64,000 nucleotides of DNA, taken from assembly GCA_003140935.1 (NCBI GenBank), contig PLLJ01000039.1:76007-140006 (forward strand). The letters are read 5' to 3'. The position numbers were made by a program, and so were the translations under genes. The notes below the pieces were generated by a model that was not told the origin of the DNA, ran no database searches, and saw only the letters and a program-made list of their open reading frames with translations. Shown in pieces: positions 1 through 64,000 of this stretch. This stretch comes from Candidatus Omnitrophota bacterium (GTDB lineage Bacteria; Omnitrophota; Omnitrophia; Omnitrophales; Aquincolibacteriaceae). How positions within the stretch are numbered: the stretch's first letter is position 1; each line of letters opens with the position of its first letter.

Positions 1-498
1 CGAAGCATAAGGAAAGGCTTCGTACGATGATCGCACTTAGTTAGAAGGGGCACCCCTTGAAAAAGGCGGTGCCCTTTTTTTATTCATGCCTTCGCACCGA
101 ACGACCCGCCCTCCTAAAAAAACAGGCTGCCCCCACGTTCCCGCAAGAGGGGAAAAAGTCAAAATAAAGGGCAAAGACGCCCTGGGCGGGCGCGTCTCCG
201 GCGATTACACTTCGCTTAGTTTCGGTAATTTAAAACAAAATTATAGAGGGGGACGGGGTCGTGAAAAGGCAGAGATCAGAAGAAAAAGAAACAAGCGTTT
301 ATCAATGCTGCATTTGTGAAGAAGCATCGAATGATTTCCAAGTATGCTGCGGGCATCCGATGATGGCTATTGAAAGTGAACAAGCGATGGTTTTGGATCT
401 GAAAAAGCAAAGCCGGAGGGAATGAAACGTCCGGTTTTTTGAAAAGAGGTCCGAAAGCCGCTTAGGATGAGGAGCTCTGACCTCAGCGCGATACGTGA

Positions 499-1671
499 CT
501 AACTGTGTGGCCGCCGCCAATTGTGGGGATTCTCCCGGAAAAGCGAAGAATCATGAGAACAGGCCTCGGCCTCTTCCTGGGTGATAAGGCCATTCATGAC
601 ACATTCCTTCAGGGCGTCCTTCATCAGGATCATTCCCTGGGCGCGGCTTGTCGATATGACATTGTAGATCTGCACGGCCTGGTTATCACGGATCAGATTG
701 CGGACCGGGGTCGTCACCAGCATGGTCTCGAAGACCGCGATGCGCCCGGAGCCGTCTTTTTTCCTCACCAGCATCTGGGAAACGACCGCTTGAAGCGTCA
801 TGGCCAGCTGGGTTTTTACCTGGCTCTGTTGTATGGGGGGGAAGACATCGATGATGCGGTTGATGGCCTGCACGGCATCGTTGGTGTGAAGCGTCGCAAA
901 GACCAGGTTGCCCGTCTCGGCCGCCGTCAACGCCATGGCGATCGTCTCCAGATCGCGGATCTCTTCGACGACGATCACATTCGGATCTTCCCGGAGCACC
1001 ACGCGTAAGGCGTTCGCGAAAGAACTCGCATCGATCCCGATTTCGCGCTGGCTGAGCATGCTTTGTTTGCCCTTGTGGATGTATTCGATGGGGTCCGAGA
1101 GCGTGACGATGTGCGCGTTCTTGGTCTTATTGATATGGTCCACGAGCGCCGCCAGGGTCGTGCTTTTGCCGCTGCCCGTCGATCCCGCGATCAACACGAG
1201 GCCGTTGGGCAGAGAAGCCAGCGATTGTATAAAAGGGGGCAGCCCGAGCTGCTCCATCGTGGGCGGCGTGGTGGGATTGATACGAAAAGCGCCGCTCAAA
1301 GAATTCAACTGGAAGAAAAAGTTAACGCGGAACCGGTGCGTGAAATTCGGGAGCACGATGGAGCAATCCAGCTGGCGGTTTTCCAAAAGGTTCTTTTTCT
1401 GTTCTGCGGTGAGGAGCAGGTCGACGCAGCGGTTCATGAAAGCGTCCGTGACGGGTTTGACCTGCGTGAAAGGAGCCAGCTGACCGTCGATCCTGAAGAT
1501 CGGGGGGCGTCCCACCTGAAAATGAACGTCCGAGGCCCTCCGGCTTACGGCGCTCTTCAAGATGCCCATCACTTCGTCCCGGTCCTTGGAAGAGAAAGCC
1601 GTTTCCGGAGAAGAGGGTTTCTGAGGCTCTTCCGCTTGGTCTCCCAGAATGTAAACGAGGTCGTCCGCCAT
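499..1671 (-). CDS. pilT: Type IV pilus retraction ATPase PilT (twitching motility)
   Basis: Walker A GSTGSGKST and full-length PilT/PilU-like sequence. GGAGG SD 7 nt upstream of ATG at 1671. The track Met at 1725 lacks an SD. Confidence 0.85.
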   Translation of the reverse strand: MADDLVYILGDQAEEPQKPSSPETAFSSKDRDEVMGILKSAVSRRASDVHFQVGRPPIFRIDGQLAPFTQVKPVTDAFMNRCVDLLLTAEQKKNLLENRQLDCSIVLPNFTHRFRVNFFFQLNSLSGAFRINPTTPPTMEQLGLPPFIQSLASLPNGLVLIAGSTGSGKSTTLAALVDHINKTKNAHIVTLSDPIEYIHKGKQSMLSQREIGIDASSFANALRVVLREDPNVIVVEEIRDLETIAMALTAAETGNLVFATLHTNDAVQAINRIIDVFPPIQQSQVKTQLAMTLQAVVSQMLVRKKDGSGRIAVFETMLVTTPVRNLIRDNQAVQIYNVISTSRAQGMILMKDALKECVMNGLITQEEAEACSHDSSLFRENPHNWRRPHS

Positions 1672-1943
1672 AAAACCTCCCTTAGATTTCAAGGCTTTAC
1701 ACCGCATTAAAAAGCGAGCGCACAAAAAAGAATGCCTAGAGGAAAAACCGCGGGGAAGCTTTTTAAAACGGGCTTTCTACCGCATAGCATCAGGCTTTCA
1801 AACAATTTATCGGCCCAAAACGGGTTTGCTGAAGCGCGGCGGCTTTCGGAAAGGCGCGCCGGCTTTTGCTTCATTTCATGATGAGGCGGCAAGGCGCTTT
1901 TTGTGATGACCGCTCCTCAAAAACTCTTATAATAAGCCGACTT

Positions 1944-2450
1944 ATGGAAAAACCCCATCACGAACACTTCATGAAAGAAGCCGTCAAGCAGGCGGTGATC
2001 GCGCTTGAGAAGGGCGAAGTGCCGGTGGGGGCGGTGGTGGTCTGGAAGCGGAAGATCGTCGCGCGGGCGTATAATCAAATGGAAATGCTGCATGACCCGA
2101 CAGCGCATGCGGAAATGATCGCGCTGACGCAGGCCTCCGAGACCTTAAGCCAGATGCCGGAAGCGAAGCCGGCCGGAGGGCAAGACCATCGCGGGTCGCT
2201 TGAGGGGGCGACGCTTTACGTAACGCTGGAACCCTGTCCGATGTGCGCCGGAGCGCTCGTGATGACCAAGTGCACGAATCTGGTCTATGGCGCCCATGAC
2301 GCGAAAGCCGGAGCGTGTCACAGCCTTTTCAGGATCACGGAGGACGACCGATTGAACCATCGCGTGAAGGTCACCGGCGGCGTGATGGCCGACGACTCAA
2401 AGTTCTTGCTCGCGGAATTTTTTAAGAATTTGAGAAAGGACAAAAGATAA
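1944..2450 (+). CDS. tadA: tRNA-specific adenosine deaminase
   Basis: CDA zinc motifs HAEMIAL and PCPMCAGAL, about 165 aa. Start ATG 1944 chosen within track ORF 1866..2450. Confidence 0.8.
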   Translation: MEKPHHEHFMKEAVKQAVIALEKGEVPVGAVVVWKRKIVARAYNQMEMLHDPTAHAEMIALTQASETLSQMPEAKPAGGQDHRGSLEGATLYVTLEPCPMCAGALVMTKCTNLVYGAHDAKAGACHSLFRITEDDRLNHRVKVTGGVMADDSKFLLAEFFKNLRKDKR

Positions 2451-2526
2451 AAGGGACTCGGTCCTCGGGACACGTGATAAAAAATAATGAGTCCCTAGTC
2501 CCGAGCGACAAGTCCCTGTAATTCAT

Positions 2527-2613
2527 GGAGAGGTGGCAGAGTGGTTGAATGCGGCAGTCTTGAAAACTGCTAAGTCCGCAAGGGCTTCGGGGGTTCGAAT
2601 CCCTCCCTCTCCG
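2527..2613 (+). tRNA. tRNA-Ser (anticodon TGA), type II with long variable arm
   Basis: Acceptor stem GGAGAGG/CCTCTCC, anticodon stem GCAGT/ACTGC with loop CTTGAAA, long variable arm, T-loop GGTTCGAATCC. Confidence 0.8.
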
Positions 2614-2743
2614 TTGCTTCTGTAAGCAACGACGGCGTCGTGTTGGCTCAAAGATAGCCCACTACGACGACCGCCGTAAACTTTTTGGGAGGATTCGAAG
2701 AGAGCACTGCTTGTAAATATGACGGACGTCATATTTACAGCGC

Positions 2744-2812
2744 GGGTGGCCTACCGAGTCGCAGGCGAGGAGCCGAATCCCTCCCTCTCCGTTTTACTTC
2801 TGTAAAACAACG
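2744..2812 (+). repeat. Degenerate partial copy of tRNA-Ser 3' half plus terminator-like hairpin
   Basis: cgaatccctccctctccgtt at 2774-2793 is identical to tRNA 3' end 2596-2615, and ggtggc matches the tRNA 5' region. Both copies are followed by similar hairpins (cttctgtaa cores). Confidence 0.5.
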
Positions 2813-2896
2813 TTGCCGTCGAGGTTCACCCCACAGGGGCGATGAAAAGCATCGAGGAATACCGCGTACGTTATGTTCCCATGAGCAACGATGGCC

Positions 2897-3268
2897 TCAT
2901 GCGGGCGGGCCGATGATGTCTCTAACAAACTGATCCAGCAGGGTTTCCAGGTGGATCGGTTTGGTCAGATATTCCGAAATTCCAAGCGCGCCCATTTTTT
3001 TGACGGTCTCCGGATCCCTGTGGCCGGTGAGGACAACCACGGGCAGGGCGGAAAATTGTTCGCGGATGAGGCTCAGCGCCTCGACCCCATCCATGCCGGG
3101 CATGCCGATATCCAGAAGGACCAGCGACGGAAGATCTCTTTTGATCATGGCAAGGCCGTCGGGACCGTTCAAGGCGTAGGAGGCGGCATACCCCGCGTCA
3201 AAGAGAAACTCGGTCACCATCTTGCAGATCTCAGGCTCATCGTCGATGATCAGGATCTTCTTGGGCAT
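2897..3268 (-). CDS. Single-domain response regulator (CheY-like receiver)
   Basis: Receiver motifs ILIIDDE, LLDIGMPGMDG, and K in LTKP. Confidence 0.7.
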   Translation of the reverse strand: MPKKILIIDDEPEICKMVTEFLFDAGYAASYALNGPDGLAMIKRDLPSLVLLDIGMPGMDGVEALSLIREQFSALPVVVLTGHRDPETVKKMGALGISEYLTKPIHLETLLDQFVRDIIGPPA

Positions 3269-3539
3269 CTCGTCCTCCCGTCCTATAAGACTTCATTATA
3301 AAGCGAAGCCGCTTTCCTCAGAAACAATAATTTCATGATGTTTTGTACCAAAGAGAGCTGACAGCATCGGGCTTTCCGTTTTTCGTGACTCTCCCGCCCC
3401 TATCCAATATTCAAAAATTTTTTTGTATCGCCAATCCATAAGAGGGTTGATAAGATACCCCCGGCTCAGACACCACGGGGCCCACCATAAGCACAGTGTT
3501 ATAAAAAACGCGGAACAAGAAACGAATAAAAAGCATTTC

Positions 3540-4619
3540 ATGAAAACCCTCTACGGCTCCATCCCGGACGAAATAGAATCCTTGGTCGCAGGCCAAGGTC
3601 TTCCCAAATACCGTGCGGTCCAGCTTCTAGATTGGATCTATAAAAAAAACGTTCTTGCTTGGGACGAGATCAGGAACTTGCCGAAGGAGATGATCCAAAA
3701 GCTTTCCGGAGAGATCCGTCTCACCGCGCTTGAACCGGGCGAGGAAAAGAAGGCTGTGGCCGGAGGACCGACAAAATTCCTTTTTAAAACCGCGGATGGG
3801 CATTTTCTTGAAAGCGTTTTGATCTCACGACAGGATTCCTCGGATGACGAGAGCGAAGAGGCCGTTGTTCGGGGAGGGCGCGAGACCGTGTGTGTTTCGA
3901 CGCAGCTGGGATGTAAGATCCAATGCGCGTTCTGCGCGAGCGGACAGGGGAAATTCACGCGCAACCTCACAGCCGGTGAGATCGTCGAGCAAGTCGCAAG
4001 GATCGGTCGCGTGACGGGAAAGAAGATCACCAATGTCGTCTTCATGGGAATGGGAGAGCCGCTCGATAACTTTGACGCCACACTCAGGGCCGTTCACATC
4101 TTGATCGAACCGTGGGGCTTTGCCTTCGGGGCGCGAAGGGTCACGGTCTCGACCTCCGGGATCACTCCGAAGATCCTGGAATTCGTCAAGGCCGTGGACG
4201 GACGCGTCCGGCTTTCCGTATCGCTCCATTCCTCGATCGATGAGGTCCGCAGCTCTCTTGTCCCGATCAACCGCCGCTACCCGCTCAAGGACCTTGTGAG
4301 CGCTTTAAGGAAGATCAATCAGGATTTGAAGCGTGACATCACATTCGAATACACGCTCATCGCGGACCTCAACGACTCGGAGGAAGAAGTCGAAGGGATC
4401 TCCATCATCGCAAAACCGCTCCGGGCCAAGATCAATGTCATTCCTTATAACCCGATCGCGGAATTCCCGCACAAGGCGCCCACCCCCGAAGCCGCGGAGC
4501 GTTTCTGCGAACAGCTCAAGCGGCGCGGCCTTCACGTGACGCTCCGCCAGACCGTGGGCCGCGACATTGATGCTGCGTGCGGGCAGCTGCGGTTGGACCG
4601 CGCACGGCGTACGGCGTAA
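3540..4619 (+). CDS. rlmN: 23S rRNA/tRNA A2503 methyltransferase RlmN (radical SAM)
   Basis: CxxxCxxC-type radical SAM motif CAFCASGQ plus RlmN-like N-terminal domain. ATG 3540 within the longer track ORF. Confidence 0.8.
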   Translation: MKTLYGSIPDEIESLVAGQGLPKYRAVQLLDWIYKKNVLAWDEIRNLPKEMIQKLSGEIRLTALEPGEEKKAVAGGPTKFLFKTADGHFLESVLISRQDSSDDESEEAVVRGGRETVCVSTQLGCKIQCAFCASGQGKFTRNLTAGEIVEQVARIGRVTGKKITNVVFMGMGEPLDNFDATLRAVHILIEPWGFAFGARRVTVSTSGITPKILEFVKAVDGRVRLSVSLHSSIDEVRSSLVPINRRYPLKDLVSALRKINQDLKRDITFEYTLIADLNDSEEEVEGISIIAKPLRAKINVIPYNPIAEFPHKAPTPEAAERFCEQLKRRGLHVTLRQTVGRDIDAACGQLRLDRARRTA

Positions 4620-4630
4620 GGAGTAATCGC

Positions 4631-5083
4631 TTAATATTGCAAGGGACTCGGGACTCGTTCCTCGGGGCCCGTTTTCTTAAAAGAGCTTTTTCGATCCGCA
4701 ATAGCAGACCGAATTTTTTCCAGAAGCTTTCTGATCATTCTGGATTCATGATCGAGTTTTTCCAGGATCTTTTTAGCACCATCCTGGGTTATCAGCTGTA
4801 ACGGCGTAGCTATCTCGAGTTGCGTTTCGAGTTCGCCACAAGACCCTAGAGCAATGAATAAAAATCTCTTGTAGTCGCTCGAGTATTTTCTATTGAATCC
4901 TTCTGCGATATTGCAAGGAATCGAAACGGCAGCGCGACGCATCTGATCTGCCAGGCCAAACCTCTCTTCCTGAGGGAATGATTTGGTAAGACGGTAAATG
5001 TCCACAACCAAATCTTTCCCCATTTTCCATATAAGCAAATCCCTGAAACTTGAAATAGTCTTTACCTTGCCCTCTTCCGCCAT
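4631..5083 (-). CDS. Four-helix-bundle protein (23S rRNA IVS protein family, TIGR02436-like)
   Basis: Family-typical motifs (FPQEERFGLADQMRRAAVSIPCNIAEG, GSCGELETQL). The C-terminal tail reads through a GGGACTCG repeat, so the true stop is uncertain. Confidence 0.5.
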   Translation of the reverse strand: MAEEGKVKTISSFRDLLIWKMGKDLVVDIYRLTKSFPQEERFGLADQMRRAAVSIPCNIAEGFNRKYSSDYKRFLFIALGSCGELETQLEIATPLQLITQDGAKKILEKLDHESRMIRKLLEKIRSAIADRKSSFKKTGPEERVPSPLQY

Positions 5084-5096
5084 AACCCCCTCCTTT

Positions 5097-6803
5097 TTAT
5101 GTTGCTCGCGTTTGATTTAATTTCGAGTCCCGAGGGGCGAGTCCCGAGTCCCGGGCGTCATCCTTTTTGAAGTAAACCCACAAACGATCCAATTCCGGCT
5201 TCTGTTCGTAGATCCGCTCCAGGCGTTTCGAAAAAAACCCGTCCGTCATTCCGTCAAGGAGCGCGGTGAGCTCGTCTATGCGCAGAAGATTTTCGAGGTG
5301 CTCCTGCTCCGAAACGGACGGCGTGAAAATAAGGCCGATCTGAAGGCGCCGCCGCTCGTAGTAAATACGCGTGACCTCAGACAAGAGATCGTTCCGCAAT
5401 TCCACCATCAGTTTCTCTCGCGAATCGATCGAGGTTTGGTCCGAACTGTAGATCATGTCCCCAAGGTCCCAGCCCACGTTCGCATCCCAGCCCTTGCTTA
5501 CATCCTCAGGACCTGTGATGAATTTGCCGCTGTAGGTGCTGACGGAGCTGTTACGATCCAGATTTTTACCGAATGAAAAAGTCGGCAAAAATCCTGCAAC
5601 CCGGGACTCCGCATGCCAGCGTTTGATCTTTCCGTTCGCAACATCGGCGTATTGAATGACGCGTTTATGGATTTCACGGGCCGAAGGCTCTAGCTTTAGA
5701 AGTTCTTTAAAGAGCGCAAGAGTTTCCTCCGGCGGCTGATAGATCGCAAGGGCCGGTCCGGCTTCCGGCGTGAACGGTCCAAGAGGGTATTGAACGAAAC
5801 CTTCCCCCGTGATGGCGAGAAGCTTCTCTTCGTTCAGGACCGAGATGCTTTGCACGCGGTCCCGGGCCAGCCCTTCAAAAAGGCCGGTCCATTTTCGAGC
5901 ATGTTCATCGTAAGCATAGACACCCCGAGGGGTCGCGGCATAAAGAAGGCCCTTTTTTTCTGAATAGGCCAGCTGAAAGACAACGGCGCTTTGCAAGCCG
6001 CTTTGGGAGAGCGGTTCCCAGCGGTGTCCGCTATCGAGGCTTTGGAAGACGCCATTTGCGGTCGCGAGGAACAATGTTTGAGGGTTACGTTTCGAGGCGA
6101 GCAGATCGTGGATCTTGAAAATATAAGAAGAAACATCGACGGACTCGTTGTCGTCTGTTGTCTCCAAGGATTCATCCGAGGTTTTGGGAAGGGCAAAAAT
6201 CTGTTGCGCGGTTTCTCCGTCCAGCGAAAGAAAAAGCGTATTCTCAGTCGCGATAAAGAGGCGTTTTCCTTCAAAAAGAACCAGCGGGACGGGGCTTGGA
6301 CCATGAAGGGCGCGGGAAGCCGACCAGGTTTTTCCGGCATCCGTTGTTTCCCGAAGGCCTTTTTGAGTTCCCAGGAACCAGCGATTGGGGTCTTGGGGAT
6401 GAACCGCGAAGGAAAGCGGCTTTTTCCCTGAGTCTTTGTAGACCACGCGCCAAGAGCGGTCTTTTAAATTTCCCATGAAAACATTCCGGTCCGTGATCGC
6501 AAAAATAATATCCGGCAGAACACCGAAAGAAAATAGCCGCTTGATCGGCGCGCTTGCGTCGGAGTGGGACCAGAGCGGTTGCCACGCGTTCTCTTTTCCA
6601 GCCTCAAAAACCTGTTGCCCGGAAGCGATCAAGAATTTGGAGGCATCAAGCGGATGGGGAACGAGGCAGGTAAGGGCGCCGCCTGACATGGACGGCTGGA
6701 TGGGTTTTTGCCACTCCGCAGGCGCGGGAATCTGGAACCCCAGAATGCAAAGGAGCGATAGCACGACGCTCCAAATCACCAACTTTTTATTTGCTAGAGA
6801 CAT
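5097..6803 (-). CDS. Secreted BNR/Asp-box repeat protein with uncharacterised C-terminal domain
   Basis: Signal peptide after Met at 6803 (SD GGAGG). Asp-box-like TDAGKTW and LDSGHRW. Function unknown. Confidence 0.5.
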   Translation of the reverse strand: MSLANKKLVIWSVVLSLLCILGFQIPAPAEWQKPIQPSMSGGALTCLVPHPLDASKFLIASGQQVFEAGKENAWQPLWSHSDASAPIKRLFSFGVLPDIIFAITDRNVFMGNLKDRSWRVVYKDSGKKPLSFAVHPQDPNRWFLGTQKGLRETTDAGKTWSASRALHGPSPVPLVLFEGKRLFIATENTLFLSLDGETAQQIFALPKTSDESLETTDDNESVDVSSYIFKIHDLLASKRNPQTLFLATANGVFQSLDSGHRWEPLSQSGLQSAVVFQLAYSEKKGLLYAATPRGVYAYDEHARKWTGLFEGLARDRVQSISVLNEEKLLAITGEGFVQYPLGPFTPEAGPALAIYQPPEETLALFKELLKLEPSAREIHKRVIQYADVANGKIKRWHAESRVAGFLPTFSFGKNLDRNSSVSTYSGKFITGPEDVSKGWDANVGWDLGDMIYSSDQTSIDSREKLMVELRNDLLSEVTRIYYERRRLQIGLIFTPSVSEQEHLENLLRIDELTALLDGMTDGFFSKRLERIYEQKPELDRLWVYFKKDDARDSGLAPRDSKLNQTRAT

Positions 6804-7140
6804 AGGGAAACCTCCATTATTCATAATTATCATATAATATATTCATATTATTCAAATAAGTCAATACCTTGTTTCATTTTTTACATCACCCCTCAGAAAA
6901 CCTCACTGTAGAGGAGCGGGATGCCGTTCATCCCCTCAGGAAAAACTTTTATCAATAGCATAAGTGCCACATAAGAGCTTAAGATAACCATTTTAAAAGC
7001 TCAGAGGTGGCAACTTAAGCCTTTGACAATAACTATTTTCGAACGCGTCTTCTCGTATAAGGTTTGCCTCTAAAGCAACAGATTGCGGCCGATGGTATCT
7101 AGTCAGGTTCACATTGTGCGGGCTGGGCTTTTTTGATATA

Positions 7141-7222
7141 GTCCCCATACTGTCCAATTTCAGAGAAGCGGAAATTGGGGCAATCCAAACTACCATTTAT
7201 ATAAAAAAAATAGAAGTTTGGA
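7141..7222 (+). repeat. Structured intergenic repeat family A, copy 1 (two-hairpin element)
   Basis: gtcccNatacNgtccaatttc...gaaattggggcaatcc plus second stem tccaaact/agtttgga. Homologous to 19588-19672 and 54052-54133. Confidence 0.6.
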
Positions 7223-7314
7223 CCGTGCCGCACGCTATCCCGACTTTAAGTCTCTTTAAATCGAGCTCGTCGGGACCGCCCCGCTTTCACTAAAAACGGA
7301 AAGGCATTGGAATT

Positions 7315-8409
7315 ATGGGTTTCAAATGCGGGATCGTCGGTCTGCCGAACGTAGGCAAATCCACCATTTTCAACGCGATCGCCAAGGCACACGCCGCGGC
7401 GTCGAATTATCCTTTCTGTACGATCGAGCCGAATGTGGGCATGGTGCCGGTGCCCGACTCGCGTCTGTGGGAACTGAGCAAACTTTATAATCCTAAAAAG
7501 ACCACGCCCACCACCGTGGAGTTTTATGACATCGCGGGACTTGTCGCCGGCGCTTCCAAAGGAGAAGGTCTTGGCAATCAATTTCTCGGGCACATCAAGG
7601 AAGTTGAGGCCATTCTTCACGTGGTCCGCTGCTTTGAGGATCCCAACATCGTTCACGTTTCAGGCGCGATCGATCCTGCGCGCGATATCGACGTGATCGA
7701 TACGGAACTGTGCCTTAAAGATCTGGATACCATTAACGCGCGCTACGATAAGACCGAAAAGCTTGCCAAGAGCGGTGAAAAGGAATCCAAGGAAAGGATG
7801 CCGGTCTATGAAAAAGTGAAGAAGGCGCTCGAGGACGGTACGCCGCTTCGCAATATCGGTCTTACGGAAGAAGAAAAAAAGCTTGTGAAGGATATGGCGT
7901 TCCTGACGCTCAAGACCGTGCTTTATTGCGCGAATGTGGCGGAAAAGGACCTTCCCGGCGGCGGTCCTTTCGTCGATCTTTTGCGCAAGCGCGCGGCCAG
8001 GGAAGGCGCCGAGGTCGTCGTCATCTCAGGAAAGGTAGAGTCCGAACTGATCGATCTTTCGGAAGAGGACCAAAAGATCTTCTTAAAAGACCTGGGCCTT
8101 GAAGAGCCGGGACTTAACTCGCTTATCCGGACCGGTTATAAGGCGCTTCAGCTCATTACCTATTTCACGGCCGGAGAAAAGGAAGTCCGCGCCTGGACCG
8201 TTCGCAACGGCTCCAAAGCGCCGCAGGCCGCGGGCGTGATCCACTCGGATTTCGAGAGGGGATTCATCCGTGCCGAGGTCATGCGTTATGAGGATCTCAT
8301 CAAATACGGTTCCCAGCTGGCCGTTAAAGAAAAAGGACTTCTTCGCGTCGAGGGAAAGGAATACGAAACCCAGGACGGCGATGTGATGCTTTTTCGATTT
8401 AGCGTCTGA
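7315..8409 (+). CDS. ychF: Ribosome-binding ATPase YchF (Obg-family GTPase)
   Basis: G1 GLPNVGKST, TGS domain, full-length conservation. Confidence 0.9.
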   Translation: MGFKCGIVGLPNVGKSTIFNAIAKAHAAASNYPFCTIEPNVGMVPVPDSRLWELSKLYNPKKTTPTTVEFYDIAGLVAGASKGEGLGNQFLGHIKEVEAILHVVRCFEDPNIVHVSGAIDPARDIDVIDTELCLKDLDTINARYDKTEKLAKSGEKESKERMPVYEKVKKALEDGTPLRNIGLTEEEKKLVKDMAFLTLKTVLYCANVAEKDLPGGGPFVDLLRKRAAREGAEVVVISGKVESELIDLSEEDQKIFLKDLGLEEPGLNSLIRTGYKALQLITYFTAGEKEVRAWTVRNGSKAPQAAGVIHSDFERGFIRAEVMRYEDLIKYGSQLAVKEKGLLRVEGKEYETQDGDVMLFRFSV

Positions 8410-8418
8410 GGAAAAAAA

Positions 8419-8503
8419 CGGGACTAGTCTCTCGGGACTAGGGACTCGTTTTGCCCCAAGTCTTTGCCCGACCCAAAAAGGACGAGTCCCGAAGAACGAG
8501 TCC
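8419..8503. repeat. REP-like GGGACTCG/CGAGTCCC repeat cluster (family C)
   Basis: cgggactagtctctcgggactagggactcg...gacgagtcccgaagaacgagtccc forms a palindromic array of the core motif. Confidence 0.6.
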
Positions 8504-8561
8504 CGCGCCGGGGCTTTCGAATAAATTGCCCATCTCACATTGAATGAGTATAATCTGGCGT

Positions 8562-9251
8562 ATGAAAAATCCTTTCTATTCGATCTACCGTGATTTCAAG
8601 GCTTGTTTCGAACGTGACCCGGCTGCCCGGACGCCGTTCGGCGCGCTCGAAGTCCTGCTTCTCTATTCCGGGCTCCATGCCGTGCTTTTCTACAGGCTCG
8701 CGCATGTGCTCTACACGCTGCGTATCCCTTTTATTCCAAGATTGATATCCCAGGTTGCCCGGTTTCTGACCGGAGTCGAGATCCATCCCGGCGCAAAGAT
8801 CGCTCCGGGATTTTTTATCGATCATGGTATGGGGGTCGTGATCGGAGAGACCACTGAGATCGGTGAGAACGTGACGATCTATCAGGGCGTGACGCTCGGT
8901 GGGACGGGCAAGGAACGCGGCAAGCGGCATCCGACGCTCGGCCATAATGTGGTCGTGGGCGTAGGAGCCAAGGTACTCGGGAATATCAAGATCGGAGACC
9001 ATGTGAAGATCGGCGGCGGATCGGTCGTGATCCACTCTGTGCCGGACCATTGCACCGTGGTCGGAGTTCCGGCCGAGATCGTGCGCATTGAAGGTAAAAA
9101 AGTCGAGGAAGTCGATCTCGAGCACGGCGATCTTCCGGACCCTGTCAGAGAGCTCAAGAACCGCGTCCTTGAACTTCAGAAGGAAGTGGAGTATCTCGAA
9201 GCCTTTCATAAGGGACAAAACCTTAAAAGCAAAAAAGCGGATGAAGGGTAA
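8562..9251 (+). CDS. cysE: Serine O-acetyltransferase (short type) with coiled-coil tail
   Basis: Hexapeptide-repeat left-handed beta-helix region and CysE-like motifs. TATAAT-like hexamer 8549-8554 just upstream. Confidence 0.75.
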   Translation: MKNPFYSIYRDFKACFERDPAARTPFGALEVLLLYSGLHAVLFYRLAHVLYTLRIPFIPRLISQVARFLTGVEIHPGAKIAPGFFIDHGMGVVIGETTEIGENVTIYQGVTLGGTGKERGKRHPTLGHNVVVGVGAKVLGNIKIGDHVKIGGGSVVIHSVPDHCTVVGVPAEIVRIEGKKVEEVDLEHGDLPDPVRELKNRVLELQKEVEYLEAFHKGQNLKSKKADEG

Positions 9252-9254
9252 CGG

Positions 9255-9713
9255 ATGACAAAAAGAAAGGCTCCATCCGCCCGCCACCTTCCCTCCGCCG
9301 TCAAAAAGGGCAAGATCTACTCGGACGGAGGGGCCCGGGGAAATCCAGGGCCGGCGGCGATCGGCGTACTCATCTGCGATGAGAAGGACCACAAGCTGAC
9401 CGATCACGGTGAGACGATCGGCGAGACCACGAACAACGTGGCGGAATATACGGCCGTTGTCCGCGGCTTGACACTCGCGGCGGAACTTGGCATCGCGGAA
9501 GCGGATTACTTTTTGGACAGCGAACTTGTGGCGCGTCAACTTTCGGGCATTTACCGTCTTAAGGCCGAGCATCTCAAGCCGTTCTTTATGCAGGTCAAGG
9601 AGCTCGAAAAGAAATTCAAGCGCGTCTCCTATTTTCATGTGCCGCGCGAACATCCCAAGATCAAACATGTTGACCGGCTTGTGAACCTGGCACTTGATCA
9701 CGCGGGGAATTAA
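9255..9713 (+). CDS. rnhA: Ribonuclease HI
   Basis: RNase H-like fold motifs DGGARGNPGPAAIGV, NNVAEYTA and DSELV, about 150 aa. Confidence 0.7.
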   Translation: MTKRKAPSARHLPSAVKKGKIYSDGGARGNPGPAAIGVLICDEKDHKLTDHGETIGETTNNVAEYTAVVRGLTLAAELGIAEADYFLDSELVARQLSGIYRLKAEHLKPFFMQVKELEKKFKRVSYFHVPREHPKIKHVDRLVNLALDHAGN

Positions 9714-9718
9714 CAGCA

Positions 9719-9796
9719 GGGGGCTCGTTCCTCGGGACTAGGGGCTCGCAAAACAAGGTTTTTGAACGAGTCCCGAGCGACAAGTCCCGAGTCCCA
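9719..9796. repeat. REP-like family C palindromic pair
   Basis: ggggctcgttcctcgggactaggggctcg...gaacgagtcccgagcgacaagtcccgagtccc. Confidence 0.6.
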
Positions 9797-9836
9797 AAAG
9801 GGCGATGGCGCTTATCAAGGTGTCAGGAGGTTCTTT

Positions 9837-10196
9837 ATGACGCAAGCACTGTATATTCTCTTAGGGTTGACCGCCGGAGTGTTCGGAGGGATGTTCGGCG
9901 TCGGAGGCGGGGTGATCTTGATCCCGGCCATGGTGTATTTTTTCGGGCTGACGCAGCATCAAGCTCAGGGAACGACCCTGGCCATCATGGTGCCGCCTAT
10001 CGGACTGCTCGCGGCCTGGCGTTACTATCAAAGCGGGAACGTGAAGCTGGGAATGGCGGCTTTGATCTGCGCCGGATTCCTTGTGGGCGGCTACCTGGGG
10101 GCCGGTCTTGTGCAGAAAATCCCGGAACTTTTGATGAAAAGAATGTTCGGAAGTTTATTAATGCTCATCGCCTTGAAAATGATCTTCACAAAATAA
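9837..10196 (+). CDS. TSUP (TauE/SafE-like) small membrane transporter
   Basis: Four predicted TM helices and the motif GGMFGVGGGVILIPAMVY. Upstream track extension lacks an SD. Confidence 0.55.
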   Translation: MTQALYILLGLTAGVFGGMFGVGGGVILIPAMVYFFGLTQHQAQGTTLAIMVPPIGLLAAWRYYQSGNVKLGMAALICAGFLVGGYLGAGLVQKIPELLMKRMFGSLLMLIALKMIFTK

Positions 10197-10234
10197 ACGC
10201 TGTTGTTTTTTCCATACAATCCTAGGAGGCTTCG

Positions 10235-11752
10235 ATGAAAGTTTCGTTAGCGGGACTCACAAAAGCAGGAGCCAAGGCAGACCTCTTCGTCGCGGGTTGT
10301 TTTAAGGGCGAAAAAGATTTGAAGGCGCTCAGGAGGATCGATTCCTCGTTCGCGAAGGCGGCGGAAACGGCCATTTCCAAAAAACGCTTTGAAGGAAAAA
10401 CGGGCGAGAGCTTCAGTTCTTATCAGGCCGGATATCGCCAAGCTCCGGAGATGCTGCTTTTGGGGCTAGGTGAAAAAAAAGATCTTAAGACCGCCTCTTT
10501 GAGGAAGTCGGTCGGGGCTTTGACCGGGCTTGCGAATGGCCACAAAGCCATGAAAGTTCGCGTGCTTTTGGACTCTTTTTTGAGCGAAGATATTTCTGCG
10601 GAAGAGGCGGTGAAAATTTTTACCGAGATATCTCTCCTGGCCGCCTACAAGTTCTTGCAGTACAAAACCAAGAAGAAGGACGATCCGCCGAAGGCCCCGG
10701 GATCCATCGAGCTTGTTACGGAAAAAAAGGAACTCGTTTCCACGCTCCGTTTCGTGATGGCGCGCTCCGAGAAGATCGCCAAGGCCGTTCTTTTTGCACG
10801 CAACCTTAACAATGAGCCCGGGAATGTCATGAACCCGCCGCGGCTGGCCAGCGAAGCCAAGAAGCTTGCCGCCGAGAAGAAACTGGGATGCAAAGTCTTG
10901 GGACTTGCCGAACTTAAAAAGCTGGGGATGAACGGGATCCTGGCCGTGAATCAGGGGAGCGTAACGCCGCCGGTCCTGATCATCCTGGAATACGGAAAGG
11001 AACACAAAGCCCAAGGAACGGTTTGCCTTGTCGGGAAGGGCGTGACTTTTGACACAGGCGGCATTTCCATCAAGCCTTCGAAGGGCATGGAGGAAATGAA
11101 ATATGACAAGTCCGGCGCGATCGCGGTCATCGCAACGATGGGACTTGTGGCGGATCTGAAGTTGCCGCTTCATATCGTAGGGCTCGCGCCTTCCGTGGAA
11201 AACAATGTAGCCGCGGACCCGCAACGTCCCGGGGATATTATCCGGATGTACAACGGGAAGACGGTGGAAGTGATGAATACCGACGCCGAAGGACGCCTGA
11301 TCCTTGCGGACGCATTGTCCTACTGCGAAGAGTTCAAACCGGTGGCGATCATTGATGCGGCCACGCTGACGGGGATGTGCCATCACACGTTCGGGGACAA
11401 AACTTGCGGGATCCTCGGGACGGATCAAAAATTGATCGACGCCATTCAAAAGGCCGGAGAAAAAGTCGGAGAGCGGTGTTGGCAACTTCCTCTTTGGGAG
11501 GAATACGGGGAATGCATCAAATCACACCACTCGGACCTTCGGAACACGGGCGACGGCTATGCCGGGACGATCACGGCAGCGATGTTCCTTAAGGAATTTG
11601 TTCCGGAGAAAACGCCCTGGGTGCATTTGGATATTGCAGGGACAGCCTATTGCTCGGCGAACCGCTTTGATTGCCCCAAGGGCGCGAATGGTTTCGGCGT
11701 GCGGCTTCTTACCGAAGTTCTTTCAAATTGGAGTCCGGAGAACGTCTCCTAA
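10235..11752 (+). CDS. pepA: Leucyl aminopeptidase (M17)
   Basis: NTDAEGRL signature and M17 catalytic domain. SD GGAGG. Confidence 0.85.
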   Translation: MKVSLAGLTKAGAKADLFVAGCFKGEKDLKALRRIDSSFAKAAETAISKKRFEGKTGESFSSYQAGYRQAPEMLLLGLGEKKDLKTASLRKSVGALTGLANGHKAMKVRVLLDSFLSEDISAEEAVKIFTEISLLAAYKFLQYKTKKKDDPPKAPGSIELVTEKKELVSTLRFVMARSEKIAKAVLFARNLNNEPGNVMNPPRLASEAKKLAAEKKLGCKVLGLAELKKLGMNGILAVNQGSVTPPVLIILEYGKEHKAQGTVCLVGKGVTFDTGGISIKPSKGMEEMKYDKSGAIAVIATMGLVADLKLPLHIVGLAPSVENNVAADPQRPGDIIRMYNGKTVEVMNTDAEGRLILADALSYCEEFKPVAIIDAATLTGMCHHTFGDKTCGILGTDQKLIDAIQKAGEKVGERCWQLPLWEEYGECIKSHHSDLRNTGDGYAGTITAAMFLKEFVPEKTPWVHLDIAGTAYCSANRFDCPKGANGFGVRLLTEVLSNWSPENVS

Positions 11753-11863
11753 AAGCAGGAAAAACCCTCGGTCCAGCGGCCCTTGCGCGGCATAAAGATT
11801 TTTGCTGAAAAGCCGTTAATGCAACGTCAGGAAAACGGCTCATTTTTCGGGAGGAAAATGCCC

Positions 11864-12304
11864 ATGAAAAAACATTTCTCTTTTCTTTTAGCTCTTCTGA
11901 TGATCTTCGCGTCTTTGTCTCCATCAGCCTTTGCGATGGGAGTCAAACAATTCGGAGCATCCTTGCTTTTGCCGACCACGGGTCAAGCCATGAACGGTGA
12001 GATCGGAGCCACCAAGACCAAGATCATGGCGGGCGTTGAAGTGGCCGCCGTGACCACGACGATCCTGCTGGCCACGCTGACCAGCGGCGGTCTTTTCTGG
12101 GTGGGGCTTGGGCCGCTTTTGGCCAACCACGCGTGGAGTGCCGCCGACGCTTATAAGACGGCGCGCAGCAACAACACGAACGATCCTTATATCCAACAAC
12201 AACTGACTTCAGCCCAGCGAACTCTGGACGCGTCCCGTCAGAGCCGTTTTGACCGGGAATCCGATATTCGCCAGAGGATCCTGAAAGCCGGCGAGCAGTC
12301 CTGA
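11864..12304 (+). CDS. Secreted hypothetical protein
   Basis: Signal peptide MKKHFSFLLALLMIFASLSPSAFA. No recognisable domain. Confidence 0.4.
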   Translation: MKKHFSFLLALLMIFASLSPSAFAMGVKQFGASLLLPTTGQAMNGEIGATKTKIMAGVEVAAVTTTILLATLTSGGLFWVGLGPLLANHAWSAADAYKTARSNNTNDPYIQQQLTSAQRTLDASRQSRFDRESDIRQRILKAGEQS

Positions 12305-12542
12305 TCCTCATCTATTAAAATCAAAGGTTGATCAGGACAGTCCAAGTCGCCATAAAGGGAATAAATAAAAGACTTGGACAGAACTAGAAATCGCTCTTTG
12401 ATTTTCTGATCTTGCGAAAGGCCTGATCCTCGCGATCAGGCCTTTTTTTCTATACTGTTCTCCATTTAATTTTATGAGGTAACAGTATGGTGCCGCATCC
12501 CCTTAATTTTAAATGTCATGCGGCGCCAACCCTAAGGAATTC

Positions 12543-13874
12543 ATGAAAGACCATCAAAGACAGCTTGTTTTTTCGCAGCTCCGCATGGCGACCGAGGTTT
12601 GGCAAGGCGTCCAAAAGGATCCGATGCCTTCGGACCGGTGGCTTGCCCGCTATTTTTATCAGAACCGGAAAAAAGTCGGCTCCCGCGACCGGAAATTCCT
12701 TTCCGAAACGATCTACGCGATCTTTCGCCACAAAAGCTTTCTGGAGGCCTGGGTCGAAAAGGCCAAATCGCGCCCGATCATGAGCGAGCTTGAGAAGGCC
12801 GAATGCCTTTGTCTTTACGCCGCCGCGAAGGAGGGACTTGTCAGCAAGGAGGATTTTCACGGAATCTTCAAACAAAGCGAGAAAGTCTATGCCGCTTTGC
12901 GGGAGCATCTTCTTCCGGAGGAAAAAGGGCCGAAGTCGAAGGAAGAAATGATGGCGCTTCTTTATTCCTTTCCTTTGTGGCTGGTCCATCATTGGGCCGA
13001 AGCGTTCGGCGTCCAAGAAACGGAACGGCTGATCGGTTTTTTTCAGGCAAGGCCGCTTCTCGTGCTTCGCGCCAATACGCTTAAGATCAGCCGGAAAAGG
13101 CTCGTGGATCTGTTCCGCCGTATGGACGTCGAAGCCAACCCGACGATCCTGTCCTATTTCGGGCTGATCCTTCAGGAGCGGCGCAATGTGTTCGACACGC
13201 CGGCTTTCCGGGACGGGTGGTTCGAGGTCCAGGACGAAGGCAGCCAAATGGTCTGCCAGAAAATGGACCCCCAACCCGGGGAAAGTATTTGGGACGTTTG
13301 TGCCGGGGGCGGCGGGAAAAGCCTGCTTTTGGCGGCGATGATGGAGAATAAGGGACGCATCGTGGCGACGGACCTGCGTTCCTATAAACTGGAAGAACTT
13401 AAAAAGAGGGCCAAGCGGGCCGGGGTCTTTAATATTTTTCCTGCGGAGCTGGACCGCATGGCGGATCTCAAGCTTGCGCAGAGAGGGTTTGACAGGATCC
13501 TGGTGGATGCGCCGTGTTCCGGCACCGGGACGCTCGGCCGGAACCCCGACGCGAAGTGGAAACTCGCTCCCGCCTGGTTCGAGGCGCTCCCCAAAGAGCA
13601 GCTTGCGATCCTTGAAAAAGCTTTGCCATATCTTGCGGAACACGGCAGACTGTACTACGCGACTTGTTCGGTGGAGGCCGCGGAAAACGAAGAGGTCGTA
13701 AAAACATTTTTGACAGCGCATCCGGAGCTCGAGATCGTTCCCTGCGGAGATGCGGGGGAAAAATTCTTCAAGCTTTGGCCGCCGGAGAGCGGGACGGACG
13801 GCTTTTTTCTTGCAGTGTTTAAAAAAATCAATGAAGGAACAAAAGAGGGGAAGAAAACATGGAAAAAAAGATGA
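12543..13874 (+). CDS. rsmB: 16S rRNA m5C967 methyltransferase RsmB/Sun family
   Basis: NusB-like N-terminal domain and SAM MTase motifs (DVCAGGGGKS, DAPCSGTGT). Confidence 0.8.
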   Translation: MKDHQRQLVFSQLRMATEVWQGVQKDPMPSDRWLARYFYQNRKKVGSRDRKFLSETIYAIFRHKSFLEAWVEKAKSRPIMSELEKAECLCLYAAAKEGLVSKEDFHGIFKQSEKVYAALREHLLPEEKGPKSKEEMMALLYSFPLWLVHHWAEAFGVQETERLIGFFQARPLLVLRANTLKISRKRLVDLFRRMDVEANPTILSYFGLILQERRNVFDTPAFRDGWFEVQDEGSQMVCQKMDPQPGESIWDVCAGGGGKSLLLAAMMENKGRIVATDLRSYKLEELKKRAKRAGVFNIFPAELDRMADLKLAQRGFDRILVDAPCSGTGTLGRNPDAKWKLAPAWFEALPKEQLAILEKALPYLAEHGRLYYATCSVEAAENEEVVKTFLTAHPELEIVPCGDAGEKFFKLWPPESGTDGFFLAVFKKINEGTKEGKKTWKKR

Positions 13875-14221
13875 CTTGGATCCTTGTCGGACTTTTATTT
13901 CTCGGGGCAGGACCTCTTTTCGCGGCAGAAACCGTCAAAAAAGAATGCCCCTTTAAAAAGATCGGCTTTCTGGAAAAGCGCGGGATCGTGAACTTCGCGA
14001 CCTCGCCCGCGGAACTGGTCTATGCCTTCAAAAGCGAAAAAAAAGCGCATCCCAAAGCTTGGCCCGTTACCTATATCCCGCGCTTTTTCACGAATGCGGC
14101 GATACGGGTGGGGTCCAGCGTGAATGATATCCTCGTGCTTCCCTGGTGTCCGACGGCATGCGACACCACGCCCCTGACGCGGCGTTTCGAGCTTCCGGAC
14201 TATGTTTGGCAAAAGGAATAG
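13871..14221 (+). CDS. Secreted small protein, TIGR04073-like (exosortase-system-associated family) paralog
   Basis: ATGA overlap with the rsmB stop. Signal peptide. Motif KKIGFLEKRGIVNFATSPAEL is shared with 15638(-) and 18016(+) paralogs. Confidence 0.4.
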   Translation: MTWILVGLLFLGAGPLFAAETVKKECPFKKIGFLEKRGIVNFATSPAELVYAFKSEKKAHPKAWPVTYIPRFFTNAAIRVGSSVNDILVLPWCPTACDTTPLTRRFELPDYVWQKE

Positions 14222-14258
14222 GCCGGCGGCTTTCCCGGCTTGATCCTCAGACCTCACG

Positions 14259-14999
14259 ATGAAAAAAGAGAATATCGCCATCATTCTTGTCTTTCCCGAG
14301 AACCCCGACAATATCGGAGCGGCAGCCCGCGCCGTCAAGAACATGGGTTTCTCGGACCTGCGCCTTGTAGGGCCGCCGCGGGCGTGGCGGGCCAAGGCCA
14401 AAAAAATGGCCGTGTCGGCGGAGGATATCCTGAAAAAAGGAAAGGAGCACGCTTCTCTTCACGACGCGGTCCGGGACCTGGGGCTTGTGATCGGAACGAC
14501 CCGGCGCCCGGGCGGACATCGCGGGGCTTTTCTTCCTTTTGAGAAAACGCTCGCGAAGATCCGCGGGAAATCCCAAAACCAGAAGATAGGGATCGTTTTT
14601 GGCCGTGAATCCAAAGGTCTCGCGAACGAAGACAGCGCCTCATGCGATCACTTGGTGACCATTCCCACGGGGTCTTCCTACCCGTCGCTCAATCTTGCGC
14701 AGGCCGTGATCGTCATGTTGTTCGCTCTTTGCCGGGAACGACGCTTTGAAAAAACGGCCTTACACGAAAGAGCTTTGAATAAAAAAGAGATCGAAATTAC
14801 GGTCTCACATTTTGAAGAAGCGCTGAAGGCGCTGGGGTATAAGAAAGGCGGATCGGATCTTCTGCCGAGGATCCTCCGGACTTTGCGGGGGCTCATCAAA
14901 CGGAACGGACTTTTAGAGCCTGAAGCGCAAATGATCAAAGGTCTTTCCAGAAAGATCCGAGAAAAAATTTTGAATGTTCGCGGTACAAGGATAGAATAA
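14259..14999 (+). CDS. trmJ: tRNA 2'-O-methyltransferase, SpoU/TrmJ family
   Basis: SPOUT N-terminus IAIILVFPENPDNIGAAARAVKNMGF and TrmJ-like C-terminal extension. Confidence 0.65.
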   Translation: MKKENIAIILVFPENPDNIGAAARAVKNMGFSDLRLVGPPRAWRAKAKKMAVSAEDILKKGKEHASLHDAVRDLGLVIGTTRRPGGHRGAFLPFEKTLAKIRGKSQNQKIGIVFGRESKGLANEDSASCDHLVTIPTGSSYPSLNLAQAVIVMLFALCRERRFEKTALHERALNKKEIEITVSHFEEALKALGYKKGGSDLLPRILRTLRGLIKRNGLLEPEAQMIKGLSRKIREKILNVRGTRIE

Positions 15000-15020
15000 C
15001 TCAAAAGGAGTCCTAAGATC

Positions 15021-15566
15021 ATGGACGAACAAACGCTCAAGCAGGAACTCTTAAAGCTGATCCAGGAAAAGGCCGTGGTGCGCGGGGAGCGCAAGCTGGC
15101 TTCCGGAAAGATCTCCCAGTACTATATTGACGGCAAGCAGGTCACGCTCGATGCGCAAGGGCTTTTCTATGCGGCGAAAGTGATCCTTCACATGGCCCAG
15201 GCGGTGGGCGCGGACGCGGTCGGAGGACCGACGCTCGGCGCGGACCCTCTCGCAGCGGCCGTGTCAGTCCTGAGCTCTCAGAGCGGAAAACCCCTCAAGG
15301 CGTTCATCGTCCGCAAAGAAGCCAAAGACCACGGGATGCAAAAGATGATCGAAGGACCCGCCCTGGTGCCCGGCGACAAAGTGATCATGCTCGAAGATGT
15401 GGTCACGACAGGAGGCTCGGTCCTGAAGGCCATCAAGGAAGTGGAAGCGCTCGGCGCCAAGGTCGTCAAAACGATCTGTCTTGTGGACCGCAATGAGGGA
15501 GCTTCGGAAACACTTTCCGGTTATCACTACTCGCCGATCTTCACGTTGAGCGACCTGGGCTTGTAG
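15021..15566 (+). CDS. pyrE: Orotate phosphoribosyltransferase
   Basis: PRPP-binding motif VIMLEDVVTTGGS, about 180 aa. Confidence 0.8.
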   Translation: MDEQTLKQELLKLIQEKAVVRGERKLASGKISQYYIDGKQVTLDAQGLFYAAKVILHMAQAVGADAVGGPTLGADPLAAAVSVLSSQSGKPLKAFIVRKEAKDHGMQKMIEGPALVPGDKVIMLEDVVTTGGSVLKAIKEVEALGAKVVKTICLVDRNEGASETLSGYHYSPIFTLSDLGL

Positions 15567-15585
15567 GAACCGGGCTGCAACACTC

Positions 15586-15624
15586 CAAAAAAAAAGCCCC
15601 GCTGAACGGCGGGGCTTTTTTTAT
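15586..15624. terminator. Bidirectional rho-independent terminator
   Basis: aaaaaaaaagccccgc-tgaacg-gcggggcttttttt, with A-run and T-run on either side. Confidence 0.7.
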
Positions 15625-15637
15625 TTCGAAAGAAATT

Positions 15638-16156
15638 TTATTTCTTCACGTAATCGTAAGCATTATGTTTTTGGGTCATGTGCTTGCGGGTCGGAGCGGG
15701 TTCCGTTTCCGTGACCGTCACGAGGGGCTCCTGAGGCGCGGCGACGGGCGCTACGGCTGGGACCACCGGGGCCTCGACAGGCTTTGCGACCTCGGGGGTT
15801 TCTTCTAAACAATTGTCATAAGAACGTGCCACGGGAAAACCGTTGAATCCCGGCACCCAGAAGAGAGCGACGTCCACGATCCCCGAGCCGGCGCGAAGTG
15901 CGGTGCAGGCAAGACCTCCTGCCATACCCGTCATGGTGCCGACGAGAGCCGGGCCTTCTTTCGACCGATTGACCGTCTGAACAAAAATGTCCACGGGGCT
16001 TGTGGCGGCATTAATGAATCCGCGGCCCAACATCCCGCCCATCTTTTCTTTGTAGACATCCGATTGTGCCATCTCCCAAGTATCTTTTGCGAAGCTCATC
16101 GGGACCAGCAAAAAAGTGCAGACCACAAGAGCCAGAAACATCTTCGCTTTCTTCAT
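15638..16156 (-). CDS. Secreted TIGR04073-like paralog with Pro/Ala/Val-rich C-terminal tail
   Basis: Signal peptide. Motif GGMLGRGFINAATSPVDIF matches the other two paralogs. ATG at 16156 with a G-rich SD. Confidence 0.4.
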   Translation of the reverse strand: MKKAKMFLALVVCTFLLVPMSFAKDTWEMAQSDVYKEKMGGMLGRGFINAATSPVDIFVQTVNRSKEGPALVGTMTGMAGGLACTALRAGSGIVDVALFWVPGFNGFPVARSYDNCLEETPEVAKPVEAPVVPAVAPVAAPQEPLVTVTETEPAPTRKHMTQKHNAYDYVKK

Positions 16157-16356
16157 GAACAACCCCCTTTTTTACGAATTTTTAAAGATGGCCGACAGAA
16201 CCCGGAAAATCTTTTCTAAAAGCCGAACAGACGTAGATACTACAATGAATAAAAATAACAAGCAATAATATTTTTCTTGTCGCCCTCATTTTTTTGTAAG
16301 CACATGAAGGGTAATAAGTTACAAAAATGGATAGAAAGACCAAAAACTAGCAACTA

Positions 16357-16385
16357 TTGACAATTTATAGTATATGAGATAGATT
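16357..16385 (+). promoter_or_regulatory. Putative sigma70 promoter in AT-rich spacer
   Basis: TTGACA-N17-TAGATT within a 280-bp AT-rich region upstream of the HTH gene. Confidence 0.4.
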
Positions 16386-16446
16386 GTGTTGTATGATGTA
16401 GCTATAACTAGCTCAAAAATAGCAATAATAAACAAGGAGAACTAGA

Positions 16447-16671
16447 ATGGAACAAGCAAAAGAAGTGAGCAACCAGGAGCATCAATATCCCAAGAGAGAG
16501 AGATCCCAGATCATGACGCCTAAAGAAGCGGCGAAATATCTCGGATTCCATCTTGTGACGATCTATCGCTTGCTGAAGAAGGGCGAAGTTCCCGCGACGA
16601 AGATCGGCGGACAGTGGCGGTTTAAAAAAGATGTCCTGGATACTTGGTTGACGGACCGCATGAACGCCTAA
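16447..16671 (+). CDS. Excisionase/MerR-family helix-turn-helix DNA-binding protein
   Basis: MTPKEAAKYLGFHLVTIYRLLKKGEVPATKIGGQWRF is a classic excisionase-family HTH. Confidence 0.6.
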   Translation: MEQAKEVSNQEHQYPKRERSQIMTPKEAAKYLGFHLVTIYRLLKKGEVPATKIGGQWRFKKDVLDTWLTDRMNA

Positions 16672-16706
16672 AGGATCCTCCGGGCTTACGAGGATGATAA
16701 TGATCG

Positions 16707-17825
16707 TCAGGTGAGTCGAGCCCCGGGTTTCCTTTCCGCAAGGCCTCTTTTGGGGAAAAGAGGATCGAGCGGCCCCTTTCGAACGGCCAGAGCGCGCGCT
16801 ATTTCCCTGTGCGGGGACGGAAAAGCGATACGGGCCAGTTTTGCGACCGGGAACCACCTTCCATAACGGTCCTTCCTGGGCGTCTTCTTTTCACACAACG
16901 ATTCAAAAACCTCCAGCGTGATCCTGTATTTCGTAAAAGCATGAGAGACGGTCAAAAAAGGGACCGGCCGCGGACCGGAAGACCGGAATTCTTCCAGCAT
17001 TTCTTTTTTATGCATCCAGAAAGGGAACATCCAAAGCCCGCCCCACCGTCCCTGCCGCGGTTGTTTTTCAAGCCAGACTTCATTTTTGGGATTTCGCAGC
17101 ACCAGGGCCGCCATCCTTAATTTTTCAGAACGGTTTTTCCGGGAACGGACGGGATAAAAGAGCTCCCTTCCTTTTTGACGGGCCGCGCAGCTTTTTCTTA
17201 CCGGACACCGGGCACATTGCGGATTCGAGGGAAAACAGACGGTGGCGCCTAACTCCATCAGCGCCTGATTCAGGTCGCCGGGGTTTTTCCCCGGGAGGAG
17301 CGACGCCGCGATCGACCAAAGTTTTTCCAGGGTCGCGGGCCGGTCCACGCTTTGAGCGAGGGCGAAGATCCTCGTGAGAATGCGGATCACGTTCCCGTCC
17401 AGCACCGGCGTTTTTTCGCCCCAAGCGATACTGGCGATCGCTCCTGCCGTGTAGCGGCCGATGCCGGGCAGCTTTCTCAACCCTTCCGAACTTCCTGGGA
17501 TTTTCCCCCGAAACTCCCTTTGGAGGTAGCTTACCGCTTCATGGAACATCCGGACCCGCCTGTAATAGCCTAATCCGGCCCAGAGCTCCAGGGCTTTTGA
17601 CAGAGGAGCGCGGGCCAGGGAGGAAAGCGTGGGGAAGGTCTTCAGCCAGCGCTCATAGTAAGGAATGACCGTCGCGACCTGCGTCTGCTGGAGCATGATC
17701 TCGGAAACCCAGATCCTGTAGGGATCGCGGGTATGGCGCCAAGGGAGATCTCTCTTGTGACGGGAATACCAGCGGAGAAGCGAACGGCTGAGTTTTGTGA
17801 GCGATGAAGAGGAAAGTTTGCGCAT
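16707..17825 (-). CDS. mutY: A/G-specific adenine DNA glycosylase
   Basis: HhH-GPD motifs, Fe-S cluster cysteines (CFPSNPQCARCPVRKSC) and NUDIX-like C-terminal domain. ATG at 17825. Confidence 0.8.
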   Translation of the reverse strand: MRKLSSSSLTKLSRSLLRWYSRHKRDLPWRHTRDPYRIWVSEIMLQQTQVATVIPYYERWLKTFPTLSSLARAPLSKALELWAGLGYYRRVRMFHEAVSYLQREFRGKIPGSSEGLRKLPGIGRYTAGAIASIAWGEKTPVLDGNVIRILTRIFALAQSVDRPATLEKLWSIAASLLPGKNPGDLNQALMELGATVCFPSNPQCARCPVRKSCAARQKGRELFYPVRSRKNRSEKLRMAALVLRNPKNEVWLEKQPRQGRWGGLWMFPFWMHKKEMLEEFRSSGPRPVPFLTVSHAFTKYRITLEVFESLCEKKTPRKDRYGRWFPVAKLARIAFPSPHREIARALAVRKGPLDPLFPKRGLAERKPGARLT

Positions 17826-18015
17826 AGCCGTATCATACTGGGTCGGAGACAAGCCGACAAGAGGCGGATGAAAAATGCTAAAAAGAGATAAAGGAAACAT
17901 GTCGGAAGACGATAACCCTTAGGAATATTAGAGGTTGTCGGCGTCATCAAGTTGTGCCAGAATGCGGGAAAAGATGACGCTGCTTTAAGGCTTTAAAAAC
18001 CAAGGAGGAAATTCG

Positions 18016-18345
18016 ATGAAGAAGATCATGAGTCTGGTGATTGTACTCTCCATGCTGCTCGCGCCGTTGGCTTTTGCGGCAAGTCCGTGGGTGGATGGAA
18101 AAACCTATGGTGAGAAGGTCTCAGGAAAGCTCGGGTATGGCTTGACCAACACGGTTCTGGGTTGGACCAAGCTTTTTACCACTCCGAACCAATACTCCAA
18201 TGAGAAGAAAAATGTTTGGCAGGGAGTTGGACAAGGTTTGGTGGATACCTGCGTCACCACGGTTCTTGGTGCCGTTCAGTTGGTCACCTTCCTGATCCCG
18301 GCGGACATTGAAATCCCCAGCGCGGTGGATCTCAGCGGGAAATAA
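18016..18345 (+). CDS. Secreted TIGR04073-like paralog
   Basis: SD AAGGAGG, signal peptide, motif SGKLGYGLTNTVLGWTKLFTTP. Confidence 0.45.
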   Translation: MKKIMSLVIVLSMLLAPLAFAASPWVDGKTYGEKVSGKLGYGLTNTVLGWTKLFTTPNQYSNEKKNVWQGVGQGLVDTCVTTVLGAVQLVTFLIPADIEIPSAVDLSGK

Positions 18346-18364
18346 GCAGTCTGTTGGTTTTTTA

Positions 18365-18398
18365 AAAAGCGCCGGGTCTCAAAACCCGGCGCTTTTTG
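18365..18398 (+). terminator. Rho-independent terminator
   Basis: gcgccgggt-ctcaaa-acccggcgc followed by tttttg. Confidence 0.7.
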
Positions 18399-18574
18399 TT
18401 TCCAGTCCCCGCCGGCTTCCATACCGCACTCTATTTAAATAGAGGGATGCTGCGGTACAGCCCCTGATTCTCATTTAAGAAAATATTGGAAATCAGTGCT
18501 AGCACCGCAAGGCATTCAATTTAATGGAATGCGGTACAGCACTATTAACCCTTATATTCTAAGGGAGAACAGCG

Positions 18575-18724
18575 CTAGTCAAAAAGCTCGTCCACCCAGT
18601 GCTTCTCGGCCTTTTTCGCCGTCTTTCGATGATAACTCTTCTTGGAGGGTTTCACGCGCGTCTTGGGGTTGATCGCCCAACCGTGACGGGGCTTGGGCAT
18701 TTTTGAAAGCTTTTTCTTTGGCAT
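18575..18724 (-). CDS. Small highly basic protein (49 aa), not in ORF track
   Basis: MPKKKLSKMPKPRHGWAINPKTRVKPSKKSYHRKTAKKAEKHWVDELFD starts 12 nt downstream of suhB with GGAGA SD. Confidence 0.35.
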   Translation of the reverse strand: MPKKKLSKMPKPRHGWAINPKTRVKPSKKSYHRKTAKKAEKHWVDELFD

Positions 18725-18735
18725 CCGGATTTCTC

Positions 18736-19536
18736 CTAAGAAAAGGGCCTGCCGAGATGTCGGAACGGTTTAAGGGCCGCGAGTATTTCCGCGTGAATGA
18801 GACCGTTAGTGACAAGATTCTGTGATCCCGTGAGAGTCAACGGAGATCCTGAGAAATCCGTAAGCTTTCCCCCCGCTTCTTCGACGATCATCATGCCTCC
18901 GGCCTTGTCCCACGGAGAGAGCTTCATTTCATAGTAGCCGTCAAACCGGCCGCAGGCCACGTAACAAAGATCGATCGCCGCCGACCCCCCGCGCCGTATG
19001 CCCTGGATCCGGGTCAGGAAGACGCGGAGCATCCCGAGATAATCGTCCGGGTTCCTGTTGCGGTCGTAGGGAAAGCCGGTCGCGAGGAGGGAATCCGCCA
19101 GCGTCTTTACCTTCGAAACATGGATGCGCTTGCCGTTCAAGGTCGCGCCCCGGCCGCGCTCCGCGAAAAAAAGTTCCTTCCGGAAGGGATCGAAGACGCC
19201 GCCCATCTCGAGCCGGCCGTCCTTTTCGAACCCGATCGACACCGAAACGATCGGAAAGCCGTGCGCGAAGTTCGTCGTGCCGTCGATGGGGTCGATGATC
19301 CACCGGCATCCGGAGCCGGCCACGGCGGGGGATTCTTCGGCCAGGATCGAATGGCCGGGGAAGCGTTTCAGGATCAGCCCGACGATCGCTTTCTCCGAGG
19401 CCTTGTCGATCTCGGTCACGAGATTGAACTCGCCCTTCTTGGTGATCGTCTGCACCTTGCCGAAGTTCGAACGGATGAGCTTTCCGGCCCTGGCAAGCGC
19501 CTCCAAGAGCGTTCTTTTAATTTGAGTGTTCTTCAT
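18736..19536 (-). CDS. suhB: Inositol monophosphatase family protein
   Basis: IMPase motifs WIIDPIDGTTNF and DAAAG-like region, about 265 aa. Confidence 0.75.
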   Translation of the reverse strand: MKNTQIKRTLLEALARAGKLIRSNFGKVQTITKKGEFNLVTEIDKASEKAIVGLILKRFPGHSILAEESPAVAGSGCRWIIDPIDGTTNFAHGFPIVSVSIGFEKDGRLEMGGVFDPFRKELFFAERGRGATLNGKRIHVSKVKTLADSLLATGFPYDRNRNPDDYLGMLRVFLTRIQGIRRGGSAAIDLCYVACGRFDGYYEMKLSPWDKAGGMMIVEEAGGKLTDFSGSPLTLTGSQNLVTNGLIHAEILAALKPFRHLGRPFS

Positions 19537-19587
19537 ATAAAATACGGACTCTTTTGGTGAACTAGTCTTTTGGGAAGAAGCATTCTA

Positions 19588-19672
19588 GTCCCAATACCTA
19601 TCAATTTCAACGGAGTTGAAATTGGGGCAATCCTTGTCAACCATTTGGGAAAAGAATAAAAGACAAGGATAG
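19588..19672 (+). repeat. Structured intergenic repeat family A, copy 2
   Basis: gtcccaatacctatcaatttcaacggagttgaaattggggcaatcc plus stem atccttgtc/gacaaggat. Confidence 0.6.
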
Positions 19673-19736
19673 CCGAAGGCGATGGGGACCGCAATGTTCT
19701 CATAGGAAACAAGAACCCTGAACAGCGAGGCCTATT

Positions 19737-20822
19737 ATGAAATCTTATCAAGTGACACTGATCCCCGGCGACGGCGTCGGGCCTGAACTCGCGGAAGTCA
19801 CCCGGGCGTGTCTTGAAGCCACGGGAGTCAAATTCGACTGGGACGTTCAAACCGCGGGGATGGATGTCATGGCGAGCGAAGGCACGCCGCTTCCGGCCCG
19901 CGTGCTGGAATCCATCCGCAAGAACAAGGTCGCCATCAAGGCCCCGCTCACGACTCCCGTCGGCACGGGATTCCGCTCCGTGAACGTGGCGCTCCGTAAG
20001 GAGCTCGATCTTTACGCCTGTCTCCGGCCCTGTAAATCCTACGAAGGCGTCCGTTCCCGCTACAAGAATATCGACCTCGTGATCGTGCGCGAGAACACCG
20101 AAGACCTCTACGCCGGCATCGAATTCCAGAAGGGGGCTCCCGCGACGCTGGAATTGATCGCGAACATCGAAAAACTTTCCAAAATGAAGATCCGCCCGGA
20201 TTCCGGCGTGAGCATCAAGCCGATCTCCGTCACCGGGACCGAGCGCATCGTGAGGTTCGCGTTCGACTACGCGCGGCAGAACAAACGGAAAAAGGTCACG
20301 GCCGTCCACAAGGCCAACATCATGAAATTCTCCGACGGGCTTTTCCTCGAGGTCGCGCGCGAAGTGGCCAAAAAATATCCGGAGATCCCATTCGAGGACC
20401 GTATCGTGGACAACATGTGCATGCAGCTCGTGCAAAAGCCCGAGCTTTACGACGTGCTGGTCCTCCCGAACCTTTACGGCGATATTCTTTCCGATCTTTG
20501 CGCGGGGCTGGTCGGCGGCCTCGGCGTCGCTCCCGGCGCCAACTTCGGAACGAACGGCGCTCTTTTCGAAGCGACCCACGGGTCCGCGCCGAAGTATAAA
20601 GGCCTCAACAAGGTGAATCCCACCGCGATGGTCCTCTCGGGCGTTCTGATGCTCCGGCATCTTGGAGAGACCCAGGCCGCGGCCCGTCTGGAAAAAGCCG
20701 TGGCCGACGTCATTGGCGAAGGCATGAACGTGACTTACGATCTGAAAAAAGACCGGAACGACCCCAACGCGGTGGGGACCCGCGAGATGGGACACGCGAT
20801 CATTAAAAAACTGGGGAAATAA
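19737..20822 (+). CDS. Isocitrate/isopropylmalate dehydrogenase family enzyme (likely NAD-dependent isocitrate dehydrogenase)
   Basis: [16 protein letters not shown] and NLYGDILSD metal-binding motifs. Genomic context with acnA and gltA. Confidence 0.7.
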
Positions 20823-20823
20823 A

Positions 20824-20848
20824 AGGGACTCGGGACTTGTACCTCGTA
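20824..20848. repeat. REP-like family C copy
   Basis: aagggactcgggacttgtacctcg. Confidence 0.5.
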
Positions 20849-20873
20849 AAAAATCCGTAGTTCCAACGAATCC

Positions 20874-20955
20874 CGCACTGAATTACCAATAAATTTTACA
20901 GTTATTCAGTGCAGCACTGGCTTCCAATAAAGATTTATGGGAAAGCCAGGCGAGG
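20874..20955 (+). repeat. Structured intergenic repeat family B, copy 1
   Basis: Hairpin gcactgaat/attcagtgc followed by the conserved core gcagcactggcttccaataaagattt. Confidence 0.6.
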
Positions 20956-20994
20956 GACGAGTCCCTGGTCCCGAAGTTGAAAAGGAGAAAACTG

Positions 20995-21402
20995 ATGCTT
21001 CCCCCTGATTGGAAAGAACCCTACCGAGTGAACATCCACGTGCTCGACGAACAGCATAAAAAGTTCTTCGATATCCTGGCAAATCTTTATGGCGCGGCGG
21101 GGAAGGAGTATGACGCCACATTCCTGGGCATCAGACTCATGGAGCTTTCGGTCTTCATCGGCATGCACTTCGACACGGAAGAGCTCATGATGAGCGAATA
21201 TCATTATCCGGGTTATGAAGAGCATCGGAAAGAACACGAGCTCTTTAGGGAGAAGATCGCGGACTTTCAGGAGGATCTTAAAATGGGGAAGGCAGCACTT
21301 TCCGTGAAAACGGTCTCTGCTTGGACGGAATGGCTCGAGCACCACATTACGAACTTTGACAAGAAATACAGCTCTTTCCTGAACGGAAAAGGGATCCACT
21401 GA
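20995..21402 (+). CDS. Bacteriohemerythrin
   Basis: Hemerythrin His/Glu/Asp ligands (DEQHKKFF, HFDTEELM, YEEHRKEH, EHH). SD AAGGAG. Confidence 0.7.
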   Translation: MLPPDWKEPYRVNIHVLDEQHKKFFDILANLYGAAGKEYDATFLGIRLMELSVFIGMHFDTEELMMSEYHYPGYEEHRKEHELFREKIADFQEDLKMGKAALSVKTVSAWTEWLEHHITNFDKKYSSFLNGKGIH

Positions 21403-21812
21403 TGCCCCGTCCCGCTTGGCAGGAAAACTTCAGCGTGAACGTCCGGGTGCTCGACGAACAGCATAAAAGGTTCTTCGAGATCCTGGGCAATCTCTATGAC
21501 AGCAAGGGCAGGATCAATGACACCCTGTTCCTGGGAGACAGGGTCTGGGAGCTTTCCATGTACGCCGGCGCGCACTTTGACACGGAAGAACTCATGTTGA
21601 GCGAGTATTCTTTTTCGGGTTACGAAGAGCACAAGAAAGAGCACGAGCTCTTCAAGGAGAAGATCGCCGGCTTCCGGAGCGACCTTGAAATGGGTCAGAC
21701 GACATCGCTGACCCTGGACATGATCGATTTTTTGACGGGCTGGCTCGAGCACCACATCCTGAACGTGGACCAACAATACAGCCTCTTTCTGAACGGAAAA
21801 GGGATCCGCTGA
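21402..21812 (+). CDS. Bacteriohemerythrin (tandem paralog)
   Basis: Same motifs as the first copy. TGATG overlap with the upstream gene. Confidence 0.7.
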   Translation: MPRPAWQENFSVNVRVLDEQHKRFFEILGNLYDSKGRINDTLFLGDRVWELSMYAGAHFDTEELMLSEYSFSGYEEHKKEHELFKEKIAGFRSDLEMGQTTSLTLDMIDFLTGWLEHHILNVDQQYSLFLNGKGIR

Positions 21813-24511
21813 TGAGCCTTCTCAACAGTTTCGGCAGCAAGGTGACGCTCAAGATCGCGGGCAAGGACTTCACGATCTACCGCCTGCGCGCGCTCCAGGA
21901 ATGCGGCGTCGCCAAGGTCCTGCGCCTGCCTTATTCCATCCGCGTGCTGGTCGAGAACCTGCTCCGTAACGAAGACGGCAAGAGCGTGACGCGCAAGGAC
22001 ATCGAGCGGCTCGCGACCTGGGACCCGAAGCGCAAGGGCGAGCACGAGATCGCCTTCACGCCCGCCCGCGTCCTGCTGCAGGATTTCACCGGCGTCCCGG
22101 CGGTCGTCGACCTCGCGGCGATGCGCGAGGCGATGGTCAAGATGGGCGGCGACCCCAAGAAGATCAACCCGCTCCAGCCCGTGGACCTCGTGATCGACCA
22201 TTCCGTGCAGACGGATTTTTACGGGACCCCCGAGGCTTTCGCGAAAAATATCGGCAAAGAATTCGAACGCAACCGGGAACGCTACCAGTTCCTCAAATGG
22301 GGCCAGCAGGCCTTCCGCAATTTCCGCGTCGTGCCGCCCGCGACCGGGATCATCCACCAGGTGAACCTCGAATACCTTTCTCCCGTGATCTTCAGCCGGA
22401 AAGACGGCGCGAAAACTTTTCTTTATCCGGACACGCTCGTGGGCACCGATTCGCACACCACCATGATCAACGGTCTCGGAGTGCTGGGCTGGGGCGTCGG
22501 CGGGATCGAGGCCGAGGCCGCGATGCTCGGCCAGCCGGTCTCCATGTTGATCCCCGAAGTGGTGGGCGTAAAATTCACGGGGAAATTATCCGGAGGCGTG
22601 ACGGCGACCGATCTCGTGCTGACCGTCACGCAAAGGCTACGCAAAAAAGGCGTGGTCGGCAAGATCGTGGAATTTTTCGGGCCCGGCGTGAACGACCTCC
22701 CGCTCCCGGACCGTGCGGTGATCGCCAATATGGCGCCCGAGTACGGCGCCACGGCCGGATTTTTTCCGGCGGACCCGGAAACGCTCCGGTTCCTCAGGCT
22801 GACCGGACGGAGCGAAGAACAGATCAACCTCGCCGAGACCTATTTGAGGGCCCAAAGCCTTTTCCGCGAAGGCGAGGACGGCAAGATCGTTTATTCCGAC
22901 ACGCTGGAACTCGACCTCGCGAGCGTGGTGCCCAGTCTCGCCGGTCCCAAACGTCCGCAGGACCGCGTCACGCTGGGGGAAGTGAAAGGTTCTTTTAAGA
23001 AGGCGCTCGCGGAGACGGTGAAAAGCAAGGCCGGTCTCGCGAAAAAAGCGGCGCTCTTGATCGACGGGGAAAAATGCGAGCTCGCACAGGGCGCGGTCGT
23101 GATCGCCTCCATCACGAGCTGCACCAACACCTCCTGCCCGTCGGTGATGCTGGCGGCCGGGATCCTCGCGAAAAAAGCGATCTCAAAAGGACTGACCGTG
23201 AAGCCCTGGGTGAAGACCAGCCTCGCGCCGGGTTCCCAGGTCGTCACCGATTACCTCGCGGCGAGCGGGCTTCTTTCCTGCCTCGAAGTGCTGAAATTCA
23301 ATTCCGTGGGCTACGGCTGCATGACCTGCATCGGAAATTCGGGGCCGCTCCCGGGACCTGTCTCCAAGGCGATCAAGGAAAAAGACCTGATCGTGGCGTC
23401 GGTGCTTTCAGGAAATAGGAATTTCGAAGGGCGCATCCACGCGCAGGTCCGCGCGAACTACCTCGCGTCGCCGCCGCTTGTGGTGGCTTACGCGATCGCG
23501 GGGACGGTCTTGATCGACCTTGAAAAAGATCCTCTGGGGCCAGGGAAGAACGGCAAGCCCGTTTATCTCAAGGATATTTGGCCAAGTCCGGCGGAGATCC
23601 GGGAAGCGATGAAAAGCGTGGACCCGGCAATGTTCCGGAAACGCTACCACAATGTCTTCGAAGGGAACGAGGCCTGGCGGTCCTTGAGCGCTCCCGCGGG
23701 CGACACCTTTGTCTGGGACAAAAAGTCCGCTTACGTGAAGTCCCCGCCTTATTTCAAAAAAATGCCGTCCTTGCCGCCCGATCTGAAGAACATCAAGAAC
23801 GCGCGCGTCCTGGCCGTGCTCGGCGATTCGATCACGACCGACCACATTTCTCCCGCCGGGGCCATCGCCCCGTCGAGTCCCGCCGGAAAATACCTGATGG
23901 AGCAGGGGATCGGGCCTCAGGATTTCAACTCTTACGGTTCACGCCGCGGCAATCACGAAGTCATGATGCGCGGCACGTTCGCCAACCTCCGCCTGAAAAA
24001 TCTGCTCGTGCCGGGCGTGGAAGGCGGGATGACGAAATATTTCCCCCCGCCGGAGACGAAAGGACCGGGCATCGCGATGCCGGTCTTTGACGCGGCCATG
24101 AAATACGCCGAAGAGGGCCGGCCGCTCGTGATCCTGGCGGGGAAAGAGTACGGCTGCGGGTCTTCGCGCGACTGGGCGGCCAAAGGCCCCGCGCTTCTGG
24201 GCGTCCGCGCCGTGATCGCGGAAAGCTACGAGAGGATCCACCGGAGCAACTTGATCGGGATGGGCATCCTGCCGCTTCAATTCTTCCAGGGCCAGAACGC
24301 CGCCTCGTTCAAACTGACCGGCGAAGAGGTCTATACTATAGAAGGGATCGCCAAGGGGCTGAAGCCGGGCAAGATCCTCACGGTCAAGGTTTCCGGCGCC
24401 GGAAAAAGCAAAACCTTTGAAGCGGTGTGCCGCATCGATACTCCGATCGAGATCGAATACTACCGTCATGGCGGTATCCTGCAGTACGTTCTGAGGCAGC
24501 TCTTGAAATAA
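21812..24511 (+). CDS. acnA: Aconitate hydratase A
   Basis: 899 aa with full aconitase/IRP architecture. ATGA overlap with the hemerythrin stop. Confidence 0.9.
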   Translation: MSLLNSFGSKVTLKIAGKDFTIYRLRALQECGVAKVLRLPYSIRVLVENLLRNEDGKSVTRKDIERLATWDPKRKGEHEIAFTPARVLLQDFTGVPAVVDLAAMREAMVKMGGDPKKINPLQPVDLVIDHSVQTDFYGTPEAFAKNIGKEFERNRERYQFLKWGQQAFRNFRVVPPATGIIHQVNLEYLSPVIFSRKDGAKTFLYPDTLVGTDSHTTMINGLGVLGWGVGGIEAEAAMLGQPVSMLIPEVVGVKFTGKLSGGVTATDLVLTVTQRLRKKGVVGKIVEFFGPGVNDLPLPDRAVIANMAPEYGATAGFFPADPETLRFLRLTGRSEEQINLAETYLRAQSLFREGEDGKIVYSDTLELDLASVVPSLAGPKRPQDRVTLGEVKGSFKKALAETVKSKAGLAKKAALLIDGEKCELAQGAVVIASITSCTNTSCPSVMLAAGILAKKAISKGLTVKPWVKTSLAPGSQVVTDYLAASGLLSCLEVLKFNSVGYGCMTCIGNSGPLPGPVSKAIKEKDLIVASVLSGNRNFEGRIHAQVRANYLASPPLVVAYAIAGTVLIDLEKDPLGPGKNGKPVYLKDIWPSPAEIREAMKSVDPAMFRKRYHNVFEGNEAWRSLSAPAGDTFVWDKKSAYVKSPPYFKKMPSLPPDLKNIKNARVLAVLGDSITTDHISPAGAIAPSSPAGKYLMEQGIGPQDFNSYGSRRGNHEVMMRGTFANLRLKNLLVPGVEGGMTKYFPPPETKGPGIAMPVFDAAMKYAEEGRPLVILAGKEYGCGSSRDWAAKGPALLGVRAVIAESYERIHRSNLIGMGILPLQFFQGQNAASFKLTGEEVYTIEGIAKGLKPGKILTVKVSGAGKSKTFEAVCRIDTPIEIEYYRHGGILQYVLRQLLK

Positions 24512-24517
24512 AGAAGC

Positions 24518-24545
24518 GGGACTCGGGACACGGGACTCGTGGCTC
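24518..24545. repeat. REP-like family C copy
   Basis: gcgggactcgggacacgggactcg. Confidence 0.5.
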
Positions 24546-24597
24546 CTGGCCCGCAGTTTGTGGAACGCGTCCCTGGTTCGCAAAAGGAGGCCCCGAC

Positions 24598-25668
24598 TTG
24601 CCCCCGATAGAACAAAAAGAAAGATTTCTTTGGGCCGACGTGCTCCGCGTGATGGCCATCGCCGCGGTGGTGATCGTGCACGTCGCCGCCGATATCATCA
24701 CGGAGTGGCGTTCCGTGCCGCGGGGTGCGTGGTGGGCCGCGAACCTCTACGATTCCCTGGCGCGAGGTGCCGTCCCTATTTTTGTGATGCTCTCCGGCGC
24801 CCTTCTCCTTCCCCAGGCCGAAAGCTTCCGGGATTTTTTCAAGAAGCGCCTCCGGAGAATCCTCGTTCCCTTCATCGCCTGGACCGCTTTTTACCTCCTG
24901 TGGCAAAAATTCTTTTACGAGCCGTCCCTGGGATTCCAAGAAGCGGTACGGCGCGCCGCCTGCGGGGAAGTGCATTTCCATTTATGGTTCCTTTATCTCA
25001 TCACCGGGCTTTATCTCCTGGTCCCGTTCCTCAGGGTCTTCACCGCGCACGCCACACGGCGGGGGCTGTTTTATTTTCTGGGGCTCTGTTTTTTTGTCGC
25101 CTCGCTCGTTCCTTTCTGGGAGAACCTGGACGCCCTTTTTTTCCACACGGGCCTCCGGTTCCGGATCCCCCTGGAAGCGGCCCAGGGTTTTACCGGCTAT
25201 TTCCTTCTGGGTTTCGTGCTCCTGAGAGGATCGAAGCCCTCTTTTTTACCGGTGGCCGACCTCGTGCGGCTCGGGACTTTCCTCGTTTGTTTTTTCGGGT
25301 CTGGGTGGGTGGTCTTTCATGCCGGCCGGTTCCCGGCCCTGTTCTATGACAACCTGGCGCCGAACGTCGTCCTCTACGCCGCGAGTTGTTTTATGATCAT
25401 CAAAGAAACCGTGACGCGGCTCGAACCCAAGTGGAACGCGGGCGTGAAGCGGGCCTTCGGCGGTCTTTCGGCGGCCAGTTTCGGGATCTATCTGGTCCAT
25501 CCCGTGTTCATCGATATCTTCAACCACGGACGGCTGGGTTTTACGCTGACCGCCCAAATGGGGCACCCCGCCTGGTCCATCCCCGTGACGGCGCTTGCCA
25601 TTTATGCCTGTTCTTATCTTACCGTGCTCGCGATCCGGAAGGTCCCGCTCTTGAGGGCCACCGTATGA
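24598..25668 (+). CDS. Acyltransferase family 3 integral membrane protein (OpgC/OatA-like)
   Basis: N-terminal motif LWADVLRVMAIAAVVIVHV and multiple TM helices. Start is uncertain (TTG 24598 after AAGGAGG, or ATG 24652). Confidence 0.6.
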   Translation: MPPIEQKERFLWADVLRVMAIAAVVIVHVAADIITEWRSVPRGAWWAANLYDSLARGAVPIFVMLSGALLLPQAESFRDFFKKRLRRILVPFIAWTAFYLLWQKFFYEPSLGFQEAVRRAACGEVHFHLWFLYLITGLYLLVPFLRVFTAHATRRGLFYFLGLCFFVASLVPFWENLDALFFHTGLRFRIPLEAAQGFTGYFLLGFVLLRGSKPSFLPVADLVRLGTFLVCFFGSGWVVFHAGRFPALFYDNLAPNVVLYAASCFMIIKETVTRLEPKWNAGVKRAFGGLSAASFGIYLVHPVFIDIFNHGRLGFTLTAQMGHPAWSIPVTALAIYACSYLTVLAIRKVPLLRATV

Positions 25669-25684
25669 ATCGAGTCCCGAGTCT

Positions 25685-25768
25685 CGCACTGGACCTCCCG
25701 ATAAAAATAAAAGGTTGTCGAGTGCTGCACTGGCTTCCAATAGAAATTTCAATGAGAGCCAAGCGAGT
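25685..25768 (+). repeat. Structured intergenic repeat family B, copy 2
   Basis: Hairpin gcactggac/gtcgagtgc plus core gctgcactggcttccaatagaaatttcaatgagagccaagcgag. Confidence 0.6.
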
Positions 25769-25801
25769 CCCGTGACCCGCTTTTCATAAGGAGGTCTATT
25801 C

Positions 25802-26959
25802 ATGTGCCCGGGTAACATGCTGGCTTTCGGGATGATGGCGGTCGTGATCGCCGTGGCGCTTGTGTCGCTCTTTTCCTACGTTGCGTCCGAAAAAAAATTC
25901 CGGGAAACACTGACGCTCGTCATGAGCGATCCGGAACTCCGGTGGAACGAGAAAGAACACAGGTTTCAATACAAGGACCTGGACTTCTTCTACAGAAAGT
26001 TTTCCGGGTCGCGCAACAGGCCGCCGTACTTTTCGGTTTCCGTGGTGTGTCAGGGGACGGGCGGGGGATTTGGGATCTCGAAAGAGGGCGGGGTGGAGCG
26101 TTTTTTCAAAGGGGTCGGCGTGACCCGTGAAGTCCAGACGCCGGAGGAGGAGTTCAACCGCAGGTTTTTTATCGCCTCCGACACGCCCCAATTCGCGCAG
26201 GACTATTTTGTGTCCGCGGAAAAACGGGAGGCGATGAGACAGCTTTTCGATGGGAAAGCCTCGACGGTCACGTATGGCGACCAGCGCGTGACGGTCACCT
26301 GGAAAGGGAGTTCCGCGCACACCGACGGCATCGCGGCGATCAAAAGCACTGCCGGGGCGCTGGCGGTCCTCGCCAAAGACATCCCTGCTTGCCCTGACCC
26401 TGCCTCTTCCGCCGGAACAGAAAGCGGCGTCTCTTCCAACCGCGTTTGGATGACCGGCCTCGCCGCGGGGTCCCTGGTGGCGGGCCTTGTCAGCGTGGTC
26501 TGGACTTCGGCGGGCTATCCCGTTTATGACGCTTGGCAGCTCTTCCTTTTTTCTTTGAAATTTTCCCTGCCGGCCCTGGCCGTTTTTTTATATTTCGCGG
26601 TCCTGACCCTGGCCGGGACTTCAAGGTCGCACAAGGACATTCTGCGGACCGGCTTTCTCGCGCTCGCGGGATTTCTGATGCTCGGGTGCGGTCTCACGGG
26701 CCTTTATAACGGCATGAAGGACACCTCACCGCCGGCGGGCCACACGGTGAGCATTCTGGACAAGCGGATCTACAAGTCCAAAAATTCCAGGACCTACAAG
26801 CTGATCGTCCAGTCCTGGAGACCGGGAAACGCCATTGAAGATCTTCCGACGAACCGGGGGACCTTTCAGCGGGTCGTCCCTGGAAAACACAAGGTGGTGG
26901 TCTACACCCGGCCCGGCAAACTCGGCTTTGAATGGTTCGTGACGTACCGGCTGTTGTAG
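25802..26959 (+). CDS. Hypothetical membrane protein
   Basis: N-terminal TM segment and three or four C-terminal TM segments. No recognised domain. Confidence 0.4.
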   Translation: MCPGNMLAFGMMAVVIAVALVSLFSYVASEKKFRETLTLVMSDPELRWNEKEHRFQYKDLDFFYRKFSGSRNRPPYFSVSVVCQGTGGGFGISKEGGVERFFKGVGVTREVQTPEEEFNRRFFIASDTPQFAQDYFVSAEKREAMRQLFDGKASTVTYGDQRVTVTWKGSSAHTDGIAAIKSTAGALAVLAKDIPACPDPASSAGTESGVSSNRVWMTGLAAGSLVAGLVSVVWTSAGYPVYDAWQLFLFSLKFSLPALAVFLYFAVLTLAGTSRSHKDILRTGFLALAGFLMLGCGLTGLYNGMKDTSPPAGHTVSILDKRIYKSKNSRTYKLIVQSWRPGNAIEDLPTNRGTFQRVVPGKHKVVVYTRPGKLGFEWFVTYRLL

Positions 26960-26974
26960 CCCTGAGAAGCGGGC

Positions 26975-27030
26975 CGGGACTCGGGACACGGGTAACGCAA
27001 GCGTTCCACGTTCCCCGAAAAAAAGGAGGA
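26975..27030 (+). repeat. Conserved 5' leader motif family D, copy 1
   Basis: gggactcgggacacgggtaacgcaagcgttccacgttccccgaaaaaaaggagg immediately upstream of ATG 27035. Near-identical copy at 38495-38606. Confidence 0.55.
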
Positions 27031-27034
27031 ACTT

Positions 27035-27256
27035 ATGAAGAGGCAGAACTTCAGGAACGTTTTTTTTAAAGGGTTGCGTTGGATGGTCCCTTGGCTGGTC
27101 CTTGCGGGCTGTGCGCATTCGCAGGATCAGGTCGCTTTAACTCCTGAAAAGAAAACCGAGGCGCAGACTATCGAGAGGGCCCAGTCGGACGATCGTCTGA
27201 CCCCTATGGAATCGGACCTTCAAAAAGACGCGCTCAGGCACCATATCAATTTTTAA
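27035..27256 (+). CDS. Small lipoprotein, hypothetical
   Basis: Signal peptide with lipobox LAGC. Confidence 0.35.
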   Translation: MKRQNFRNVFFKGLRWMVPWLVLAGCAHSQDQVALTPEKKTEAQTIERAQSDDRLTPMESDLQKDALRHHINF

Positions 27257-27269
27257 AAGAGGTTCTAGG

Positions 27270-27470
27270 ATGCGAATGATCCTGTTGGCAGTATGGGCTT
27301 TGACATTAAGCGGTTGTTGCGGTTCTCAAACGTCTGCGGACTTGCAGATGAGCCAGGACCAGGCAAAATTAACACGGATGTACCGGGAATGCATTGAGAA
27401 AAATCTGGGTAACGGGGAGGCCATGACGAAGAATTGTGAGCCGATCCTTGGCCCTTATGCCTCTCATTAG
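27270..27470 (+). CDS. Small lipoprotein, hypothetical
   Basis: Signal peptide with lipobox LSGCC. Confidence 0.35.
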   Translation: MRMILLAVWALTLSGCCGSQTSADLQMSQDQAKLTRMYRECIEKNLGNGEAMTKNCEPILGPYASH

Positions 27471-27500
27471 AGGCGCGGTTCACATAAGCGTGCGGAAGCC

Positions 27501-27851
27501 ATGATGAAAAAAGTCTTTTTTGGGATCTTGCTGATGTCCGGACTTATTTCTTTTGCTTTCGCGAGCATGGCTCCGGACAAGACGGATGATCCGGAGATGT
27601 CTCCGCCGTCGCAGAAAGAAATGCATAGCGTTCCTTCCGAAGAGGCGATCAATGCTTGCTCCGGAAAAGAGGAGGGGGCTACCTGTCATGTGGGTTGGGG
27701 AAGGGGAGGTGTTTGCCATTCTACTTCCGATAAGAAGTATTTTTCCTGCACGGCCAATAATACGTCTTCCGGCAGCAAGAATGATCCGGACGATTCCGGC
27801 AAGGAAAACGGAGTGACGGACCAGGACGGTCTCACCAAGGTTTCTTTTTGA
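27501..27851 (+). CDS. Small secreted Cys-containing protein, hypothetical
   Basis: Signal peptide. Acidic and Ser-rich with 4 Cys. Confidence 0.35.
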   Translation: MMKKVFFGILLMSGLISFAFASMAPDKTDDPEMSPPSQKEMHSVPSEEAINACSGKEEGATCHVGWGRGGVCHSTSDKKYFSCTANNTSSGSKNDPDDSGKENGVTDQDGLTKVSF

Positions 27852-27920
27852 TCGAAGGTCATCTCTTGCGTAAAGTGCGTCATTTTTGATAAATCCAGGT
27901 GAAAGGGTTTAAGGTTAAAA

Positions 27921-28697
27921 ATGTTTAAAGCCAAAATGCTGACAATTCTCGGTGTGTTTTTTTTATTTTTCATAATAAAAGTTTATGCCGATACGATTTA
28001 TCTTAAAAATGGTAATAGCCTGGAAGGGTTAGTAAGCAAAGAAGAAAAAGATAACGTTGAAGTAAACGTCGGCAATGGCGCGGTTGTTCTTAAGGCGAAT
28101 GAGATAGAGCGGATAGATCGGTCAACCCCCCAGGAGGTTGTTGAAATCAAAAAAAGCTGGGAAATAAACAAAGGCCAGAGTGAAAAGACAAAAGCCCAGG
28201 ATAGGGCGGAAAAGGAAAGAGCGTCGGAAAAATGGAACGCCATGGTAAAAGAAGAAATAAGCCGGGGAGAAGAAAGGCGCGATATCGATGCTAATACCAA
28301 GATCGTTCAAGCCGCTTCAGACAAGAAGGGGCACCTTTTTGTAAATGCCGTTGTGAATGAAGATGTCCATGCTTCGCTTATTGTAGATACGGGTTGCCCG
28401 GTCGTGCTTTTGACGGCCAGTATGGGCCGGAAGTTAGGCATTGATCTTGAGAATATTTCTGATGTGTACGAAGTCATGGTTTTAGATGGTAAGCATAAAG
28501 TGCGGGGAGTTTTATTAAAGAGCGTGAAATTAGGAGATCTGGAAGAAAAAAACATAAGAGCAGAAGTACTGCTTGAGGACAGCCAAGAAATCAAACACGG
28601 CCTTAAAGACGGCCTGCTGGGAATGTCGTTCTTAAAAAGATTTGATGTGACATTAGATCAGAAGAAAATGAAATTGTTTTTTAAACCCCATCCATAA
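27921..28697 (+). CDS. Retropepsin-like aspartic protease (clan AA, TIGR02281-like), secreted
   Basis: DTG active-site motif in LIVDTGCPVVLL, signal peptide, Lys/Glu-rich linker. Low-GC segment. Confidence 0.6.
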   Translation: MFKAKMLTILGVFFLFFIIKVYADTIYLKNGNSLEGLVSKEEKDNVEVNVGNGAVVLKANEIERIDRSTPQEVVEIKKSWEINKGQSEKTKAQDRAEKERASEKWNAMVKEEISRGEERRDIDANTKIVQAASDKKGHLFVNAVVNEDVHASLIVDTGCPVVLLTASMGRKLGIDLENISDVYEVMVLDGKHKVRGVLLKSVKLGDLEEKNIRAEVLLEDSQEIKHGLKDGLLGMSFLKRFDVTLDQKKMKLFFKPHP

Positions 28698-29070
28698 AAG
28701 TTCTTAGGAGCCTGCGCTCTTAGGGAATAAGAATAAGCTAACTTGCATGTGATAGGGTAATAAGGAAGCCGGAAAACAGGCACACCTTAATAACAACGTT
28801 TTTTGTAGTACTGACTTCAAAAACGGCATTCGGCTAAATAAAAGTTTTCTGGTCTGGAGGAGAGACCGGGCGTATACTTCCATCGATCAAGCACCCAACA
28901 GGGTAACATCGTCTTGATTTTTGTATCATCGGGGGCGGTTTCCTCTCAACGGGAACCGCCTTTTTCGTCTGCGCCGCTTTTGAAGGCGCTGAACGAATCC
29001 GCCAGAGCTTTGTGGCGGATAAGGGAACCGCCTTTTGTGTTTTTAAACCTTAAATTTAAGGAGGTGAACC

Positions 29071-30051
29071 ATGGCACATTTTTTCATGCTTCCCACGGAT
29101 GAGAACGGCGTGATCGCGGATCTGGATACCTTGAATATCGATTTGCCGATGGCATTGAAAGCTCCGTTCAATTTTTCCGAAGTATTCTTTTACTCGCACG
29201 GATGGTGGACGGACGCAACGGGAGCCATGAAGTCTTATAATAAATTCGGCATCGGGTTCGCGAAAACGATCGTCCAGGGCCTGGCGAACGCCGCCACTCT
29301 GCCTCCTCATCTTGCTGTCGGCATTCATTGGCCGTCCATGTTCAGCGAGGAGCCGTCTTCTCTGCTGAATAAAGTGGAACTGCTCAGTTATTGGACGATG
29401 GAGAAAAGAGCGGACAATGTCGGGGAAAATGCGGGCTATGCTTTCCTGAGGACCGTGCTGCAGAACAAACAGAAAAGTCTCCGGTGTATCAATTTGGTCG
29501 GGCACAGCTTCGGCTGCAAAGTGGTGCTTTCCACCCTGCAGGAGATGATTAAGGACAAACTTTCAACGAGGCTCCCGGTCAATGTCATCCTGTTACAAGC
29601 CGCCTGCGATGATGACGACCTGTCTCCGGATGATATTTACGGAAAAGTGGTCAAAGGTTTTCCCAATCTGCGGATGCTCATCACAACCTCAACGCTGGAT
29701 AAGGCGCTTGGAGAGCAGTACCCGATGGCCGGGAGGATCAACCTGTTTCACAGCGTCGACCGCAAAGCCCTGGGCGCCGTCGGGCCCATCGATAAGGTGA
29801 AAAAGCTATTTCCCAAAAAAGAAATAGGGCAAATCACAGTGGATGCCAAGTTTAACGCGAACCAGCAGGGGGTCGCGGATATTTTGAAACACAAGCTGGT
29901 GGTCGCGGACTTAAGCGCCATTCATGGATATCGTAACCGCACCAAAGGTCCGGACGGCAAACCCTTGTATGAAGCGGACCCGAATAGCGGCAGCCATTGC
30001 GATATCTATTTTGAGCAGCTGTACAGCCTTATAGCCAAATTCTTATATTGA
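29071..30051 (+). CDS. Alpha/beta-hydrolase-fold protein with GHSFG nucleophile motif (esterase/lipase-like)
   Basis: YSHGWWTD oxyanion-like region, LVGHSFGCKV (GxSxG) and a downstream Asp/His candidate. Family not identified. Confidence 0.5.
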   Translation: MAHFFMLPTDENGVIADLDTLNIDLPMALKAPFNFSEVFFYSHGWWTDATGAMKSYNKFGIGFAKTIVQGLANAATLPPHLAVGIHWPSMFSEEPSSLLNKVELLSYWTMEKRADNVGENAGYAFLRTVLQNKQKSLRCINLVGHSFGCKVVLSTLQEMIKDKLSTRLPVNVILLQAACDDDDLSPDDIYGKVVKGFPNLRMLITTSTLDKALGEQYPMAGRINLFHSVDRKALGAVGPIDKVKKLFPKKEIGQITVDAKFNANQQGVADILKHKLVVADLSAIHGYRNRTKGPDGKPLYEADPNSGSHCDIYFEQLYSLIAKFLY

Positions 30052-30095
30052 GAACTGGGGCCGTATAGCTTAAAAGCTATAAGGAAAAAGAGATC

Positions 30096-31016
30096 ATGAA
30101 ATATAGGAAACTTTCGGACCTGCAAAGGGACATTGAGACGCTGGAGGGGGATTGGGAGCTTTCGCCCGGGCATGAGCTGACGTATAAGGAACGCGGGCCG
30201 GAAAAAGAGGCGGGATTTACGGCCTCGCTTGTCGACTCAGAACCGGACGCGCTGGTGATCTCGGTGACGGTGCAGGAAGACGCGACGCATACCGTGACCG
30301 GGCTCGCGAAACTTTCCGGGAAATGGGAGCTCGATGAAAAGAACCGGATCACGTTTTCGCTAAAGCGGGGGCTCGGCAGGTACGACAAGCTCACTTTCCA
30401 GGGCGCCTGGGAGATCGATGAGAATTTCCGGGTGACTTACTCGCTCGAGACCCAAAGCATTCTGGAAGGGACCGGAAAAAAACGCCGGCGTGTGCAAAAA
30501 ACGACGCAGGAGCTTGTGTTCGAAGGCCGGTGGGACGTTTCGGAAAAGAACTGCCTGACGTATCAGATCGGCGTGGATTCGGAATCAACCTTCCGCTTCC
30601 GGGGTACGTTCGAGACGCAGAGCATGCTTGCCAAGGAAGGTGAGATCCGCTACCAGGTCGGTGTCGAGTTCACGACAAGCTTCGGCGAGACCCAGCGGGT
30701 GACGAAGACCATTTCCCTTTTCGGAAAATGGAAACTTTCCGATGAACTTGAACTTTCTTTCGAATTGGAATGCGCCGACGGGCGAAGGCCCGCGATCAGT
30801 ATGGGCATCGAGCTCGATCTGGAAAGGTTCCAGGAGCGCTGTCCGCTCCTTCCCGATCGAGTGGCCGTGAACCTGAAAAGCCGGGAGGGGGATCCGCTGG
30901 GTGTGGAGGTAGTCCTGACCAAGGACCTCTTTGAAGGGAACGTCCAGACCTTTGTCCGGTTCCGGGACTCCATGAAGGAGATCGCGATCGAGGCGGGGAT
31001 AAAGATACCGTGGTAA
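30096..31016 (+). CDS. Hypothetical beta-rich repeat protein
   Basis: Internal degenerate repeats (KWELDEKNRITFSL, RWDVSEKNCLTYQI, KWKLSDELELSFEL). Its 3' end is duplicated at 32925-33098. Confidence 0.45.
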   Translation: MKYRKLSDLQRDIETLEGDWELSPGHELTYKERGPEKEAGFTASLVDSEPDALVISVTVQEDATHTVTGLAKLSGKWELDEKNRITFSLKRGLGRYDKLTFQGAWEIDENFRVTYSLETQSILEGTGKKRRRVQKTTQELVFEGRWDVSEKNCLTYQIGVDSESTFRFRGTFETQSMLAKEGEIRYQVGVEFTTSFGETQRVTKTISLFGKWKLSDELELSFELECADGRRPAISMGIELDLERFQERCPLLPDRVAVNLKSREGDPLGVEVVLTKDLFEGNVQTFVRFRDSMKEIAIEAGIKIPW

Positions 31017-31280
31017 GCGTCCGGCGGAGATGAAGTGTGGCTGACTTCTCCACGAGGACGCCGTCCGGTTTACAAGTGTAGAGGGTCTGCTTTTTACAAC
31101 AAATCGAAAGGGGTGTTTTATGGCAAATCAAGAAGAACCTAAACAAAAACAAAAGAAAATGGAATTTAAAATTTTTGAAAATGGAAAACAATGCCGAGAA
31201 CCAAAAGAAGAACCTAAAAATTTAATAAGGCCTTCAGAACGAGATCAAGCGAAAAAGGAAAAAAAGGAAAATGAATAAAG

Positions 31281-31853
31281 ATGCCTGACACCCTGAACGG
31301 ATATCTAATTTTAGTTTTTCTTATTCTGCCTGGGTTTATCGGAATAAAGACCAAGCGGTTTATAGCTGCTTCTGAATCCGCAGATGCCTCGGAATTAATT
31401 CTGTCATGCGCTTTGTTCAGCAGCTGGAATTTCTTCGTTATGCTTTGGTTAATAAATCTTATTTTAAGCGAAAAATGTAATTTCTTTTTTGGATCCTTGG
31501 GGGTAATTTTAGTAGCTCCAGTTATTCAGGGGGTTCTTCTGGGTTTTTTGGAACGTTCCGAATCCATTTACTGGATAGCAGAGAAACTTAACATTCTTTT
31601 AGACATTAAACGAAAAACGGTATGGGATAGAGCTTTCTTTGGAAATAAACGGTGGGTTCGTGTTCATATGCCGAATGATGTAATCTACGAAGGGGTCGCC
31701 GTAATGCTTTCTATGGGAAGTGATAATAAAGAACTTCTTTTAAAAAACGTTGTTGTAATTTCTCCTGAGGGAAAAAAGGTCCTAGATTTGCAAGGCGCCG
31801 AGGGCGTGTTTGTGAATGCAAACGATGTTAAGGTAATTGAAATTTATAATTAG
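31281..31853 (+). CDS. Hypothetical membrane protein (N-terminal TM helices plus soluble C-terminal domain)
   Basis: Low-GC. Preceded by a 52-aa Lys/Glu-rich small ORF (31120-31278). No homology recognised. Confidence 0.4.
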   Translation: MPDTLNGYLILVFLILPGFIGIKTKRFIAASESADASELILSCALFSSWNFFVMLWLINLILSEKCNFFFGSLGVILVAPVIQGVLLGFLERSESIYWIAEKLNILLDIKRKTVWDRAFFGNKRWVRVHMPNDVIYEGVAVMLSMGSDNKELLLKNVVVISPEGKKVLDLQGAEGVFVNANDVKVIEIYN

Positions 31854-32028
31854 AAAAAAATGGCTGCATGGTTAGCCCCAAGAAAGAAGGCCATCCCTTC
31901 TTCGCTGTAGCAGCGAAGGACAAGCGCTTTAAAGAAGGTGAGTTGGATGTGCCAGCAATAATCGTTCCTTTAGCGCCATCCGACCAAACTCCGGAGCGAA
32001 TGGTAAGTTTTGGGCGAAAGGGGAAAAT

Positions 32029-32418
32029 ATGGATATTGAAAATATGGATATTTTTAAGGAAAAGGCATGGATCAAACTTTGGGAAGATGCCATGGCGCGG
32101 ATTGAAGCGCTGACGATCCGATTTTATGTATTAAAAAATCAGGAAGAAGTCCTGGAACAGATCGCAAAAAATACGGAACAAATGCCGGAGGCACACTTCT
32201 ATAAAAAGCAGCAAGCGATTATGAGGGTGACGCAAGAAATTACGACCGTGTGCGCCGAATTGAACGAGTCAGATAAAAAGTTTCAACTTCACGAGTGGGA
32301 AATCCAAAAAATCCGCGAAGAGATCACTCATATTGAATCTAAAATTTCTCCATTGATCCTTGAAAAAGTCAAAGAATCCTGGCTATTAACACAAACCGTA
32401 AACCGGAAGCCCTCTTAG
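32029..32418 (+). CDS. Hypothetical protein (helical)
   Basis: Low-GC ORF with a plausible RBS. No domain recognised. Confidence 0.35.
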   Translation: MDIENMDIFKEKAWIKLWEDAMARIEALTIRFYVLKNQEEVLEQIAKNTEQMPEAHFYKKQQAIMRVTQEITTVCAELNESDKKFQLHEWEIQKIREEITHIESKISPLILEKVKESWLLTQTVNRKPS

Positions 32419-32576
32419 GGGAGGCGTTGATTTTCATTACTGTCAGGACGTTACCCTCTCCCTCTGGACGGCGTCTGGTATACATCATGGAGAAAAAGGA
32501 AAATCGTTGGATGTTAGTGACAGTGTAAAACTTGTCTCAGCTAATGTTAACGAGACCTGCGGAAATAGGTGAAGAT

Positions 32577-32909
32577 ATGGCCAAGATATCTGATGTGACC
32601 TTTTCAGGGGAAAGCGGCCGTTACGCTTTTGAAGTTTATCCTATTAATACAGTATTCAGCGCCGATGGCGCGGTTTATGTTTTCAGTAAGCGCACAGTGG
32701 ATCCCAGCGGAAAAGGAACCCATCTATTGTTGTATTTGGGTCAAACCGATTCGCTGAAAGAGAGAATTCCCAACCACGAAAAATGGCCGTGCGTTATCCG
32801 TCATGGTACCAACTGTATTTGTATCCATCGGGATAACAGCGAAGAATCCCGTTTGGAAAAAGAAACCGATCTTCGGGCTGTTCACTCAACCCCGTGTAAT
32901 GATCAGTAA
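32577..32909 (+). CDS. Small GIY-YIG-like domain protein
   Basis: AVYVFSK...(x17)...LLLYLGQTDSLKERIPNHEKW resembles the GIY-x10/20-YIG...R...H...E/N pattern. Confidence 0.4.
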   Translation: MAKISDVTFSGESGRYAFEVYPINTVFSADGAVYVFSKRTVDPSGKGTHLLLYLGQTDSLKERIPNHEKWPCVIRHGTNCICIHRDNSEESRLEKETDLRAVHSTPCNDQ

Positions 32910-32924
32910 AAATGATGGGGTGTG

Positions 32925-33098
32925 GCGGGGCTGCTCGCTCAGATGACCGTGAACCTGACGAGCAAAGAAGGCGATCCCCTGGGCGTCGAACTGGTCCTGA
33001 CCAAAGACCTTTTCGACGGGAACGCCCAGACCTTTGTCCAGTTCCGTGAATCCACGAAAGAAACCGCCGTCGAAGCGGGAATCAAGATACCGTGGTAA
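32925..33098 (+). pseudogene. Duplicated 3'-end fragment of the 30096-31016 gene family (gene remnant)
   Basis: MTVNLTSKEGDPLGVELVLTKDLFDGNAQTFVQFRESTKETAVEAGIKIPW versus VAVNLKSREGDPLGVEVVLTKDLFEGNVQTFVRFRDSMKEIAIEAGIKIPW, about 80% nt identity. No upstream ORF body. Confidence 0.55.
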
Positions 33099-33294
33099 GT
33101 GTCTGGGTAACGTTGCTGACAAAGAAGGTCAAACGCAGTGCGTTAATAGCCGTTTACTCGAGGCAGGCCACGCCGTCAGAGTACGGAGCCGACCTTATGC
33201 TCCGACTCCGTGGTACTTGTATAAAGATACAAGTGCTATGCTGGTGAGGGAATGGAAGGGCCGTTTCTTTCAATTGAAATTACAGGAGATTATC

Positions 33295-34683
33295 ATGAGA
33301 GAAATGTTTGAATATCTTAAAGCTCGCGAGATTTTAACAAAAAAAGGCCCAAATTTTAAAAAGCTTAAAAAGCTTAACCCTGCTCAGACTCTTAACATAG
33401 TAGAAAAGTTAGTCGAACTTGGGAGGCAATCGTCTAAAATTCCAACAGCCTCACAATTTACTCACTTTGCTTCCCTCTCACTTGGCGGTGGAAAAGAGGC
33501 TTGTTTTAATCCCGCATGTAGAATAAATCGTTTGGACTCGCTGATGCGTTTTTCTTTGATGTATAGCGACCAAGTTTTTATCCCAAATTATTTTTTAGAT
33601 TATGATCGATATAAAAAAAGCGGCAAAATATCGGCCGATAGTCTTGCGACCCAGTTTATAGCAGATATTATTACTTTTGCGCATATGCTGCCGTTAGTCA
33701 CGGCTCAAAAAATATCTATTTTTACTCCTCAAACACACATATGCCCTTCTTGCCTAGCAGAAATGAATTTTGGGAAAGGGGCCTCTGGACGCATGGAACG
33801 TTTATCCGCAGAACTTAGAAAAGAATATTTGTCGAACTCGAAAGTGAATCTCGAATTTAATAACGGAGAGTATCGTTTGGGTTGCTCTGGCCCAGAGCTT
33901 TATTTTGAGCATGGCGGTGGTTCCATTGGCTTTGAAAAAATGCCATCGTTGCTTGCTAAAAACAAAAAAATCTTAGAAATAGCAAGACGCCACGGGGCAA
34001 TCTCGTTATCAAAAAAGATGGTTGAAAAAATAGGCGCGATAGATGGATTTTATGTGGGGAACATTGTGCGAAATATGTGGTATGAAATGGCCGCCACACA
34101 AGCATTACATACATCTTTTCTTACCGATCGTGATATAGACGTTCTTTTTCTGGAAAAGTTGACTAAGAAAAAAGATGTTTTGGATAACAATAAACTAGCT
34201 CTTCAGTACTTAACATCCGAGGTTCCTTTTTTGCGAGACGTCGCGCTAAAGGATTTAATTGAATTAAGAAAACATGAAGAAGATGCCTTTGTTCTTTATA
34301 GGCATGCATTGAATCGGGCTATTTCTGAATTTAAATCAGCTAAACAATCTTTAACCGCAAAAGATGCAAAAGGAATTTACTCTGATATCCTGCAGCCGAG
34401 GCTGTCTAAATTGGATCAAACTGTAAAAGCAGCTGTGCACTCTTTAAAAGTTAAGCCTCTTCGCTCCGCTCTTGCAGCCGTAGGCGTTATTTCTTTCGGA
34501 GCGTTTGCGGGCTTTCTTCCTGCCGAACTTAAACCACTCATACAAGCATTTGGTGCAACCTTGGGAGGGACTACTTTTTTAAAAGATCTTCTCGCAATGA
34601 AAGACGGCGAAGATTCTATCAAATCTGACAATTTATATTTTTTATGGCGCGTTAAAGAATTAAGTAAAAAACACAAATCATAA
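33295..34683 (+). CDS. Large hypothetical protein (463 aa), first gene of candidate three-gene module
   Basis: SD AGGAG. Low-GC. CPSC pair possibly a Zn ribbon. No recognised family. Confidence 0.45.
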   Translation: MREMFEYLKAREILTKKGPNFKKLKKLNPAQTLNIVEKLVELGRQSSKIPTASQFTHFASLSLGGGKEACFNPACRINRLDSLMRFSLMYSDQVFIPNYFLDYDRYKKSGKISADSLATQFIADIITFAHMLPLVTAQKISIFTPQTHICPSCLAEMNFGKGASGRMERLSAELRKEYLSNSKVNLEFNNGEYRLGCSGPELYFEHGGGSIGFEKMPSLLAKNKKILEIARRHGAISLSKKMVEKIGAIDGFYVGNIVRNMWYEMAATQALHTSFLTDRDIDVLFLEKLTKKKDVLDNNKLALQYLTSEVPFLRDVALKDLIELRKHEEDAFVLYRHALNRAISEFKSAKQSLTAKDAKGIYSDILQPRLSKLDQTVKAAVHSLKVKPLRSALAAVGVISFGAFAGFLPAELKPLIQAFGATLGGTTFLKDLLAMKDGEDSIKSDNLYFLWRVKELSKKHKS

Positions 34684-34812
34684 AAAGCAAAAATCTTTCA
34701 AATGCCAAGTAGAACAGTACCAATCACCTCGGAGGGCACGTAAGCGAGCCAAGAGTAACCGATCCTTTGGTGCGCTGTCCCTTACACAATAAATTAAATT
34801 CTAAGGAGATGT

Positions 34813-36003
34813 ATGAGCAAACCCAATCCAGACTATCGCGAAAATCCATTACGAGCCATTTTTCTTGTTGGTGAAATAAATCAGCAACTAGTCAATAAGC
34901 TTACCCCTGAGATTCTGCGTTTGCGACACGAATCAGACAGTCCGATTACGGTTTACGTCGACAGCATTGGGGGGAGTGTTTATTCAGCTGAACTTATACG
35001 TAATTTAATAAAGGCGCAAAAGCAAAATGGAACAACCATTAGGCTTGTGACGGTAGCAACCGGAATGGCAGCCAGCGCTGCCGCCGACTTTCTCATTTTG
35101 GGTGATTATCCCATCGTATATCCTCATACTCGAATCATATATCACGGAACACGCCGTACTGCGCCAGATGAATTAACGGTAGAAACGGCGTCTTCAATCA
35201 TTCAAAACTTACGTCAAACTAATGAGAGATTTGCTGCGCGTCTAGCGCGAGTCGTATTCAAAAGGTTTGTTTCTCGAATAATTTCATTTAAAGAACAATT
35301 TCAAACCTATATAAATTCTAAAGAAAGCGGAGACATAAAATCACTAATCGATACTCTTATCAAAAATCTTTCTGAGGATGCGATTCGGTTGGTCAGAAGA
35401 GCGGGGAGCATGCAGGAAAAGATGTCCGAGCTTTCGAAGACTGTGATGCAGTCAATTAGGAAAAGGAAAAGGCCGCTAGATAACGTTCATTTTGAAATAG
35501 AGGTGCTCAAAGGAGTGCTGCATTATCAGCAAAAGGAACTCGTTAAAAAAAAGATTTTACTCAGTGATGGCGAACTGAATAACATTTCTATTATTTTTGA
35601 AGCATTAATGGATTACCACTTCGGAGGACACCGTGGTTTCATGGCGCCATGGATTCGAAGATTCGGCGCCCTATTTCTTTCAGAGGAAGAAAAACAAGTT
35701 TATGAAAAATTGCCATCCGGTCAAGTTAAAGAGAATCAAAAGTGGCTGAGGGAACATACGGCAGAAAAAATTCGACCACTTTGGTATTTTATCGTTTCAG
35801 CTTGCCGCGAGTTACAAACCGATGATTATGAATTAATGCCGGAAGATGCATTTTGGCTGGGGCTGATAGATGAGATTCTGGGCTCGGATTTGCCTTGTGA
35901 GAGGATGTTTTATGAAGAAGCCTCTGAAGAGGGCAAGGTAGCGGAACAATCAAAAGTTCTTGTTCCATCTGGACCAACTCGTAGGGATGCCAAAAAAGCG
36001 TAA
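34813..36003 (+). CDS. ClpP/S14-like serine peptidase domain fused to an uncharacterised C-terminal domain
   Basis: N-terminal 150 aa aligns to ClpP (PITVYVDSIGGSVYSA~YINSPGGVITAG, GMAASAA~GQAASMG Ser, IIYHG~MIHQP His). C-terminal 240 aa unknown. Confidence 0.6.
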   Translation: MSKPNPDYRENPLRAIFLVGEINQQLVNKLTPEILRLRHESDSPITVYVDSIGGSVYSAELIRNLIKAQKQNGTTIRLVTVATGMAASAAADFLILGDYPIVYPHTRIIYHGTRRTAPDELTVETASSIIQNLRQTNERFAARLARVVFKRFVSRIISFKEQFQTYINSKESGDIKSLIDTLIKNLSEDAIRLVRRAGSMQEKMSELSKTVMQSIRKRKRPLDNVHFEIEVLKGVLHYQQKELVKKKILLSDGELNNISIIFEALMDYHFGGHRGFMAPWIRRFGALFLSEEEKQVYEKLPSGQVKENQKWLREHTAEKIRPLWYFIVSACRELQTDDYELMPEDAFWLGLIDEILGSDLPCERMFYEEASEEGKVAEQSKVLVPSGPTRRDAKKA

Positions 36004-36046
36004 ACCGGACGCCGTCCGCATTTTAAAAACAAAGAGGTTAAGACCT

Positions 36047-36922
36047 ATGCCGACCCTAGTTTTTATAGACACTAATATCTTTCTGGATTTCTACAGGATA
36101 CCTGTTGGTTCGGTAGCAATGTCTTTTTTGGAAGACATTAATCGCAACCATGCAAAAATTATTACAAGTGATCAAGTTCATATGGAATTTAAAAAGAATC
36201 GACAAAAAATTATCTTGGATTCGCTTAAGCAATTTAAAAACACCAACGCTGCGGAGATGAAATTACCGGCCTTTTTGATGGAGTCAAAGCAAGCGCATGG
36301 TCTTGAAAAAAACAAAAGACGCATTTCGCAACACATCGCTAATCTTCAAAATCGCGTCGAACGTCTTTTGCAAAAACCAAATATTTATGATCCTGTTTAC
36401 AAGGTTCTTCACCGGCTTTTTTTAAATAATAGCGATTTGAATCTCACGAGACGAAAAAGCATACGGCATTCCATCAGGCATATGGCAAGGAAACGTTTTA
36501 TGTTGGGGTACCCACCAAGAAAAGCCGATGATTTAGCGATTGGTGATGCAATAAATTGGGAGTGGATCGTTCAATGCGCAAAAACAACCGCGCACGATGT
36601 GGTTTTGGTTACTCGTGATACGGATTATGGCATCATTCGGGATGGAAAAGGTATTTTAAATGATTGGCTTCGGTTGGAATTTAGAGAACGTGCAGGCCGT
36701 AGAAGAAAGCTGTTTTTAACCGGCAGGTTAGCGGAAGGATTTAGAACAGCCTCAATAGCGGTTCCCCGTCAGGTTGCCAAAGAAGAAGAAAATCTGGTTA
36801 AAACGATAAAGCCATTACCCGATGAAGATACCAATTATCGTTCAATAATGTTAGGCGAGTTGAAAAAATACTTAAGCCTAACTGGTGAAGGCGGAGCTTT
36901 TTCAAGTGAAACAAAAAAATAA
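36047..36922 (+). CDS. PIN-domain nuclease with C-terminal extension
   Basis: LVFIDTNIFLDFY canonical PIN N-terminus, with later conserved acidic residues (TSDQV, TRDTD). Overlaps the upstream gene end. Confidence 0.65.
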   Translation: MPTLVFIDTNIFLDFYRIPVGSVAMSFLEDINRNHAKIITSDQVHMEFKKNRQKIILDSLKQFKNTNAAEMKLPAFLMESKQAHGLEKNKRRISQHIANLQNRVERLLQKPNIYDPVYKVLHRLFLNNSDLNLTRRKSIRHSIRHMARKRFMLGYPPRKADDLAIGDAINWEWIVQCAKTTAHDVVLVTRDTDYGIIRDGKGILNDWLRLEFRERAGRRRKLFLTGRLAEGFRTASIAVPRQVAKEEENLVKTIKPLPDEDTNYRSIMLGELKKYLSLTGEGGAFSSETKK

Positions 36923-36993
36923 AAAATCAGTGTAAAGCGTAAACCAGGCATCTATTCGAGAGAGGGTCTCCAGCCACCTTAAAGGAGGTTAAA

Positions 36994-37302
36994 ATGACTA
37001 TCCGAGGGATTTTTAAATTTTACGGAAACGAGATGGATACTGATCATATGCCAAAGAAATACCATGTTTATTTGGTCTATTCTTCTCCTCATCCATCTAT
37101 TGGTATGGATGGATATAGTATCGTTTCAATTTTGCAATCAACAATTCGTACACCTATGCCCAAAACATATGAATATGCTATTCAGAAAGAACCAGAAAAG
37201 GCGATCGAAGAAGTTTTCAGCATTATCGCTAATTTAAAAGAAAATAAGGGATTGGCCTCAATAAAGGTTTTGGAAGAAGTTAAAGACCGCGGGTCTAATT
37301 AG
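36994..37302 (+). CDS. Hypothetical protein
   Basis: Low-GC ORF flanked by similar 19-23 bp direct repeats (36949-36967, 37323-37345). Confidence 0.35.
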   Translation: MTIRGIFKFYGNEMDTDHMPKKYHVYLVYSSPHPSIGMDGYSIVSILQSTIRTPMPKTYEYAIQKEPEKAIEEVFSIIANLKENKGLASIKVLEEVKDRGSN

Positions 37303-37412
37303 AAGAACGCAAATAGCTTATGCATAAGCCAGGCAGCGTTCTATTCGTGTAAATCAGACATCATACAGTTCCGCATCAATAAGGAGCCGCGAAGGAACGG
37401 GAGGTTCGTGCC

Positions 37413-38489
37413 GTGACGAACAAGTTGACGCCCAGCCGCTATAAAGAAATCCTTGCCGACGTCATCCGGCTTTTCAAGAACGTGGAGCATTCCCTGGTCA
37501 CGGCCTACTGGAAGACCGGTCAATACACCGTGGAGATCGAACAGGACGGCGAACCCCGCGCCGCCTATGGTGACGGCATCATTCACAAATTTTCCGAAGA
37601 ACTGACCGAAAACCTGGGACCGGGATTTTCCGTCACGAGTCTCCGGCGGATGCGCCAGTTTTATCTGGAAAACCGAAAACGCGCACCGGTGCGCGAATTG
37701 TCCTGGAGCCATCACGTCGTACTCATGCCGGTCACCGATGCCAAAGTACGCAAGGCCCTGGAGCAGAAAGCGGTCCGGGAAGGCCTGACCCGGGATAATC
37801 TCCGCGTTCTGGTCCGCCATGAAGCCGTGCGGGCGCAGGTCGCCGCTCAACTGAGAGCGCGGGAATCGGGACTAGGGATTCGTAAGGAGTTACTGAAAGT
37901 CCCGAAGCTGGGGCTTTTCGACACCTGCCGGATCAAGGACCCCAACGAAACCCCCTGGCCTGACAAGAACGTCCTGCTCCTGGACCACGGGTTCAAAGGC
38001 TACCGCGCCCTGATGCCCGCAGAAGCCCGCGGCCTGAAAGCCGGGGACATCGTCGCGTGGACCGGCGTGAAACTTGTGAAGAACGGCCGCACGGCCCAGG
38101 ACCTTTTCACTTACCGGGCCTATCTCGAGAGCGTGATCGACGGGGACACGCTCTGGGTCATGCTGGATACCAATATACGAGGGGCCAGCCGCCAGAAGCT
38201 GCGGCTCCGGGGGATCGATTGCCCCGAGATCAATACCGAGGAGGGAAAGAAGGCGAAACAGTTCGTGGAAAAGGTCCTGAAAGGCGTCCCGTCCCTCACC
38301 GTCCTGAGCAGCAAGAACCCCACCTTCGACCGCTACGAAGCGGATGTGTTTTTCCTTCCGGTACGAAGCCTCAAAGCTTCGACCGGAGGTACTGGAACCA
38401 AAGGGGACCAGTGTTCAAGTGACAAAGAGGGAAAAGAGGTCTACCTTAATAACCTGATCCTCGAGAACGGATATGCCGTTAAAGTATAA
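37413..38489 (+). CDS. DUF1016_N (YhcG-like N-terminal domain) fused to staphylococcal-nuclease-like (SNase) domain
   Basis: N-terminus has RELSWSHHVVLM (YhcG_N hallmark). C-terminus has DGDTLWV...RLRGIDCPE SNase motifs. GTG start with GGGAGG SD. Confidence 0.55.
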   Translation: MTNKLTPSRYKEILADVIRLFKNVEHSLVTAYWKTGQYTVEIEQDGEPRAAYGDGIIHKFSEELTENLGPGFSVTSLRRMRQFYLENRKRAPVRELSWSHHVVLMPVTDAKVRKALEQKAVREGLTRDNLRVLVRHEAVRAQVAAQLRARESGLGIRKELLKVPKLGLFDTCRIKDPNETPWPDKNVLLLDHGFKGYRALMPAEARGLKAGDIVAWTGVKLVKNGRTAQDLFTYRAYLESVIDGDTLWVMLDTNIRGASRQKLRLRGIDCPEINTEEGKKAKQFVEKVLKGVPSLTVLSSKNPTFDRYEADVFFLPVRSLKASTGGTGTKGDQCSSDKEGKEVYLNNLILENGYAVKV

Positions 38490-38494
38490 CTGCC

Positions 38495-38606
38495 GGGACT
38501 CGTTCCTCGGGACTCGGGACACGGCACTTAACTCAAATAATGCGGGGAACGGCAAACGGGTAACGGGTAACGCAAGCGTTCCACGTTCCACGAAAAAAAG
38601 GAGGGA
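38495..38606 (+). repeat. Conserved 5' leader motif family D, copy 2 (with internal insertion)
   Basis: gggactcgggacacgg[40-nt insert]gtaacgcaagcgttccacgttccacgaaaaaaaggagg before ATG 38610. Confidence 0.55.
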
Positions 38607-38609
38607 TCC

Positions 38610-38972
38610 ATGACTCAAAAGATCCTTGTGATCGATGACGAACCCGATCTTCGTCAGCTGGTTGAACTCCGGTTAAGGAAAAACCAATATGAGACCCTTG
38701 GCGCGTGTGACGGGAAGATGGGCCTTGAAATGGCCGGACGGGAACATCCGGATCTCATTCTCCTTGATGTCATGATGCCGGTCATGGATGGGATCGAGGC
38801 CCTCCGCGCCTTAAAACAGACTTCCGAAACAAGCGCCATTCCCGTGATCATGCTTTCACAGAAAAAAGAAACCAGTTTGATCATGAAGACAGCGGATATG
38901 GGCGCTGCCGATTACATCCCTAAACCATTTCTGGCTGAAGATCTATTGAGGTCCATCAAGAGGAACATTTGA
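38610..38972 (+). CDS. Single-domain response regulator (CheY-like)
   Basis: ILVIDDEPD, LLDVMMPVMDG and K in IPKP. Confidence 0.7.
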   Translation: MTQKILVIDDEPDLRQLVELRLRKNQYETLGACDGKMGLEMAGREHPDLILLDVMMPVMDGIEALRALKQTSETSAIPVIMLSQKKETSLIMKTADMGAADYIPKPFLAEDLLRSIKRNI

Positions 38973-39023
38973 AGTCCATCAAGAGGCACATCGCTCAACT
39001 TAAGTCATTCGGGGAACGCCTGG

Positions 39024-39109
39024 CTCTCATTGAATTTTTATTGAAAACCAGTGCAGCACTCGACAACTTTTTCATTTTTTTATTGGAAGTCCAGTGCGGT
39101 GAACGATGA
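39024..39109 (-). repeat. Structured intergenic repeat family B, copy 3 (inverted orientation)
   Basis: Reverse complement matches the 25685-25768 core and hairpin. Confidence 0.55.
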
Positions 39110-39276
39110 ACGAAAATAAAGCGGGACTCGGGACTCGTTCCTCGGGACGGTTTCGGCGAGATTTTGCACTTGCCGCTCATTGCGTCAAGTACGGCCTGTG
39201 GGAATTCGGATATTCCCTACTGGCCGACAATCTCGTCCGATCCACGCTACACGGGGTTAAAGCAACCAAGGAGTCG

Positions 39277-39693
39277 ATGATGTTTTTCTCAAAATGGAAA
39301 TCCCCGTTGTTTTTTTTGACCGTGTGCGGCGTGATCGCGTTGAGCGGCTGTCAGACGATCCGGGATCATAATGCCCGGTCCAAGGAGGAGATGCTTGCGG
39401 CCGCGGGTTTTCGGATGAAACAAGCCCTGACGCCGGAACAATTGGCGAATATCCAAAACATGCCGCAGCGTAAGCTGGTCCCGCATACGAAGGACGGCCG
39501 GGTCATGTATGTTTATGCGGATGCCAAAGCCTGCCGGTGTGTGTATGTGGGTACGGAAAAAAATTACCAGGATTATCAAAGAATGGTCTATCGGAAAGAG
39601 CTTGCCGAAGAACAGGAAACGACGGCGGAAATAAACAGCGAAAACAGGTTTAATTGGGACCTCTGGGGATCCTGGGGGCCTTGGGGTTATTAG
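39277..39693 (+). CDS. Lipoprotein, hypothetical
   Basis: SD AAGGAG, lipobox LSGC. The upstream part of track ORF 39106 contains family C repeats and is judged non-coding. Confidence 0.45.
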   Translation: MMFFSKWKSPLFFLTVCGVIALSGCQTIRDHNARSKEEMLAAAGFRMKQALTPEQLANIQNMPQRKLVPHTKDGRVMYVYADAKACRCVYVGTEKNYQDYQRMVYRKELAEEQETTAEINSENRFNWDLWGSWGPWGY

Positions 39694-39724
39694 CCGGAGG
39701 CAGCTCAACTAAGGAGCCATGAGA

Positions 39725-40030
39725 ATGAATATGAAAATGGCGATGATCCTGGGACTGGCGTTGCTGCTCCTTCCCTGCGGGCGGCTTCTCGCGTGGGACA
39801 ACAGCGCGAGGACGGAAGAGATCTCCGCCAAGGCGGAACAGGCCAGGGAAGACGTCCGCAACATGCAGTCGAAGGTCAATGATCTGCAAGAGCAGATCCA
39901 CCGGCTGGAGGACAAGATCAGCTCCAGGGATTCCAAGCTGGAGGCCTTGGAAAGACAGGCGAGGGAGCAGGCCGCTTTGGAACGGCGGGTGAGGCCCCTG
40001 GAAGGCGCGCGCGAAGAACGCAAAGAATAA
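39725..40030 (+). CDS. Secreted coiled-coil protein (paralog 1)
   Basis: Signal peptide then coiled-coil heptads. 70% identical to the downstream paralog. Confidence 0.4.
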   Translation: MNMKMAMILGLALLLLPCGRLLAWDNSARTEEISAKAEQAREDVRNMQSKVNDLQEQIHRLEDKISSRDSKLEALERQAREQAALERRVRPLEGAREERKE

Positions 40031-40081
40031 ACTAGACGGCGTTCCATGAGAAGAGATTAGATGATAATTAAGGAGTGAACG

Positions 40082-40429
40082 ATGAACATGAAAAGAACGA
40101 TGATGATCCTGGGACTGGCGTTGTCGCTCCTTCCTTGCGGGCGGGGGTTCGCGTGGAACGACAGCGCGCGGATGGACGCGATCGCCTCCAAAGCGGAGCA
40201 GGCCAATGAAGGCGTCCGTAACATGCAATCGAAGATCGATGACCTGCAGATGAAGATCAACCGGCTGGAGGACAAGATCAGTTCCCGGGATTACAAGATG
40301 GAGGCCTTGGAAAGAAAACTGAGGGAACAGGACACTCTGGACCGGCGGGTCAGGGCCCTGGAAGACGCGCGCGAAGACCGCAAACTCCCCACACAAACCA
40401 AGACCCTCCCCGGCAAGCCGAATCCTTAA
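40082..40429 (+). CDS. Secreted coiled-coil protein (paralog 2)
   Basis: SD AAGGAG. Tandem duplicate of 39725-40030. Confidence 0.4.
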   Translation: MNMKRTMMILGLALSLLPCGRGFAWNDSARMDAIASKAEQANEGVRNMQSKIDDLQMKINRLEDKISSRDYKMEALERKLREQDTLDRRVRALEDAREDRKLPTQTKTLPGKPNP

Positions 40430-40436
40430 CAAACGG

Positions 40437-40473
40437 TCGGGACTTGGGACTCGTTCCTCGGGACTCGTACGTT
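40437..40473. repeat. REP-like family C copy
   Basis: tcgggacttgggactcgttcctcgggactcg. Confidence 0.55.
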
Positions 40474-40493
40474 GGAGCGCGGGAAAAATTAAT

Positions 40494-41324
40494 ATGAATA
40501 TTGCGGTATTGGGATTGGGGATCATCGGGAGCATCTGGGCAAAGAACCTGGCGGCGGACGAACACCGGGTACGGTGCTGGAACCGTACGCCCAAAGAGTT
40601 CCCGGGTTTTCGCGCGTCGATCCACGAGGCGATCGAGGGGGCGGAAGCGATCTTCATCGTGGTCGCGGACCCGCCCGCGGTACAGTCGGTGCTGAGGCAG
40701 ATCCTCCCGAAGCTCCGTCCCAGGCAGATGATCCTTCAATCGAGCACGATCTCCGCGAAATGGACCCTGCGATTCGCGGAGGAGGTCCGGAAAACCGGAG
40801 CGCTCTTCGTGGAAGCGCCGTTCACGGGCAGTAAACCTGCGGCCGAGCTGCGGCAGACCGTTTTTTATTTAGGCGGAGAGCCGGAGGACGTTGCGAAAGC
40901 GCTTCCCATCCTCGAAACGCTCTCGAGCGCGATCCTGCATATCGGGCCTCTCGGAACGGCCTCCACGCTCAAGCTTGCCATGAATTTGAATATCGCCGGC
41001 ATGGCCCAGGCCTTATGCGAAAGCCTGGCCCTGTGCCGTGCTGCGGGGATCCCGGATGAAATTTATTTCAAGGCCTTGTCCCGGAACGCGTCTCGTTCGG
41101 GGCTTTCAGACCTCAAAGAGCTGCGGCTCCGGCAGCAGGACTACAGTCCGCAATTTTCGCTCAAGCACATGGACAAAGACCTGCGCCTCGCACTTGAGAC
41201 CGCCGCCGATCTCTCGCTTCCGCTCGAACAGACCCGGGAGCTCAAGAAGATCTACGACAAAGGCATGGCCGCGGGCTGGAAAGACGAGGATTTCATCGGC
41301 CTCATCCGGCTTTTGCGCCGGTAG
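40494..41324 (+). CDS. NAD(P)-dependent oxidoreductase, 3-hydroxyisobutyrate/6-phosphogluconate dehydrogenase-like family
   Basis: Rossmann motif AVLGLGIIGS and HIBADH-like C-terminal helical domain. Confidence 0.6.
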   Translation: MNIAVLGLGIIGSIWAKNLAADEHRVRCWNRTPKEFPGFRASIHEAIEGAEAIFIVVADPPAVQSVLRQILPKLRPRQMILQSSTISAKWTLRFAEEVRKTGALFVEAPFTGSKPAAELRQTVFYLGGEPEDVAKALPILETLSSAILHIGPLGTASTLKLAMNLNIAGMAQALCESLALCRAAGIPDEIYFKALSRNASRSGLSDLKELRLRQQDYSPQFSLKHMDKDLRLALETAADLSLPLEQTRELKKIYDKGMAAGWKDEDFIGLIRLLRR

Positions 41325-41572
41325 AACGGCACTCCCGGGTTGCAGTGGCCCTTATGCCGTATATCCTTCACAGGTTCAAATCCCGCCTTTTAGAAACCCC
41401 GAGCAGCGGATGACAATAAAAACGGCCATGCTTTTGTGTCTGCGGTTTAAGAAGCCGGGGTTCGCACAATTTTTATAGGGAGGCTAAGCAACCTCATATA
41501 GAATATCCTGCCCATGAGAGAAATAAGCCGAAAAGATCATTCATTTGAGCCTGAGGTTGCGGAAAAGCCGCT

Positions 41573-43318
41573 ATGAAAGAAAAGAATTCTCCGCAACCGG
41601 GAGTATCCCTGCAACAAAAAATAGCCCTGGTGGTTTTGGGCCTATGCTTGTCTCTGGTGCTTCTTGAAACGGGAATGCGCCTGGGCGGGTTTGTCCTGTC
41701 ATCGATCCAAGAGTATGGGAATTTACAGTCCATCAAACAAAAGGGCGCCTACCGTATCCTCTGCCTGGGGGAGTCCACGACCCAGGGACAATACCCCCAA
41801 CGTCTCGAGCAGATCTTGAACCAACGCAATGCCGGAGTGCGTTTCAGCGTTATCGATAAAGGCCTATACGCCACAAACTCTTCCGCCATATTAAGCCGAG
41901 TCGGACCCTATTTGGACGAGTATCATCCCGATATGGTGATCGCCATGATGGGGATCAATGATTGGGGGAAACATATGCCCTTGGAGGTCCCTACGACTTC
42001 GAAAGGAACGCTTTTCATCCGGTCGTTCAGGGTTTATAAGCTGATGCGGCTTCTTGAGCTGCATCTCTTGAAGAAAGCCGGGGAGATGGGGTTTTATAAA
42101 CCTGACGAGGCTAGACGAAGTTCTTGGAAGGCTCAAACCCCTGTTCCCAAAACCGGCCCCAGAGAATCCTCTGCGAAGGCTATTTCAGCCGGAGGATCAT
42201 TCCAGAACACAGCCTTCATCAAGACCCAAGAGATGAGGTCTTATAAACCTGAAGTGGATGAACGAAATCCCGGGAAGGCTCAAATTCCTCTTCCGGGGAC
42301 CGGGTCAAAAGAAACTTCTGCGGAGGCTGTTTCGATCGAAGAGCCATCGAGAAAGGCTACCGGGCCGAGTTCCCCAAACGATAAGGTTTTCGTTGATGTT
42401 GGGAAGGCTCAACGAGACCAAAGCCCATACCCACAGGACGAAAACTCTCTCAAGAGAGCTGTCGAGCGAGATCCTAAAAATTATGAGGCCTACCGCGCAT
42501 TAGGGGGGTTTTATCAGGATCAAGGCAAATTACCCCAAGCCGAAGCCTCTCTCCGGAAGGTCGTCGAGCTTGATCCGAAGAGCGCTCCTGCCTACGTTCA
42601 CCTCGGGACACTTTTTCAGCTGCAAGGCAAATTTTCCCAAGCCGAAACCTCTTTTAAAAAAGCCATCGAACTTAATCCGGAACAAAGTGAAGCCTACCGT
42701 GGGTTAGCGGAGCTCTATGAAGGTGGTCACACCGGCAAGGCGGAAGTGATGTTTAAGAAAGCCATCGAGGTTGATCCTAAAAACTTTGAAGCTTGCCTTG
42801 ATCTGGGATGGCTCTATCGACGGCAGAAAAGATTTCTGGAAGCCGAGGAATTCTTCAAGAAAGCCATGGAGCGGAGCCGTCTCCAAAATGACGACGACGG
42901 CTACTCGAGGGGCCGCACATTGAGGACCATGGCGTCTTTATACGAAGAAATGGGTAAACCCGGGTTGGCAAAAGAATATGTTCAAAAGATAGCCGGGCCG
43001 GGATTAGAGTGTTATCCGGTTACCCTTCACAACTATCGCAAGCTTAAGGAAACCCTGGATCAAAAGGGAATCAAACTGGTTTGTATGCAGTATCCCATGC
43101 GAAAGGTGGAAACACTCAAGAGAATTTTCGGGAGAAACGAAGGCGTTATTTTTGTCGATAACGAAAGCCTGTTCGCGGAAGCGGTGAAGAAAGGAAGTTA
43201 CAAGGAGTATTTTAAAGATATGTTCGCCGGCGACTTCGGCCATTGCACTCAGAAAGGCAACGAGCTTTTAGCTCAAAATATCGCCGCTGTGATCCTCAAA
43301 GAAGTATTTAACCAATAG
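41573..43318 (+). CDS. Membrane-anchored SGNH/GDSL-like hydrolase split by TPR repeats (paralog 1)
   Basis: N-terminal TM helix. CLGESTTQG (block I-like), central TPR repeats, C-terminal GDFGHCT (DxxH block V). Confidence 0.5.
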   Translation: MKEKNSPQPGVSLQQKIALVVLGLCLSLVLLETGMRLGGFVLSSIQEYGNLQSIKQKGAYRILCLGESTTQGQYPQRLEQILNQRNAGVRFSVIDKGLYATNSSAILSRVGPYLDEYHPDMVIAMMGINDWGKHMPLEVPTTSKGTLFIRSFRVYKLMRLLELHLLKKAGEMGFYKPDEARRSSWKAQTPVPKTGPRESSAKAISAGGSFQNTAFIKTQEMRSYKPEVDERNPGKAQIPLPGTGSKETSAEAVSIEEPSRKATGPSSPNDKVFVDVGKAQRDQSPYPQDENSLKRAVERDPKNYEAYRALGGFYQDQGKLPQAEASLRKVVELDPKSAPAYVHLGTLFQLQGKFSQAETSFKKAIELNPEQSEAYRGLAELYEGGHTGKAEVMFKKAIEVDPKNFEACLDLGWLYRRQKRFLEAEEFFKKAMERSRLQNDDDGYSRGRTLRTMASLYEEMGKPGLAKEYVQKIAGPGLECYPVTLHNYRKLKETLDQKGIKLVCMQYPMRKVETLKRIFGRNEGVIFVDNESLFAEAVKKGSYKEYFKDMFAGDFGHCTQKGNELLAQNIAAVILKEVFNQ

Positions 43319-43385
43319 GAAGACCGGCATAATGCCGGCGATTGTTTTTCTCGCGGGCTTAATCCGGAGCACGTAAAAGAAAATT

Positions 43386-44909
43386 ATGAAAAACACACCC
43401 ACGAAAATGGCGACCTCGTTCTGGCAAAAAATAGCCCTGATGGTCTTGGGCCTATGCTTGTCTCTGGTGCTTCTTGAAACGGGAATGCGCCTGGGCGGGT
43501 TTGTCCTGTCATCGATCCAAGAGTATGGGAATTTACGATCGATCAAACAAAAGGGCGCCTACCGCATCCTCTGTCTGGGGGAGTCCACGACCCAGGGACA
43601 ATACCCCCGTCTTCTCGAGCAGATCCTGAATCGGCGAAATATCGGAGTGCGTTTCAGCGTCATCGATAAAGGAAAAGATGGTGTAAAAACCTTCGTTTTA
43701 TTAAACCAGCTGGGATCTTACCTTGATGAATATCATCCCGATATGGTCGTTGCGATGATGGGGATCAATGACCTGGGAAGGCATCTGCCCTTGGAGGCGC
43801 CCACGACTTCGAAAGGAACGCTTTTCATCCGGTCCTTCAGAGTTTATAAGCTGATGCGGCTTCTTGGGCTGCATATTTTGACGAAAGCCGAAGCGATGGG
43901 GCTTTATAAACCTGCCGCAGACAAACCGGTTTCCGTAAAAGCTGAGACTCCTCCGAAAGCCGAGACCCCTGTAAAGGCTGAAATCCCTTTGAAGATCGAA
44001 ACTCCCGTAACCGTTCAAGCCCCTCTTTCCGGAACCGCGTCAAAAAAAACTTCCCCCCAGGATATTTTTACCGGAGATGCCCCTAAGGGCGATAAAGATT
44101 ACATCGGATTAGGGTGGCTTTATAAAGAGCAAGGCAAATTACCCCAAGCCGAAGCCTCTTTCAGGAAAGCCATCGAGCTTCATCCCCAAAGCTTTAAGCC
44201 CTACTTTGGATTGGGATGGTTTTATCTGGAGCAAGGCAAATTACCCCAAGCCAAAGCCTCTTTCCGGAAAGCCATCGAGCTTAATCCGGAGTGCGACGAA
44301 GCCTACGCTGGACTCGGGTCGCTTTTTCTTAATCTGGACGAATTCTCCCAAGCCGAAAGCTTATTCAAGAAAGCCATCGAGATCAACCCGGGAGCTATGG
44401 CGGCTTTTTCCGATCTGGGGCGGCTTTACCGGAATCACGGACAATTATCACAGGCTGAAGATTCCTATCGAAGGGCCATCGAGCTTGATCCTCATAACGA
44501 ATCCGTCCTGAGGGCCCTGACGTCTCTCTACGAAGAACTGGGCCAGCCCGAGTTGGCAAAAAAATATGCCCGGAAGATAGCCGAACTGAGATTCGGGGGT
44601 TATTCTGCGGTGACCATTGACAACTATCGAAAGCTGAAAGAGATCCTGGACCGGAAAGGGATCAAACTGGTCTGCGCGCAGTATCCCATGCGAAACGCGG
44701 GGCCTTTAAAGAAAATATTCGAGAATGATGAAGACGTTATTATTGTCGATAACGAGGGCCTCTTCACGGAAGCGGTGAGGAAGGGAAGTTACAAAGAATA
44801 TTTCAGAGACATGTTCGCCGGGGACTTCGGCCATTGCACCCTCAAAGGGAATACGCTTTTAGCTCAAAATTTCGCCGATGTGATCCTCAAGGAAGTGTTC
44901 AACAAGTAG
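43386..44909 (+). CDS. Membrane-anchored SGNH/GDSL-like hydrolase with TPR repeats (paralog 2)
   Basis: Same architecture as paralog 1. 5' 250 nt about 95% identical to paralog 1. Confidence 0.5.
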   Translation: MKNTPTKMATSFWQKIALMVLGLCLSLVLLETGMRLGGFVLSSIQEYGNLRSIKQKGAYRILCLGESTTQGQYPRLLEQILNRRNIGVRFSVIDKGKDGVKTFVLLNQLGSYLDEYHPDMVVAMMGINDLGRHLPLEAPTTSKGTLFIRSFRVYKLMRLLGLHILTKAEAMGLYKPAADKPVSVKAETPPKAETPVKAEIPLKIETPVTVQAPLSGTASKKTSPQDIFTGDAPKGDKDYIGLGWLYKEQGKLPQAEASFRKAIELHPQSFKPYFGLGWFYLEQGKLPQAKASFRKAIELNPECDEAYAGLGSLFLNLDEFSQAESLFKKAIEINPGAMAAFSDLGRLYRNHGQLSQAEDSYRRAIELDPHNESVLRALTSLYEELGQPELAKKYARKIAELRFGGYSAVTIDNYRKLKEILDRKGIKLVCAQYPMRNAGPLKKIFENDEDVIIVDNEGLFTEAVRKGSYKEYFRDMFAGDFGHCTLKGNTLLAQNFADVILKEVFNK

Positions 44910-45114
44910 CAAGACCGAAAAACCGTTCCCTGTAACGGCAGACGGGGAGTACAAACTTAGTAGAACGGCACCCCGAGGCTAAAATGGTTTTTGTGCCGTC
45001 TATCCTATCCGCCACACAGCGTGGACGGATCCGTCCGTGAAATTTGGCGGATAGAATATAGGGCACGGCGCTTAGAAGATCCGGATGTAAACGCGCTTCA
45101 TGGGGAGGTCCCTT

Positions 45115-45591
45115 GTGACGAAATGGTTTTTTGCGTTTTTTCTGATCCTGGCTCTGGCCCTGGCTTTTACGGCGGGGTTACGGATCGATCCCGAAGTTTT
45201 GGCGGAAAAACTTCACATGAAACCCGATCCGAACGTTGAAACCCTCCGGAAAATGGGGATCGATCCCGGCCAGATCGGTTTTAAGAGCAAGCCTTGGTGC
45301 ACTTTTCGTTCCGAGGACAATTTATTCAAACGGATCGATTGGAGCGCATGGATCGGGCCGGAAATGATGAAGGAAGCTTCACGGAAAGTCTCCCAAATGA
45401 AAAAAAATACGTGGAGCCCCGGCCCCGCGGAGGTCGCGGAATCCCTGGCGACGGAGGGGGCCGCGCAAGCCCGCCGCGATCAGCTGAGAGCGGAAGCGGG
45501 ATTGAAGGACGCGCGGGACACGCGGAACGCGATGCAGAAATGGGCGGGCACCTCGCCGTCATCCCAGGGAACGGAAGAGACGGAATCATAA
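45115..45591 (+). CDS. Hypothetical membrane-anchored protein
   Basis: GTG after GGAGGT SD and N-terminal TM helix. No domain recognised. Confidence 0.3.
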   Translation: MTKWFFAFFLILALALAFTAGLRIDPEVLAEKLHMKPDPNVETLRKMGIDPGQIGFKSKPWCTFRSEDNLFKRIDWSAWIGPEMMKEASRKVSQMKKNTWSPGPAEVAESLATEGAAQARRDQLRAEAGLKDARDTRNAMQKWAGTSPSSQGTEETES

Positions 45592-45695
45592 ATCCGGTAC
45601 CCACCGGAGAGCGCCCCAAAACCGCAGTAGCCCTGATGCCGTATATCCTATATGATATGCGGCACACGGGGCCAAGACAAAGGGGCGTAAAACAA

Positions 45696-45938
45696 ATGAC
45701 CGCAGAGCCAATGACGAAGACTTCATCGGAGGAGTTGCAGCGGAAGATCGGAAATGCCGTGGCAAAGGCGAGGCGCGAGCAGGGGCTGACGCAGCAGGCG
45801 CTGGCGCGCGGCATGGGAACGCGTCAGGCCAACATTTCCCGGATCGAGCGGGGGCTGCAGAATCTTTCGCTCGACCTTCTCATGCGCCTGAACCAGGCGC
45901 TGGACCTTTGCCTCAAGATCGAGCTTTCAAAGAATTGA
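45696..45938 (+). CDS. XRE-family HTH transcriptional regulator
   Basis: GLTQQALARGMGTRQANISRIERG is a canonical Cro/C1 HTH. Confidence 0.6.
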   Translation: MTAEPMTKTSSEELQRKIGNAVAKARREQGLTQQALARGMGTRQANISRIERGLQNLSLDLLMRLNQALDLCLKIELSKN

Positions 45939-45989
45939 ACGATGCCCGGCACCCTCCGGATCGGTCGAAATGGACGGAGAGGCCATGCC

Positions 45990-46235
45990 ATGCGTAAATT
46001 CGCGATCGCGTTCTTTGTCCTCGTTTTGATGTCCGGCGAGTTGCCCGCGAACGCTTATGTGAAGGTTTGTTACAGGAATAAGGATACTGCGATGGAAAAA
46101 GCCGGGGACTGGTTCGCCACGCTCGGCAAAAAAGGAATAGAAAAAAACAATATCCTGGCCAAGCGCAGGCACGACCGTTTTACGGCCTGCGTCCAAAGAA
46201 ATCTGGACACCGGACCGCGGGGAAAGCTTGGATAA
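45990..46235 (+). CDS. Small secreted hypothetical protein
   Basis: Signal peptide MRKFAIAFFVLVLMSGELPANA after GGAGAGG. Confidence 0.3.
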   Translation: MRKFAIAFFVLVLMSGELPANAYVKVCYRNKDTAMEKAGDWFATLGKKGIEKNNILAKRRHDRFTACVQRNLDTGPRGKLG

Positions 46236-46292
46236 CAGGCTTTGGAACGGTGCCGGGTACTTTTGAGTCACTCATAAGGAGATCCAAGCAAG

Positions 46293-47189
46293 ATGAAAAA
46301 ATATATTCTGATTCTGGCGGTACTCTTTTTTAGTTCGTGCGCAACGGCTCCCCGCCATCCTCCGGCACCGACCGCTCCGCCGCCGAAGCCTGCGGTGCCG
46401 CACGCGCCGGTCAGTTTGCCGTCGCAGCCGGCCCCGGTCCCTTCGCGCCGGGACGTGACGCATGTCGTGGCTCCCGGGGAAACGGTCGCGATGCTCAGCC
46501 AAATGTACGATGTGCCGGCCGGTTCTATCGTGTCCGCCAATCATTTAAAAAAGAGCGCGGCGCTCTCCTCAGGGCGGTCCTTGATTATCCCCCAGGCGTC
46601 CGCAGCCCGGTCGATCATCCCGCTTTTCCCGAATAAAAAATGGAAATATATCATCGTTCACCATAGCGCCACCCAGGAAGGGGACTCTCTCGCGTTCAAC
46701 CAGTATCATTTGAAAAGAGGGTTCGTCGGGGGCGTCGGTTATGACTTCGTGATCGACAACGGGACGCTCAGCAAGGTGGACGGACAGATCGAAGCGACCC
46801 CGCGATGGCTTAAACAGCAGGAGGGCCGGCATTGTAAGGCGTCCCATATGAACCAGAAGGCGATCGGGGTGTGCCTCGTGGGTAATTTTAACCAGGGAAA
46901 GATGACCGAGCACCAGATGGAGGCGCTCGTTTATCTGGTGGAGATCCTCTGCCGTTATTACAAGATCCCCGAAAAACATATCCTGGGACACGGCAAAGTC
47001 CCGGAGGCGGACACCGATTGCCCGGGGAAGGCTTTTCCCTGGCAGGAATTCCATAACCGTCTCAAGTCGACCGACGTAAGCGGGATGCCCCACGGAACCG
47101 GAAGCACGGAACCACTCATAAAACTTAAAGGAAGTTTGGTGCAGTCCCAGCCATCCTTTAAAATGGATGGGAGGGTCGGAACGCACTGA
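46293..47189 (+). CDS. Lipoprotein with LysM domain and N-acetylmuramoyl-L-alanine amidase (amidase_2/PGRP) domain
   Basis: Lipobox FSSC. LysM HVVAPGETVAMLSQMYDV. Amidase_2 YIIVHHSAT...GYDFVID. Confidence 0.65.
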   Translation: MKKYILILAVLFFSSCATAPRHPPAPTAPPPKPAVPHAPVSLPSQPAPVPSRRDVTHVVAPGETVAMLSQMYDVPAGSIVSANHLKKSAALSSGRSLIIPQASAARSIIPLFPNKKWKYIIVHHSATQEGDSLAFNQYHLKRGFVGGVGYDFVIDNGTLSKVDGQIEATPRWLKQQEGRHCKASHMNQKAIGVCLVGNFNQGKMTEHQMEALVYLVEILCRYYKIPEKHILGHGKVPEADTDCPGKAFPWQEFHNRLKSTDVSGMPHGTGSTEPLIKLKGSLVQSQPSFKMDGRVGTH

Positions 47190-47359
47190 ACGGCCCATAA
47201 AACTCAAAGGAAGTTTAGTGCAGCCCCAATCAACCCTTAAAATAAATGAGAGGATTGGGGCGCCATCCCGCGCGTAGAAGTCAGCTAAAATAGAACGGCG
47301 CCACTCCACTTTGGCTTCCGGGATGGGCAAAACGAAAAGCAAGTCCGGAGAAAAGAACG

Positions 47360-48688
47360 ATGAAGGTCTTTGAAAAAACAGGGAGATTCTCGGCTTTTTC
47401 TTTATCGATCATTTTAAGCGCGTGTATTTTTTCGATCGAACTCGGCATTATGTATTTCTTCCACGCCTCCCCGAAGATCTCTCCGGCCCTGGAAGCCTTT
47501 CTCGACAGCACGATCCTGGTGATCACCCTTTATCCCCTGCTTTACCTCTTCGGCATCGCGCCTCTGCTCAGGGAAAATCAAATACGGAAAAAACTCGAAC
47601 AAAGATTAAGAACGAGCGAAGAAAGGTACAAGTCGCTGGCGGAAACTTCCCCCGATTGTATCAAGTTGTTCGATAAGGACGGCAAGCTCGTTTACATGAA
47701 CAGCGGGGGGCTCAAGGAGCACCGGTTCAGGAATATTGAAGAAGCGAAGCAGTGTGATCTTTTGAAAGGGATCCTCGCGGAGGACCGGGCGAAGTTCACC
47801 GAGGCCTTTCAAAAAGCAAAGGAAGGCCGTTCCACGACGATCGAGATCCGGCACACGCGCGAAGGTTCGGTGCGCGAGGCATGTCTCGAGACCCTGGTTC
47901 CCGTGAGTGACGCGAACGGGGAGTTCGCTTATGTGTTCGGGGTCTCCCGGGACATCAGCCATCTCAAGGAGCTGGAGCGGACCCGGGAAGCGCTGATCCA
48001 AATGCTCATCCATGATCTGGGCAATCCCTTGAGCGTCGTTTCCGGAGGACTGGAATATTTAAATGAAAAAGTGCGCGGCCAAGGGCCGGAAGATACGGAC
48101 CAGATCCTGGACCTCTGCGTGAAGGGAACCCGGGAAATCACCGCGATGATCTCCGAGCTTCTGGACATCGGCAAGTTGGAAGAAGGCAAGATGTTCTTGA
48201 AGCATGAAAAGATCCAGGTCAGCGGACTGATCGAAGACGTTTTCCGGGATTTTTCAGTGATGGCGGAGAGCCGGAAGATCACCTTGCGTTCAAGGCTCGC
48301 CCCGCCGGCCTCCCAGATCTCGGGGGATGTTTCTCTCATCAAGAGAGTGTTTTCGAATTTGATCGGGAATGCTTTTAAATTTGCGCCGGAAGGATCTTTG
48401 ATCGAGATCGCGGCGGTCCCGCAGGTGAAAAACAAAAGTGTTTTTTTCTCCGTGCGTGATGAAGGCCCGGGGATCCCGTCCGAATATCATAAGAAGATCT
48501 TTGAAAAATTCATTCAAGTTCAAGACCCGGGAATAAAAAAAAGTTCGGGAAAAGGGCTGGGCCTTACGTTTTGCAAAATGGCGGTCGAGGCGCACGGAGG
48601 GGAGATCTGGGTTGAAAGCGGAGCGGGAAAGGGGAGCGTTTTCTATTTCGAGCTCCCCGTCGACCCGCCGGTATCAAAAAAAGAATAA
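47360..48688 (+). CDS. PAS-domain sensor histidine kinase
   Basis: TM helices, PAS, H-box IHDLGNPLS, G1/G2 boxes GKGLGLTFCK. Confidence 0.75.
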   Translation: MKVFEKTGRFSAFSLSIILSACIFSIELGIMYFFHASPKISPALEAFLDSTILVITLYPLLYLFGIAPLLRENQIRKKLEQRLRTSEERYKSLAETSPDCIKLFDKDGKLVYMNSGGLKEHRFRNIEEAKQCDLLKGILAEDRAKFTEAFQKAKEGRSTTIEIRHTREGSVREACLETLVPVSDANGEFAYVFGVSRDISHLKELERTREALIQMLIHDLGNPLSVVSGGLEYLNEKVRGQGPEDTDQILDLCVKGTREITAMISELLDIGKLEEGKMFLKHEKIQVSGLIEDVFRDFSVMAESRKITLRSRLAPPASQISGDVSLIKRVFSNLIGNAFKFAPEGSLIEIAAVPQVKNKSVFFSVRDEGPGIPSEYHKKIFEKFIQVQDPGIKKSSGKGLGLTFCKMAVEAHGGEIWVESGAGKGSVFYFELPVDPPVSKKE

Positions 48689-48705
48689 AAACAACCAAGG
48701 AGGGG

Positions 48706-48909
48706 ATGATGGAAGACACAACGAAGCAGGAGCCGAAAAATTCTTGTTACTGCGCGGCGGTGATCGGGGCCGTTGTGATCGTGCTCGCCTGGTGGCATGT
48801 CAGCTGGGGCCCGATCGTTTTGACGATCCTGGGCGTCATGCTCATCATCAAGGACGTGAGAGGCAAATGCGGCTGCGCCTCGTTCTGCAAGCCCAAGACC
48901 GACAAGTAG
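48706..48909 (+). CDS. Small membrane protein, hypothetical
   Basis: One TM helix with a Cys-rich tail. SD AAGGAGG. Confidence 0.35.
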   Translation: MMEDTTKQEPKNSCYCAAVIGAVVIVLAWWHVSWGPIVLTILGVMLIIKDVRGKCGCASFCKPKTDK

Positions 48910-48982
48910 TAGGGAAAAAATCCGGGACTTGGGACTTGGAAAAAAACGGTAATCGGTACCACTCGAATAAAAAAAGAGACTT

Positions 48983-49618
48983 ATGCCAAAACGCATTTTG
49001 ATCGGAATGTTATCCGTCCTGCTGCTGGCGGAGGCGGGGGTGTGCGGGGCCGCCGGCGATCCCAAGGTACGCGTGGTGGAGCCCGTGACCGGGATCGCGT
49101 TTCCTTCCAAAGTCCGGTTCTCGCAAGACGGGGAGGATTACACGCTCCGGCTGACGGGGACCGCGGCACGCACCAAATGGTTCTTCAGGGTCTACGCGAT
49201 CGCCCACTATTTGCAACCCCCCCAAAGGGCCGGCCTTTTCGATCCTAAGAACCTCCTCACGGACGGGCCCGCGAAACAGATGACGATCCAGTATGCCCGC
49301 AATGTGCCGGCTCCAAAGATCACCCGGATCTTGCGGGAGGATTTCGAGCTGAATACCACGCCTTCGGAATACCGAGAGATCAAAACCTACGTCGAACAGA
49401 TGCTGGCCTACTTTGTCCGTCCGGTGAAAAAAGGCGACGTTTTTGTGATGCGATGGCTGAGCGGCGGCCGCGTTTATCTGGAGCTTAACGGCAAAAAGAT
49501 GGGCGAGGCGAAAAACGGGCTTTTTGCACGCACCTTGTGGGCTATTTGGTTCGGCGAACATTCGGTGGTGGATCCAAAAGCTCTTATGGCCCAAGCAACG
49601 CGTGAGGCGGGGGCATGA
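48983..49618 (+). CDS. Secreted chalcone-isomerase-like (CHI-fold) family protein, tentative
   Basis: Signal peptide. Weak resemblance to bacterial CHI-like proteins. Confidence 0.3.
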   Translation: MPKRILIGMLSVLLLAEAGVCGAAGDPKVRVVEPVTGIAFPSKVRFSQDGEDYTLRLTGTAARTKWFFRVYAIAHYLQPPQRAGLFDPKNLLTDGPAKQMTIQYARNVPAPKITRILREDFELNTTPSEYREIKTYVEQMLAYFVRPVKKGDVFVMRWLSGGRVYLELNGKKMGEAKNGLFARTLWAIWFGEHSVVDPKALMAQATREAGA

Positions 49619-50484
49619 CAAAAGAGGTCCCTCGCGTTTCAAGGATCACTCCCGCGAAAAAAGGGAAGCTCGACCTCGGACGGTTCCGAGTCGCGTACCG
49701 GATCTACGGTCATGCCGGTCCTTTTATTACTTGCGTCAACGGGGCGCAGCAGACCATGGCTTCCTGGCACGCCGCCGTGATGAAGTTTTCGGGCTCCTAC
49801 CGGATCCTTCTCTACGATGCGCCGGGCCAGGCCCGCGGAAGTATTTTGTCGGGGGGCACCGCGGTCAGCATTGACGAGCAGGTGGAGGTTCTGCGCGGCC
49901 TGATCCATGCGGTCCTGGAAGCGCGGGAAGACCTTCACTTGGTGGGGGCCTCCTGGGGAGCGGTCATCGCGGCGATCTACGCCGCACGATATCCCGAACG
50001 CGTTAAATTCCTCCTTTTGGCAAGTTTCGGACTTCAGCCTTCGCCTCAGATGATGAAAGTCGTCGAGGGCGCGCGCACATTGTATTTCAGCGAACACCGG
50101 AGCGACGGGGCGAAACTCATTATCGAGACGTTCGGTCAGCGGCTTTCCGAAGAAAATAAGCGCCGGATGATCCTCCAGTTCCAGAATCTGACCGACGAAC
50201 AATTCGATTCTTTTTATGAGCATATCAAGGTGATCGCTTCGACGAGCCATTTAACGGACTATGCGGACCTCGGGAAAATCCGCGCGAAAACAGTGATCAT
50301 CAACGGGGCCGACGATCAGTTGCTCGATAACCGCGATCTGCAGACGGCCTCCCGACTCATTCCTCACAACGAACTGCGCATCCTTCCCGACGCCGGTCAT
50401 TTCCTGCACTTGGAGCGCGAAGAGATCCTGGATATCTATAGGGATTATTTGAAGGCGAACATTCCCGCGCCTTCGTTGGAATGA
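49615..50484 (+). CDS. Alpha/beta hydrolase
   Basis: GASWG nucleophile elbow and C-terminal DAGHFLHLE. ATGA overlap with the upstream gene. Confidence 0.65.
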   Translation: MTKEVPRVSRITPAKKGKLDLGRFRVAYRIYGHAGPFITCVNGAQQTMASWHAAVMKFSGSYRILLYDAPGQARGSILSGGTAVSIDEQVEVLRGLIHAVLEAREDLHLVGASWGAVIAAIYAARYPERVKFLLLASFGLQPSPQMMKVVEGARTLYFSEHRSDGAKLIIETFGQRLSEENKRRMILQFQNLTDEQFDSFYEHIKVIASTSHLTDYADLGKIRAKTVIINGADDQLLDNRDLQTASRLIPHNELRILPDAGHFLHLEREEILDIYRDYLKANIPAPSLE

Positions 50485-50578
50485 AGTGGACCGCGGCACT
50501 GTCATTCCATCCACTCGTTGTGGTACAATCCGCTTGAAACGACGTGTCAGGCCCACCTTTTAAAGGAGAGAAAATTTA

Positions 50579-50991
50579 TGTCCGACTATATCCAAATATG
50601 GCATAAGGAACACGCGAAGATCCTTGAGACCCTCACTGAGTTGATCAAGCTCGATATTTTTAGCAGGACGGGGCAGATGAAGCTGCAGGAACTGAAAAGG
50701 GCGGTCGAGTCGCATCTTACGAATGAGGACCTGCATCTTTATCCCATGCTGAAAAAAGCCGCGGAAAACGATATCGGTCTCAGGCGGGAACTCTTCCTCT
50801 TTGCCACGGACATGGACCAGATCACCGGGGAGATCAAGGCGTTCTTCCGGAGAGAAGAAAGAGATCCGATGAGTAAGGATCTTCCCGCAGAGTTCTACAA
50901 GATCTCATGCGCGATCCGCAGCCGTATTTCCCGCGAAGAGAACATCCTGATGAAAACGCTCGAGAAACTAGCGGACCCGCAGCACGCGTGA
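50579..50991 (+). CDS. Hemerythrin HHE cation-binding domain protein, tentative
   Basis: HKEHAKILE...HLTNEDLHLYPML...REENILMKTLE matches the H..E/HxxxE..LFP pattern of PF01814. Confidence 0.4.
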
Positions 50992-51006
50992 ACCGGTCGC
51001 CCGCGG

Positions 51007-51906
51007 CTACAGCCGGCGCGAAATGGCCTTGTGAAGAAGGGTCAGGACAAAAACGGAAAAAACGATCACCAGGCAGGCCTTGACCCAGTCCCAGATAAGG
51101 GTATGGCATTCGCGGGTCGCGTCCCTGACCAGTCCGTAAAAGAGCATTTCGGTCTGCCAGCGGAGGAGCGTGGGGATGCGCTGGCTGAGGTAGATCGTCC
51201 TCTCGGCGACCATGCGCGCCTGATCGACGGAACGGGTGGCTTCATCCATGTTCACCACCTGCAGGGCCGACAGGAGGCCCGCGATCGAAAAAAGGCTCGT
51301 GGATTTACCGTGACGGCGGGGGTTCATCGACGAAAAATCGGAGAACCGGATATAAGAAACATACCGCTGATCGGGGTGCTCCTTACGCCATTCGTCCACG
51401 AGCGTTTTTAACTCCCCAAGCTGTTCCGGCGTCAGCACCTTGAGCGCGATCGCGTCGATATCCTTCTCAAGTTCATCCTGGACCTTCAAAAGGAAGACGG
51501 CTTTTTCACCGAATCTCTTTGGAGCTTCCTCTTTCCAGACGCCGCCCTGCAAATGCACGAGCACCTCCATATTGAGAAGCGCCATGCGGGGACTGGCATC
51601 GATGGCGATCGAAAAAGCGGCGGAGCAGGGAAAAAGTTTTATGGATTGGATCGCGGTACGCGTGTCGGGATCCTGGCTCTCTCTTTGAAGCGTGTCGGCC
51701 GCCTGGCCGACCATCTGCATGTACCGGTCCGCAAAATCCATGAGGAACCCGCGAAGCTGGCTATAGCTCAGCGGGGCCTGATTTTCCGGAGCCGCGACTT
51801 TTTGGGTCCCCGGCAATGCGAGCCCGAGGGCCGCATGTGCGGCGGGTCCGGCTGAAAGCGTTAGAAGCATCAAAAAAAAGCACGACCTGCAGAAAAAAGA
51901 TCTCAT
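51007..51906 (-). CDS. Secreted hypothetical protein
   Basis: Signal peptide AAHAALG. No domain recognised. Confidence 0.4.
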   Translation of the reverse strand: MRSFFCRSCFFLMLLTLSAGPAAHAALGLALPGTQKVAAPENQAPLSYSQLRGFLMDFADRYMQMVGQAADTLQRESQDPDTRTAIQSIKLFPCSAAFSIAIDASPRMALLNMEVLVHLQGGVWKEEAPKRFGEKAVFLLKVQDELEKDIDAIALKVLTPEQLGELKTLVDEWRKEHPDQRYVSYIRFSDFSSMNPRRHGKSTSLFSIAGLLSALQVVNMDEATRSVDQARMVAERTIYLSQRIPTLLRWQTEMLFYGLVRDATRECHTLIWDWVKACLVIVFSVFVLTLLHKAISRRL

Positions 51907-52103
51907 AAAACCCCCTCCGGAACCGCGTTCCTTTCTTTTTCAATGAAAGATCAGACCCATTTCCTGCCATTTTATTCTTAAAATCCGGAAACCGCCAGCA
52001 TTCGATGAGGAAGCCGGGCCCGGATTTGTTTTCATGGCATCCGTGACCATTTAGAGTTATCCTAAATCAGGAAAAACAACCTTTGGCCACGGAGGTGACG
52101 TCC

Positions 52104-52646
52104 ATGACTCTTTCGATCCTGGCTTTGACCGGTGTCCTTGCGGCGCTCATTGTGCTTTTTTTCGGGAGAAAGCTTTTTTGGTTCTTTGTCGGTGTCGCGG
52201 GTTTTCTTTTCGGTTCCGCGATCGTCGCCCAGTATTTTCCTTCGCTTTCCCTGCTGGCCTCGGTCGTCATCGGAACGCTTTTCGGTATGGTGTTCGCCCT
52301 GATCGCGCCTTATTTTCAACGGGTCCTTGTGGCGGTCGCGGGTTTTATCGCCGGAAGCTATACCGCCCTGTGGTTCTTCGGGTGGTTGATGCCGTACTAC
52401 CTGAGGGGGGCCTGGATCATTTACTTCGCGGGGGGCGTTTTGGGGTTTCTTTTGGCCTGGCTGCTGTTGGACATGGCCTTGATCTTTTTGTCGGTAGTAC
52501 TGGGGGCCGCGCTTTTGATCGAGACACTCCCTTTTTTCATGGCCGTTCCTCCGGCGGCGGGTCTTTTGGTGTTTATGGCCGGCCTGGTGGTCCAGCTCCA
52601 TAGTTATCAGCTGGCGAGGCGGACGCCTTCGAAGCCGGCCCCATGA
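52104..52646 (+). CDS. Integral membrane protein, hypothetical
   Basis: 5-6 TM helices. GGAGGTG SD before ATG 52104. Confidence 0.4.
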   Translation: MTLSILALTGVLAALIVLFFGRKLFWFFVGVAGFLFGSAIVAQYFPSLSLLASVVIGTLFGMVFALIAPYFQRVLVAVAGFIAGSYTALWFFGWLMPYYLRGAWIIYFAGGVLGFLLAWLLLDMALIFLSVVLGAALLIETLPFFMAVPPAAGLLVFMAGLVVQLHSYQLARRTPSKPAP

Positions 52647-52678
52647 AAAAAATCCATCGGTTGGGGAAGGTCTAAGCC

Positions 52679-53032
52679 ATGTTCGAACGGAGACATCAAA
52701 AGATCGCGCCGGCTCCGGTCTTCATCAAAAGACTGGTCCTGTGTTTTGGGACGGCGTTCTTACTCATCCTGACCGCTTTGTGCCTCGGCGTTGCTGGCTA
52801 TCATTGGATCGCCGGTCTTGCCTGGATCGATGCGCTCCTGAACGCGTCGATGATCCTGGGAGGCATGGGCCCGGTCGATACGCTGACGAGCACGGGCGGC
52901 AAAGTGTTCGCGTCGGCCTACGCGCTTTTTAGCGGGCTGGTCTTTATCGCCGTGATGGGGGTGGTTTTCTCGCCTCTTTTGCATAGAATGCTCCATAAGT
53001 TCCACATGGATGAAAAAGATTTTCCGGAATGA
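52679..53032 (+). CDS. Small integral membrane protein, hypothetical
   Basis: 3 TM helices. Confidence 0.35.
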   Translation: MFERRHQKIAPAPVFIKRLVLCFGTAFLLILTALCLGVAGYHWIAGLAWIDALLNASMILGGMGPVDTLTSTGGKVFASAYALFSGLVFIAVMGVVFSPLLHRMLHKFHMDEKDFPE

Positions 53033-53094
53033 TACCGGGGATCCCCCGATACCGCAGTTCATAGCCCGTCTGAGAAATAGAGGAAAAAGAAATC

Positions 53095-53829
53095 ATGCGC
53101 ACCGAAGAAGATCTTTATGTGGAAACGGGGTACAAGGTCCTCTGGGAGGATGCGTTTTTTCTCGTGGTGGACAAGCCGGCGCCGCTTCCGGTCCACGCGG
53201 TGGGCCGCTTCAAGGAGAAGAACCTGCTCAGTCTTTTGATCCGGGATATGGGCCCGGGTCCGGAAGGTCTCAGGATCGTGAACCGGCTTGATTCGGAGAC
53301 AAGCGGGATCGTGCTCGTCGCGAAATCGGCTCAAGCGGCGGGGAAGCTCGGGATCCTTTTTGAAAAGAGAGAGGTGGCGAAGGCCTATCACGCGGTGGTC
53401 TTCGGAACGCCCGCCGCTCGCGAAGGAACGGTCTCGATGTCTCTGGGGACCCGGAAGGAGCACAGCCAGCATATCCGTACGTCGGATCCCGGAGGCGAAA
53501 AGGCTCAAACGGATTATCAGGTTTTAAGCAGCGCCGGGGAATATTCTTTGCTCAAGGTGACGCCGCGGACCGGCCGCACCCACCAGATCCGGGCGCATCT
53601 TTCTTTTCTGGGCCACCCCATCGTGGGCGACAAGATCTACATTGATCCGAAAATCTTTGAGCGGTACATTCATGAGGGATGGCGGGAGGAGATGCGGCCC
53701 GTCGTGAAGACCGAACGCCTTCTTTTGCACGCGTCACAGCTGGGATTTTGTCATCCCGTGACCGGAAGACCGGCCCAATTCACTTCGGCGATCCCGCCCT
53801 GCTTCGACGCATTCTTAAATGAGGCATAA
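53095..53829 (+). CDS. Pseudouridine synthase, RluA family
   Basis: HRLDSETSGIVLVAKS catalytic Asp motif and GRTHQIRAHL. Confidence 0.75.
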   Translation: MRTEEDLYVETGYKVLWEDAFFLVVDKPAPLPVHAVGRFKEKNLLSLLIRDMGPGPEGLRIVNRLDSETSGIVLVAKSAQAAGKLGILFEKREVAKAYHAVVFGTPAAREGTVSMSLGTRKEHSQHIRTSDPGGEKAQTDYQVLSSAGEYSLLKVTPRTGRTHQIRAHLSFLGHPIVGDKIYIDPKIFERYIHEGWREEMRPVVKTERLLLHASQLGFCHPVTGRPAQFTSAIPPCFDAFLNEA

Positions 53830-53839
53830 TAAACACTCG

Positions 53840-54200
53840 GGAGCAATCCCAGTGCGAAGAGGCACGCTCGCGAGACGGAGTGGGCAAGGTGGCAGGCAGG
53901 AATCGTCTCTCGACACCGGCTGTTCACTCCCTCCTGCGGGGAGTGCCAGCCTGCGCTCTCGCTGATGGGATCCGTTCCGCGGAACGGCACCAAGCTCCCC
54001 TCAGCTCCGAGAGCTGTCTCGTTACGATTCCTGCCTGGCCGAATGAAGTCGGTCCCAATACCTATCAATTTCCACAGAGTGGAAATTGGGGCCGTCCTCG
54101 TCGCCATTAAAGAAACAAATGAAAGACAAGGACGGGCGCGCGAGTGAAGATCGCCTCGCTGGGGCGAGCTGAACGATGACGAAGCGCATTGGGATTGCTT
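53840..54200 (+). repeat. Repeat family E, copy 1 (about 280-bp element with nested family A copy)
   Basis: Homologous to 61790-62080 (tgggatccg...ggcaccaagctccc...gcgcgagtgaag...tcgctggg...gaaga). Contains the extra 54052-54133 insertion. Confidence 0.55.
54052..54133 (+). repeat. Structured intergenic repeat family A, copy 3 (nested in family E)
   Basis: gtcccaatacctatcaatttccacagagtggaaattggggccgtcc plus stem gtcctcgtc/gacaaggac. Confidence 0.6.
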
Positions 54201-54256
54201 CCTAAAATGTGCGAGAATGTTTTCTTTCGATAAGTTTTGAACATAAAGGAGTTGAA

Positions 54257-54433
54257 ATGAATAGCACAACAAAAGGATTAAGGACCGCTTGTTGGGACTG
54301 CGGTTATCGCAGGGATTTCGAGAATACTTTTTTAGGGATCTGCACCTGGTTCGAACTTCACGACAAGGGGCCGAACAAAAATATTCCCCCGGCCCTGGTA
54401 GAAAAAGGCTGCAAGCATTGGAAAAAGAAATAA
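54257..54433 (+). CDS. Small Cys-containing hypothetical protein (58 aa)
   Basis: GGAG SD. CWDCG...C...C pattern, possibly a Zn ribbon. Confidence 0.3.
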   Translation: MNSTTKGLRTACWDCGYRRDFENTFLGICTWFELHDKGPNKNIPPALVEKGCKHWKKK

Positions 54434-54435
54434 AG

Positions 54436-55146
54436 ATGAAAAGGGCAAAGCGCGTTTGGGCCGTCGTGGCGGCAGGTTTTTTTCTTCTCGCCGGCATTTC
54501 CCAGCGCTCTCTGGCGGCAGCGGAGGGTGTTCCCCGGCTGCCCAGGTTTTATTTGAACGGCCAGCCCGCGACCTTGACGATCCAGGACTTGTCGGGTTTT
54601 GGGACCCGGCCTTTGCGACTCTTGATCGAAAGGAATAACCGGAAGCGTCGCGAGGAGCTCATCCAGGTCTATGCCCTCGGAGCGCACGAAGGGGACGACC
54701 TGGGGATCGAACTGGCGGCGCCGCTCCCGGGGATGCGCGTGACGCTTTACAAGATCCTGCAGGAGCCGGGCGGTTCCCGCTATTTGAGTATGCCCTCCTC
54801 CGTTTATTTTGATAAGCCCGGCCAGACCCTTTACCGGGAAAACACCGGACTTTTCCGGGAGGCCTTTTTCATTATCGTTTACGAGAAGACCGATTCGCCC
54901 GATGAAAAAGAGATCAATGTCCGTTACTTTGAGGAACGGGTGAGAAAGCTCTCGGTCGCGGCGAAGACCAATTTCCTGTTCTCCTCCCTGAAATTAAAAA
55001 TGAAGGATTTTGCGGACCTGAAGGCCGGGGAATTCTTCGAAAGGGACGCGCAGCTCCTGGTCGACCGGCTCATCGATCCCCGCCGTATCTTTCTGGTCCG
55101 GATCTGGAAAGCCGCCAAGCCCGCAGCGGAGACGAAGAAAACATAA
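54436..55146 (+). CDS. Secreted hypothetical protein
   Basis: Signal peptide MKRAKRVWAVVAAGFFLLAGISQRSLAAAEG. Confidence 0.4.
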   Translation: MKRAKRVWAVVAAGFFLLAGISQRSLAAAEGVPRLPRFYLNGQPATLTIQDLSGFGTRPLRLLIERNNRKRREELIQVYALGAHEGDDLGIELAAPLPGMRVTLYKILQEPGGSRYLSMPSSVYFDKPGQTLYRENTGLFREAFFIIVYEKTDSPDEKEINVRYFEERVRKLSVAAKTNFLFSSLKLKMKDFADLKAGEFFERDAQLLVDRLIDPRRIFLVRIWKAAKPAAETKKT

Positions 55147-55263
55147 TTCGGAGCCTCATAAAACTTCCTCCGTGAGAGGGAACTTTTGTGGCAGAATACA
55201 GATCATACAGTGCCTTTTACTTTGGGATGTAAGAATGGCCCCAAGCCTGAAAGGGATCGATTG

Positions 55264-56346
55264 ATGGCATGGAAGCTGGATTTGAACCGGTATTGCGAAA
55301 GGCATCGTTTTCCCGTAGGGGTCTTGGGGGGAGCGTACATTTTGGGTATCGCTTTCCTCGATTACGCGACGGGCACCGAAGTTTCACTTACCGTTTTTTA
55401 CCTTCCGGCCATTGCTCTTTTTTCCTGGTATTACAGCAGGCCCTACGGAATTTCCGCAGCGATCCTCAGCACCCTCTTATGGTTTTACGGGGATTTTTTG
55501 GGCGGGCGTTGGTCCGCCCATCCCGCGATCGCCTACTGGGACGGGAGCGCGCTCCTGGGTTTTTTTCTGGCCTTTTCCATGACCCTTCAGAACCTGCGGT
55601 TAAGATTCAAAAAACAACAAGAACTCATGATCACGACACAAAGGGTAAGCGCTGAAATTCAAAAGATCGCGGATATGCAATCCCAGTTTGTCAGCACGGT
55701 TTCCCATGAGCTGAAGAATCCTCTGGGGGTGATCCGGGAATCCATGAGCCTGATCCTTGATAAACTCGCGGGGGAAGTCAGCGGCGAGCAAAGAAAGATC
55801 CTCGAGATGGGGAAAAATAGCGCGGAGCGGCTGATACGGTTAGTCGGCGATCTTTTGGACCTTTCAAAAATAGAGGCCGGCAAGATGAAATTGCGGCCGG
55901 AAGATATGGACCTTGGGATCTTAGTGACGGACGTATTAAAGATCTATGCGAATGAGATCTCAAAAAAACGGATCGTGCTTCAAAAAGAGATCCCGCCCAA
56001 CATCGGATTGCTGTGGGGGGATCGTGATGCATTGATCCGGGTGGTCATCAACCTTGTCAATAATGCCATCAAATACACGCCGGAAGGGGGTTGCATTACG
56101 ATCAAGCTCACGGGAAGCGCAAGGGAGGTCCGTTGTGAGATCGCCGATACGGGGCCGGGCATCCCCAAGGAATCTTTTGCGAAGCTCTTTAATAAATTTG
56201 AACGGGTGATGGTTGAAAGACAAGAAGGGACCGGATTAGGCCTTGCGATCAGTAAGGATATTATCGAACTTCATAAAGGAAAGATCTGGGTGGAGAGCGA
56301 AGCTGGAAAAGGAAGCAAATTCGTTTTCATTTTACCCCGATCTTAG
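55264..56346 (+). CDS. Membrane sensor histidine kinase
   Basis: TM helices, H-box VSHELKNPL, N/G boxes (NLVNNAIKYT, GTGLGLAI). Confidence 0.65.
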   Translation: MAWKLDLNRYCERHRFPVGVLGGAYILGIAFLDYATGTEVSLTVFYLPAIALFSWYYSRPYGISAAILSTLLWFYGDFLGGRWSAHPAIAYWDGSALLGFFLAFSMTLQNLRLRFKKQQELMITTQRVSAEIQKIADMQSQFVSTVSHELKNPLGVIRESMSLILDKLAGEVSGEQRKILEMGKNSAERLIRLVGDLLDLSKIEAGKMKLRPEDMDLGILVTDVLKIYANEISKKRIVLQKEIPPNIGLLWGDRDALIRVVINLVNNAIKYTPEGGCITIKLTGSAREVRCEIADTGPGIPKESFAKLFNKFERVMVERQEGTGLGLAISKDIIELHKGKIWVESEAGKGSKFVFILPRS

Positions 56347-56549
56347 AAGAAAATGTTCCATCTGAAGTAGCTCAAAGCGATCCGCCGCCAAGCCCGCAGC
56401 GGAGATGAAGAAAACGTAATCTAGAATTCATCCCGCCGTAATGTCACATAGGCTACGCTTCCATCAGAAGTGAAGATCGACGCTGAAATCATTTTGATCG
56501 GAAGCGGACGGTCGAGGATGGAAAATCATTTCACCAAAGGAGAAACACG

Positions 56550-56726
56550 ATGAAAAAGCTAGCGCTGGTTGCGGTGATGTTGTTGGTCGCGGGAACTGCC
56601 GTTTATGCCGCGATGCCTGCCAAGAAGGTCGAATGCAACGTGAACGGGAAGACGAAGCTCGTCAAGACCGTTGATGCCTGCAAAGCCTTAGGCGGCACGG
56701 TGGTTGAAGCGAAGAAAGTTTCATAA
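56550..56726 (+). CDS. Small secreted protein (58 aa)
   Basis: AAAGGAG SD and signal peptide. Followed by a strong terminator. Confidence 0.4.
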   Translation: MKKLALVAVMLLVAGTAVYAAMPAKKVECNVNGKTKLVKTVDACKALGGTVVEAKKVS

Positions 56727-56765
56727 AAAAACCCGAGATTTTTTCGGGGAGTGTGTCGACGGAAA

Positions 56766-56801
56766 GGGAGCTGCCTTGAAAAGGGCAGCTCCCTTTTTTT
56801 G
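56766..56801 (+). terminator. Rho-independent terminator
   Basis: gggagctgcc-ttgaaaa-gggcagctccc followed by ttttttt. Confidence 0.75.
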
Positions 56802-56945
56802 TGCGCGCGGGTCCCGGGCCGGCGGCGGACCCTGCCACCCGTTTCCGCGGATAATTTTTTGTCTTTATTTTAAGGTTTAGTGATAAGATTTTGCGTTCGA
56901 TGGTAGGGTCCGATCGTCCGAAGTTCTCTGCTCTGAGAGGTATCC

Positions 56946-57626
56946 ATGCGTATTCTTTTGGCCGAAGATGACAGCCGTGTTGCCAGTTTTGTGCGCCGCG
57001 GTTTGCGCGAAGAACAGTATGCCGTGGATGTGGCCACGGACGGTGAAAAAGCGTTTCTTATGGCCCAAACCGGGGAATACAGCCTCATCATTCTGGACCT
57101 CATGCTCCCTAAAAAGGACGGGATGGAGGTGCTGCGGACGCTTCGCGCTTCCAAGTGCGGCACCCCGGTCCTGATCCTGACCGCGAAAGACAAACCCAAA
57201 GATAAAGTGGAAGGGTTGAACGCGGGCGCGGACGATTATCTGACCAAGCCTTTTGGCTTCGAGGAACTCCTGGCACGCGTGCGCGCGCTCTTGAGGCGCG
57301 GCGGGAACATGGCCCCGACCGTCCTTGCCGCGGGAGATCTTCAAATGGACACGCTGAAACACAAGGTGCGGCGCGGCGGCAAAGAGATCGATCTCACGAA
57401 CCGGGAATACGCCCTTATGGAATTCTTCCTGCGCCATCCGAACGAAGTGGTCACGCGCACCACGCTTTCCGAGCAGGTGTGGGAGGCTGATTTTGACACG
57501 TTCTCCAATGTCATCGATGTGCACATCGCGCGGCTGCGGCAAAAGATCAACGATGGTTTTTCATCGAAACTTTTGCAGACCGTGCGCGGCAGGGGCTACA
57601 TCCTCCAGATCTCCGAGATCGAATGA
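56946..57626 (+). CDS. OmpR-family response regulator (CusR/CopR-like)
   Basis: Receiver domain plus winged-helix. ILLAEDD, LDLMLP. Confidence 0.8.
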   Translation: MRILLAEDDSRVASFVRRGLREEQYAVDVATDGEKAFLMAQTGEYSLIILDLMLPKKDGMEVLRTLRASKCGTPVLILTAKDKPKDKVEGLNAGADDYLTKPFGFEELLARVRALLRRGGNMAPTVLAAGDLQMDTLKHKVRRGGKEIDLTNREYALMEFFLRHPNEVVTRTTLSEQVWEADFDTFSNVIDVHIARLRQKINDGFSSKLLQTVRGRGYILQISEIE

Positions 57627-59101
57627 TCCGCTCCGTCCGGTTCTCTTTGACCCTTTGGTATGCCGCGATCCTGATCGTGATCCTTTCCCTGTTCGGGGGA
57701 GTGCTTTACACGAATATGCGGTCCAACCTCGCACGGGATGTCGACCGGTTGTTGGCCTCCGAAGCGGACGGGGTCAGTGATGCCATTGCCTCTTTCGGAA
57801 AAGCCGAGATCGAGGCTAAAAATCCGCGCATCTCTTCCCAGGAAAAACTCACGGAGATCTTTCTGGGAAATGCCGCCCGCGGCGAGATCCCGGCGCTTGT
57901 CAGGCGATGGGCCGAAGTGACGGCTGAACTGGATACCGTGCGTCCGGTTCGTATTATTTCTCAAACGGGCGAAACGCTGGCTTTTTCTTCCAGCCTTTCG
58001 AATTGGTCGATCCCTGTTAATGCCCAGGCGCTCCGTCATGCGAGCGGGGGAAAGACGTCTTACGAGACTTACAGCGTCGCGTCCGGCCACCGGGTACGGA
58101 TCGTGACGTATCCCATTCTTGAAAAGGGACGCCTCCTTTATTTTGTGCAAGTCGTGACCTCCCTTCTCGAGACAGACGCCTCCCTGGATCGTTTGAGGAG
58201 CTGGCTGCTTTGGCTGATCCCGATGACGGCGATCCTGGCCAGTCTGGTGGGGTGGTTTTTGGCAAGTCTGGCGCTTCGTCCCGTGGGAAGGATGATCCAC
58301 GAAGCCCGGCAGATGAGCGAATCGCGGCTTCACCGGCGCATCGCCGTGCCAAAGACCGGGGATGAACTCCAAAAATTGGGCCAAACCTTCAACGAAATGA
58401 TCGACCGTTTCGAACGGGGTTTCAAAAGGCTGCGTCAGTTCAGCGCTGCGGCTTCCCATGAGCTTCGCACCCCGCTCACCGTGATGAAAGGGGAAATGGA
58501 ACTGGTCTTGCGCAAATCACGGACCGAGGAAGAATATGAAAGGGTGCTCCGGAACCAGCTCCGGGTGGTCGATGACATGGCGCGCGTCGTGGAACAGCTC
58601 TTGGCGGTGGCGCACGCGGAGGACGGGGAATTGGCCGTCCAGTGGGAGGTGCTGGAGTTGGAGACGCTCATCCGTTCCGTCGCGCAAAGCTTGGGTCTGA
58701 TCGCAAACGATAAAAAGATCTCGCTTCAGATCCATGCGGAAAGAAACGTCCGGATCCAGGGGGAGCGGAGGCTCTTGGAACGTCTGATCGCCAATCTCCT
58801 TGAGAACGCGATCAAACACACGCCGGCGGGGGGTCAGGTGACGCTGGAGGCGGTCCGGCGCGGGGAACAGTCCCTTTTGATCGTACGGGATACCGGGAAG
58901 GGGATCTCCGCGGAAGACAGGCCGAAAATATTCAATAAGTTTTTCAGCCCGCAACAATCCTCCGAAGGCGTTCCTTCCACGGGGATCGGGCTCGGGCTTT
59001 GCCGATGGATCGCGGAAGTCCACCGGGGAAAGATCGAGGTCACGAGCCTTCCGGGTCAGGGCGCGGAATTCACCGTCTCTTTTCCTTTCGCGGGGTCTTG
59101 A
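57623..59101 (+). CDS. Sensor histidine kinase (CusS/BaeS-like, HAMP)
   Basis: ATGA overlap with the regulator gene. Two TM helices, HAMP, H-box AASHELRTPLT, ATPase boxes. Confidence 0.75.
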   Translation: MIRSVRFSLTLWYAAILIVILSLFGGVLYTNMRSNLARDVDRLLASEADGVSDAIASFGKAEIEAKNPRISSQEKLTEIFLGNAARGEIPALVRRWAEVTAELDTVRPVRIISQTGETLAFSSSLSNWSIPVNAQALRHASGGKTSYETYSVASGHRVRIVTYPILEKGRLLYFVQVVTSLLETDASLDRLRSWLLWLIPMTAILASLVGWFLASLALRPVGRMIHEARQMSESRLHRRIAVPKTGDELQKLGQTFNEMIDRFERGFKRLRQFSAAASHELRTPLTVMKGEMELVLRKSRTEEEYERVLRNQLRVVDDMARVVEQLLAVAHAEDGELAVQWEVLELETLIRSVAQSLGLIANDKKISLQIHAERNVRIQGERRLLERLIANLLENAIKHTPAGGQVTLEAVRRGEQSLLIVRDTGKGISAEDRPKIFNKFFSPQQSSEGVPSTGIGLGLCRWIAEVHRGKIEVTSLPGQGAEFTVSFPFAGS

Positions 59102-59229
59102 AGGCTCCGGACTTATTTCAACAGTTTCAAACATCCTTCCATTGCGGTACAATACGCGGCGAAAAAATAAAGTAGGGGAGCGTTCTTAATTTCATCATTC
59201 ACCGGGATCATCCGGGAAGACGTTTTTAT

Positions 59230-61785
59230 ATGCCGAACTCTCAAAATCAAAAAAATCAGAAGCCCGTCGCTTTCTTCAGCGCGGCGCTTGTCGAAGATCT
59301 CCTGAAAGAATTCATGACCTCGTGGGGGGGTCTTTCGAAGGACGAGGCCGCTTTACGGCTTGAAAGGCACGGCTACAATGAGCCGGCCAAAAGGAAAAAA
59401 AGGGCCGCGTTGTGGCAGCTCCTCCAAAAATTCTGGGATCCGCTCATCCTCGTTCTGATCGTTATCTGCCTCTTTTCGCTTTTTTTCGGAGAAAAGATCC
59501 AGGCCCTGCTCGTGCTTTTCATGATCTTCCTGAGCGTCGGCCTTTCTTTTACCCAGGAATACCGTTCCCACAAAGCGGCCGAAAAACTGAACGAGCTTGT
59601 GCGCGCCACCGCCACCGTCTTCCGGGACGGAGCCGAGGTCGAGGTCCGGATGCGCGAGATCGTCCCGGGCGACATCGTGAACCTTTTCGCGGGCGACATG
59701 ATCCCCGCCGATCTCCGGATCCTTTCCTGCAAAGACCTTTTTATCAACCAGTCGTCGCTGACGGGGGAATCCTTTCCCATCGAAAAGAGCGCGGCGTCCG
59801 CCAAGACAGAAGGGGTCGCGGTCACAAGCCTCGGGAATATCGCATTCATGGGTTCCAGCGTCGTCAGCGGTACGGCGCTCGGGCTTGTCATCAAGACGGG
59901 GATCGAAACGCAATTCGGAGAGATCTCCAAGCGTCTTGCCACCATCCGTACGATGACGAGTTTTGACAAAGGGATCCAGAAATTCGTATGGCTCATGATC
60001 CGGATCATGGTCCTTTTGGTGGTCGTTATTTTCGCGATTAATTTTTTCACCAAAGGGGACATCATTCAGGCCCTTCTCTTCTCGCTCGCGGTCGCGGTCG
60101 GTCTGACCCCGGAAATGCTTCCGATGCTCGTGACGGTGAATCTGTCCAAGGGCGCGATCGCGATGTCCCAGAAGAAAGTGATCGTGAAACGCCTGAACTC
60201 GATCCAGAACCTGGGCGCCATGGACGTGATCTGCACCGACAAGACCGGGACGCTCACGCTGGATGATGTCGTGCTCGAACGGCACTGCGACGTGGTCCGC
60301 AATGAGAACGAAGAGGTCCTGAAATACGCTTTCATGAACAGTTTTTACCAGACGGGTCTGAAGAACCTGCTGGACCGCGCGATCCTGAAGCATGAACTTG
60401 CGCTCACCGAGCAATACACCAAGGCCGATGAGATCCCGTTCGATTTTTCACGCAGGATCATGTCGGTGATCGTGGAGGCCCATGACAAACAAACGCTTAT
60501 TTCCAAAGGCGCGCCGGAGGAGATCTTCAAGCGTTGCAGTCATTACGAGCTCGAAGGCGAAATTCTGGAGATGGAAAATCTGATCCTTTCGGACCTCAAG
60601 GAAGAGTACGACAGTTTGAGCGCCGACGGTTTCCGGGTCCTGGCGGTGGCTTATAAGAACATGCCCGAGAAAAAAAGCGTTTACAGCAGGGACGATGAAA
60701 AGGACCTGGTCTTGATCGGCTACCTCGCGTTCCTCGATCCGCCGAAACCCAGCGCCAAGGAGACGATCCGCCGCCTCAAAAAACTCGGCATCGAATTCAA
60801 AGTGCTGACCGGCGACAACGAGCTGGTGACCAAAAAGATCTGCAGCCATGTCGGGCTGGATGTTCACGAGATGGTCACGGGCGACAAACTGGAGACCTTA
60901 AGCGATTCCGCCCTCAAAGAACTTGTGCAAAAAACCACCGTTTTCGCGCGGCTTTCACCGATCCAAAAAGAACGCGTGATCCATGCTTTGCACGAGAACG
61001 GTCATGTGGTGGGCTATTTGGGGGACGGGATCAACGATGCCCCCGCGCTCAAAACCTCGGATGTCGGCATCTCCGTCAATAACGCGGTCGATATTGCCAA
61101 GGAATCCGCGGATATCATCCTCCTCGAGAAAAGCCTCCTGGTCCTGGAAGACGGTGTCCTGGAAGGGCGCAAGACTTTCGGGAATATCATGAAATACATC
61201 AAGATGGGGTCCAGCTCCAATTTCGGGAATATGATCAGCATGACCGGGGCGAGCCTGTTCCTGCCGTTCCTTCCGATGCTTCCGATCCAGATCCTGCTCA
61301 ACAACTTTCTCTATGACGTTTCGCAGGTCGCGATCCCCACCGATAAAGTGGACAGCGACTATCTGCTCAAGCCGAAAGGCTGGGACATCGCGTCCATCCG
61401 GCGGTTCATGCTGATCTTCGGTCCCATCAGTTCCTTTTTTGATTTCCTGACCTTCGGCCTCCTGCTTTTTGTTTTCAAGGCCGCGCCGGCGCAGTTCCAG
61501 ACGGGCTGGTTCCTGGAATCGCTCTGCACTCAGACCTTTATCATCCATGTCATTCGCACGGCCAAGGTCCCTTTCGTTGAGAGCCGTCCGAGCTCCTTCT
61601 TGGTGGGGATGTCTGTTTTTATCGTCGCGGTGGCTTTTGCGATCACTCTGACGCCCTTCGGAAAACTGTTCGGGTTCATTCCTCCGACCTGGAGTTACGG
61701 TCTGACGCTCTTCCTGATCGTCCTCTGTTATCTCGCCCTCACCCAAAAGATCAAATCCTGGTACGTTAAAAAGTACGGCTACTGA
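59230..61785 (+). CDS. mgtA: Magnesium-transporting P-type ATPase
   Basis: ICTDKTGTLT phosphorylation site, GDGINDAPAL and MgtA-like length and topology. Confidence 0.85.
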   Translation: MPNSQNQKNQKPVAFFSAALVEDLLKEFMTSWGGLSKDEAALRLERHGYNEPAKRKKRAALWQLLQKFWDPLILVLIVICLFSLFFGEKIQALLVLFMIFLSVGLSFTQEYRSHKAAEKLNELVRATATVFRDGAEVEVRMREIVPGDIVNLFAGDMIPADLRILSCKDLFINQSSLTGESFPIEKSAASAKTEGVAVTSLGNIAFMGSSVVSGTALGLVIKTGIETQFGEISKRLATIRTMTSFDKGIQKFVWLMIRIMVLLVVVIFAINFFTKGDIIQALLFSLAVAVGLTPEMLPMLVTVNLSKGAIAMSQKKVIVKRLNSIQNLGAMDVICTDKTGTLTLDDVVLERHCDVVRNENEEVLKYAFMNSFYQTGLKNLLDRAILKHELALTEQYTKADEIPFDFSRRIMSVIVEAHDKQTLISKGAPEEIFKRCSHYELEGEILEMENLILSDLKEEYDSLSADGFRVLAVAYKNMPEKKSVYSRDDEKDLVLIGYLAFLDPPKPSAKETIRRLKKLGIEFKVLTGDNELVTKKICSHVGLDVHEMVTGDKLETLSDSALKELVQKTTVFARLSPIQKERVIHALHENGHVVGYLGDGINDAPALKTSDVGISVNNAVDIAKESADIILLEKSLLVLEDGVLEGRKTFGNIMKYIKMGSSSNFGNMISMTGASLFLPFLPMLPIQILLNNFLYDVSQVAIPTDKVDSDYLLKPKGWDIASIRRFMLIFGPISSFFDFLTFGLLLFVFKAAPAQFQTGWFLESLCTQTFIIHVIRTAKVPFVESRPSSFLVGMSVFIVAVAFAITLTPFGKLFGFIPPTWSYGLTLFLIVLCYLALTQKIKSWYVKKYGY

Positions 61786-61789
61786 TCGC

Positions 61790-62080
61790 GCGCAGAAATT
61801 TCCAAGGATCCTGAAGCGCGCTCCGAGGGTCGAGCGGGCATGGTGGCGAGCAGGACCGGGCGTCGTCACCCGCGGTTCGTTTCTTCCAGCGAGAAACGAC
61901 CGCTTGCGGCTCTCGCCCTTGGGATCCGCCCCCAAGGGGGCGGCACCAAGCTCCCAAGGGCTCCGAACGCTGCCTCCGTCCCAGTCCTGCTCGCCGAGCG
62001 AGACCAGAGGCGCGAGTGAAGTTTTTTCTCGCTGGGAAAAAACGAGCGGCGAAGAAGGATCCTGGGAAATTTCTGTGGGG
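61790..62080 (+). repeat. Repeat family E, copy 2
   Basis: Shares about 280 bp of interrupted homology with 53840-54200, with compensatory hairpin changes (ccgccccc/gggggcgg versus ccgttcc/ggaacgg). Confidence 0.55.
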
Positions 62081-62167
62081 CGGATTTGCAAAACAGCAGT
62101 TTCCGTTTTTCGTTAGGTGAGTATAATACGTCATTCGTTCACCAGTCGATTAACGTAGGAATTTTAT

Positions 62168-63313
62168 ATGAAAAAAGAGCCTTCAAGCGCGTCAAAACTG
62201 GTCAAAGGTTTGGAAGGGGTTGTGGCCGCCCAGACATCCCTCAGCGACGTGGACGGCGAGAACGGCCGGCTTCTCTATCGCGGTATTCCCATCGGAGAAC
62301 TGGTCGAAAAGTCCCATTTCGAAGAAGTGACGTATCATCTTTGGTACGCGAAACTTCCTACCACCGAGGAGCTCCGGGTCTTCAAGGAGACTTTGAAGGC
62401 GCAGAGGCCGCTCTCCGAACTCGCGATGCAGGTCCTGAGACTGATCCCCACCACCACCCATCCCATGAGCGCTCTTAGGACCATGTGTTCGCTGATGGGG
62501 AGCCTGGATCCGCGGGCCCATATCGTCAATCCCGAGGAATCCCAGCGTAAGGCCTATCATCTGACGGGTGTATTTCCGACCATTATTGCCGCCTTTCACA
62601 GACTTCGCGAAGGAAAGAAACCCATTCAGCCGGACATGAGCCTTTCGCACGCGGCCAATTTCCTTTATATGATGAACGGCACGAAACCAACCCCGGAAAT
62701 GGAGAAGGCGCTAGACGCCTACCTGATCCTTCTGGCCGACCACGGACTCAACGCTTCGACTTTCGCGGCGCGCGTGACGACCGGGACCTTATCGAACCTT
62801 TATTCGGCGGTCACTTCCGCGGTCGGGACGCTCGCGGGCGAACTTCACGGCGCGGCGAACCAATACGCGATGGAAATGATCCTGGAGATCGGAACGCCGG
62901 CCAATGCCGCCCCGTATGTGAATAAACTTTTGGATGAGAAAAAGAAAGTCATGGGCTTCGGGCACCGGATCTACAAGACCCGCGATCCGCGCGCCGAGGC
63001 GTTCCGGAAGATCGCGCATGACCTGTGCGTCAAGGCGGGAAAGATGGACTGGCTTGAGATCGCGGCGCATGTCGAGAAAGTCATGATGGACCGCAAAAAG
63101 ATCCCCTGCAACGTGGATTTTTTCTCGGCCCCCGTGCTTTATGTGCTCGGATTCCCGCCCGATTTTTTCACGACGGTCTTTGCGGCGAGCCGCGTCGCCG
63201 GGTGGAGCGGCCACATCATCGAGCAGCAGCTGGACAATCGCTTGATCCGTCCGCTCGCGGAATATATCGGTCCGCAAGAACAGTATTACATTCCCCACGA
63301 AGAACGGAAATAA
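62168..63313 (+). CDS. gltA: Citrate synthase
   Basis: GFGHRIYKTRDPRA signature and full-length conservation. Confidence 0.85.
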   Translation: MKKEPSSASKLVKGLEGVVAAQTSLSDVDGENGRLLYRGIPIGELVEKSHFEEVTYHLWYAKLPTTEELRVFKETLKAQRPLSELAMQVLRLIPTTTHPMSALRTMCSLMGSLDPRAHIVNPEESQRKAYHLTGVFPTIIAAFHRLREGKKPIQPDMSLSHAANFLYMMNGTKPTPEMEKALDAYLILLADHGLNASTFAARVTTGTLSNLYSAVTSAVGTLAGELHGAANQYAMEMILEIGTPANAAPYVNKLLDEKKKVMGFGHRIYKTRDPRAEAFRKIAHDLCVKAGKMDWLEIAAHVEKVMMDRKKIPCNVDFFSAPVLYVLGFPPDFFTTVFAASRVAGWSGHIIEQQLDNRLIRPLAEYIGPQEQYYIPHEERK

Positions 63314-63402
63314 GGGGACGGAGTTTTCTGCCCCGCTCGTCCTGAGCGAAGCGGCTGGGGTCGCAACGACGGAATGTTGTCATAAAAAGGCGGGACACAA
63401 TC

Positions 63403-64000
63403 ATGGCCGCGAATCTTGATTACGCATACGATCAATATTTGAAGACCCACGAGGCCCGCGCCATTCCCGCCCTGGGCCGGTTCAAAGACAAGCTCAAAGA
63501 CCCCACGTTCGCGTACGGCCGGTTCACGGTCCCGGCCTTCTATAAAGCTTATTTTGTCACGCCCAAGCAGCAGCATCTTCTGAAGCGCGCCGCCTCCGCT
63601 TTCTCCCAGATCCTTAATAAGACCGCGCGTCTTTATTTTGAAGAGGCGCAAATGCAGTCTCACTTCCATCTTTCCCCCGAAGCCGAAGAGCTCGTGAGGA
63701 TCGATCCGGGTTATTCGCAGCCGGTCGTCTTCAGCCGCTTTGACGCGCTCCTGGAAGGAGAGAGCCTGAAACTTTTGGAGTTCAACTGCGACGCTCCCGC
63801 CGGCGCCGCTTACACGGACCAGCTGGAGTCCTCGTTCCTTTCCGAGGAACTGATCTGGCCTTTCGCCGAGGAGCATCATCTGGCCGCGAGCGAACGCGTT
63901 CAAAGCATTCTTTCGACCCTGCTTTCGGTCTATGAAGAGTTCGGCGGTTATGAAACTCCCCAGATCGCGATCGTCGACTGGCGGCACGCGAGGACGACCC
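63403..64000 (+). CDS. Partial CDS (3' end outside window), possibly glutathionylspermidine-synthase-like / circularly permuted ATP-grasp family
   Basis: Open + frame from ATG 63403 to the window end, with motif LLEFNCDAPAG. Track lists only an antisense ORF here. Confidence 0.35.
   Translation, partial: MAANLDYAYDQYLKTHEARAIPALGRFKDKLKDPTFAYGRFTVPAFYKAYFVTPKQQHLLKRAASAFSQILNKTARLYFEEAQMQSHFHLSPEAEELVRIDPGYSQPVVFSRFDALLEGESLKLLEFNCDAPAGAAYTDQLESSFLSEELIWPFAEEHHLAASERVQSILSTLLSVYEEFGGYETPQIAIVDWRHARTT

Follow-up and report, generated by a model that had tools for sequence, protein, structure and literature searches.

Several kinds of short, structured repeat have been described in the intergenic DNA of bacteria. 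The REP/BIME (REPIN) sequences of Enterobacteria and Pseudomonas, which are associated with RAYT, are short, non-coding extragenic hairpins of high copy number that form direct, inverted and tandem mosaics, lie near stop codons and promoters, and persist over long vertical descent; individual REPs are 20-40 nt long, with small loops, a conserved stem and a 5' GTAG. In E. coli, REP/BIMEs bind gyrase and IHF. Elements of the IS200/IS605 group and their ORF-less derivatives (PATEs) have subterminal hairpins near each end, similar to one another, and no terminal inverted repeats, and they insert 3' of a short site, which is similar to the 3' end of the element and can pair with an internal guide, of 4-5 nt, at a hairpin foot. 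In IS608 the third base of the cleavage site is left unpaired, and a guide A flips into the transposase (PMC3201880). Streptococcus, Neisseria and enterobacteria have the BOX, RUP and Correia/ERIC repeats, intergenic and structured, which are made up of a variable number of modules, are co-transcribed with their neighbours, and are mobilised by an enzyme that acts in trans or is not known. In integron attC sites structure is conserved above sequence, and the DNA is believed to form its hairpins when single-stranded.

In a 64-kb stretch of Candidatus Omnitrophota DNA (the window) we have found copies of an ~85-base two-hairpin repeat, here called family A, which is previously undescribed in the databases and literature searched. 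Like REP/BIMEs, family A is a short imperfect palindrome that lies outside genes in many copies; it too is non-coding, forms direct, inverted and tandem mosaics, occurs beside stop codons and promoters and has persisted through long vertical descent. It differs from them in that each module is ~42 nt long with a 22-nt loop, in that its foot is GTCC/GGAC (in general GTCC/GGRC) and carries no conserved GTAG, and in that the stems vary with compensation, 27 different inner stems being present among 106 parsed copies, whereas the 22-23-nt loop and a 10-nt bulge are conserved. This inverts the usual REP pattern: the stems vary, and the loops, the bulge and a 3-nt complementarity between flank and guide are fixed. 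Like IS200/IS605 elements and PATEs, family A has a hairpin near each end and lacks terminal inverted repeats, but its motifs, which prolong the stems directly, are 3 nt long, a single internal CxR does duty for both ends, its hairpins do not resemble each other, and no strand bias was seen within loci. Neither a RAYT nor a TnpA gene was found when ~0.9 Mb, consisting of the window and the loci around copies, was searched by tblastn with IS200 and IS608 TnpA queries, which is a weak negative. Family A is likewise modular, with modules in variable number, but shares no sequence similarity with BOX, RUP, Correia or ERIC repeats, and it is without the clear terminal inverted repeats and the target duplications (TA or similar) of Correia and RUP. 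With attC sites it has in common that structure is conserved above sequence and that its hairpins are presumed to fold in single strands. The AAC/GTT-like inner triplets of one copy (copy 2) resemble the RYYYAAC...GTTRRRY boxes of integron attC, but these triplets vary freely elsewhere, and family A is without R and L boxes, cassette array or integrase context and is dispersed beside housekeeping genes. By its behaviour, family A is best read as belonging with the REP/BIME/PATE kind and not with small RNA genes.

Omnitrophota is an uncultured phylum with no described repeat or RNA family in Rfam or in the literature searched, a full-text search on Omnitrophota or Omnitrophica repeats or motifs having returned nothing relevant. 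Family A is a compact and easily recognised marker of one clade, and it forms a noticeable part of the intergenic DNA of that clade, where it rearranges promoter and 5'-UTR regions, as at ychF. Genome annotation should mask its copies as repeats, so that they are not taken for sRNA genes or candidate riboswitches.

Copies in the window

The first-pass annotation of the window had reported three copies on the + strand with two hairpins and particular stem variants. All three are present and have the hairpins and stems described; a degenerate inverted copy and a composite of two modules had been missed. The features discussed below are as follows (bit scores are those of covariance model R1).

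7139-7225, + strand: family A copy 1, 79.6 bits, flank trinucleotides included; TAG 7139-7141, hairpin 1 7141-7181, x1 = A 7182, hairpin 2 7183-7223, 3' CCG 7223-7225
7227-7317, - strand: degenerate inverted family A copy, 29.1 bits, E-value 1.6e-5 (filters off)
12296-12381, + strand: composite of two hairpin-2-type modules, hairpin 1 absent, 44.5 bits (filters off)
19586-19672, + strand: family A copy 2, 95.0 bits, flank trinucleotides included; TAG 19586-19588, hairpin 1 19588-19628, x1 = A 19629, hairpin 2 19630-19670, 3' TAG 19670-19672
53839-54215, + strand: family E copy 1 (E1), host of copy 3 and not itself family A, placed by alignment
54050-54135, + strand: family A copy 3, 89.9 bits, within family E copy 1; CGG 54050-54052, hairpin 1 54052-54092, x1 = C 54093, hairpin 2 54094-54133, 3' CGG 54133-54135
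61797-62077, + strand: family E copy 2 (E2), the empty site for the copy 3 insertion, placed by alignment

Copies 1-3 can be aligned over ~87 nt, are grouped as family D12 by the repeat finder run on the window, and are recovered by model R1 (118-copy build) at E-values between 1e-18 and 1e-22. All three contain the exact core CAATTTC-N9-GAAATTGGGGC, for which shuffles give a chance expectation of 0.16 matches, and RNA folding predicted both hairpins in each copy (z-scores -2.2 to -4.6). Hairpin 1 of copy 1 is built of the outer helix GTCC/GGGC, the bulge CCATACTGTC and the inner helix CAATTTC..GAAATTG. The stem arms of hairpin 2 are ATCCAAACT / AGTTTGGAC in copy 1, ATCCTTGTC / GACAAGGAT in copy 2 and, with one C.A mismatch, GTCCTCGTC / GACAAGGAC in copy 3. 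It had also been remarked that all copies lie 5' of genes on the + strand. For copies 1 and 2 this regularity is uninformative, since the genes on either side of them diverge and a copy would lie 5' of a co-oriented gene whichever way it pointed.

The degenerate copy abuts copy 1 tail-to-tail, and its 5' end overlaps the ychF start codon region. In the composite, CAG bounds each hairpin-2-type module; the first (GTCCTGATC..GATCAGGAC, 12298-12338) has a loop that is the reverse complement of the usual loop, and the second is GTCCAAGTC..GACTTGGAC (12340-12379). With filters off, model R1 found weaker hairpin-2-like modules at other window sites too, and in a simple scan 29 stems of 9 bp with A-rich loops of 17-26 nt were counted in the window, as compared with 4-16 in five shuffles. 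This excess suggests that family A is the best-defined member of a wider set of modules.

Other hairpin modules in the window have 9-bp stems of different sequence (GCAC..GTGC, GCCCC..GGGGC) and similar A-rich loops of 18-24 nt; they lie at 4835-4875, 12450-12490 (-), 20876-20911, 25686-25725, 39056-39097 (-) and 47104-47262, the last holding three such modules in tandem. A short, GGGACTCGGGAC-rich intergenic repeat, family D7 of the repeat finder (window positions 2446, 4643, 20825, 24525, 38488, 39123 and 40439), in places adjoins hairpin modules.

Structure and covariation

The family A unit consists of YxG, GTCC, the 10-nt bulge CAATAC(C/T)TAT, a 10-bp stem with an R-N-A triloop, GGGC, x, RTCC plus 5 bp, an A-rich loop of 22-23 nt, 5 bp plus GGAY, and xG. 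In an alignment of 118 distinct copies (A2) the consensus of the first part is Y x G|TCC - CAATAC(C/T)TAT - CAATTTCNNN - RNA triloop - NNNGAAATTG - GGGC - x, and that of the second part is RTCC NNNNN - (A)CCATT..GAAAAGAA..AAAG - NNNNN GGAY - x - G. In hairpin 1 the outer helix, GTCC/GGGC, is 4 bp long and retains its T.G wobble in 143 of 149 copies; the conserved bulge lies on the 5' side, and the inner helix, of 10 bp, carries a triloop that is R-N-A in 92 and GAA in 39 of the 118 copies. Hairpin 2 has a 9-bp helix and a large A-rich loop of conserved sequence.

The covariation of the stems that had been noticed in three copies holds in all 118. In A2, 95.8% of cells pair, compared with 29-54% when the partners are slid by one to three columns; double changes were seen in 9 of 9 pairs of hairpin 2 and in three pairs of hairpin 1 outside the fixed search pattern, and the covariation score was reached by no shuffle. 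Covariance model R1, which was built from A2, gave 170 matches in 100 loci, including 33 variant-core copies (among the matches listed), and these variant cores extend the compensation in hairpin 1 (CAATCACAGC/GCTGTGATTG, CATCCCGCC/GGCGGGATG and CGATCG../..GATCG). When the divergent copies found with R1 are added, 22 of 23 pairs are compensated in an alignment fitted to the model. RNAalifold, which had been proposed as a check, independently gave a closely similar two-hairpin structure with a short outer helix (CCC/GGG in its register) and the bulge. The compensatory changes across the family thus support the earlier proposal that structure is under selection. G.U pairs outnumber A.C pairs 85:60 overall (p = 0.046) and 49:41 in hairpin 2, a weak asymmetry that fits hairpins able to form in DNA of either strand.

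Several other readings of these sequences were tried and rejected. An alternative helix GTCCCAAT/ATTGGGGC, exclusive with hairpin 1, is at odds with the finding that CCCAAT stays fixed while divergent copies compensate within hairpin 1 (CGAT/ATCG and the two variant-core pairs given above by their arms), and RNAalifold also prefers the outer helix and bulge. An internal sigma-70 promoter in hairpin 2 (TTGTCA-17-TAAAAG) occurs only in the TTGTC stem type, and the stems co-vary as a helix. An extra helix in the hairpin 2 loop (CAUU/AAUG), seen in folds, shifts its register between stem types and is not claimed. Resemblances to IHF sites, parS, attC and CRISPR did not hold on inspection.

Distribution across genomes

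The family reaches well beyond the three copies first reported. In a scan of one genome per GTDB species at least 114 loci were matched, ~104 of them with the full element and from 18 assemblies (among the matches listed). At least 13 of these assemblies, that is every named one among the 18, are Candidatus Omnitrophota/Omnitrophica, and there are many copies per genome, the most sampled in one assembly being at least 23. About 10 matches in other phyla are without the 5' GTCCCAAT and lie in coding sequence; judged from these features they are chance matches. IMG/VR viral contigs contained no family A match. No family of Rfam 15 matched family A: a scan of the window at the gathering threshold returned only a tRNA, an E-value scan of copy 2 only chance-level matches (E above 0.4), and scans of family E and of the 6830-7145 spacer nothing above chance. 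Family A is a genuine family of structured repeats, specific to one clade and without precedent in the databases searched.

Boundaries and target trinucleotide

The dinucleotide that precedes GTCC recurs after GGA in the 106 parsed copies. The outer positions (Y0, R, Ylast) read C,G,C 49 times and T,A,T 43 times; the central positions (x0, x1, x2) are AAA in 51, GCG in 15, TTT in 6, ATT in 6 and CGC in 4; and the last base of the element is G in 97. Among 80 singletons, which are copies without another module before them, the flanking Y is Watson-Crick to the internal R in 75 (shuffle mean 39.5, with 0 of 10,000 shuffles reaching this value) and x0 equals x2 in 64 (shuffle mean 36.5), counts that are inflated by related copies although the effect is large. 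At the central positions of YxG and CxR an unpaired A mostly stands opposite an A, and the central bases agree where they are A or T, whereas a G or C at one position is matched by its complement at the other. This arrangement recalls the pairing of cleavage site and guide in IS608, as an analogy and not as a sign of membership.

The two termini share only TCC/GGA, and 2 nt separate the start of hairpin 1 from the 5' boundary and the end of hairpin 2 from the 3' boundary. GGRC-x-RTCC, the junction, is a near-palindrome, and in tandem arrays, which have a period of 83-85 nt, one YxG is shared between units. Three comparisons of empty and filled sites, at the second and the first site of family E and at the ychF promoter, place the boundary just 3' of YxG, and each time there is a match between the Y of the empty site and the R of the elements inserted there. 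The aligned sequences show insertion immediately 3' of YxG, with the same YxG ending the element, and both copies of YxG complementary at their outer positions to the CxR between the hairpins.

It was suggested in the first-pass annotation that the repeat is a small ncRNA family or a MITE. The MITE is the closer of the two, a discrete ncRNA gene not being supported by the data given below. A classical MITE, mobilised by a DDE transposase and duplicating 3 bp of its target, would leave a 3-nt direct repeat such as the YxG that flanks the unit and is single at empty sites; in these data the 3' YxG fits an element-owned end and a target duplicate alike. Yet a DDE-type MITE has terminal inverted repeats of at least 10 bp and a fixed duplication, whereas here the inverted repeats are only the 3-nt TCC/GGA and the direct repeat co-varies with an internal base. 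Passive duplication would not give the Y-R complementarity of the singletons, and single hairpin modules move alone. We regard a classical MITE as highly improbable.

Family E and the empty site of copy 3

Copy 3 had been placed inside a copy of family E, and this was confirmed: the uninterrupted E2 lacks copy 3 precisely. A comparison of the target site had been advised, and in the alignment with E1 (A4) the part missing from E2 is exactly TCCC...GGAYxG, the junction following CAG; this CAG junction was compared with E1, L004, L041 and L083. The second site is empty in E2 (GAGACCAG|AGGCGCGAG) and filled in L004 (AACCTG[TCCC..GGATTG]AGGCGCGAG), in L041 (GACCGG[TCCC..GGGCGG]AGGCGCGAG) and in the window's E1 (AGTCGG[TCCC..GGACGG]GCGCGCGAG). 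The first site is empty in the window's E1 (CACGCTCG|CGAGAC, with TCG at the junction) and filled in L016 and in the E copies of other species (CACGCTAG[TCCC..GGATAG]AAGGAC). Within family E the family A inserts have a fixed orientation.

Family E is a multi-helix element of ~290 nt that is also carried by L004, L041, L083, L016 and others, and its copies in other species hold one or two family A inserts at the two fixed sites. Its terminal helix of 17-19 bp is wholly different in sequence between copies and always paired, and 20 of 55 predicted pairs are compensated, in a comparison of three sequences only. Family E has the look of another structured element, larger and possibly mobile. In L030 family E copy 1 is missing from the orthologous site. 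In the syntenic contig of this related species (L030:909-1601) the 7.6-kb segment between the two family E copies (54437-62090) is missing and is replaced by ~700 nt with one family A copy and one small gene; this could be a rearrangement via family E or via the repeats.

The ychF promoter

In the window and in L115, whose YchF is 96% identical, family A stands directly after TATAG. Relatives with a YchF 78-87% identical (L117, L118-L120) have the same divergent neighbour and no element, and their ychF intergenic DNA (L117-L120) is 80-185 nt long with TG-n-TATAG|T just before the ATG. When the empty promoter site TATAG|T of L117-L119 was aligned with the window and L115, it was seen that the first T of copy 1 regenerates the TATAGT hexamer. 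With copy 1 lying between this -10 box and the start codon, the element would be transcribed in the ychF leader in the sense direction. Its absence upstream of ychF in the 78-87% relatives argues that it is not a conserved ychF regulator.

The region upstream of ychF measures 482 nt in the window (6834-7317), compared with the 80-185 nt of L117-L120, and the ancestral TG-n-TATAGT element is now 175 nt from the ychF start codon. Besides the family A copies, ~300 nt of this region (6834-7138) are new; they are shared with L115 and have no Rfam match. Two genes upstream of ychF and on the opposite strand lies a 23S_rRNA_IVP gene (4631-5083, -; PF05635, bAvd-like), encoding a four-helix bundle, which is conserved in L115 and in the P0004 contig.

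Relation to genes and transcription

Genes were called with a codon log-odds caller and are approximate. All sampled copies are intergenic, that is, outside confident genes. The 103 copies with two called neighbours lie in 80 co-oriented, 16 divergent and 7 convergent regions, and total intergenic length gives an expectation of 78.6, 14.3 and 10.0, respectively. Of the 80 copies with co-oriented neighbours, 33 have the sense orientation and 47 the antisense one (p = 0.15). The distance from copy to start codon ranges from 0 to over 500 nt, the 5' flank is unconserved beyond 2 nt, no promoter or terminator of family A's own was found, and nothing terminator-like lies 3' of hairpin 2. The variable gene distance, the random 5' flank and the missing terminator make a poor fit to an sRNA gene or a leader element. 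Copies of both orientations occur together in single 8-kb loci, which may speak against a strong bias towards one replication strand. A cis-regulatory RNA or sRNA gene is expected to have a consistent orientation or position, or its own promoter and terminator, and neither was seen. The proposal that family A is a small RNA gene, or a gene-specific regulator such as a 5'-UTR element, is not supported by these data, nor by Rfam.

A functional RNA module carried in mRNAs or in larger RNAs such as family E, which offers its bulge and A-rich loop to a protein or RNA partner and for which dispersal is secondary, is a different matter; it might act on the stability, the processing or the translation of mRNA. 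Roughly half of the copies that lie between co-oriented genes are antisense, however, with variable spacing to the start codon and no conserved promoter or terminator, and hairpin-2 modules also occur inverted, with nearly no G.U asymmetry in hairpin 2. Nor does the lack of the element upstream of ychF in relatives, or of any Rfam match, speak for such a module. It would, on the other hand, account for strong covariation together with conserved unpaired sequence, for the conserved U.G wobble of hairpin 1 and the overall excess of G.U over A.C, for the conservation of orthologous copy 2 above its flanks with a compensatory change (see below), for the probable sense transcription of copy 1 between the ychF -10 box and start codon, and for the fixed orientation and two fixed sites of the inserts in family E. 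We hold this alternative only tentatively and consider it rather unlikely.

Turnover, age and constraint

Turnover of modules was seen between relatives at 80-96% identity. L115 has two direct units upstream of ychF and the window has one unit and an inverted degenerate one; in L092 the site orthologous to the 12296-12381 composite holds two full inverted family A units; L025 and the window (85-89% nucleotide identity) differ by indels made of related hairpin modules; and in L030 family E copy 1 is absent together with its family A insert. These comparisons between close relatives show that hairpin modules are added, lost or inverted at GGRC-x-RTCC junctions. Together with the precise empty sites in E2 and in the ychF promoter of relatives, such gain and loss bears out the earlier claim that the element is, or was, mobile.

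The median pairwise identity of copies within a genome is 0.59-0.66, with 0 to 3 pairs exceeding 95%, and for 119 of 150 copies the nearest relative is in another genome (both among the matches listed). These values point to no recent burst and suggest that most present copies are old and vertically inherited. Copy 2 is found at the orthologous site in three species (window, L025, L087), is better conserved than the flanking intergenic DNA, and in L087 has a compensatory T:A to C:G change, suggesting selection after insertion. With the age of the copies, this orthologous conservation indicates that retention is not simply neutral. As for the REPs of E. coli, secondary roles in RNA, for sense-transcribed copies, or in DNA are plausible, and they form the chief rival to the cassette reading given below.

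Long retention could also mean that the repeats are kept as a host site at the DNA level, bound or extruded as a cruciform by a chromosomal protein with a part in replication, recombination or the organisation of the nucleoid, much as gyrase and IHF bind REP/BIMEs in E. coli. The orientation-independent distribution, the near-palindromic GGRC-x-RTCC junction and the almost equal pairing of hairpin 2 on either strand agree with a host site. For a dimer that binds double-stranded DNA, however, compensation in the centres of the stems would be superfluous; close relatives differ by gains and losses of copies, spacing along contigs showed no regularity, and there is no known candidate protein. In our opinion a host site is quite unlikely.

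Possible mechanism of dispersal

We lean, with modest confidence, towards reading family A as a non-autonomous, modular hairpin DNA cassette, similar to REP/BIME or to an ORF-less IS200/IS605 derivative, that was moved in trans and then retained. A DNA cassette is the best fit to an intergenic distribution in proportion to space, orientation-free placement, precise presence or absence at YxG, the sharing of junctions and the shuffling of modules. A trans-acting enzyme would recognise the folded hairpins in single-stranded or extruded DNA, probably with the help of the conserved bulge CAATAC(C/T)TAT and the A-rich loop, and would cut and join at the hairpin feet, the target being set by 3-nt complementarity or identity. 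The modules moved would be hairpin 1, with feet GTCC...GGGC, and hairpin 2, with feet RTCC...GGAY, with single nucleotides between them. A candidate enzyme is an HUH/Y1-type transposase such as RAYT or TnpA; an alternative candidate is a recombinase acting on the near-palindromic junction GGAY-x-GTCC and needing identity of a 3-nt core, which would explain the same pattern. Old copies that keep their pairing may still be selected for mobilisability or may have acquired local roles, for example in the 5' UTR of ychF.

Some findings count against a DNA cassette. The search for a transposase or recombinase was negative: the 753 neighbouring ORFs clustered into housekeeping families only, with no transposase-like recurrent neighbour, and a Pfam scan of the small window ORFs gave no nuclease and the one 23S_rRNA_IVP gene. 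The absence of a recent burst, the conservation of copy 2 above its flanks, the dissimilarity of the two hairpins and the mixed orientation within loci weigh in the same direction, as does the conserved T.G wobble, a strand-specific feature that would also fit RNA.

By analogy with IS608, the cassette could be part of a guide-programmed system on single-stranded DNA, in which pairing with CxR selects the genomic YxG as well as the site of 3' cleavage in the element itself, the central base is kept unpaired for the enzyme, and single hairpins are cut, inverted and pasted at any GGRC-x-RTCC by an enzyme of Omnitrophota. We consider this specific form unlikely. If true, it would be a minimal relative of IS200/IS605 and RAYT chemistry working on 40-nt units, and it would explain the same modules inside the larger structured family E. 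Should the complementarity rule reflect target choice, family A would be a very small natural case of nucleic-acid-guided DNA insertion.

Other features of the window

Between copy 2 and an isocitrate/isopropylmalate dehydrogenase-like gene (19680-19736) lies CGCAATGTTCTCATAGG, which is invariant in the window, L025 and L087 while the surrounding intergenic DNA has diverged, and which may be a regulatory site of that gene. The AT-rich segment 33034-37302 contains four or five ORFs with poor host-like codon scores, and their translations look like defence-island or foreign genes.

Follow-up and report, generated by a model that had tools for sequence, protein, structure and literature searches.

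A dispersed two-hairpin repeat with conserved loops and variable stems in Candidatus Omnitrophota, probably of the REP/BIME/MITE kind

The DNA analysed here, a 64-kb stretch from Candidatus Omnitrophota (henceforth the window), contains three similar copies of a structured repeat, family B, at 20875-20955 (+, copy A), 25686-25768 (+, copy B) and 39015-39097 (-, copy C). An initial annotation had described three structured copies, one of them inverted, and these are indeed found: the degenerate 23-nt core GTGCWGCACTGGYTTYCAATARA has 3 exact matches in the window as opposed to 0 in 100 dinucleotide-preserving shuffles. Copy A lies between icd and the hemerythrin operon and ends 40 nt before the ATG at 20995, and copy B is separated by 34 nt from the start codon (ATG, 25802) of a membrane protein gene, i.e. 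the closeness to gene starts that had been reported holds for both. Copy C is antisense to both of its + strand neighbours, a response regulator (38610-38972) and a lipoprotein-like ORF (39106-39693). The lipoprotein-like ORF of the + strand is the real gene here and is also called by the gene caller of the sequence collection; a spurious ORF occupies 39289-39708 on the minus strand.

Each copy is a non-coding element of about 80 nt that consists of two adjacent hairpins, the arms of which vary among the copies yet are complementary. The arms of hairpin 1 are GCACTGAAT/ATTCAGTGC in copy A and GCACTGGAC/GTCGAGTGC in copies B and C, where they contain one G.G mismatch; the differing but matching arms noticed earlier are thus real in all three copies. 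The loop of hairpin 1 is A-rich and about 22 nt long, and in copies A-C a two-base linker (AG or TG) leads to hairpin 2, CACTGGCTT..AAGCCAGGCG, of which CCAATAAAGATTTATGGGA is an example loop. The conserved 'core' of about 60 nt described initially is itself this second hairpin (CTGGCTT..AAGCCAG). Copy A reads GCACTGAAT..ATTCAGTGC, linker AG, CACTGGCTTCC..GGAAAGCCAGGCG and has a minimum free energy of -32 kcal/mol; copy B has CGAGTC(C/T)C on each side. At the junction of the two hairpins there is a near-palindrome, CAGTGC-W-GCACTG, that is perfect over 13 bp in copy A and matches 5/6 positions per half-site in B and C.

Two diverged copies in tandem, missed by the initial annotation, were detected by a repeat search plus a hairpin-1 pattern. 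Copy D (47104-47182, +) has a hairpin 1 of the same type (GCACGGAAC..GTTTGGTGC) and lies inside the 3' end of an amidase ORF (46293-47189), where it codes for the last ~30 residues of the protein. It is followed by copy E (47183-47261, +), composed of GCACTGAAC..GTTTAGTGC (hairpin 1) and CCCCAATC..GATTGGGG (hairpin 2). Both keep hairpin 1 of family B, and their hairpin 2 is different but paired; the junction palindrome is absent from D and E and also from a metagenomic module, L041. Relative to shuffled sequences, folding is far better in copy A (z = -6.2) and copy E (z = -5.0), and the effect is weaker in copies B, C and D (z = -2.3 to -3.2).

A covariance model, R1, was built from eight family B-like sequences and run on the window without filters. 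Copies A-E scored 66-87 bits (A 85.5, B 86.7, C 83.2, D 65.8, E 74.4), and seven further modules with unrelated stems scored 19-44 bits. Family B is therefore a real family, as had been proposed, and also one part of a larger two-hairpin superfamily whose members have in common the layout, i.e. hairpin, short linker, hairpin, and the loop sequences, the stems being unrelated. The window total is 13 modules in 64 kb, all of them intergenic or at the 3' ends of ORFs; there is no module in the 10 kb beyond the right end of the window. The module at 12298-12381 (+) has the highest score of the seven (GTCCTGATC..GATCAGGAC, CAG, TCCAAGTC..GACTTGGA, CAG; 44.3 bits, E = 4e-10) and provides the stop codon of the ORF upstream. 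Another, at 12452-12529 (+), stands immediately 3' of a canonical terminator. The segment 18421-18577 (+) holds two modules (18421-18501 and 18502-18577), i.e. four head-to-tail hairpin units, each of which ends in CAG or TAG. Three modules form a GTCCCAAT subfamily: 19588-19670 (+), in the divergent promoter region upstream of icd and with TAG at both edges; 7141-7222 (+), upstream of ORF 7315-8409, whose N-terminus suggests by eye a ychF-like GTPase; and 54052-54135 (+), found by the repeat search and R1.

The basic unit that emerges is a stem of 7-10 bp closed by a loop of ~20 nt that is A-rich and conserved. Short linkers, mostly CAG, TAG or TG, connect the units head-to-tail; the usual arrangement is a pair (~80 nt), and runs of four occur sometimes. 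Hairpin types are mixed among modules: hairpin 2 of copy E in a related contig (L053) is of the GTCCCAATACC type, which is hairpin 1 of the 7141/19588/54052 subfamily. In two metagenomic modules, L001:4347-4440 (-) and L041:1430-1527 (+), hairpin 1 is preceded by 11-12 nt with the same sequence as the 3' arm of hairpin 2 (GGCAGGGCAGG and GGCGA(A/G)GGCCG), so the 5' arm of hairpin 2 could pair on either side. Such an arrangement may be left over from a tandem copy, or may represent a long target duplication or a switch between alternative pairings.

It is conspicuous that the loops are conserved whereas the stems are not. The loop consensus is roughly CTCCATTTAAWWWTAAAGGTT for loop 1 and roughly AACCATTAAAGAAAWAAATAGAA for loop 2, and loop-to-loop alignment scores are 4.4 and 3.7, respectively, versus -1.7 and -0.2 for shuffles. 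The loops have a clear orientation: when loop 2 is aligned with its own reverse complement, the score is -3.9. Loops of hairpin 1 and hairpin 2 score 0.88 against each other in direct and 0.02 in reverse-complement orientation; the idea that hairpin 2 is an inverted hairpin 1, as in BIME-like alternation or loop-loop kissing, was rejected on account of this better direct alignment. The arms pair within a copy at 0.98-0.99 and between copies at 0.52 and 0.51, and 14/18 and 19/23 of the stems are distinct. In the alignment of the eight family B sequences, 93.7% of the pair cells are standard pairs versus 82.7% in shuffles (0/500) and 24-43% in slid controls, and both sides have changed in 10/16 pairs. 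The covariation check that had been proposed thus upholds the structure in an expanded alignment, with compensatory changes in the arms. A strand-specific RNA structure was rejected because there is no asymmetry of folding energy between sense and antisense (mean difference, sense minus antisense, -0.1 kcal/mol, p = 0.49, 26 modules). A hand count of G.U (18) versus A.C (5) pairs is biased, since the stems were defined from sense-strand folds, and was discounted. A conserved loop on a variable stem is an unusual design, and we keep a smaller chance that the loop is recognised by a dedicated protein.

The copies of family B are nested in arrays of an octamer, GGGACTCG/CGAGTCCC (family C), and the link between the two repeats that had been drawn earlier is borne out. 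Octamer units of the form GGGACTNG occur 47 times in the window versus 8.6 times in shuffles, and are rare in the related contigs L049 and L051. Family C arrays typically begin 3-15 nt 3' of stop codons, in sense orientation, and often form inverted pairs. Sites of family C in the window are 2453-2517, 4643-4672, 5124-5153, 8420-8511, 9720-9796, 20825-20854, 24518-24546, 26976, 38488-38523, 39123-39152, 40439-40482 and 48924-48939. Upstream of copy A, an array (GGGACTCGGGACTTG..; 20825-20854, +) starts 3 nt after the icd stop codon, and directly after the copy there are inverted units (GAGGGACGAGTCCCTGGTCCC; 20952-20972, -), i.e. the two form an inverted pair around copy A. The statement that family C directly follows each copy is right for A and B and fails for C, where the downstream unit is degenerate (CGTTCCCC) and a clear GGGACTCG array adjoins the copy on its other side (39123-39152, +). 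The octamer CGAGTCCC stands on both sides of copy B and of the family B copies of L001 and L002, and is degenerate in A and C; it could represent either an 8-bp target duplication or insertion between array units. Other flanking repeats are 3 nt long, TAG or CAG, at 19588, 12298, L017_5179, L037 and L022_99, and 4 nt long (CACA) at L040. These direct repeats, CGAGTCCC as well as CAG/TAG, could simply be part of the repeat pattern.

Inverted family C arrays also occur elsewhere in the window. A gene for a 23S rRNA-intervening-sequence protein (4631-5083, -; PF05635, a weak bAvd-like match) is flanked by two of them (4643-4671 and 5124-5152; 86% complementary), and the locus has the appearance of a small cassette that was inserted.

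An ENA metagenome contig contains the whole window at 100% identity, and the Icd of the window has many homologues of 80-93% identity that carry the label Candidatus Omnitrophota or Omnitrophica. In a search of 185,579 species genomes the junction pattern of family B was found in 2 contigs only, both from Candidatus Omnitrophota MAGs. The copies are thus neither confined to this DNA nor devoid of structural conservation, and the family proposed initially stands in this respect. The copy in one of these two contigs, L001, is 92% identical to copy C, and apart from family B the sole DNA similarity between the L001 and L002 loci and the window is a 36-nt stretch of family C. A scan of metagenomes for the family C pattern yielded 42 contigs for the module search, and further modules were found in the Omnitrophota-like contigs L010, L017, L022, L037, L040 and L041; a family B-like copy in L033 is the same as that of L002. 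In the family B-like copy of L041 hairpin 1 is wholly different but perfect (GTACTTGCCC/GGGCAAGTAC). The family B-like module L040:3723-3890 (-) directly follows a tRNA gene and is itself followed by a canonical terminator; on account of this position it is probably co-transcribed with the tRNA.

Several searches were negative. A metagenome scan with the hairpin 2 pattern CACTGGNTTNCAATANAN{4,9}ATGRGANAGCC gave 0 matches, and no modules were found in viral contigs, plasmids and phages. Rfam 15 detected only a tRNA at gathering score, the best sub-threshold hit having E > 0.3, and at gathering as well as permissive thresholds nothing relevant was found in the window, in copies A and D/E or in L001/L002. 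Copies A, B and C are identical in all assemblies of this population (copy C in 7 assemblies), so no ongoing movement is seen.

Syntenic contigs of relatives were obtained via homologues of Icd and of the amidase. Relatives with 80-93% protein identity have either an empty site or too short a spacer where the window carries copy A, D+E and four other modules. With filters off, R1 finds 0 modules in L049/L051 (42 kb, Icd 91-92% identical) versus 7 in the matching 21 kb of the window. Clean block insertions are evident by alignment at 7141, 12298, 18421-18577 and 19588. The module at 19588 is an 83-nt insertion between CATTCTA and GAAGG relative to L049 and L051; those at 12298 and 18421-18577 are insertions relative to the same two contigs; and the site of 7141 lacks the module in L004, L013 and L031. 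A degenerate, decayed form of module 12452 is present at the same site of L051. The spacer between icd and the hemerythrin gene that houses copy A is 172 nt long in the window and 40 nt in contigs with a 93%-identical Icd; in L049 it measures 79 nt and contains no module, only unrelated small hairpins, and in L051 it is occupied by an mdh gene.

The tandem D+E (158 nt) is present in L053 and absent from L054. In L053 hairpin 1 of copy D has decayed, whereas the stem of hairpin 1 of copy E is unchanged and its hairpin 2 shows one compensated pair (C-G to T-A). Counted from the alignment, 3 of the 39 nt of hairpin 1 of copy E are not the same in the window and in L053 (~92% identical), and the intergenic DNA beside it is, by eye, more diverged. 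The conservation of this hairpin may reflect selection or gene conversion.

Two ORFs of the window have 3' ends rewritten by modules. The tail of the amidase (46293-47189), i.e. the last ~30 residues that derive from module D, is common only to its closest homologues, P0121, P0122 and P0124. In the 161-aa ORF 11783-12304, the last codon and the stop codon come from module 12298, the insertion of which changed GAG CAG CCC TAA to GAG CAG TCC TGA. An unrelated module of L010, at 3050, overlaps a stop codon via the same GTC(A/C)TGA arm.

Copies B, C, D and E fall in a region of ~28 kb (24.5-53 kb) that is missing from L049 and L051. In these two contigs aconitase is directly followed by pseudouridine synthase, PEMT and citrate synthase, the equivalents of which in the window, where identified, are at 53095 and 62168; this displacement of the genes on the pseudouridine synthase/citrate synthase side means that ~28 kb of the window are lineage-specific or rearranged. 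Within this region, a low-GC stretch at 32-40 kb (45.8% GC) carries genes of the Clp-protease-like, PIN and DUF1016 types; lipoprotein paralogues in tandem (39719-40429) and a pair of large genes with TPR-like repeats (41573-44909) are also part of it.

As to orientation, 12/13 of the window modules are on the + strand, rough gene calls number 50 on the + and 10 on the - strand, and the GC skew is uniformly positive across the window. Such a strand bias would not be predicted for a neutral repeat; it is confounded with gene direction and GC skew, and so can be assigned neither to transcription nor to replication. By our own tally the modules run in the same direction as the flanking genes in ~17 cases and against it in 7. 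Two modules of L001, one of them its family B copy, run against the direction of all genes around them, and neither this family B copy nor copy C is upstream of a co-oriented gene. The genes flanking the modules are unrelated housekeeping or island genes with no common function.

The suggestion that particular genes have their promoters or transcript ends at the copies found no support, in that scans detected neither a sigma-70-like promoter consensus nor an intrinsic terminator inside A, B or C. Loops are 19-24 nt long, and there is no T run. Canonical terminators are separate features beside other modules (12415-12450 and 18368-18398). Nor do the copies behave as marks of specific genes, copy C being antisense to its neighbours and the icd-hemerythrin spacer of relatives being devoid of the module. 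Three further candidates were rejected by eye: a sigma-54 reading of CTGGC.. (GG and GC are spaced by 10 instead of 12, and the sense strand has no GC), a leader peptide starting at the conserved ATGRGA (no Shine-Dalgarno sequence, inconsistent frames and lengths) and an IHF site (WATCAANNNNTTR) in the loops of hairpin 1 (one mismatch off, and in some subfamilies only). A sigma-70-like site, TTGACG, 16 nt, CAAAAT (9/12), lies at 39161-39188 (-), 64 nt upstream of copy C and in the same orientation; the chance expectation of such a match is ~0.2 for that region. A short antisense RNA that spans the family C array and copy C could start from this site. No transposase, Y1_Tnp, RAYT or other mobilising gene was found among ~40 ORFs of the window and 10 ORFs of the module-rich L001.

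Among known repeats, the closest parallels are found in small non-coding elements. The REP/BIME elements of enterobacteria and pseudomonads are mobilised by RAYT, a Y1/HUH transposase. Like them, the modules described here are short imperfect palindromes, multi-copy, located in intergenic DNA or at the 3' ends of ORFs, arranged as mosaics of a few hairpin types with short linkers, and present or absent between related genomes, and their effects on transcripts would be secondary. The differences are substantial. In the Omnitrophota units the loops are conserved and the stems variable, which is the reverse of REPs; the units follow each other in direct orientation whereas REP units alternate (inverted); and the punctuation is (C/T)AG rather than the 5' foot GTAG/GTGG of REPs. 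Stems of the present units start with G-Y-N-C, many units are bounded by CAG/TAG, and hairpin 1 of family B is preceded by CCC or CTC, not by a constant GTAG. Moreover, no RAYT gene is among the ORFs mentioned above.

With MITEs (Neisseria Correia elements, pneumococcal RUP and BOX, ERIC) the modules share the lack of coding capacity, a size of ~80-150 nt, strong structure, insertion in intergenic DNA or ORF ends with changed C-termini or stop codons, and the occurrence of lineage-specific families. Presence and absence at orthologous sites are seen as well (7141, 12298, 18421-18577, 19588 and D+E are empty in relatives); for copy A the spacer of the relatives is too short or otherwise occupied. 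Unlike MITEs, the Omnitrophota element has no terminal inverted repeat across its length, its ends belonging to two separate hairpins, and inverted family C arrays enclose only copy A and the copy of L002. A target duplication of constant length is not apparent, and neither the DNA examined nor the viral, plasmid and phage collections yielded a related autonomous insertion sequence. PATEs derived from IS200/IS605 resemble the modules in having two subterminal hairpins with similar feet (GCACTG.. in both hairpins of family B), no obvious target duplication and a short constant edge sequence, and the strand bias is compatible with single-strand transposition. They differ in that no tnpA/tnpB was found in the ORFs examined and that the Omnitrophota elements are shorter than typical PATEs.

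In cyanobacteria, small dispersed repeats (21-27 nt) are nested in tandem heptamer repeats, and family B is likewise found inside arrays of a G-rich short tandem unit (GGGACTCG). Of the G-rich repeats GGGNATC / GGGGA(C/T)T of Xanthomonas and Nostoc (PMC4692102), the GGGNATC type is reported to lie within ~50 nt after stop codons on the sense strand and to form G-quadruplexes; the family C arrays have the same placement after stop codons. The present case differs from both in the repeat unit (an octamer), in the phylum and in the nested element, which is a two-hairpin structure of 80 nt and not one of 21-27 nt. The modules do not correspond to intrinsic terminators, which consist of a G+C-rich short-loop hairpin and a T run, and they do not resemble cis-regulatory RNAs either, i.e. 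they have no conserved sense position upstream of orthologues and match no curated RNA family of Rfam. A full-text literature search found no published description of genome repeats in Omnitrophota.

Taken at the level of sequence, these data make it probable that family B is a subfamily of a lineage-specific, non-coding, dispersed and insertion-prone hairpin repeat of the REP/BIME/MITE kind in Candidatus Omnitrophota. As judged from the alignments, modules come and go as whole blocks, both between genes and at the very 3' ends of ORFs. Family B is no regulator dedicated to the hemerythrin operon or to the gene of the membrane protein; it looks like a selfish or structural component of the genome rather than a switch for nearby genes. 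Under such a scenario the hairpin would be the feature required for the persistence or spread of the element. The likeliest route would be that the folded single strand is handled by a trans-acting enzyme, for which HUH/Y1 transposases of the RAYT or IS200/IS605 type may serve as a model; template switching at replication might be another. Effects on neighbouring genes, such as the stabilising or processing of transcripts, would be secondary and depend on the site.

Some REP and BOX elements act in mRNA protection, processing or insulation, and the Omnitrophota hairpins might likewise act mainly as RNA in untranslated regions, either protecting upstream mRNAs from 3' exonucleases or serving as processing or insulating sites between co-transcribed genes. 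Selection for such a role would keep the stems paired, and the stems do covary. Most modules are co-directional with the flanking genes (~17 versus 7), A and B are situated between co-directional genes 34-40 nt before the next start, and module 12298, being between a stop codon and a canonical terminator, must be transcribed. Even so we regard this explanation as unlikely. Copy C and two modules of L001, its family B copy included, have an orientation opposite to that of their neighbours, folding is equally good on the two strands, some modules are beyond terminators or in divergent promoter regions (18421-18577, 19588), and relatives function without modules at the same junctions. The comparison of the same junctions also bears on a narrower proposal, in which the copies would serve the hemerythrin-aconitase operon and the membrane protein gene at 25802 as gene-specific RNA leaders, similar to riboswitches or attenuators, or as promoters. 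That copies A and B form stable structures in sense orientation and end 40 and 34 nt before start codons is what one would expect of such leaders. However, relatives with 91-93% identical Icd have no element in the orthologous icd-hemerythrin spacer, copy C and the L001 copy precede no co-oriented gene, the downstream genes have no common function, and there is neither an Rfam match nor a sigma-70-like consensus. This proposal is largely refuted by the comparative sequence data, and we consider it highly improbable.

The conservation of the loops across subfamilies and genomes, with stems that vary, raises the question of recognition by proteins. The loops, or the CAGTGC-W-GCACTG palindrome, might be binding sites for a DNA-binding protein (nucleoid-associated or IHF-like, or a dimeric regulator), the modules then being architectural or regulatory. 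The perfect 13-bp palindrome of copy A, with 5/6 per half-site in B and C, and the symmetric folding of the two strands would fit a site in double-stranded DNA. But D, E and L041 do not have the palindrome, its presence elsewhere follows from the two hairpins sharing the same foot, a double-stranded site would need no compensatory changes in the stems, and the sites come and go among close relatives, which together render the suggestion quite improbable. The same conserved loops on variable stems could also point to a functional hairpin that is recognised in trans. In a more far-reaching version, which we think doubtful, the hairpin unit ((C/T)AG-bounded, with an A-rich loop and a covarying stem) would be the recognition module of an undescribed trans-acting system of Omnitrophota, i.e. 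a single-hairpin mobile element that stacks beside existing units, or a genome-wide set of RNA or DNA hairpins whose loops are bound by one protein (a regulon or sponge).

Family B probably matters little for the biology of the neighbouring hemerythrin-aconitase genes. Omnitrophota are uncultured, and recognising the superfamily prevents mis-annotation in their genomes, where the modules lengthen ORFs spuriously, introduce new stop codons, pass for 'conserved' intergenic motifs and break assemblies. The insertion sites are also markers by which species and strains can be told apart in metagenomes. Were a cognate enzyme to be found, the design of conserved loops on variable stems would offer an informative contrast to the recognition of REPs by RAYT.

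Follow-up and report, generated by a model that had tools for sequence, protein, structure and literature searches.

A hypervariable chromosomal hotspot of Candidatus Omnitrophota with at least three probable insertions of low-GC DNA between native genes

A stretch of AT-rich DNA in the chromosome of an uncultured Candidatus Omnitrophota bacterium raises the question of whether it is a single horizontally acquired island and whether it serves defense. The window analyzed here is the whole 64-kb stretch of DNA around it; coordinates refer to the window, and all genes described lie on the plus strand. A sequence-only reading had proposed one defense or accessory island, AT-rich from about 27.9 to 37.3 kb and embedded in DNA of about 60% GC.

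Base Composition and Codon Usage

The GC profile was computed in 1-kb sliding windows, and GC3 of each gene was compared with a background of 40 ORFs of the 64-kb window (0.656 ± 0.075). GC content fell from 0.58-0.62 at 22-27 kb to 0.39-0.46 over 27.5-29 kb and 31-37.5 kb, and rose again to 0.59 at 37.5-38.5 kb. The proposed drop in GC is therefore present, but a value of 0.60 describes the immediate flanks only, the window as a whole being at about 0.54-0.55. Likewise, the described return of the flanks to high GC holds at 37.5-38.5 kb but not for the response regulator gene to the right of the stretch (only 0.49).

Eight genes carried the deviation: those for a retropepsin-like protease (GC3 0.43), a DUF6338 protein (0.36), a coiled-coil protein (0.47), a 125-aa protein (0.43), the orphan protein u481 (0.34), a ClpP-like protease (0.37), a PIN_12 nuclease (0.36) and a 102-aa protein (0.31). 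Their GC3 z-scores ranged from −2.5 to −4.6 against the 40 background ORFs. Synonymous-codon log-likelihood deviated in six of the eight (z = −1.9 to −3.2) and showed no deviation in the coiled-coil (+0.2) and retropepsin (−1.2) genes. The check by sliding-window GC and codon usage thus found a significant shift, and the eight genes display the deviant base composition and codon use by which genomic islands are recognized.

The shift within the AT-rich span is real but not uniform. Hydrolase, 306-aa protein and DUF1016_N-SNase genes interleaved with the low-GC genes have a host-like GC3 of 0.64-0.72 with no island-type deviation, and a blip of 0.55 GC interrupts the low-GC stretch at 32.9-33.2 kb. 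Three low-GC blocks can be delimited, designated block 1 (~27862-28826), block X (~31045-32930) and block Y (~33184-37412), of about 1.0, 1.9 and 4.2 kb; the host-like hydrolase and 306-aa genes and two gene remnants lie between them. The right border at about 37.3-37.4 kb had been placed correctly. Instead of one embedded island, the locus appears to hold at least three separate low-GC insertions among host-like genes and two remnants of resident genes.

The ENA, JGI and Logan assemblies, which are independent of one another, contained identical sequence, and all conspecific contigs were clonal (100% identical); the region is therefore no assembly artifact.

Comparison with Relatives

To the left of the low-GC DNA, the gene of a 385-aa membrane protein (25802-26959; GC3 0.75, no Pfam family) is the last gene in synteny with all relatives, with amino acid identities of 82% in L103, 78% in L102, 69% in the P0045 contig and 66% in L101. 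Three small secreted or lipoprotein-like genes of 73, 66 and 116 aa follow (27035-27851), with near-host GC3 (0.57-0.63). Orthologs of the 73-aa and 116-aa genes in L102 are 85% identical in amino acids and 89-91% in nucleotides. These three genes are lineage-native and lie outside the low-GC DNA.

Block 1 (27862-28826; GC3 0.43) is a single-gene insertion. L102, whose flanks are 85% identical in nucleotides, joins window position 27858 to 28832 and skips the retropepsin block. The junctions of block 1 showed no duplication in this comparison, and target-site duplications were not found. In L103 (86-87% nucleotide identity), a DUF1016_N-SNase gene lies just 27 nt beyond the membrane-protein gene. 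The more distant L101 and P0045 contigs carry unrelated genes there (sulfatases, or TPR and hemerythrin genes), and in L102 the hotspot contains an ORF6N gene of the antirepressor type. A clean empty site was found for block 1 only; blocks X and Y are absent at this locus from L103 and from the more distant L101 and P0045 contig, whose arrangement there is different in other respects too.

The low-GC genes are thus missing at this locus in L102 and L103, the closest relatives found, as would be expected of an empty site, and syntenic conservation was not found. Absence at the locus in close relatives is another property of genomic islands, with a clean gap in the case of block 1. Together with the GC3 and codon-use deviation, this absence upholds the view of the low-GC DNA as foreign accessory DNA.

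Resident Genes and Gene Remnants

Two host-like genes separate blocks 1 and X. The first (29071-30051; GC3 0.64) encodes an alpha/beta hydrolase with the motif GHSFG, a call that Pfam confirmed and refined to DUF900/DUF726-type. The second (30096-31016; GC3 0.72) encodes a 306-aa repeat protein with no Pfam model, whose family comprises 357 representative clusters. In L087, the 306-aa gene is frameshifted by an 8-bp deletion.

A gene remnant had been noticed before, and two were found. The first (32940-33098; local GC 0.55) consists of the last 52 codons (32940-33095) and the stop codon of a diverged homolog of the 306-aa gene, with 78% nucleotide identity over 176 nt and 75% amino acid identity, in frame to the same stop codon. 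The second (33112-33183) consists of the last 24 codons of an L103-type DUF1016_N-SNase gene; it shares 75% amino acid and 83-84% nucleotide identity with the L103 gene at its 3' end, versus 48% amino acid identity with the SNase gene of the window itself, and is probably the displaced native allele.

The window's own high-GC gene (37413-38489) encodes a fusion of DUF1016_N (PF17761, 6.5e-25) and a staphylococcal-nuclease-like domain (weak PF00565). It shares only 33% amino acid identity with the L103 gene of the same architecture, versus 82% for the flanking genes. On these sequence grounds, it is a variable allele of the hotspot with the features of a defense candidate. Like PDC-S02, a DUF1016/YhcG-type single-gene candidate, it has an N-terminal domain that matches many models (best 1e-27). 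Unlike PDC-S02, its C-terminus is staphylococcal-nuclease-like, with an LRLRGIDCPE motif. DUF1016 proteins usually carry a PD-(D/E)XK nuclease domain. PDC-S02 is itself only a candidate defense system.

Gene Content of the Low-GC Blocks

The gene of block 1 (27921-28697) encodes a secreted retropepsin-like aspartic protease with a signal peptide, an LA_0442/LA_0875-type N-terminal domain and a C-terminal DTG protease (TIGR02281, PF13975/PF13650). The TIGR02281 score of 69.2 bits (cut-off 57.95) and the VDTGCP motif place it in clan AA, in agreement with the original call. PADLOC gave a domain-level match to PDC-M08B (1.6e-7), with no A component. Searches of PADLOC-DB v2 found no complete known defense system in the region, only single-domain matches to PDC-M08B and PDC-S02, which leaves the "defense" part of the proposed island label unproven.

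Block X (31045-32930; GC3 0.36-0.47), bounded by the 306-aa gene on one side and the homolog remnant on the other, encodes a 52-aa Lys-rich ORF (31120-31278), a DUF6338 membrane protein (31281-31853; PF19865 at 2.4e-16), a 129-aa coiled-coil protein (32029-32418) and a 110-125-aa protein (32532-32909; GC3 0.43). The 52-aa ORF lies within what had been taken for an AT-rich spacer (31020-31280). For the 110-125-aa protein, previously called GIY-YIG-like, Pfam gave no such family at thresholds as loose as E ≤ 10 and a PDB sequence search gave no relative, so the call is unconfirmed. By eye only, this protein has a motif-level resemblance to GIY-YIG (VYVF...YLGQT).

Block Y (33184-37412; GC3 0.31-0.37) begins with u481, an orphan protein of 462 or 481 aa (33238 or 33295 to 34683) with a poor AF2 model. 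The next gene (34813-36003) encodes a ClpP-fold serine protease, correctly recognized as ClpP-like (PF00574, 6.6e-15). Residues 12-111 and 337-359 align to ClpP residues 31-128 and 177-199; all of 32 sequences have Ser88 and His111, and Asp or Glu occupies the position of the ClpP catalytic Asp. The AF2 model (pLDDT 90) has a split ClpP fold, and Foldseek paired it with ClpP head domains at E 1.6e-9 and a target-normalized TM-score of 0.6. The protein is thus predicted to carry the Ser-His-Asp triad on the ClpP/crotonase fold that characterizes peptidase family S14. In contrast to ClpP (~200 aa), it has 396 aa, and a ~225-aa all-helical insert replaces the handle; the 50 best-ranked PDB matches were all ClpP chains, none of them matching the insert. 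NCBIfam scores were 22-53 bits, far short of all ClpP cut-offs (228-361). The length and the tetradecamer-building handle helix typical of S14 peptidases are lacking as well. A further difference from ClpP is a conserved small upstream ORF of 45-75 aa, present in 82 of 84 loci of this family and absent from the window copy. Of 23 non-redundant loci, two have a gene for a Clp-type AAA+ protein (Clp_N, AAA_2) immediately upstream; the window copy has no such neighbor. There is also a slight possibility that the family and its small upstream ORF constitute an unrecognized two-gene conflict module, of which the window copy would be a partnerless member.

The last two genes of block Y encode a PIN_12 nuclease (36047-36922) and the 102-aa protein (36994-37302; GC3 0.31). 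PF16289 confirmed the PIN call (4.7e-24; 86 bits versus a gathering score of 32), and N-terminal FIDTN and TRDTD acidic motifs were found by inspection. PIN_12/DUF4935 genes are reported to be usually monocistronic (PMC5499597), and the window gene shows no notable difference, being solitary as reported for the family. On a Pseudoalteromonas plasmid, the PIN_12 gene is solitary as well. The short direct repeats seen earlier near the right end flank the 102-aa gene; they exist but are not perfect (~19 bases match, and there is a 4-nt indel).

Conflict systems often pair a protease with a nuclease, and the four genes of block Y are co-directional, uniform in composition and separated by short gaps (129, 43 and 71 nt), as would suit a single new multigene defense system with a protease and a nuclease effector. 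Such a system is nevertheless unlikely. In tblastn searches of every region protein against 90 loci with ClpP-like homologs, no other gene of the region co-occurred; the genes do not move as a unit in these loci, and the cargo therefore looks like independent modules. The ClpP-like family pairs instead with its small upstream ORF, PIN_12 genes are typically solitary, and PADLOC found no match in the block Y genes. Homologs of u481 form just three clusters, and in each case the contig is too short for neighboring genes to be seen.

Repeats and Mobility Genes

A 64-nt direct repeat, D2, frames the region. Its left copy (26975-27038, plus strand) covers the leader and ribosome-binding site of the 73-aa gene, and its right copy (38550-38613, plus strand) the leader of the response regulator gene (38610-38972). 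The copies are 84% identical and share, as an exact match, the 25-mer GGGTAACGCAAGCGTTCCACGTTCC, which is found nowhere else in the 64-kb window. Since the repeat brackets everything from the conserved membrane-protein gene to the response regulator, and DNA homology to L102 stops at 26970, 4 nt before the left copy, one might consider a single integrative island of ~11.6 kb (26975-38613), inserted at D2 by site-specific or Campbell-type recombination with a recombinase acting in trans or since lost. We regard this as improbable. The bracketed DNA is heterogeneous in composition and has no integrase. It encloses the native 73-aa and 116-aa genes in the same order as in L102, and a further 60 nt past the retropepsin block (28832-28891), where the L102 contig ends, are also 89-91% identical. 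Moreover, the L102 ortholog of the 73-aa gene has no D2 upstream. Two genes have their ribosome-binding site and start codon within the repeat, which could therefore be a leader that was duplicated or a scar left by recombination.

An 18-nt motif, GGACG[CG]CGTC[CT]GGT[TA]TAC, was found at 31056-31073 (+), 32466-32483 (+) and 36000-36017 (−), with a degenerate copy at 32398-32423 (−). The three matches (0.07 expected in the window) are confined to this region, and the motif was absent from all loci of other organisms examined. The copies lie at gene boundaries and form inverted pairs, 31056+/32398− and 32466+/36000− (I5, I9 and I21 of the repeat search). D2 around the whole 11.6 kb and the motif in blocks X and Y hint at an organization outside the main explanation. 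There is a slim chance that a recombinase acting in trans recognizes the motif and moves X and Y as cassette-like modules; if so, they would represent an integrase-less module system in Omnitrophota, with a loose resemblance to pdif modules or integron cassettes.

The reported lack of an integrase or tRNA at the borders was borne out. Pfam, NCBIfam and PHROGs revealed no recombinase or transposase domains, so a mobility gene, a usual component of genomic islands, is missing. No tRNA or tmRNA lies at the insertion; the sole tRNA of the window is a Ser tRNA at 2526-2614, and there was no Rfam match at 24-41 kb.

A decayed prophage or integrative-element remnant is highly unlikely, even though the N-terminal domain of the ClpP-like protein weakly matches phage head-maturation protease profiles, four IMG/VR contigs carry its homologs (one next to a CI-type repressor), and L102 has the ORF6N gene at the same hotspot. 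PHROGs yielded only weak ClpP-type protease matches and one family of unknown function; genes for capsid, portal, terminase or tail proteins, or for phage replication, were not found. The DUF6338, u481 and PIN_12 proteins, the three cargo proteins scanned, have no relatives on viral contigs, and the helical insert and small upstream ORF of the ClpP-like family are unlike prohead proteases.

That the low-GC genes are native with unusual composition is scarcely credible: they are fixed in all conspecific contigs and accompanied by no mobility genes, but GC3 is shifted by 2.5-4.6 standard deviations, L102 shows a clean gap, L103, L101 and the P0045 contig lack the genes at the locus, and gene remnants lie at block borders.

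Discussion

The region is likely to comprise at least three discrete foreign pieces of lower GC content, inserted among lineage-native genes at a hypervariable chromosomal hotspot of Candidatus Omnitrophota. It is an ordinary kind of accessory region and no new system. The hotspot lies directly downstream of a conserved aconitase, acyltransferase and membrane-protein block. No block has its own recombinase, and the most likely route would be DNA uptake followed by recombination at the hotspot. Recombination may have left stumps of displaced residents, namely the 3' ends of the 306-aa-gene homolog and of the native SNase allele.

The cargo would not form a single machine but a set of independent accessory genes. 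They encode the retropepsin-like protease, which is secreted, the membrane protein with DUF6338 and its small partners, the orphan protein of 462 aa, a putative ClpP-fold Ser-His-acid protease with a ~225-aa helical domain, and a stand-alone PIN_12 nuclease. Judging from domains and context, these proteases and nucleases, taken together with the rapidly replaced DUF1016_N-SNase gene next to them, resemble conflict or defense genes.

The locus offers a well-bounded case of accessory-gene turnover in an uncultured, little-studied lineage, at a hotspot that has no mobile-element genes itself and whose history can be read from the leftovers of displaced genes. Candidates for conflict or defense biology are the ClpP-fold family with its helical insert and small upstream ORF, the DUF1016_N-SNase domain swap, and the orphan 462-aa family. 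Current understanding is not overturned; the value of the locus lies in annotation and hypotheses.

Accessory or defense hotspots that lack integrases and lie between core genes have been described in enterobacteria, Pseudomonas and Vibrio as regions of genome plasticity. To our knowledge, the 64-nt D2 repeat and the 18-nt motif have no counterpart in them. The present locus also differs from known hotspots in its Omnitrophota-like uncultured lineage, in having no validated defense system and in the interleaving of native genes with foreign blocks. It resembles them in its fixed site beside conserved core genes with cargo differing in each relative, in its atypical composition with remnants of earlier occupants and no mobility genes of its own, and in a cargo rich in nucleases and proteases with defense-candidate domains.

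Base Composition and Gene Content of the Variable Region

At a hypervariable hotspot, the region forms a mosaic in which three or more foreign insertions stand beside the stumps of displaced genes, rather than a single island. The sequence-only reading had described a single horizontally acquired, low-GC defence or accessory island at 27900–37310 with protease and nuclease cargo. According to a 1-kb sliding window, GC content was 0.58–0.62 at 22–27 kb, 0.44–0.48 at 27–29 kb, 0.51–0.55 at 29–31 kb, 0.39–0.46 at 31–37.5 kb and 0.59 at 37.5–38.5 kb, against a whole-window mean of ~0.54. Eight genes deviated from 40 non-overlapping background ORFs outside the region (GC3 0.656 ± 0.075), with z from −2.5 to −4.6: the retropepsin (0.43), DUF6338 (0.36), coiled-coil 129-aa (0.47), 125-aa (0.43), u481 (0.34), ClpP-like (0.37), PIN_12 (0.36) and 102-aa (0.31) genes. 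The hydrolase (0.64), 306-aa (0.72) and DUF1016_N-SNase (0.72) genes were host-like, and three small genes at 27035–27851 were near-host (0.57–0.63). The compositional anomaly was thus confirmed by both measures as a real shift, far outside background scatter, yet a patchy one. Elsewhere in the window, a 74-aa ORF (16447–16671) with an excisionase/MerR-type helix-turn-helix signature, recognised by eye, lies alone in a low-GC intergenic patch (15.5–17 kb, GC ~0.46) and could be left over from another mobile element.

Every gene of the region is on the + strand, and most of the names first given to them were correct. The clan AA aspartic protease (retropepsin, 27921–28697; TIGR02281, 69 bits versus a cut-off of 58; PF13975/PF13650) carries a signal peptide and an LA_0442/LA_0875-type N-terminal domain. 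It is followed by a DUF900/DUF726-type alpha/beta hydrolase gene (29071–30051) and the 306-aa gene (30096–31016), which has no Pfam family and belongs to a family of 357 representative clusters. The supposed AT-rich spacer 5′ of the DUF6338 gene (31281–31853) is not purely spacer and holds a 52-aa ORF; a literature search on DUF6338 gave nothing relevant. The GIY-YIG identity proposed for the 125-aa protein (32532–32909) received no support from profile or PDB searches. Further right are u481 (33238/33295–34683), an orphan gene for a 462/481-aa protein for which 5.8 billion proteins yielded only three homologue clusters, the ClpP-like gene (34813–36003; ClpP domain), the PIN_12 gene (36047–36922; PF16289) and the DUF1016_N gene with a staphylococcal-nuclease-like C-terminus (37413–38489). 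As initially noted for the borders, neither integrase nor tRNA was found at or inside the region; the same held for transposases. Rfam families had no match at 24–41 kb, and promoter and terminator scans gave counts at chance level.

Comparison with Conspecific and Related Contigs

Independent ENA, JGI and Logan assemblies of several samples gave contigs that match the window at 100% identity throughout the region, indicating that the arrangement is fixed in a clonal population and is not an assembly artefact. The single difference among them was an 8-bp deletion (GGGAAATG, window 30318–30325) that frameshifts the 306-aa gene in one conspecific contig and suggests that this gene is dispensable. 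No empty site was found among contigs with identical anchor proteins, all of which were clonal and carried the region.

A 66% homologue of the left anchor, a membrane-protein gene (25802–26959), occurs in an NCBI MAG named Candidatus Omnitrophota, in the same aconitase/acyltransferase/membrane-protein setting. The aconitase as a query against genome contigs revealed no close relative (best match 65% identical), and the membrane protein gave no matches in metagenomes. Related contigs carried different genes at the locus. In L103 (JGI 3300069122; flanks 86–87% identical at the nucleotide level), a DUF1016_N-SNase gene begins 27 nt past the membrane-protein gene. In L102 (ERZ27254250; 85%), that membrane-protein gene precedes, in order, an ORF6N gene, the 73-aa orthologue, a Peptidase_MA_2 gene and the 116-aa orthologue. 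In L101 and the P0045 contig (66–69% at the amino acid level), sulfatases, or TPR and hemerythrin genes, occupy the position. This establishes the position as a hypervariable hotspot. Directly to its right are local tandem duplications: a 283-nt direct repeat (39742–40024/40102–40384, 83%) spanning two small adjacent ORFs, and adjacent TPR-GDSL-lipase paralogues (41573–43318/43386–44909) sharing a 493-nt stretch with 86% identity.

Composition of the Mosaic

L102 shows a clean empty site for the leftmost insertion, block 1. Positions 6233–6588 and 6587–6646 of that contig align to window positions 27503–27858 and 28832–28891, respectively (blastn, 89–90%), and the junction alignment shows that ~965 bp (27862–28826) are missing there. 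The only gene in this segment is that of the retropepsin, together with its own flanking sequence; the stop codon of the 116-aa gene lies on one side and a conserved hairpin on the other. No target duplication was evident at its junctions in the alignment.

The low-GC DNA further right is divided by two gene remnants. A 176-nt direct repeat (30849–31024/32931–33106, 78% identity) pairs the 3′ end of the 306-aa gene with a second, diverged copy that stays in frame to the same stop codon (75% amino acid identity over 52 codons). Positions 33112–33183, 16 nt beyond the 306-aa stump, encode VADKEGQTQCVNSRLLEAGHAVRV, the C-terminus of a DUF1016_N-SNase protein. This stump is 75% identical at the amino acid level and 83–84% at the nucleotide level to the L103 allele, and 48% (amino acid) to the full-length SNase of the window. 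Since its nucleotide identity to L103 is close to that of the syntenic flanks (86–87%), it is probably a displaced native allele; the present full-length gene, with 33% amino acid identity to the L103 gene, would then be a replacement. In the closest relative, L103, the SNase gene (4410–5684) encodes a protein extended at the N-terminus by ~85 aa, beginning like a signal peptide (MKKRMILGIFIALIFMVPATLQA); the window allele lacks this extension. The two stumps account for a 0.55-GC blip at 32.9–33.2 kb and separate block X (~31045–32930; DUF6338, coiled-coil and 125-aa genes) from block Y (~33184–37412; u481, ClpP-like, PIN_12 and 102-aa genes).

Short direct repeats had been reported near the right end; they are present, in imperfect form. 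The repeat (36925–36995/37303–37373, TAA[AG]CCAGGCA..TCTATTCG) brackets precisely the 102-aa gene, which may accordingly be a separate small insertion inside block Y.

Repeats at the Borders and between Blocks

The entire variable segment is bracketed by D2, a 64-nt direct repeat (26975–27038/38550–38613, 84% identity) that forms the leader of the 73-aa gene and of the response-regulator gene (38610–38972). Its exact 25-mer occurs just twice in the window, and D2 was not found upstream of the 73-aa orthologue in L102. D2 could represent an att-like site, a scar of recombination or a regulatory leader that was duplicated. Runs of the heptamer CGGGACT next to it were rejected as a region border, as the motif is window-wide: CGGGAC[TA] runs number 24 versus 2.4 expected and are mostly intergenic, as were those inspected (examples at 24517–24543, 26975–26987, 38508–38527 and 39122–39134). 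An element of ~85 nt, containing the sub-repeat ATTGGAxGxCCAGTGC, is inverted around the whole variable segment (25680–25765 (−) and 39020–39100 (+), 13.3 kb apart), and in L102 lies directly 3′ of the membrane-protein gene (4060–4150).

A GC-rich motif of 18 nt is present in three copies, at 31056 (+), 32466 (+) and 36000 (−), and in a degenerate inverted form at 32398–32423; all of these lie at gene boundaries. Three matches compare with 0.07 expected by chance, a significance that is overstated because the pattern was derived from the same data. The motif was absent from the rest of the window and from the loci of other organisms. Its distribution points to a common origin of X and Y or to a site-specific function in both. 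Simple cassettes are less likely, because the host-derived stumps lie within the second inverted pair.

Cargo Genes as Probably Independent Modules

To place the ClpP-like gene in context, 40 full-length homologues were collected, with 80 metagenome loci, four viral loci and look-up contexts. When every protein of the region was searched by tblastn against 90 ClpP-like loci, only the ClpP-like gene matched. An operon of u481, ClpP-like, PIN_12 and 102-aa genes conserved elsewhere was therefore rejected. Neighbours in 23 non-redundant loci included a type III restriction enzyme, SspH, caspase-like proteins, a PIN/MazE pair, IS1595 and IS1 transposases, TniB and a CI-type repressor, with no recurrent partner besides a small upstream ORF. 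PIN_12/DUF4935 genes are usually monocistronic, and the function of the family is unknown (PMC5499597); a 44% identical PIN_12 homologue is solitary on a Pseudoalteromonas plasmid. The ClpP-like protein had no match on plasmids. Zero co-occurrence and the solitary PIN_12 gene lead us to regard the cargo genes as modules independent of one another. A phage origin was rejected: no phage structural gene was detected in the region with PHROGs, and viral-contig scans with DUF6338, u481 and PIN_12 were negative.

In the ClpP-like family (380–430 aa), a helical insert splits the ClpP fold. Ser88 (in AASAAAD) and His111 are invariant in 32 members. In the family profile, residues 12–111 align to ClpP 31–128 and residues 337–359 to ClpP 177–199, placing an acidic residue at the position of the catalytic Asp; the ~225 residues between are all-helical. 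The AF2 model was confident (pLDDT 90, pTM 0.85), and its 50 best-ranked PDB matches were ClpP head domains only. Residue, profile and model evidence point to a probable active ClpP-fold serine protease with a novel insert. The protein falls short of ClpP family cut-offs and should not be named "ClpP".

A small ORF of 45–75 aa with the motif [YF]-[GN]-x-D-[LTV]-x-[AS]-[FY] lies directly 5′ of the ClpP-like gene in 73 of the 84 loci with enough upstream sequence (e.g., L094 5776–5985, L106 5776–5982, L157 2977–3177). Nine more loci have an ORF of another class, marked by the motif EDWSFL, bringing the total to 82 of 84. The small ORF and the ClpP-like gene together resemble a two-gene module that is undescribed. 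Upstream of the window copy, neither class is present (compare 34684–34812). The u481 C-terminus ([ED][DN]LYFLW) was considered as a fused small ORF and rejected, as HMMs of both classes miss the u481 family.

Defence Potential and Relation to Known Regions

Matches to PADLOC were at domain level only: the retropepsin to PDC-M08B (1.6e-7) and the N-terminal domain of the SNase fusion to PDC-S02 (1e-27). No complete defence system was detected in the region by PADLOC, and the region is not recognisable as one; a literature search linking ClpP-like proteins to anti-phage activity returned nothing relevant. A role in conflict or defence is plausible, considering the nuclease and protease content, the rapid replacement of the SNase allele and the hotspot behaviour. 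Regions of this type are already well known; what is new here is the lineage, together with two repeats and a number of gene families that are still uncharacterised.
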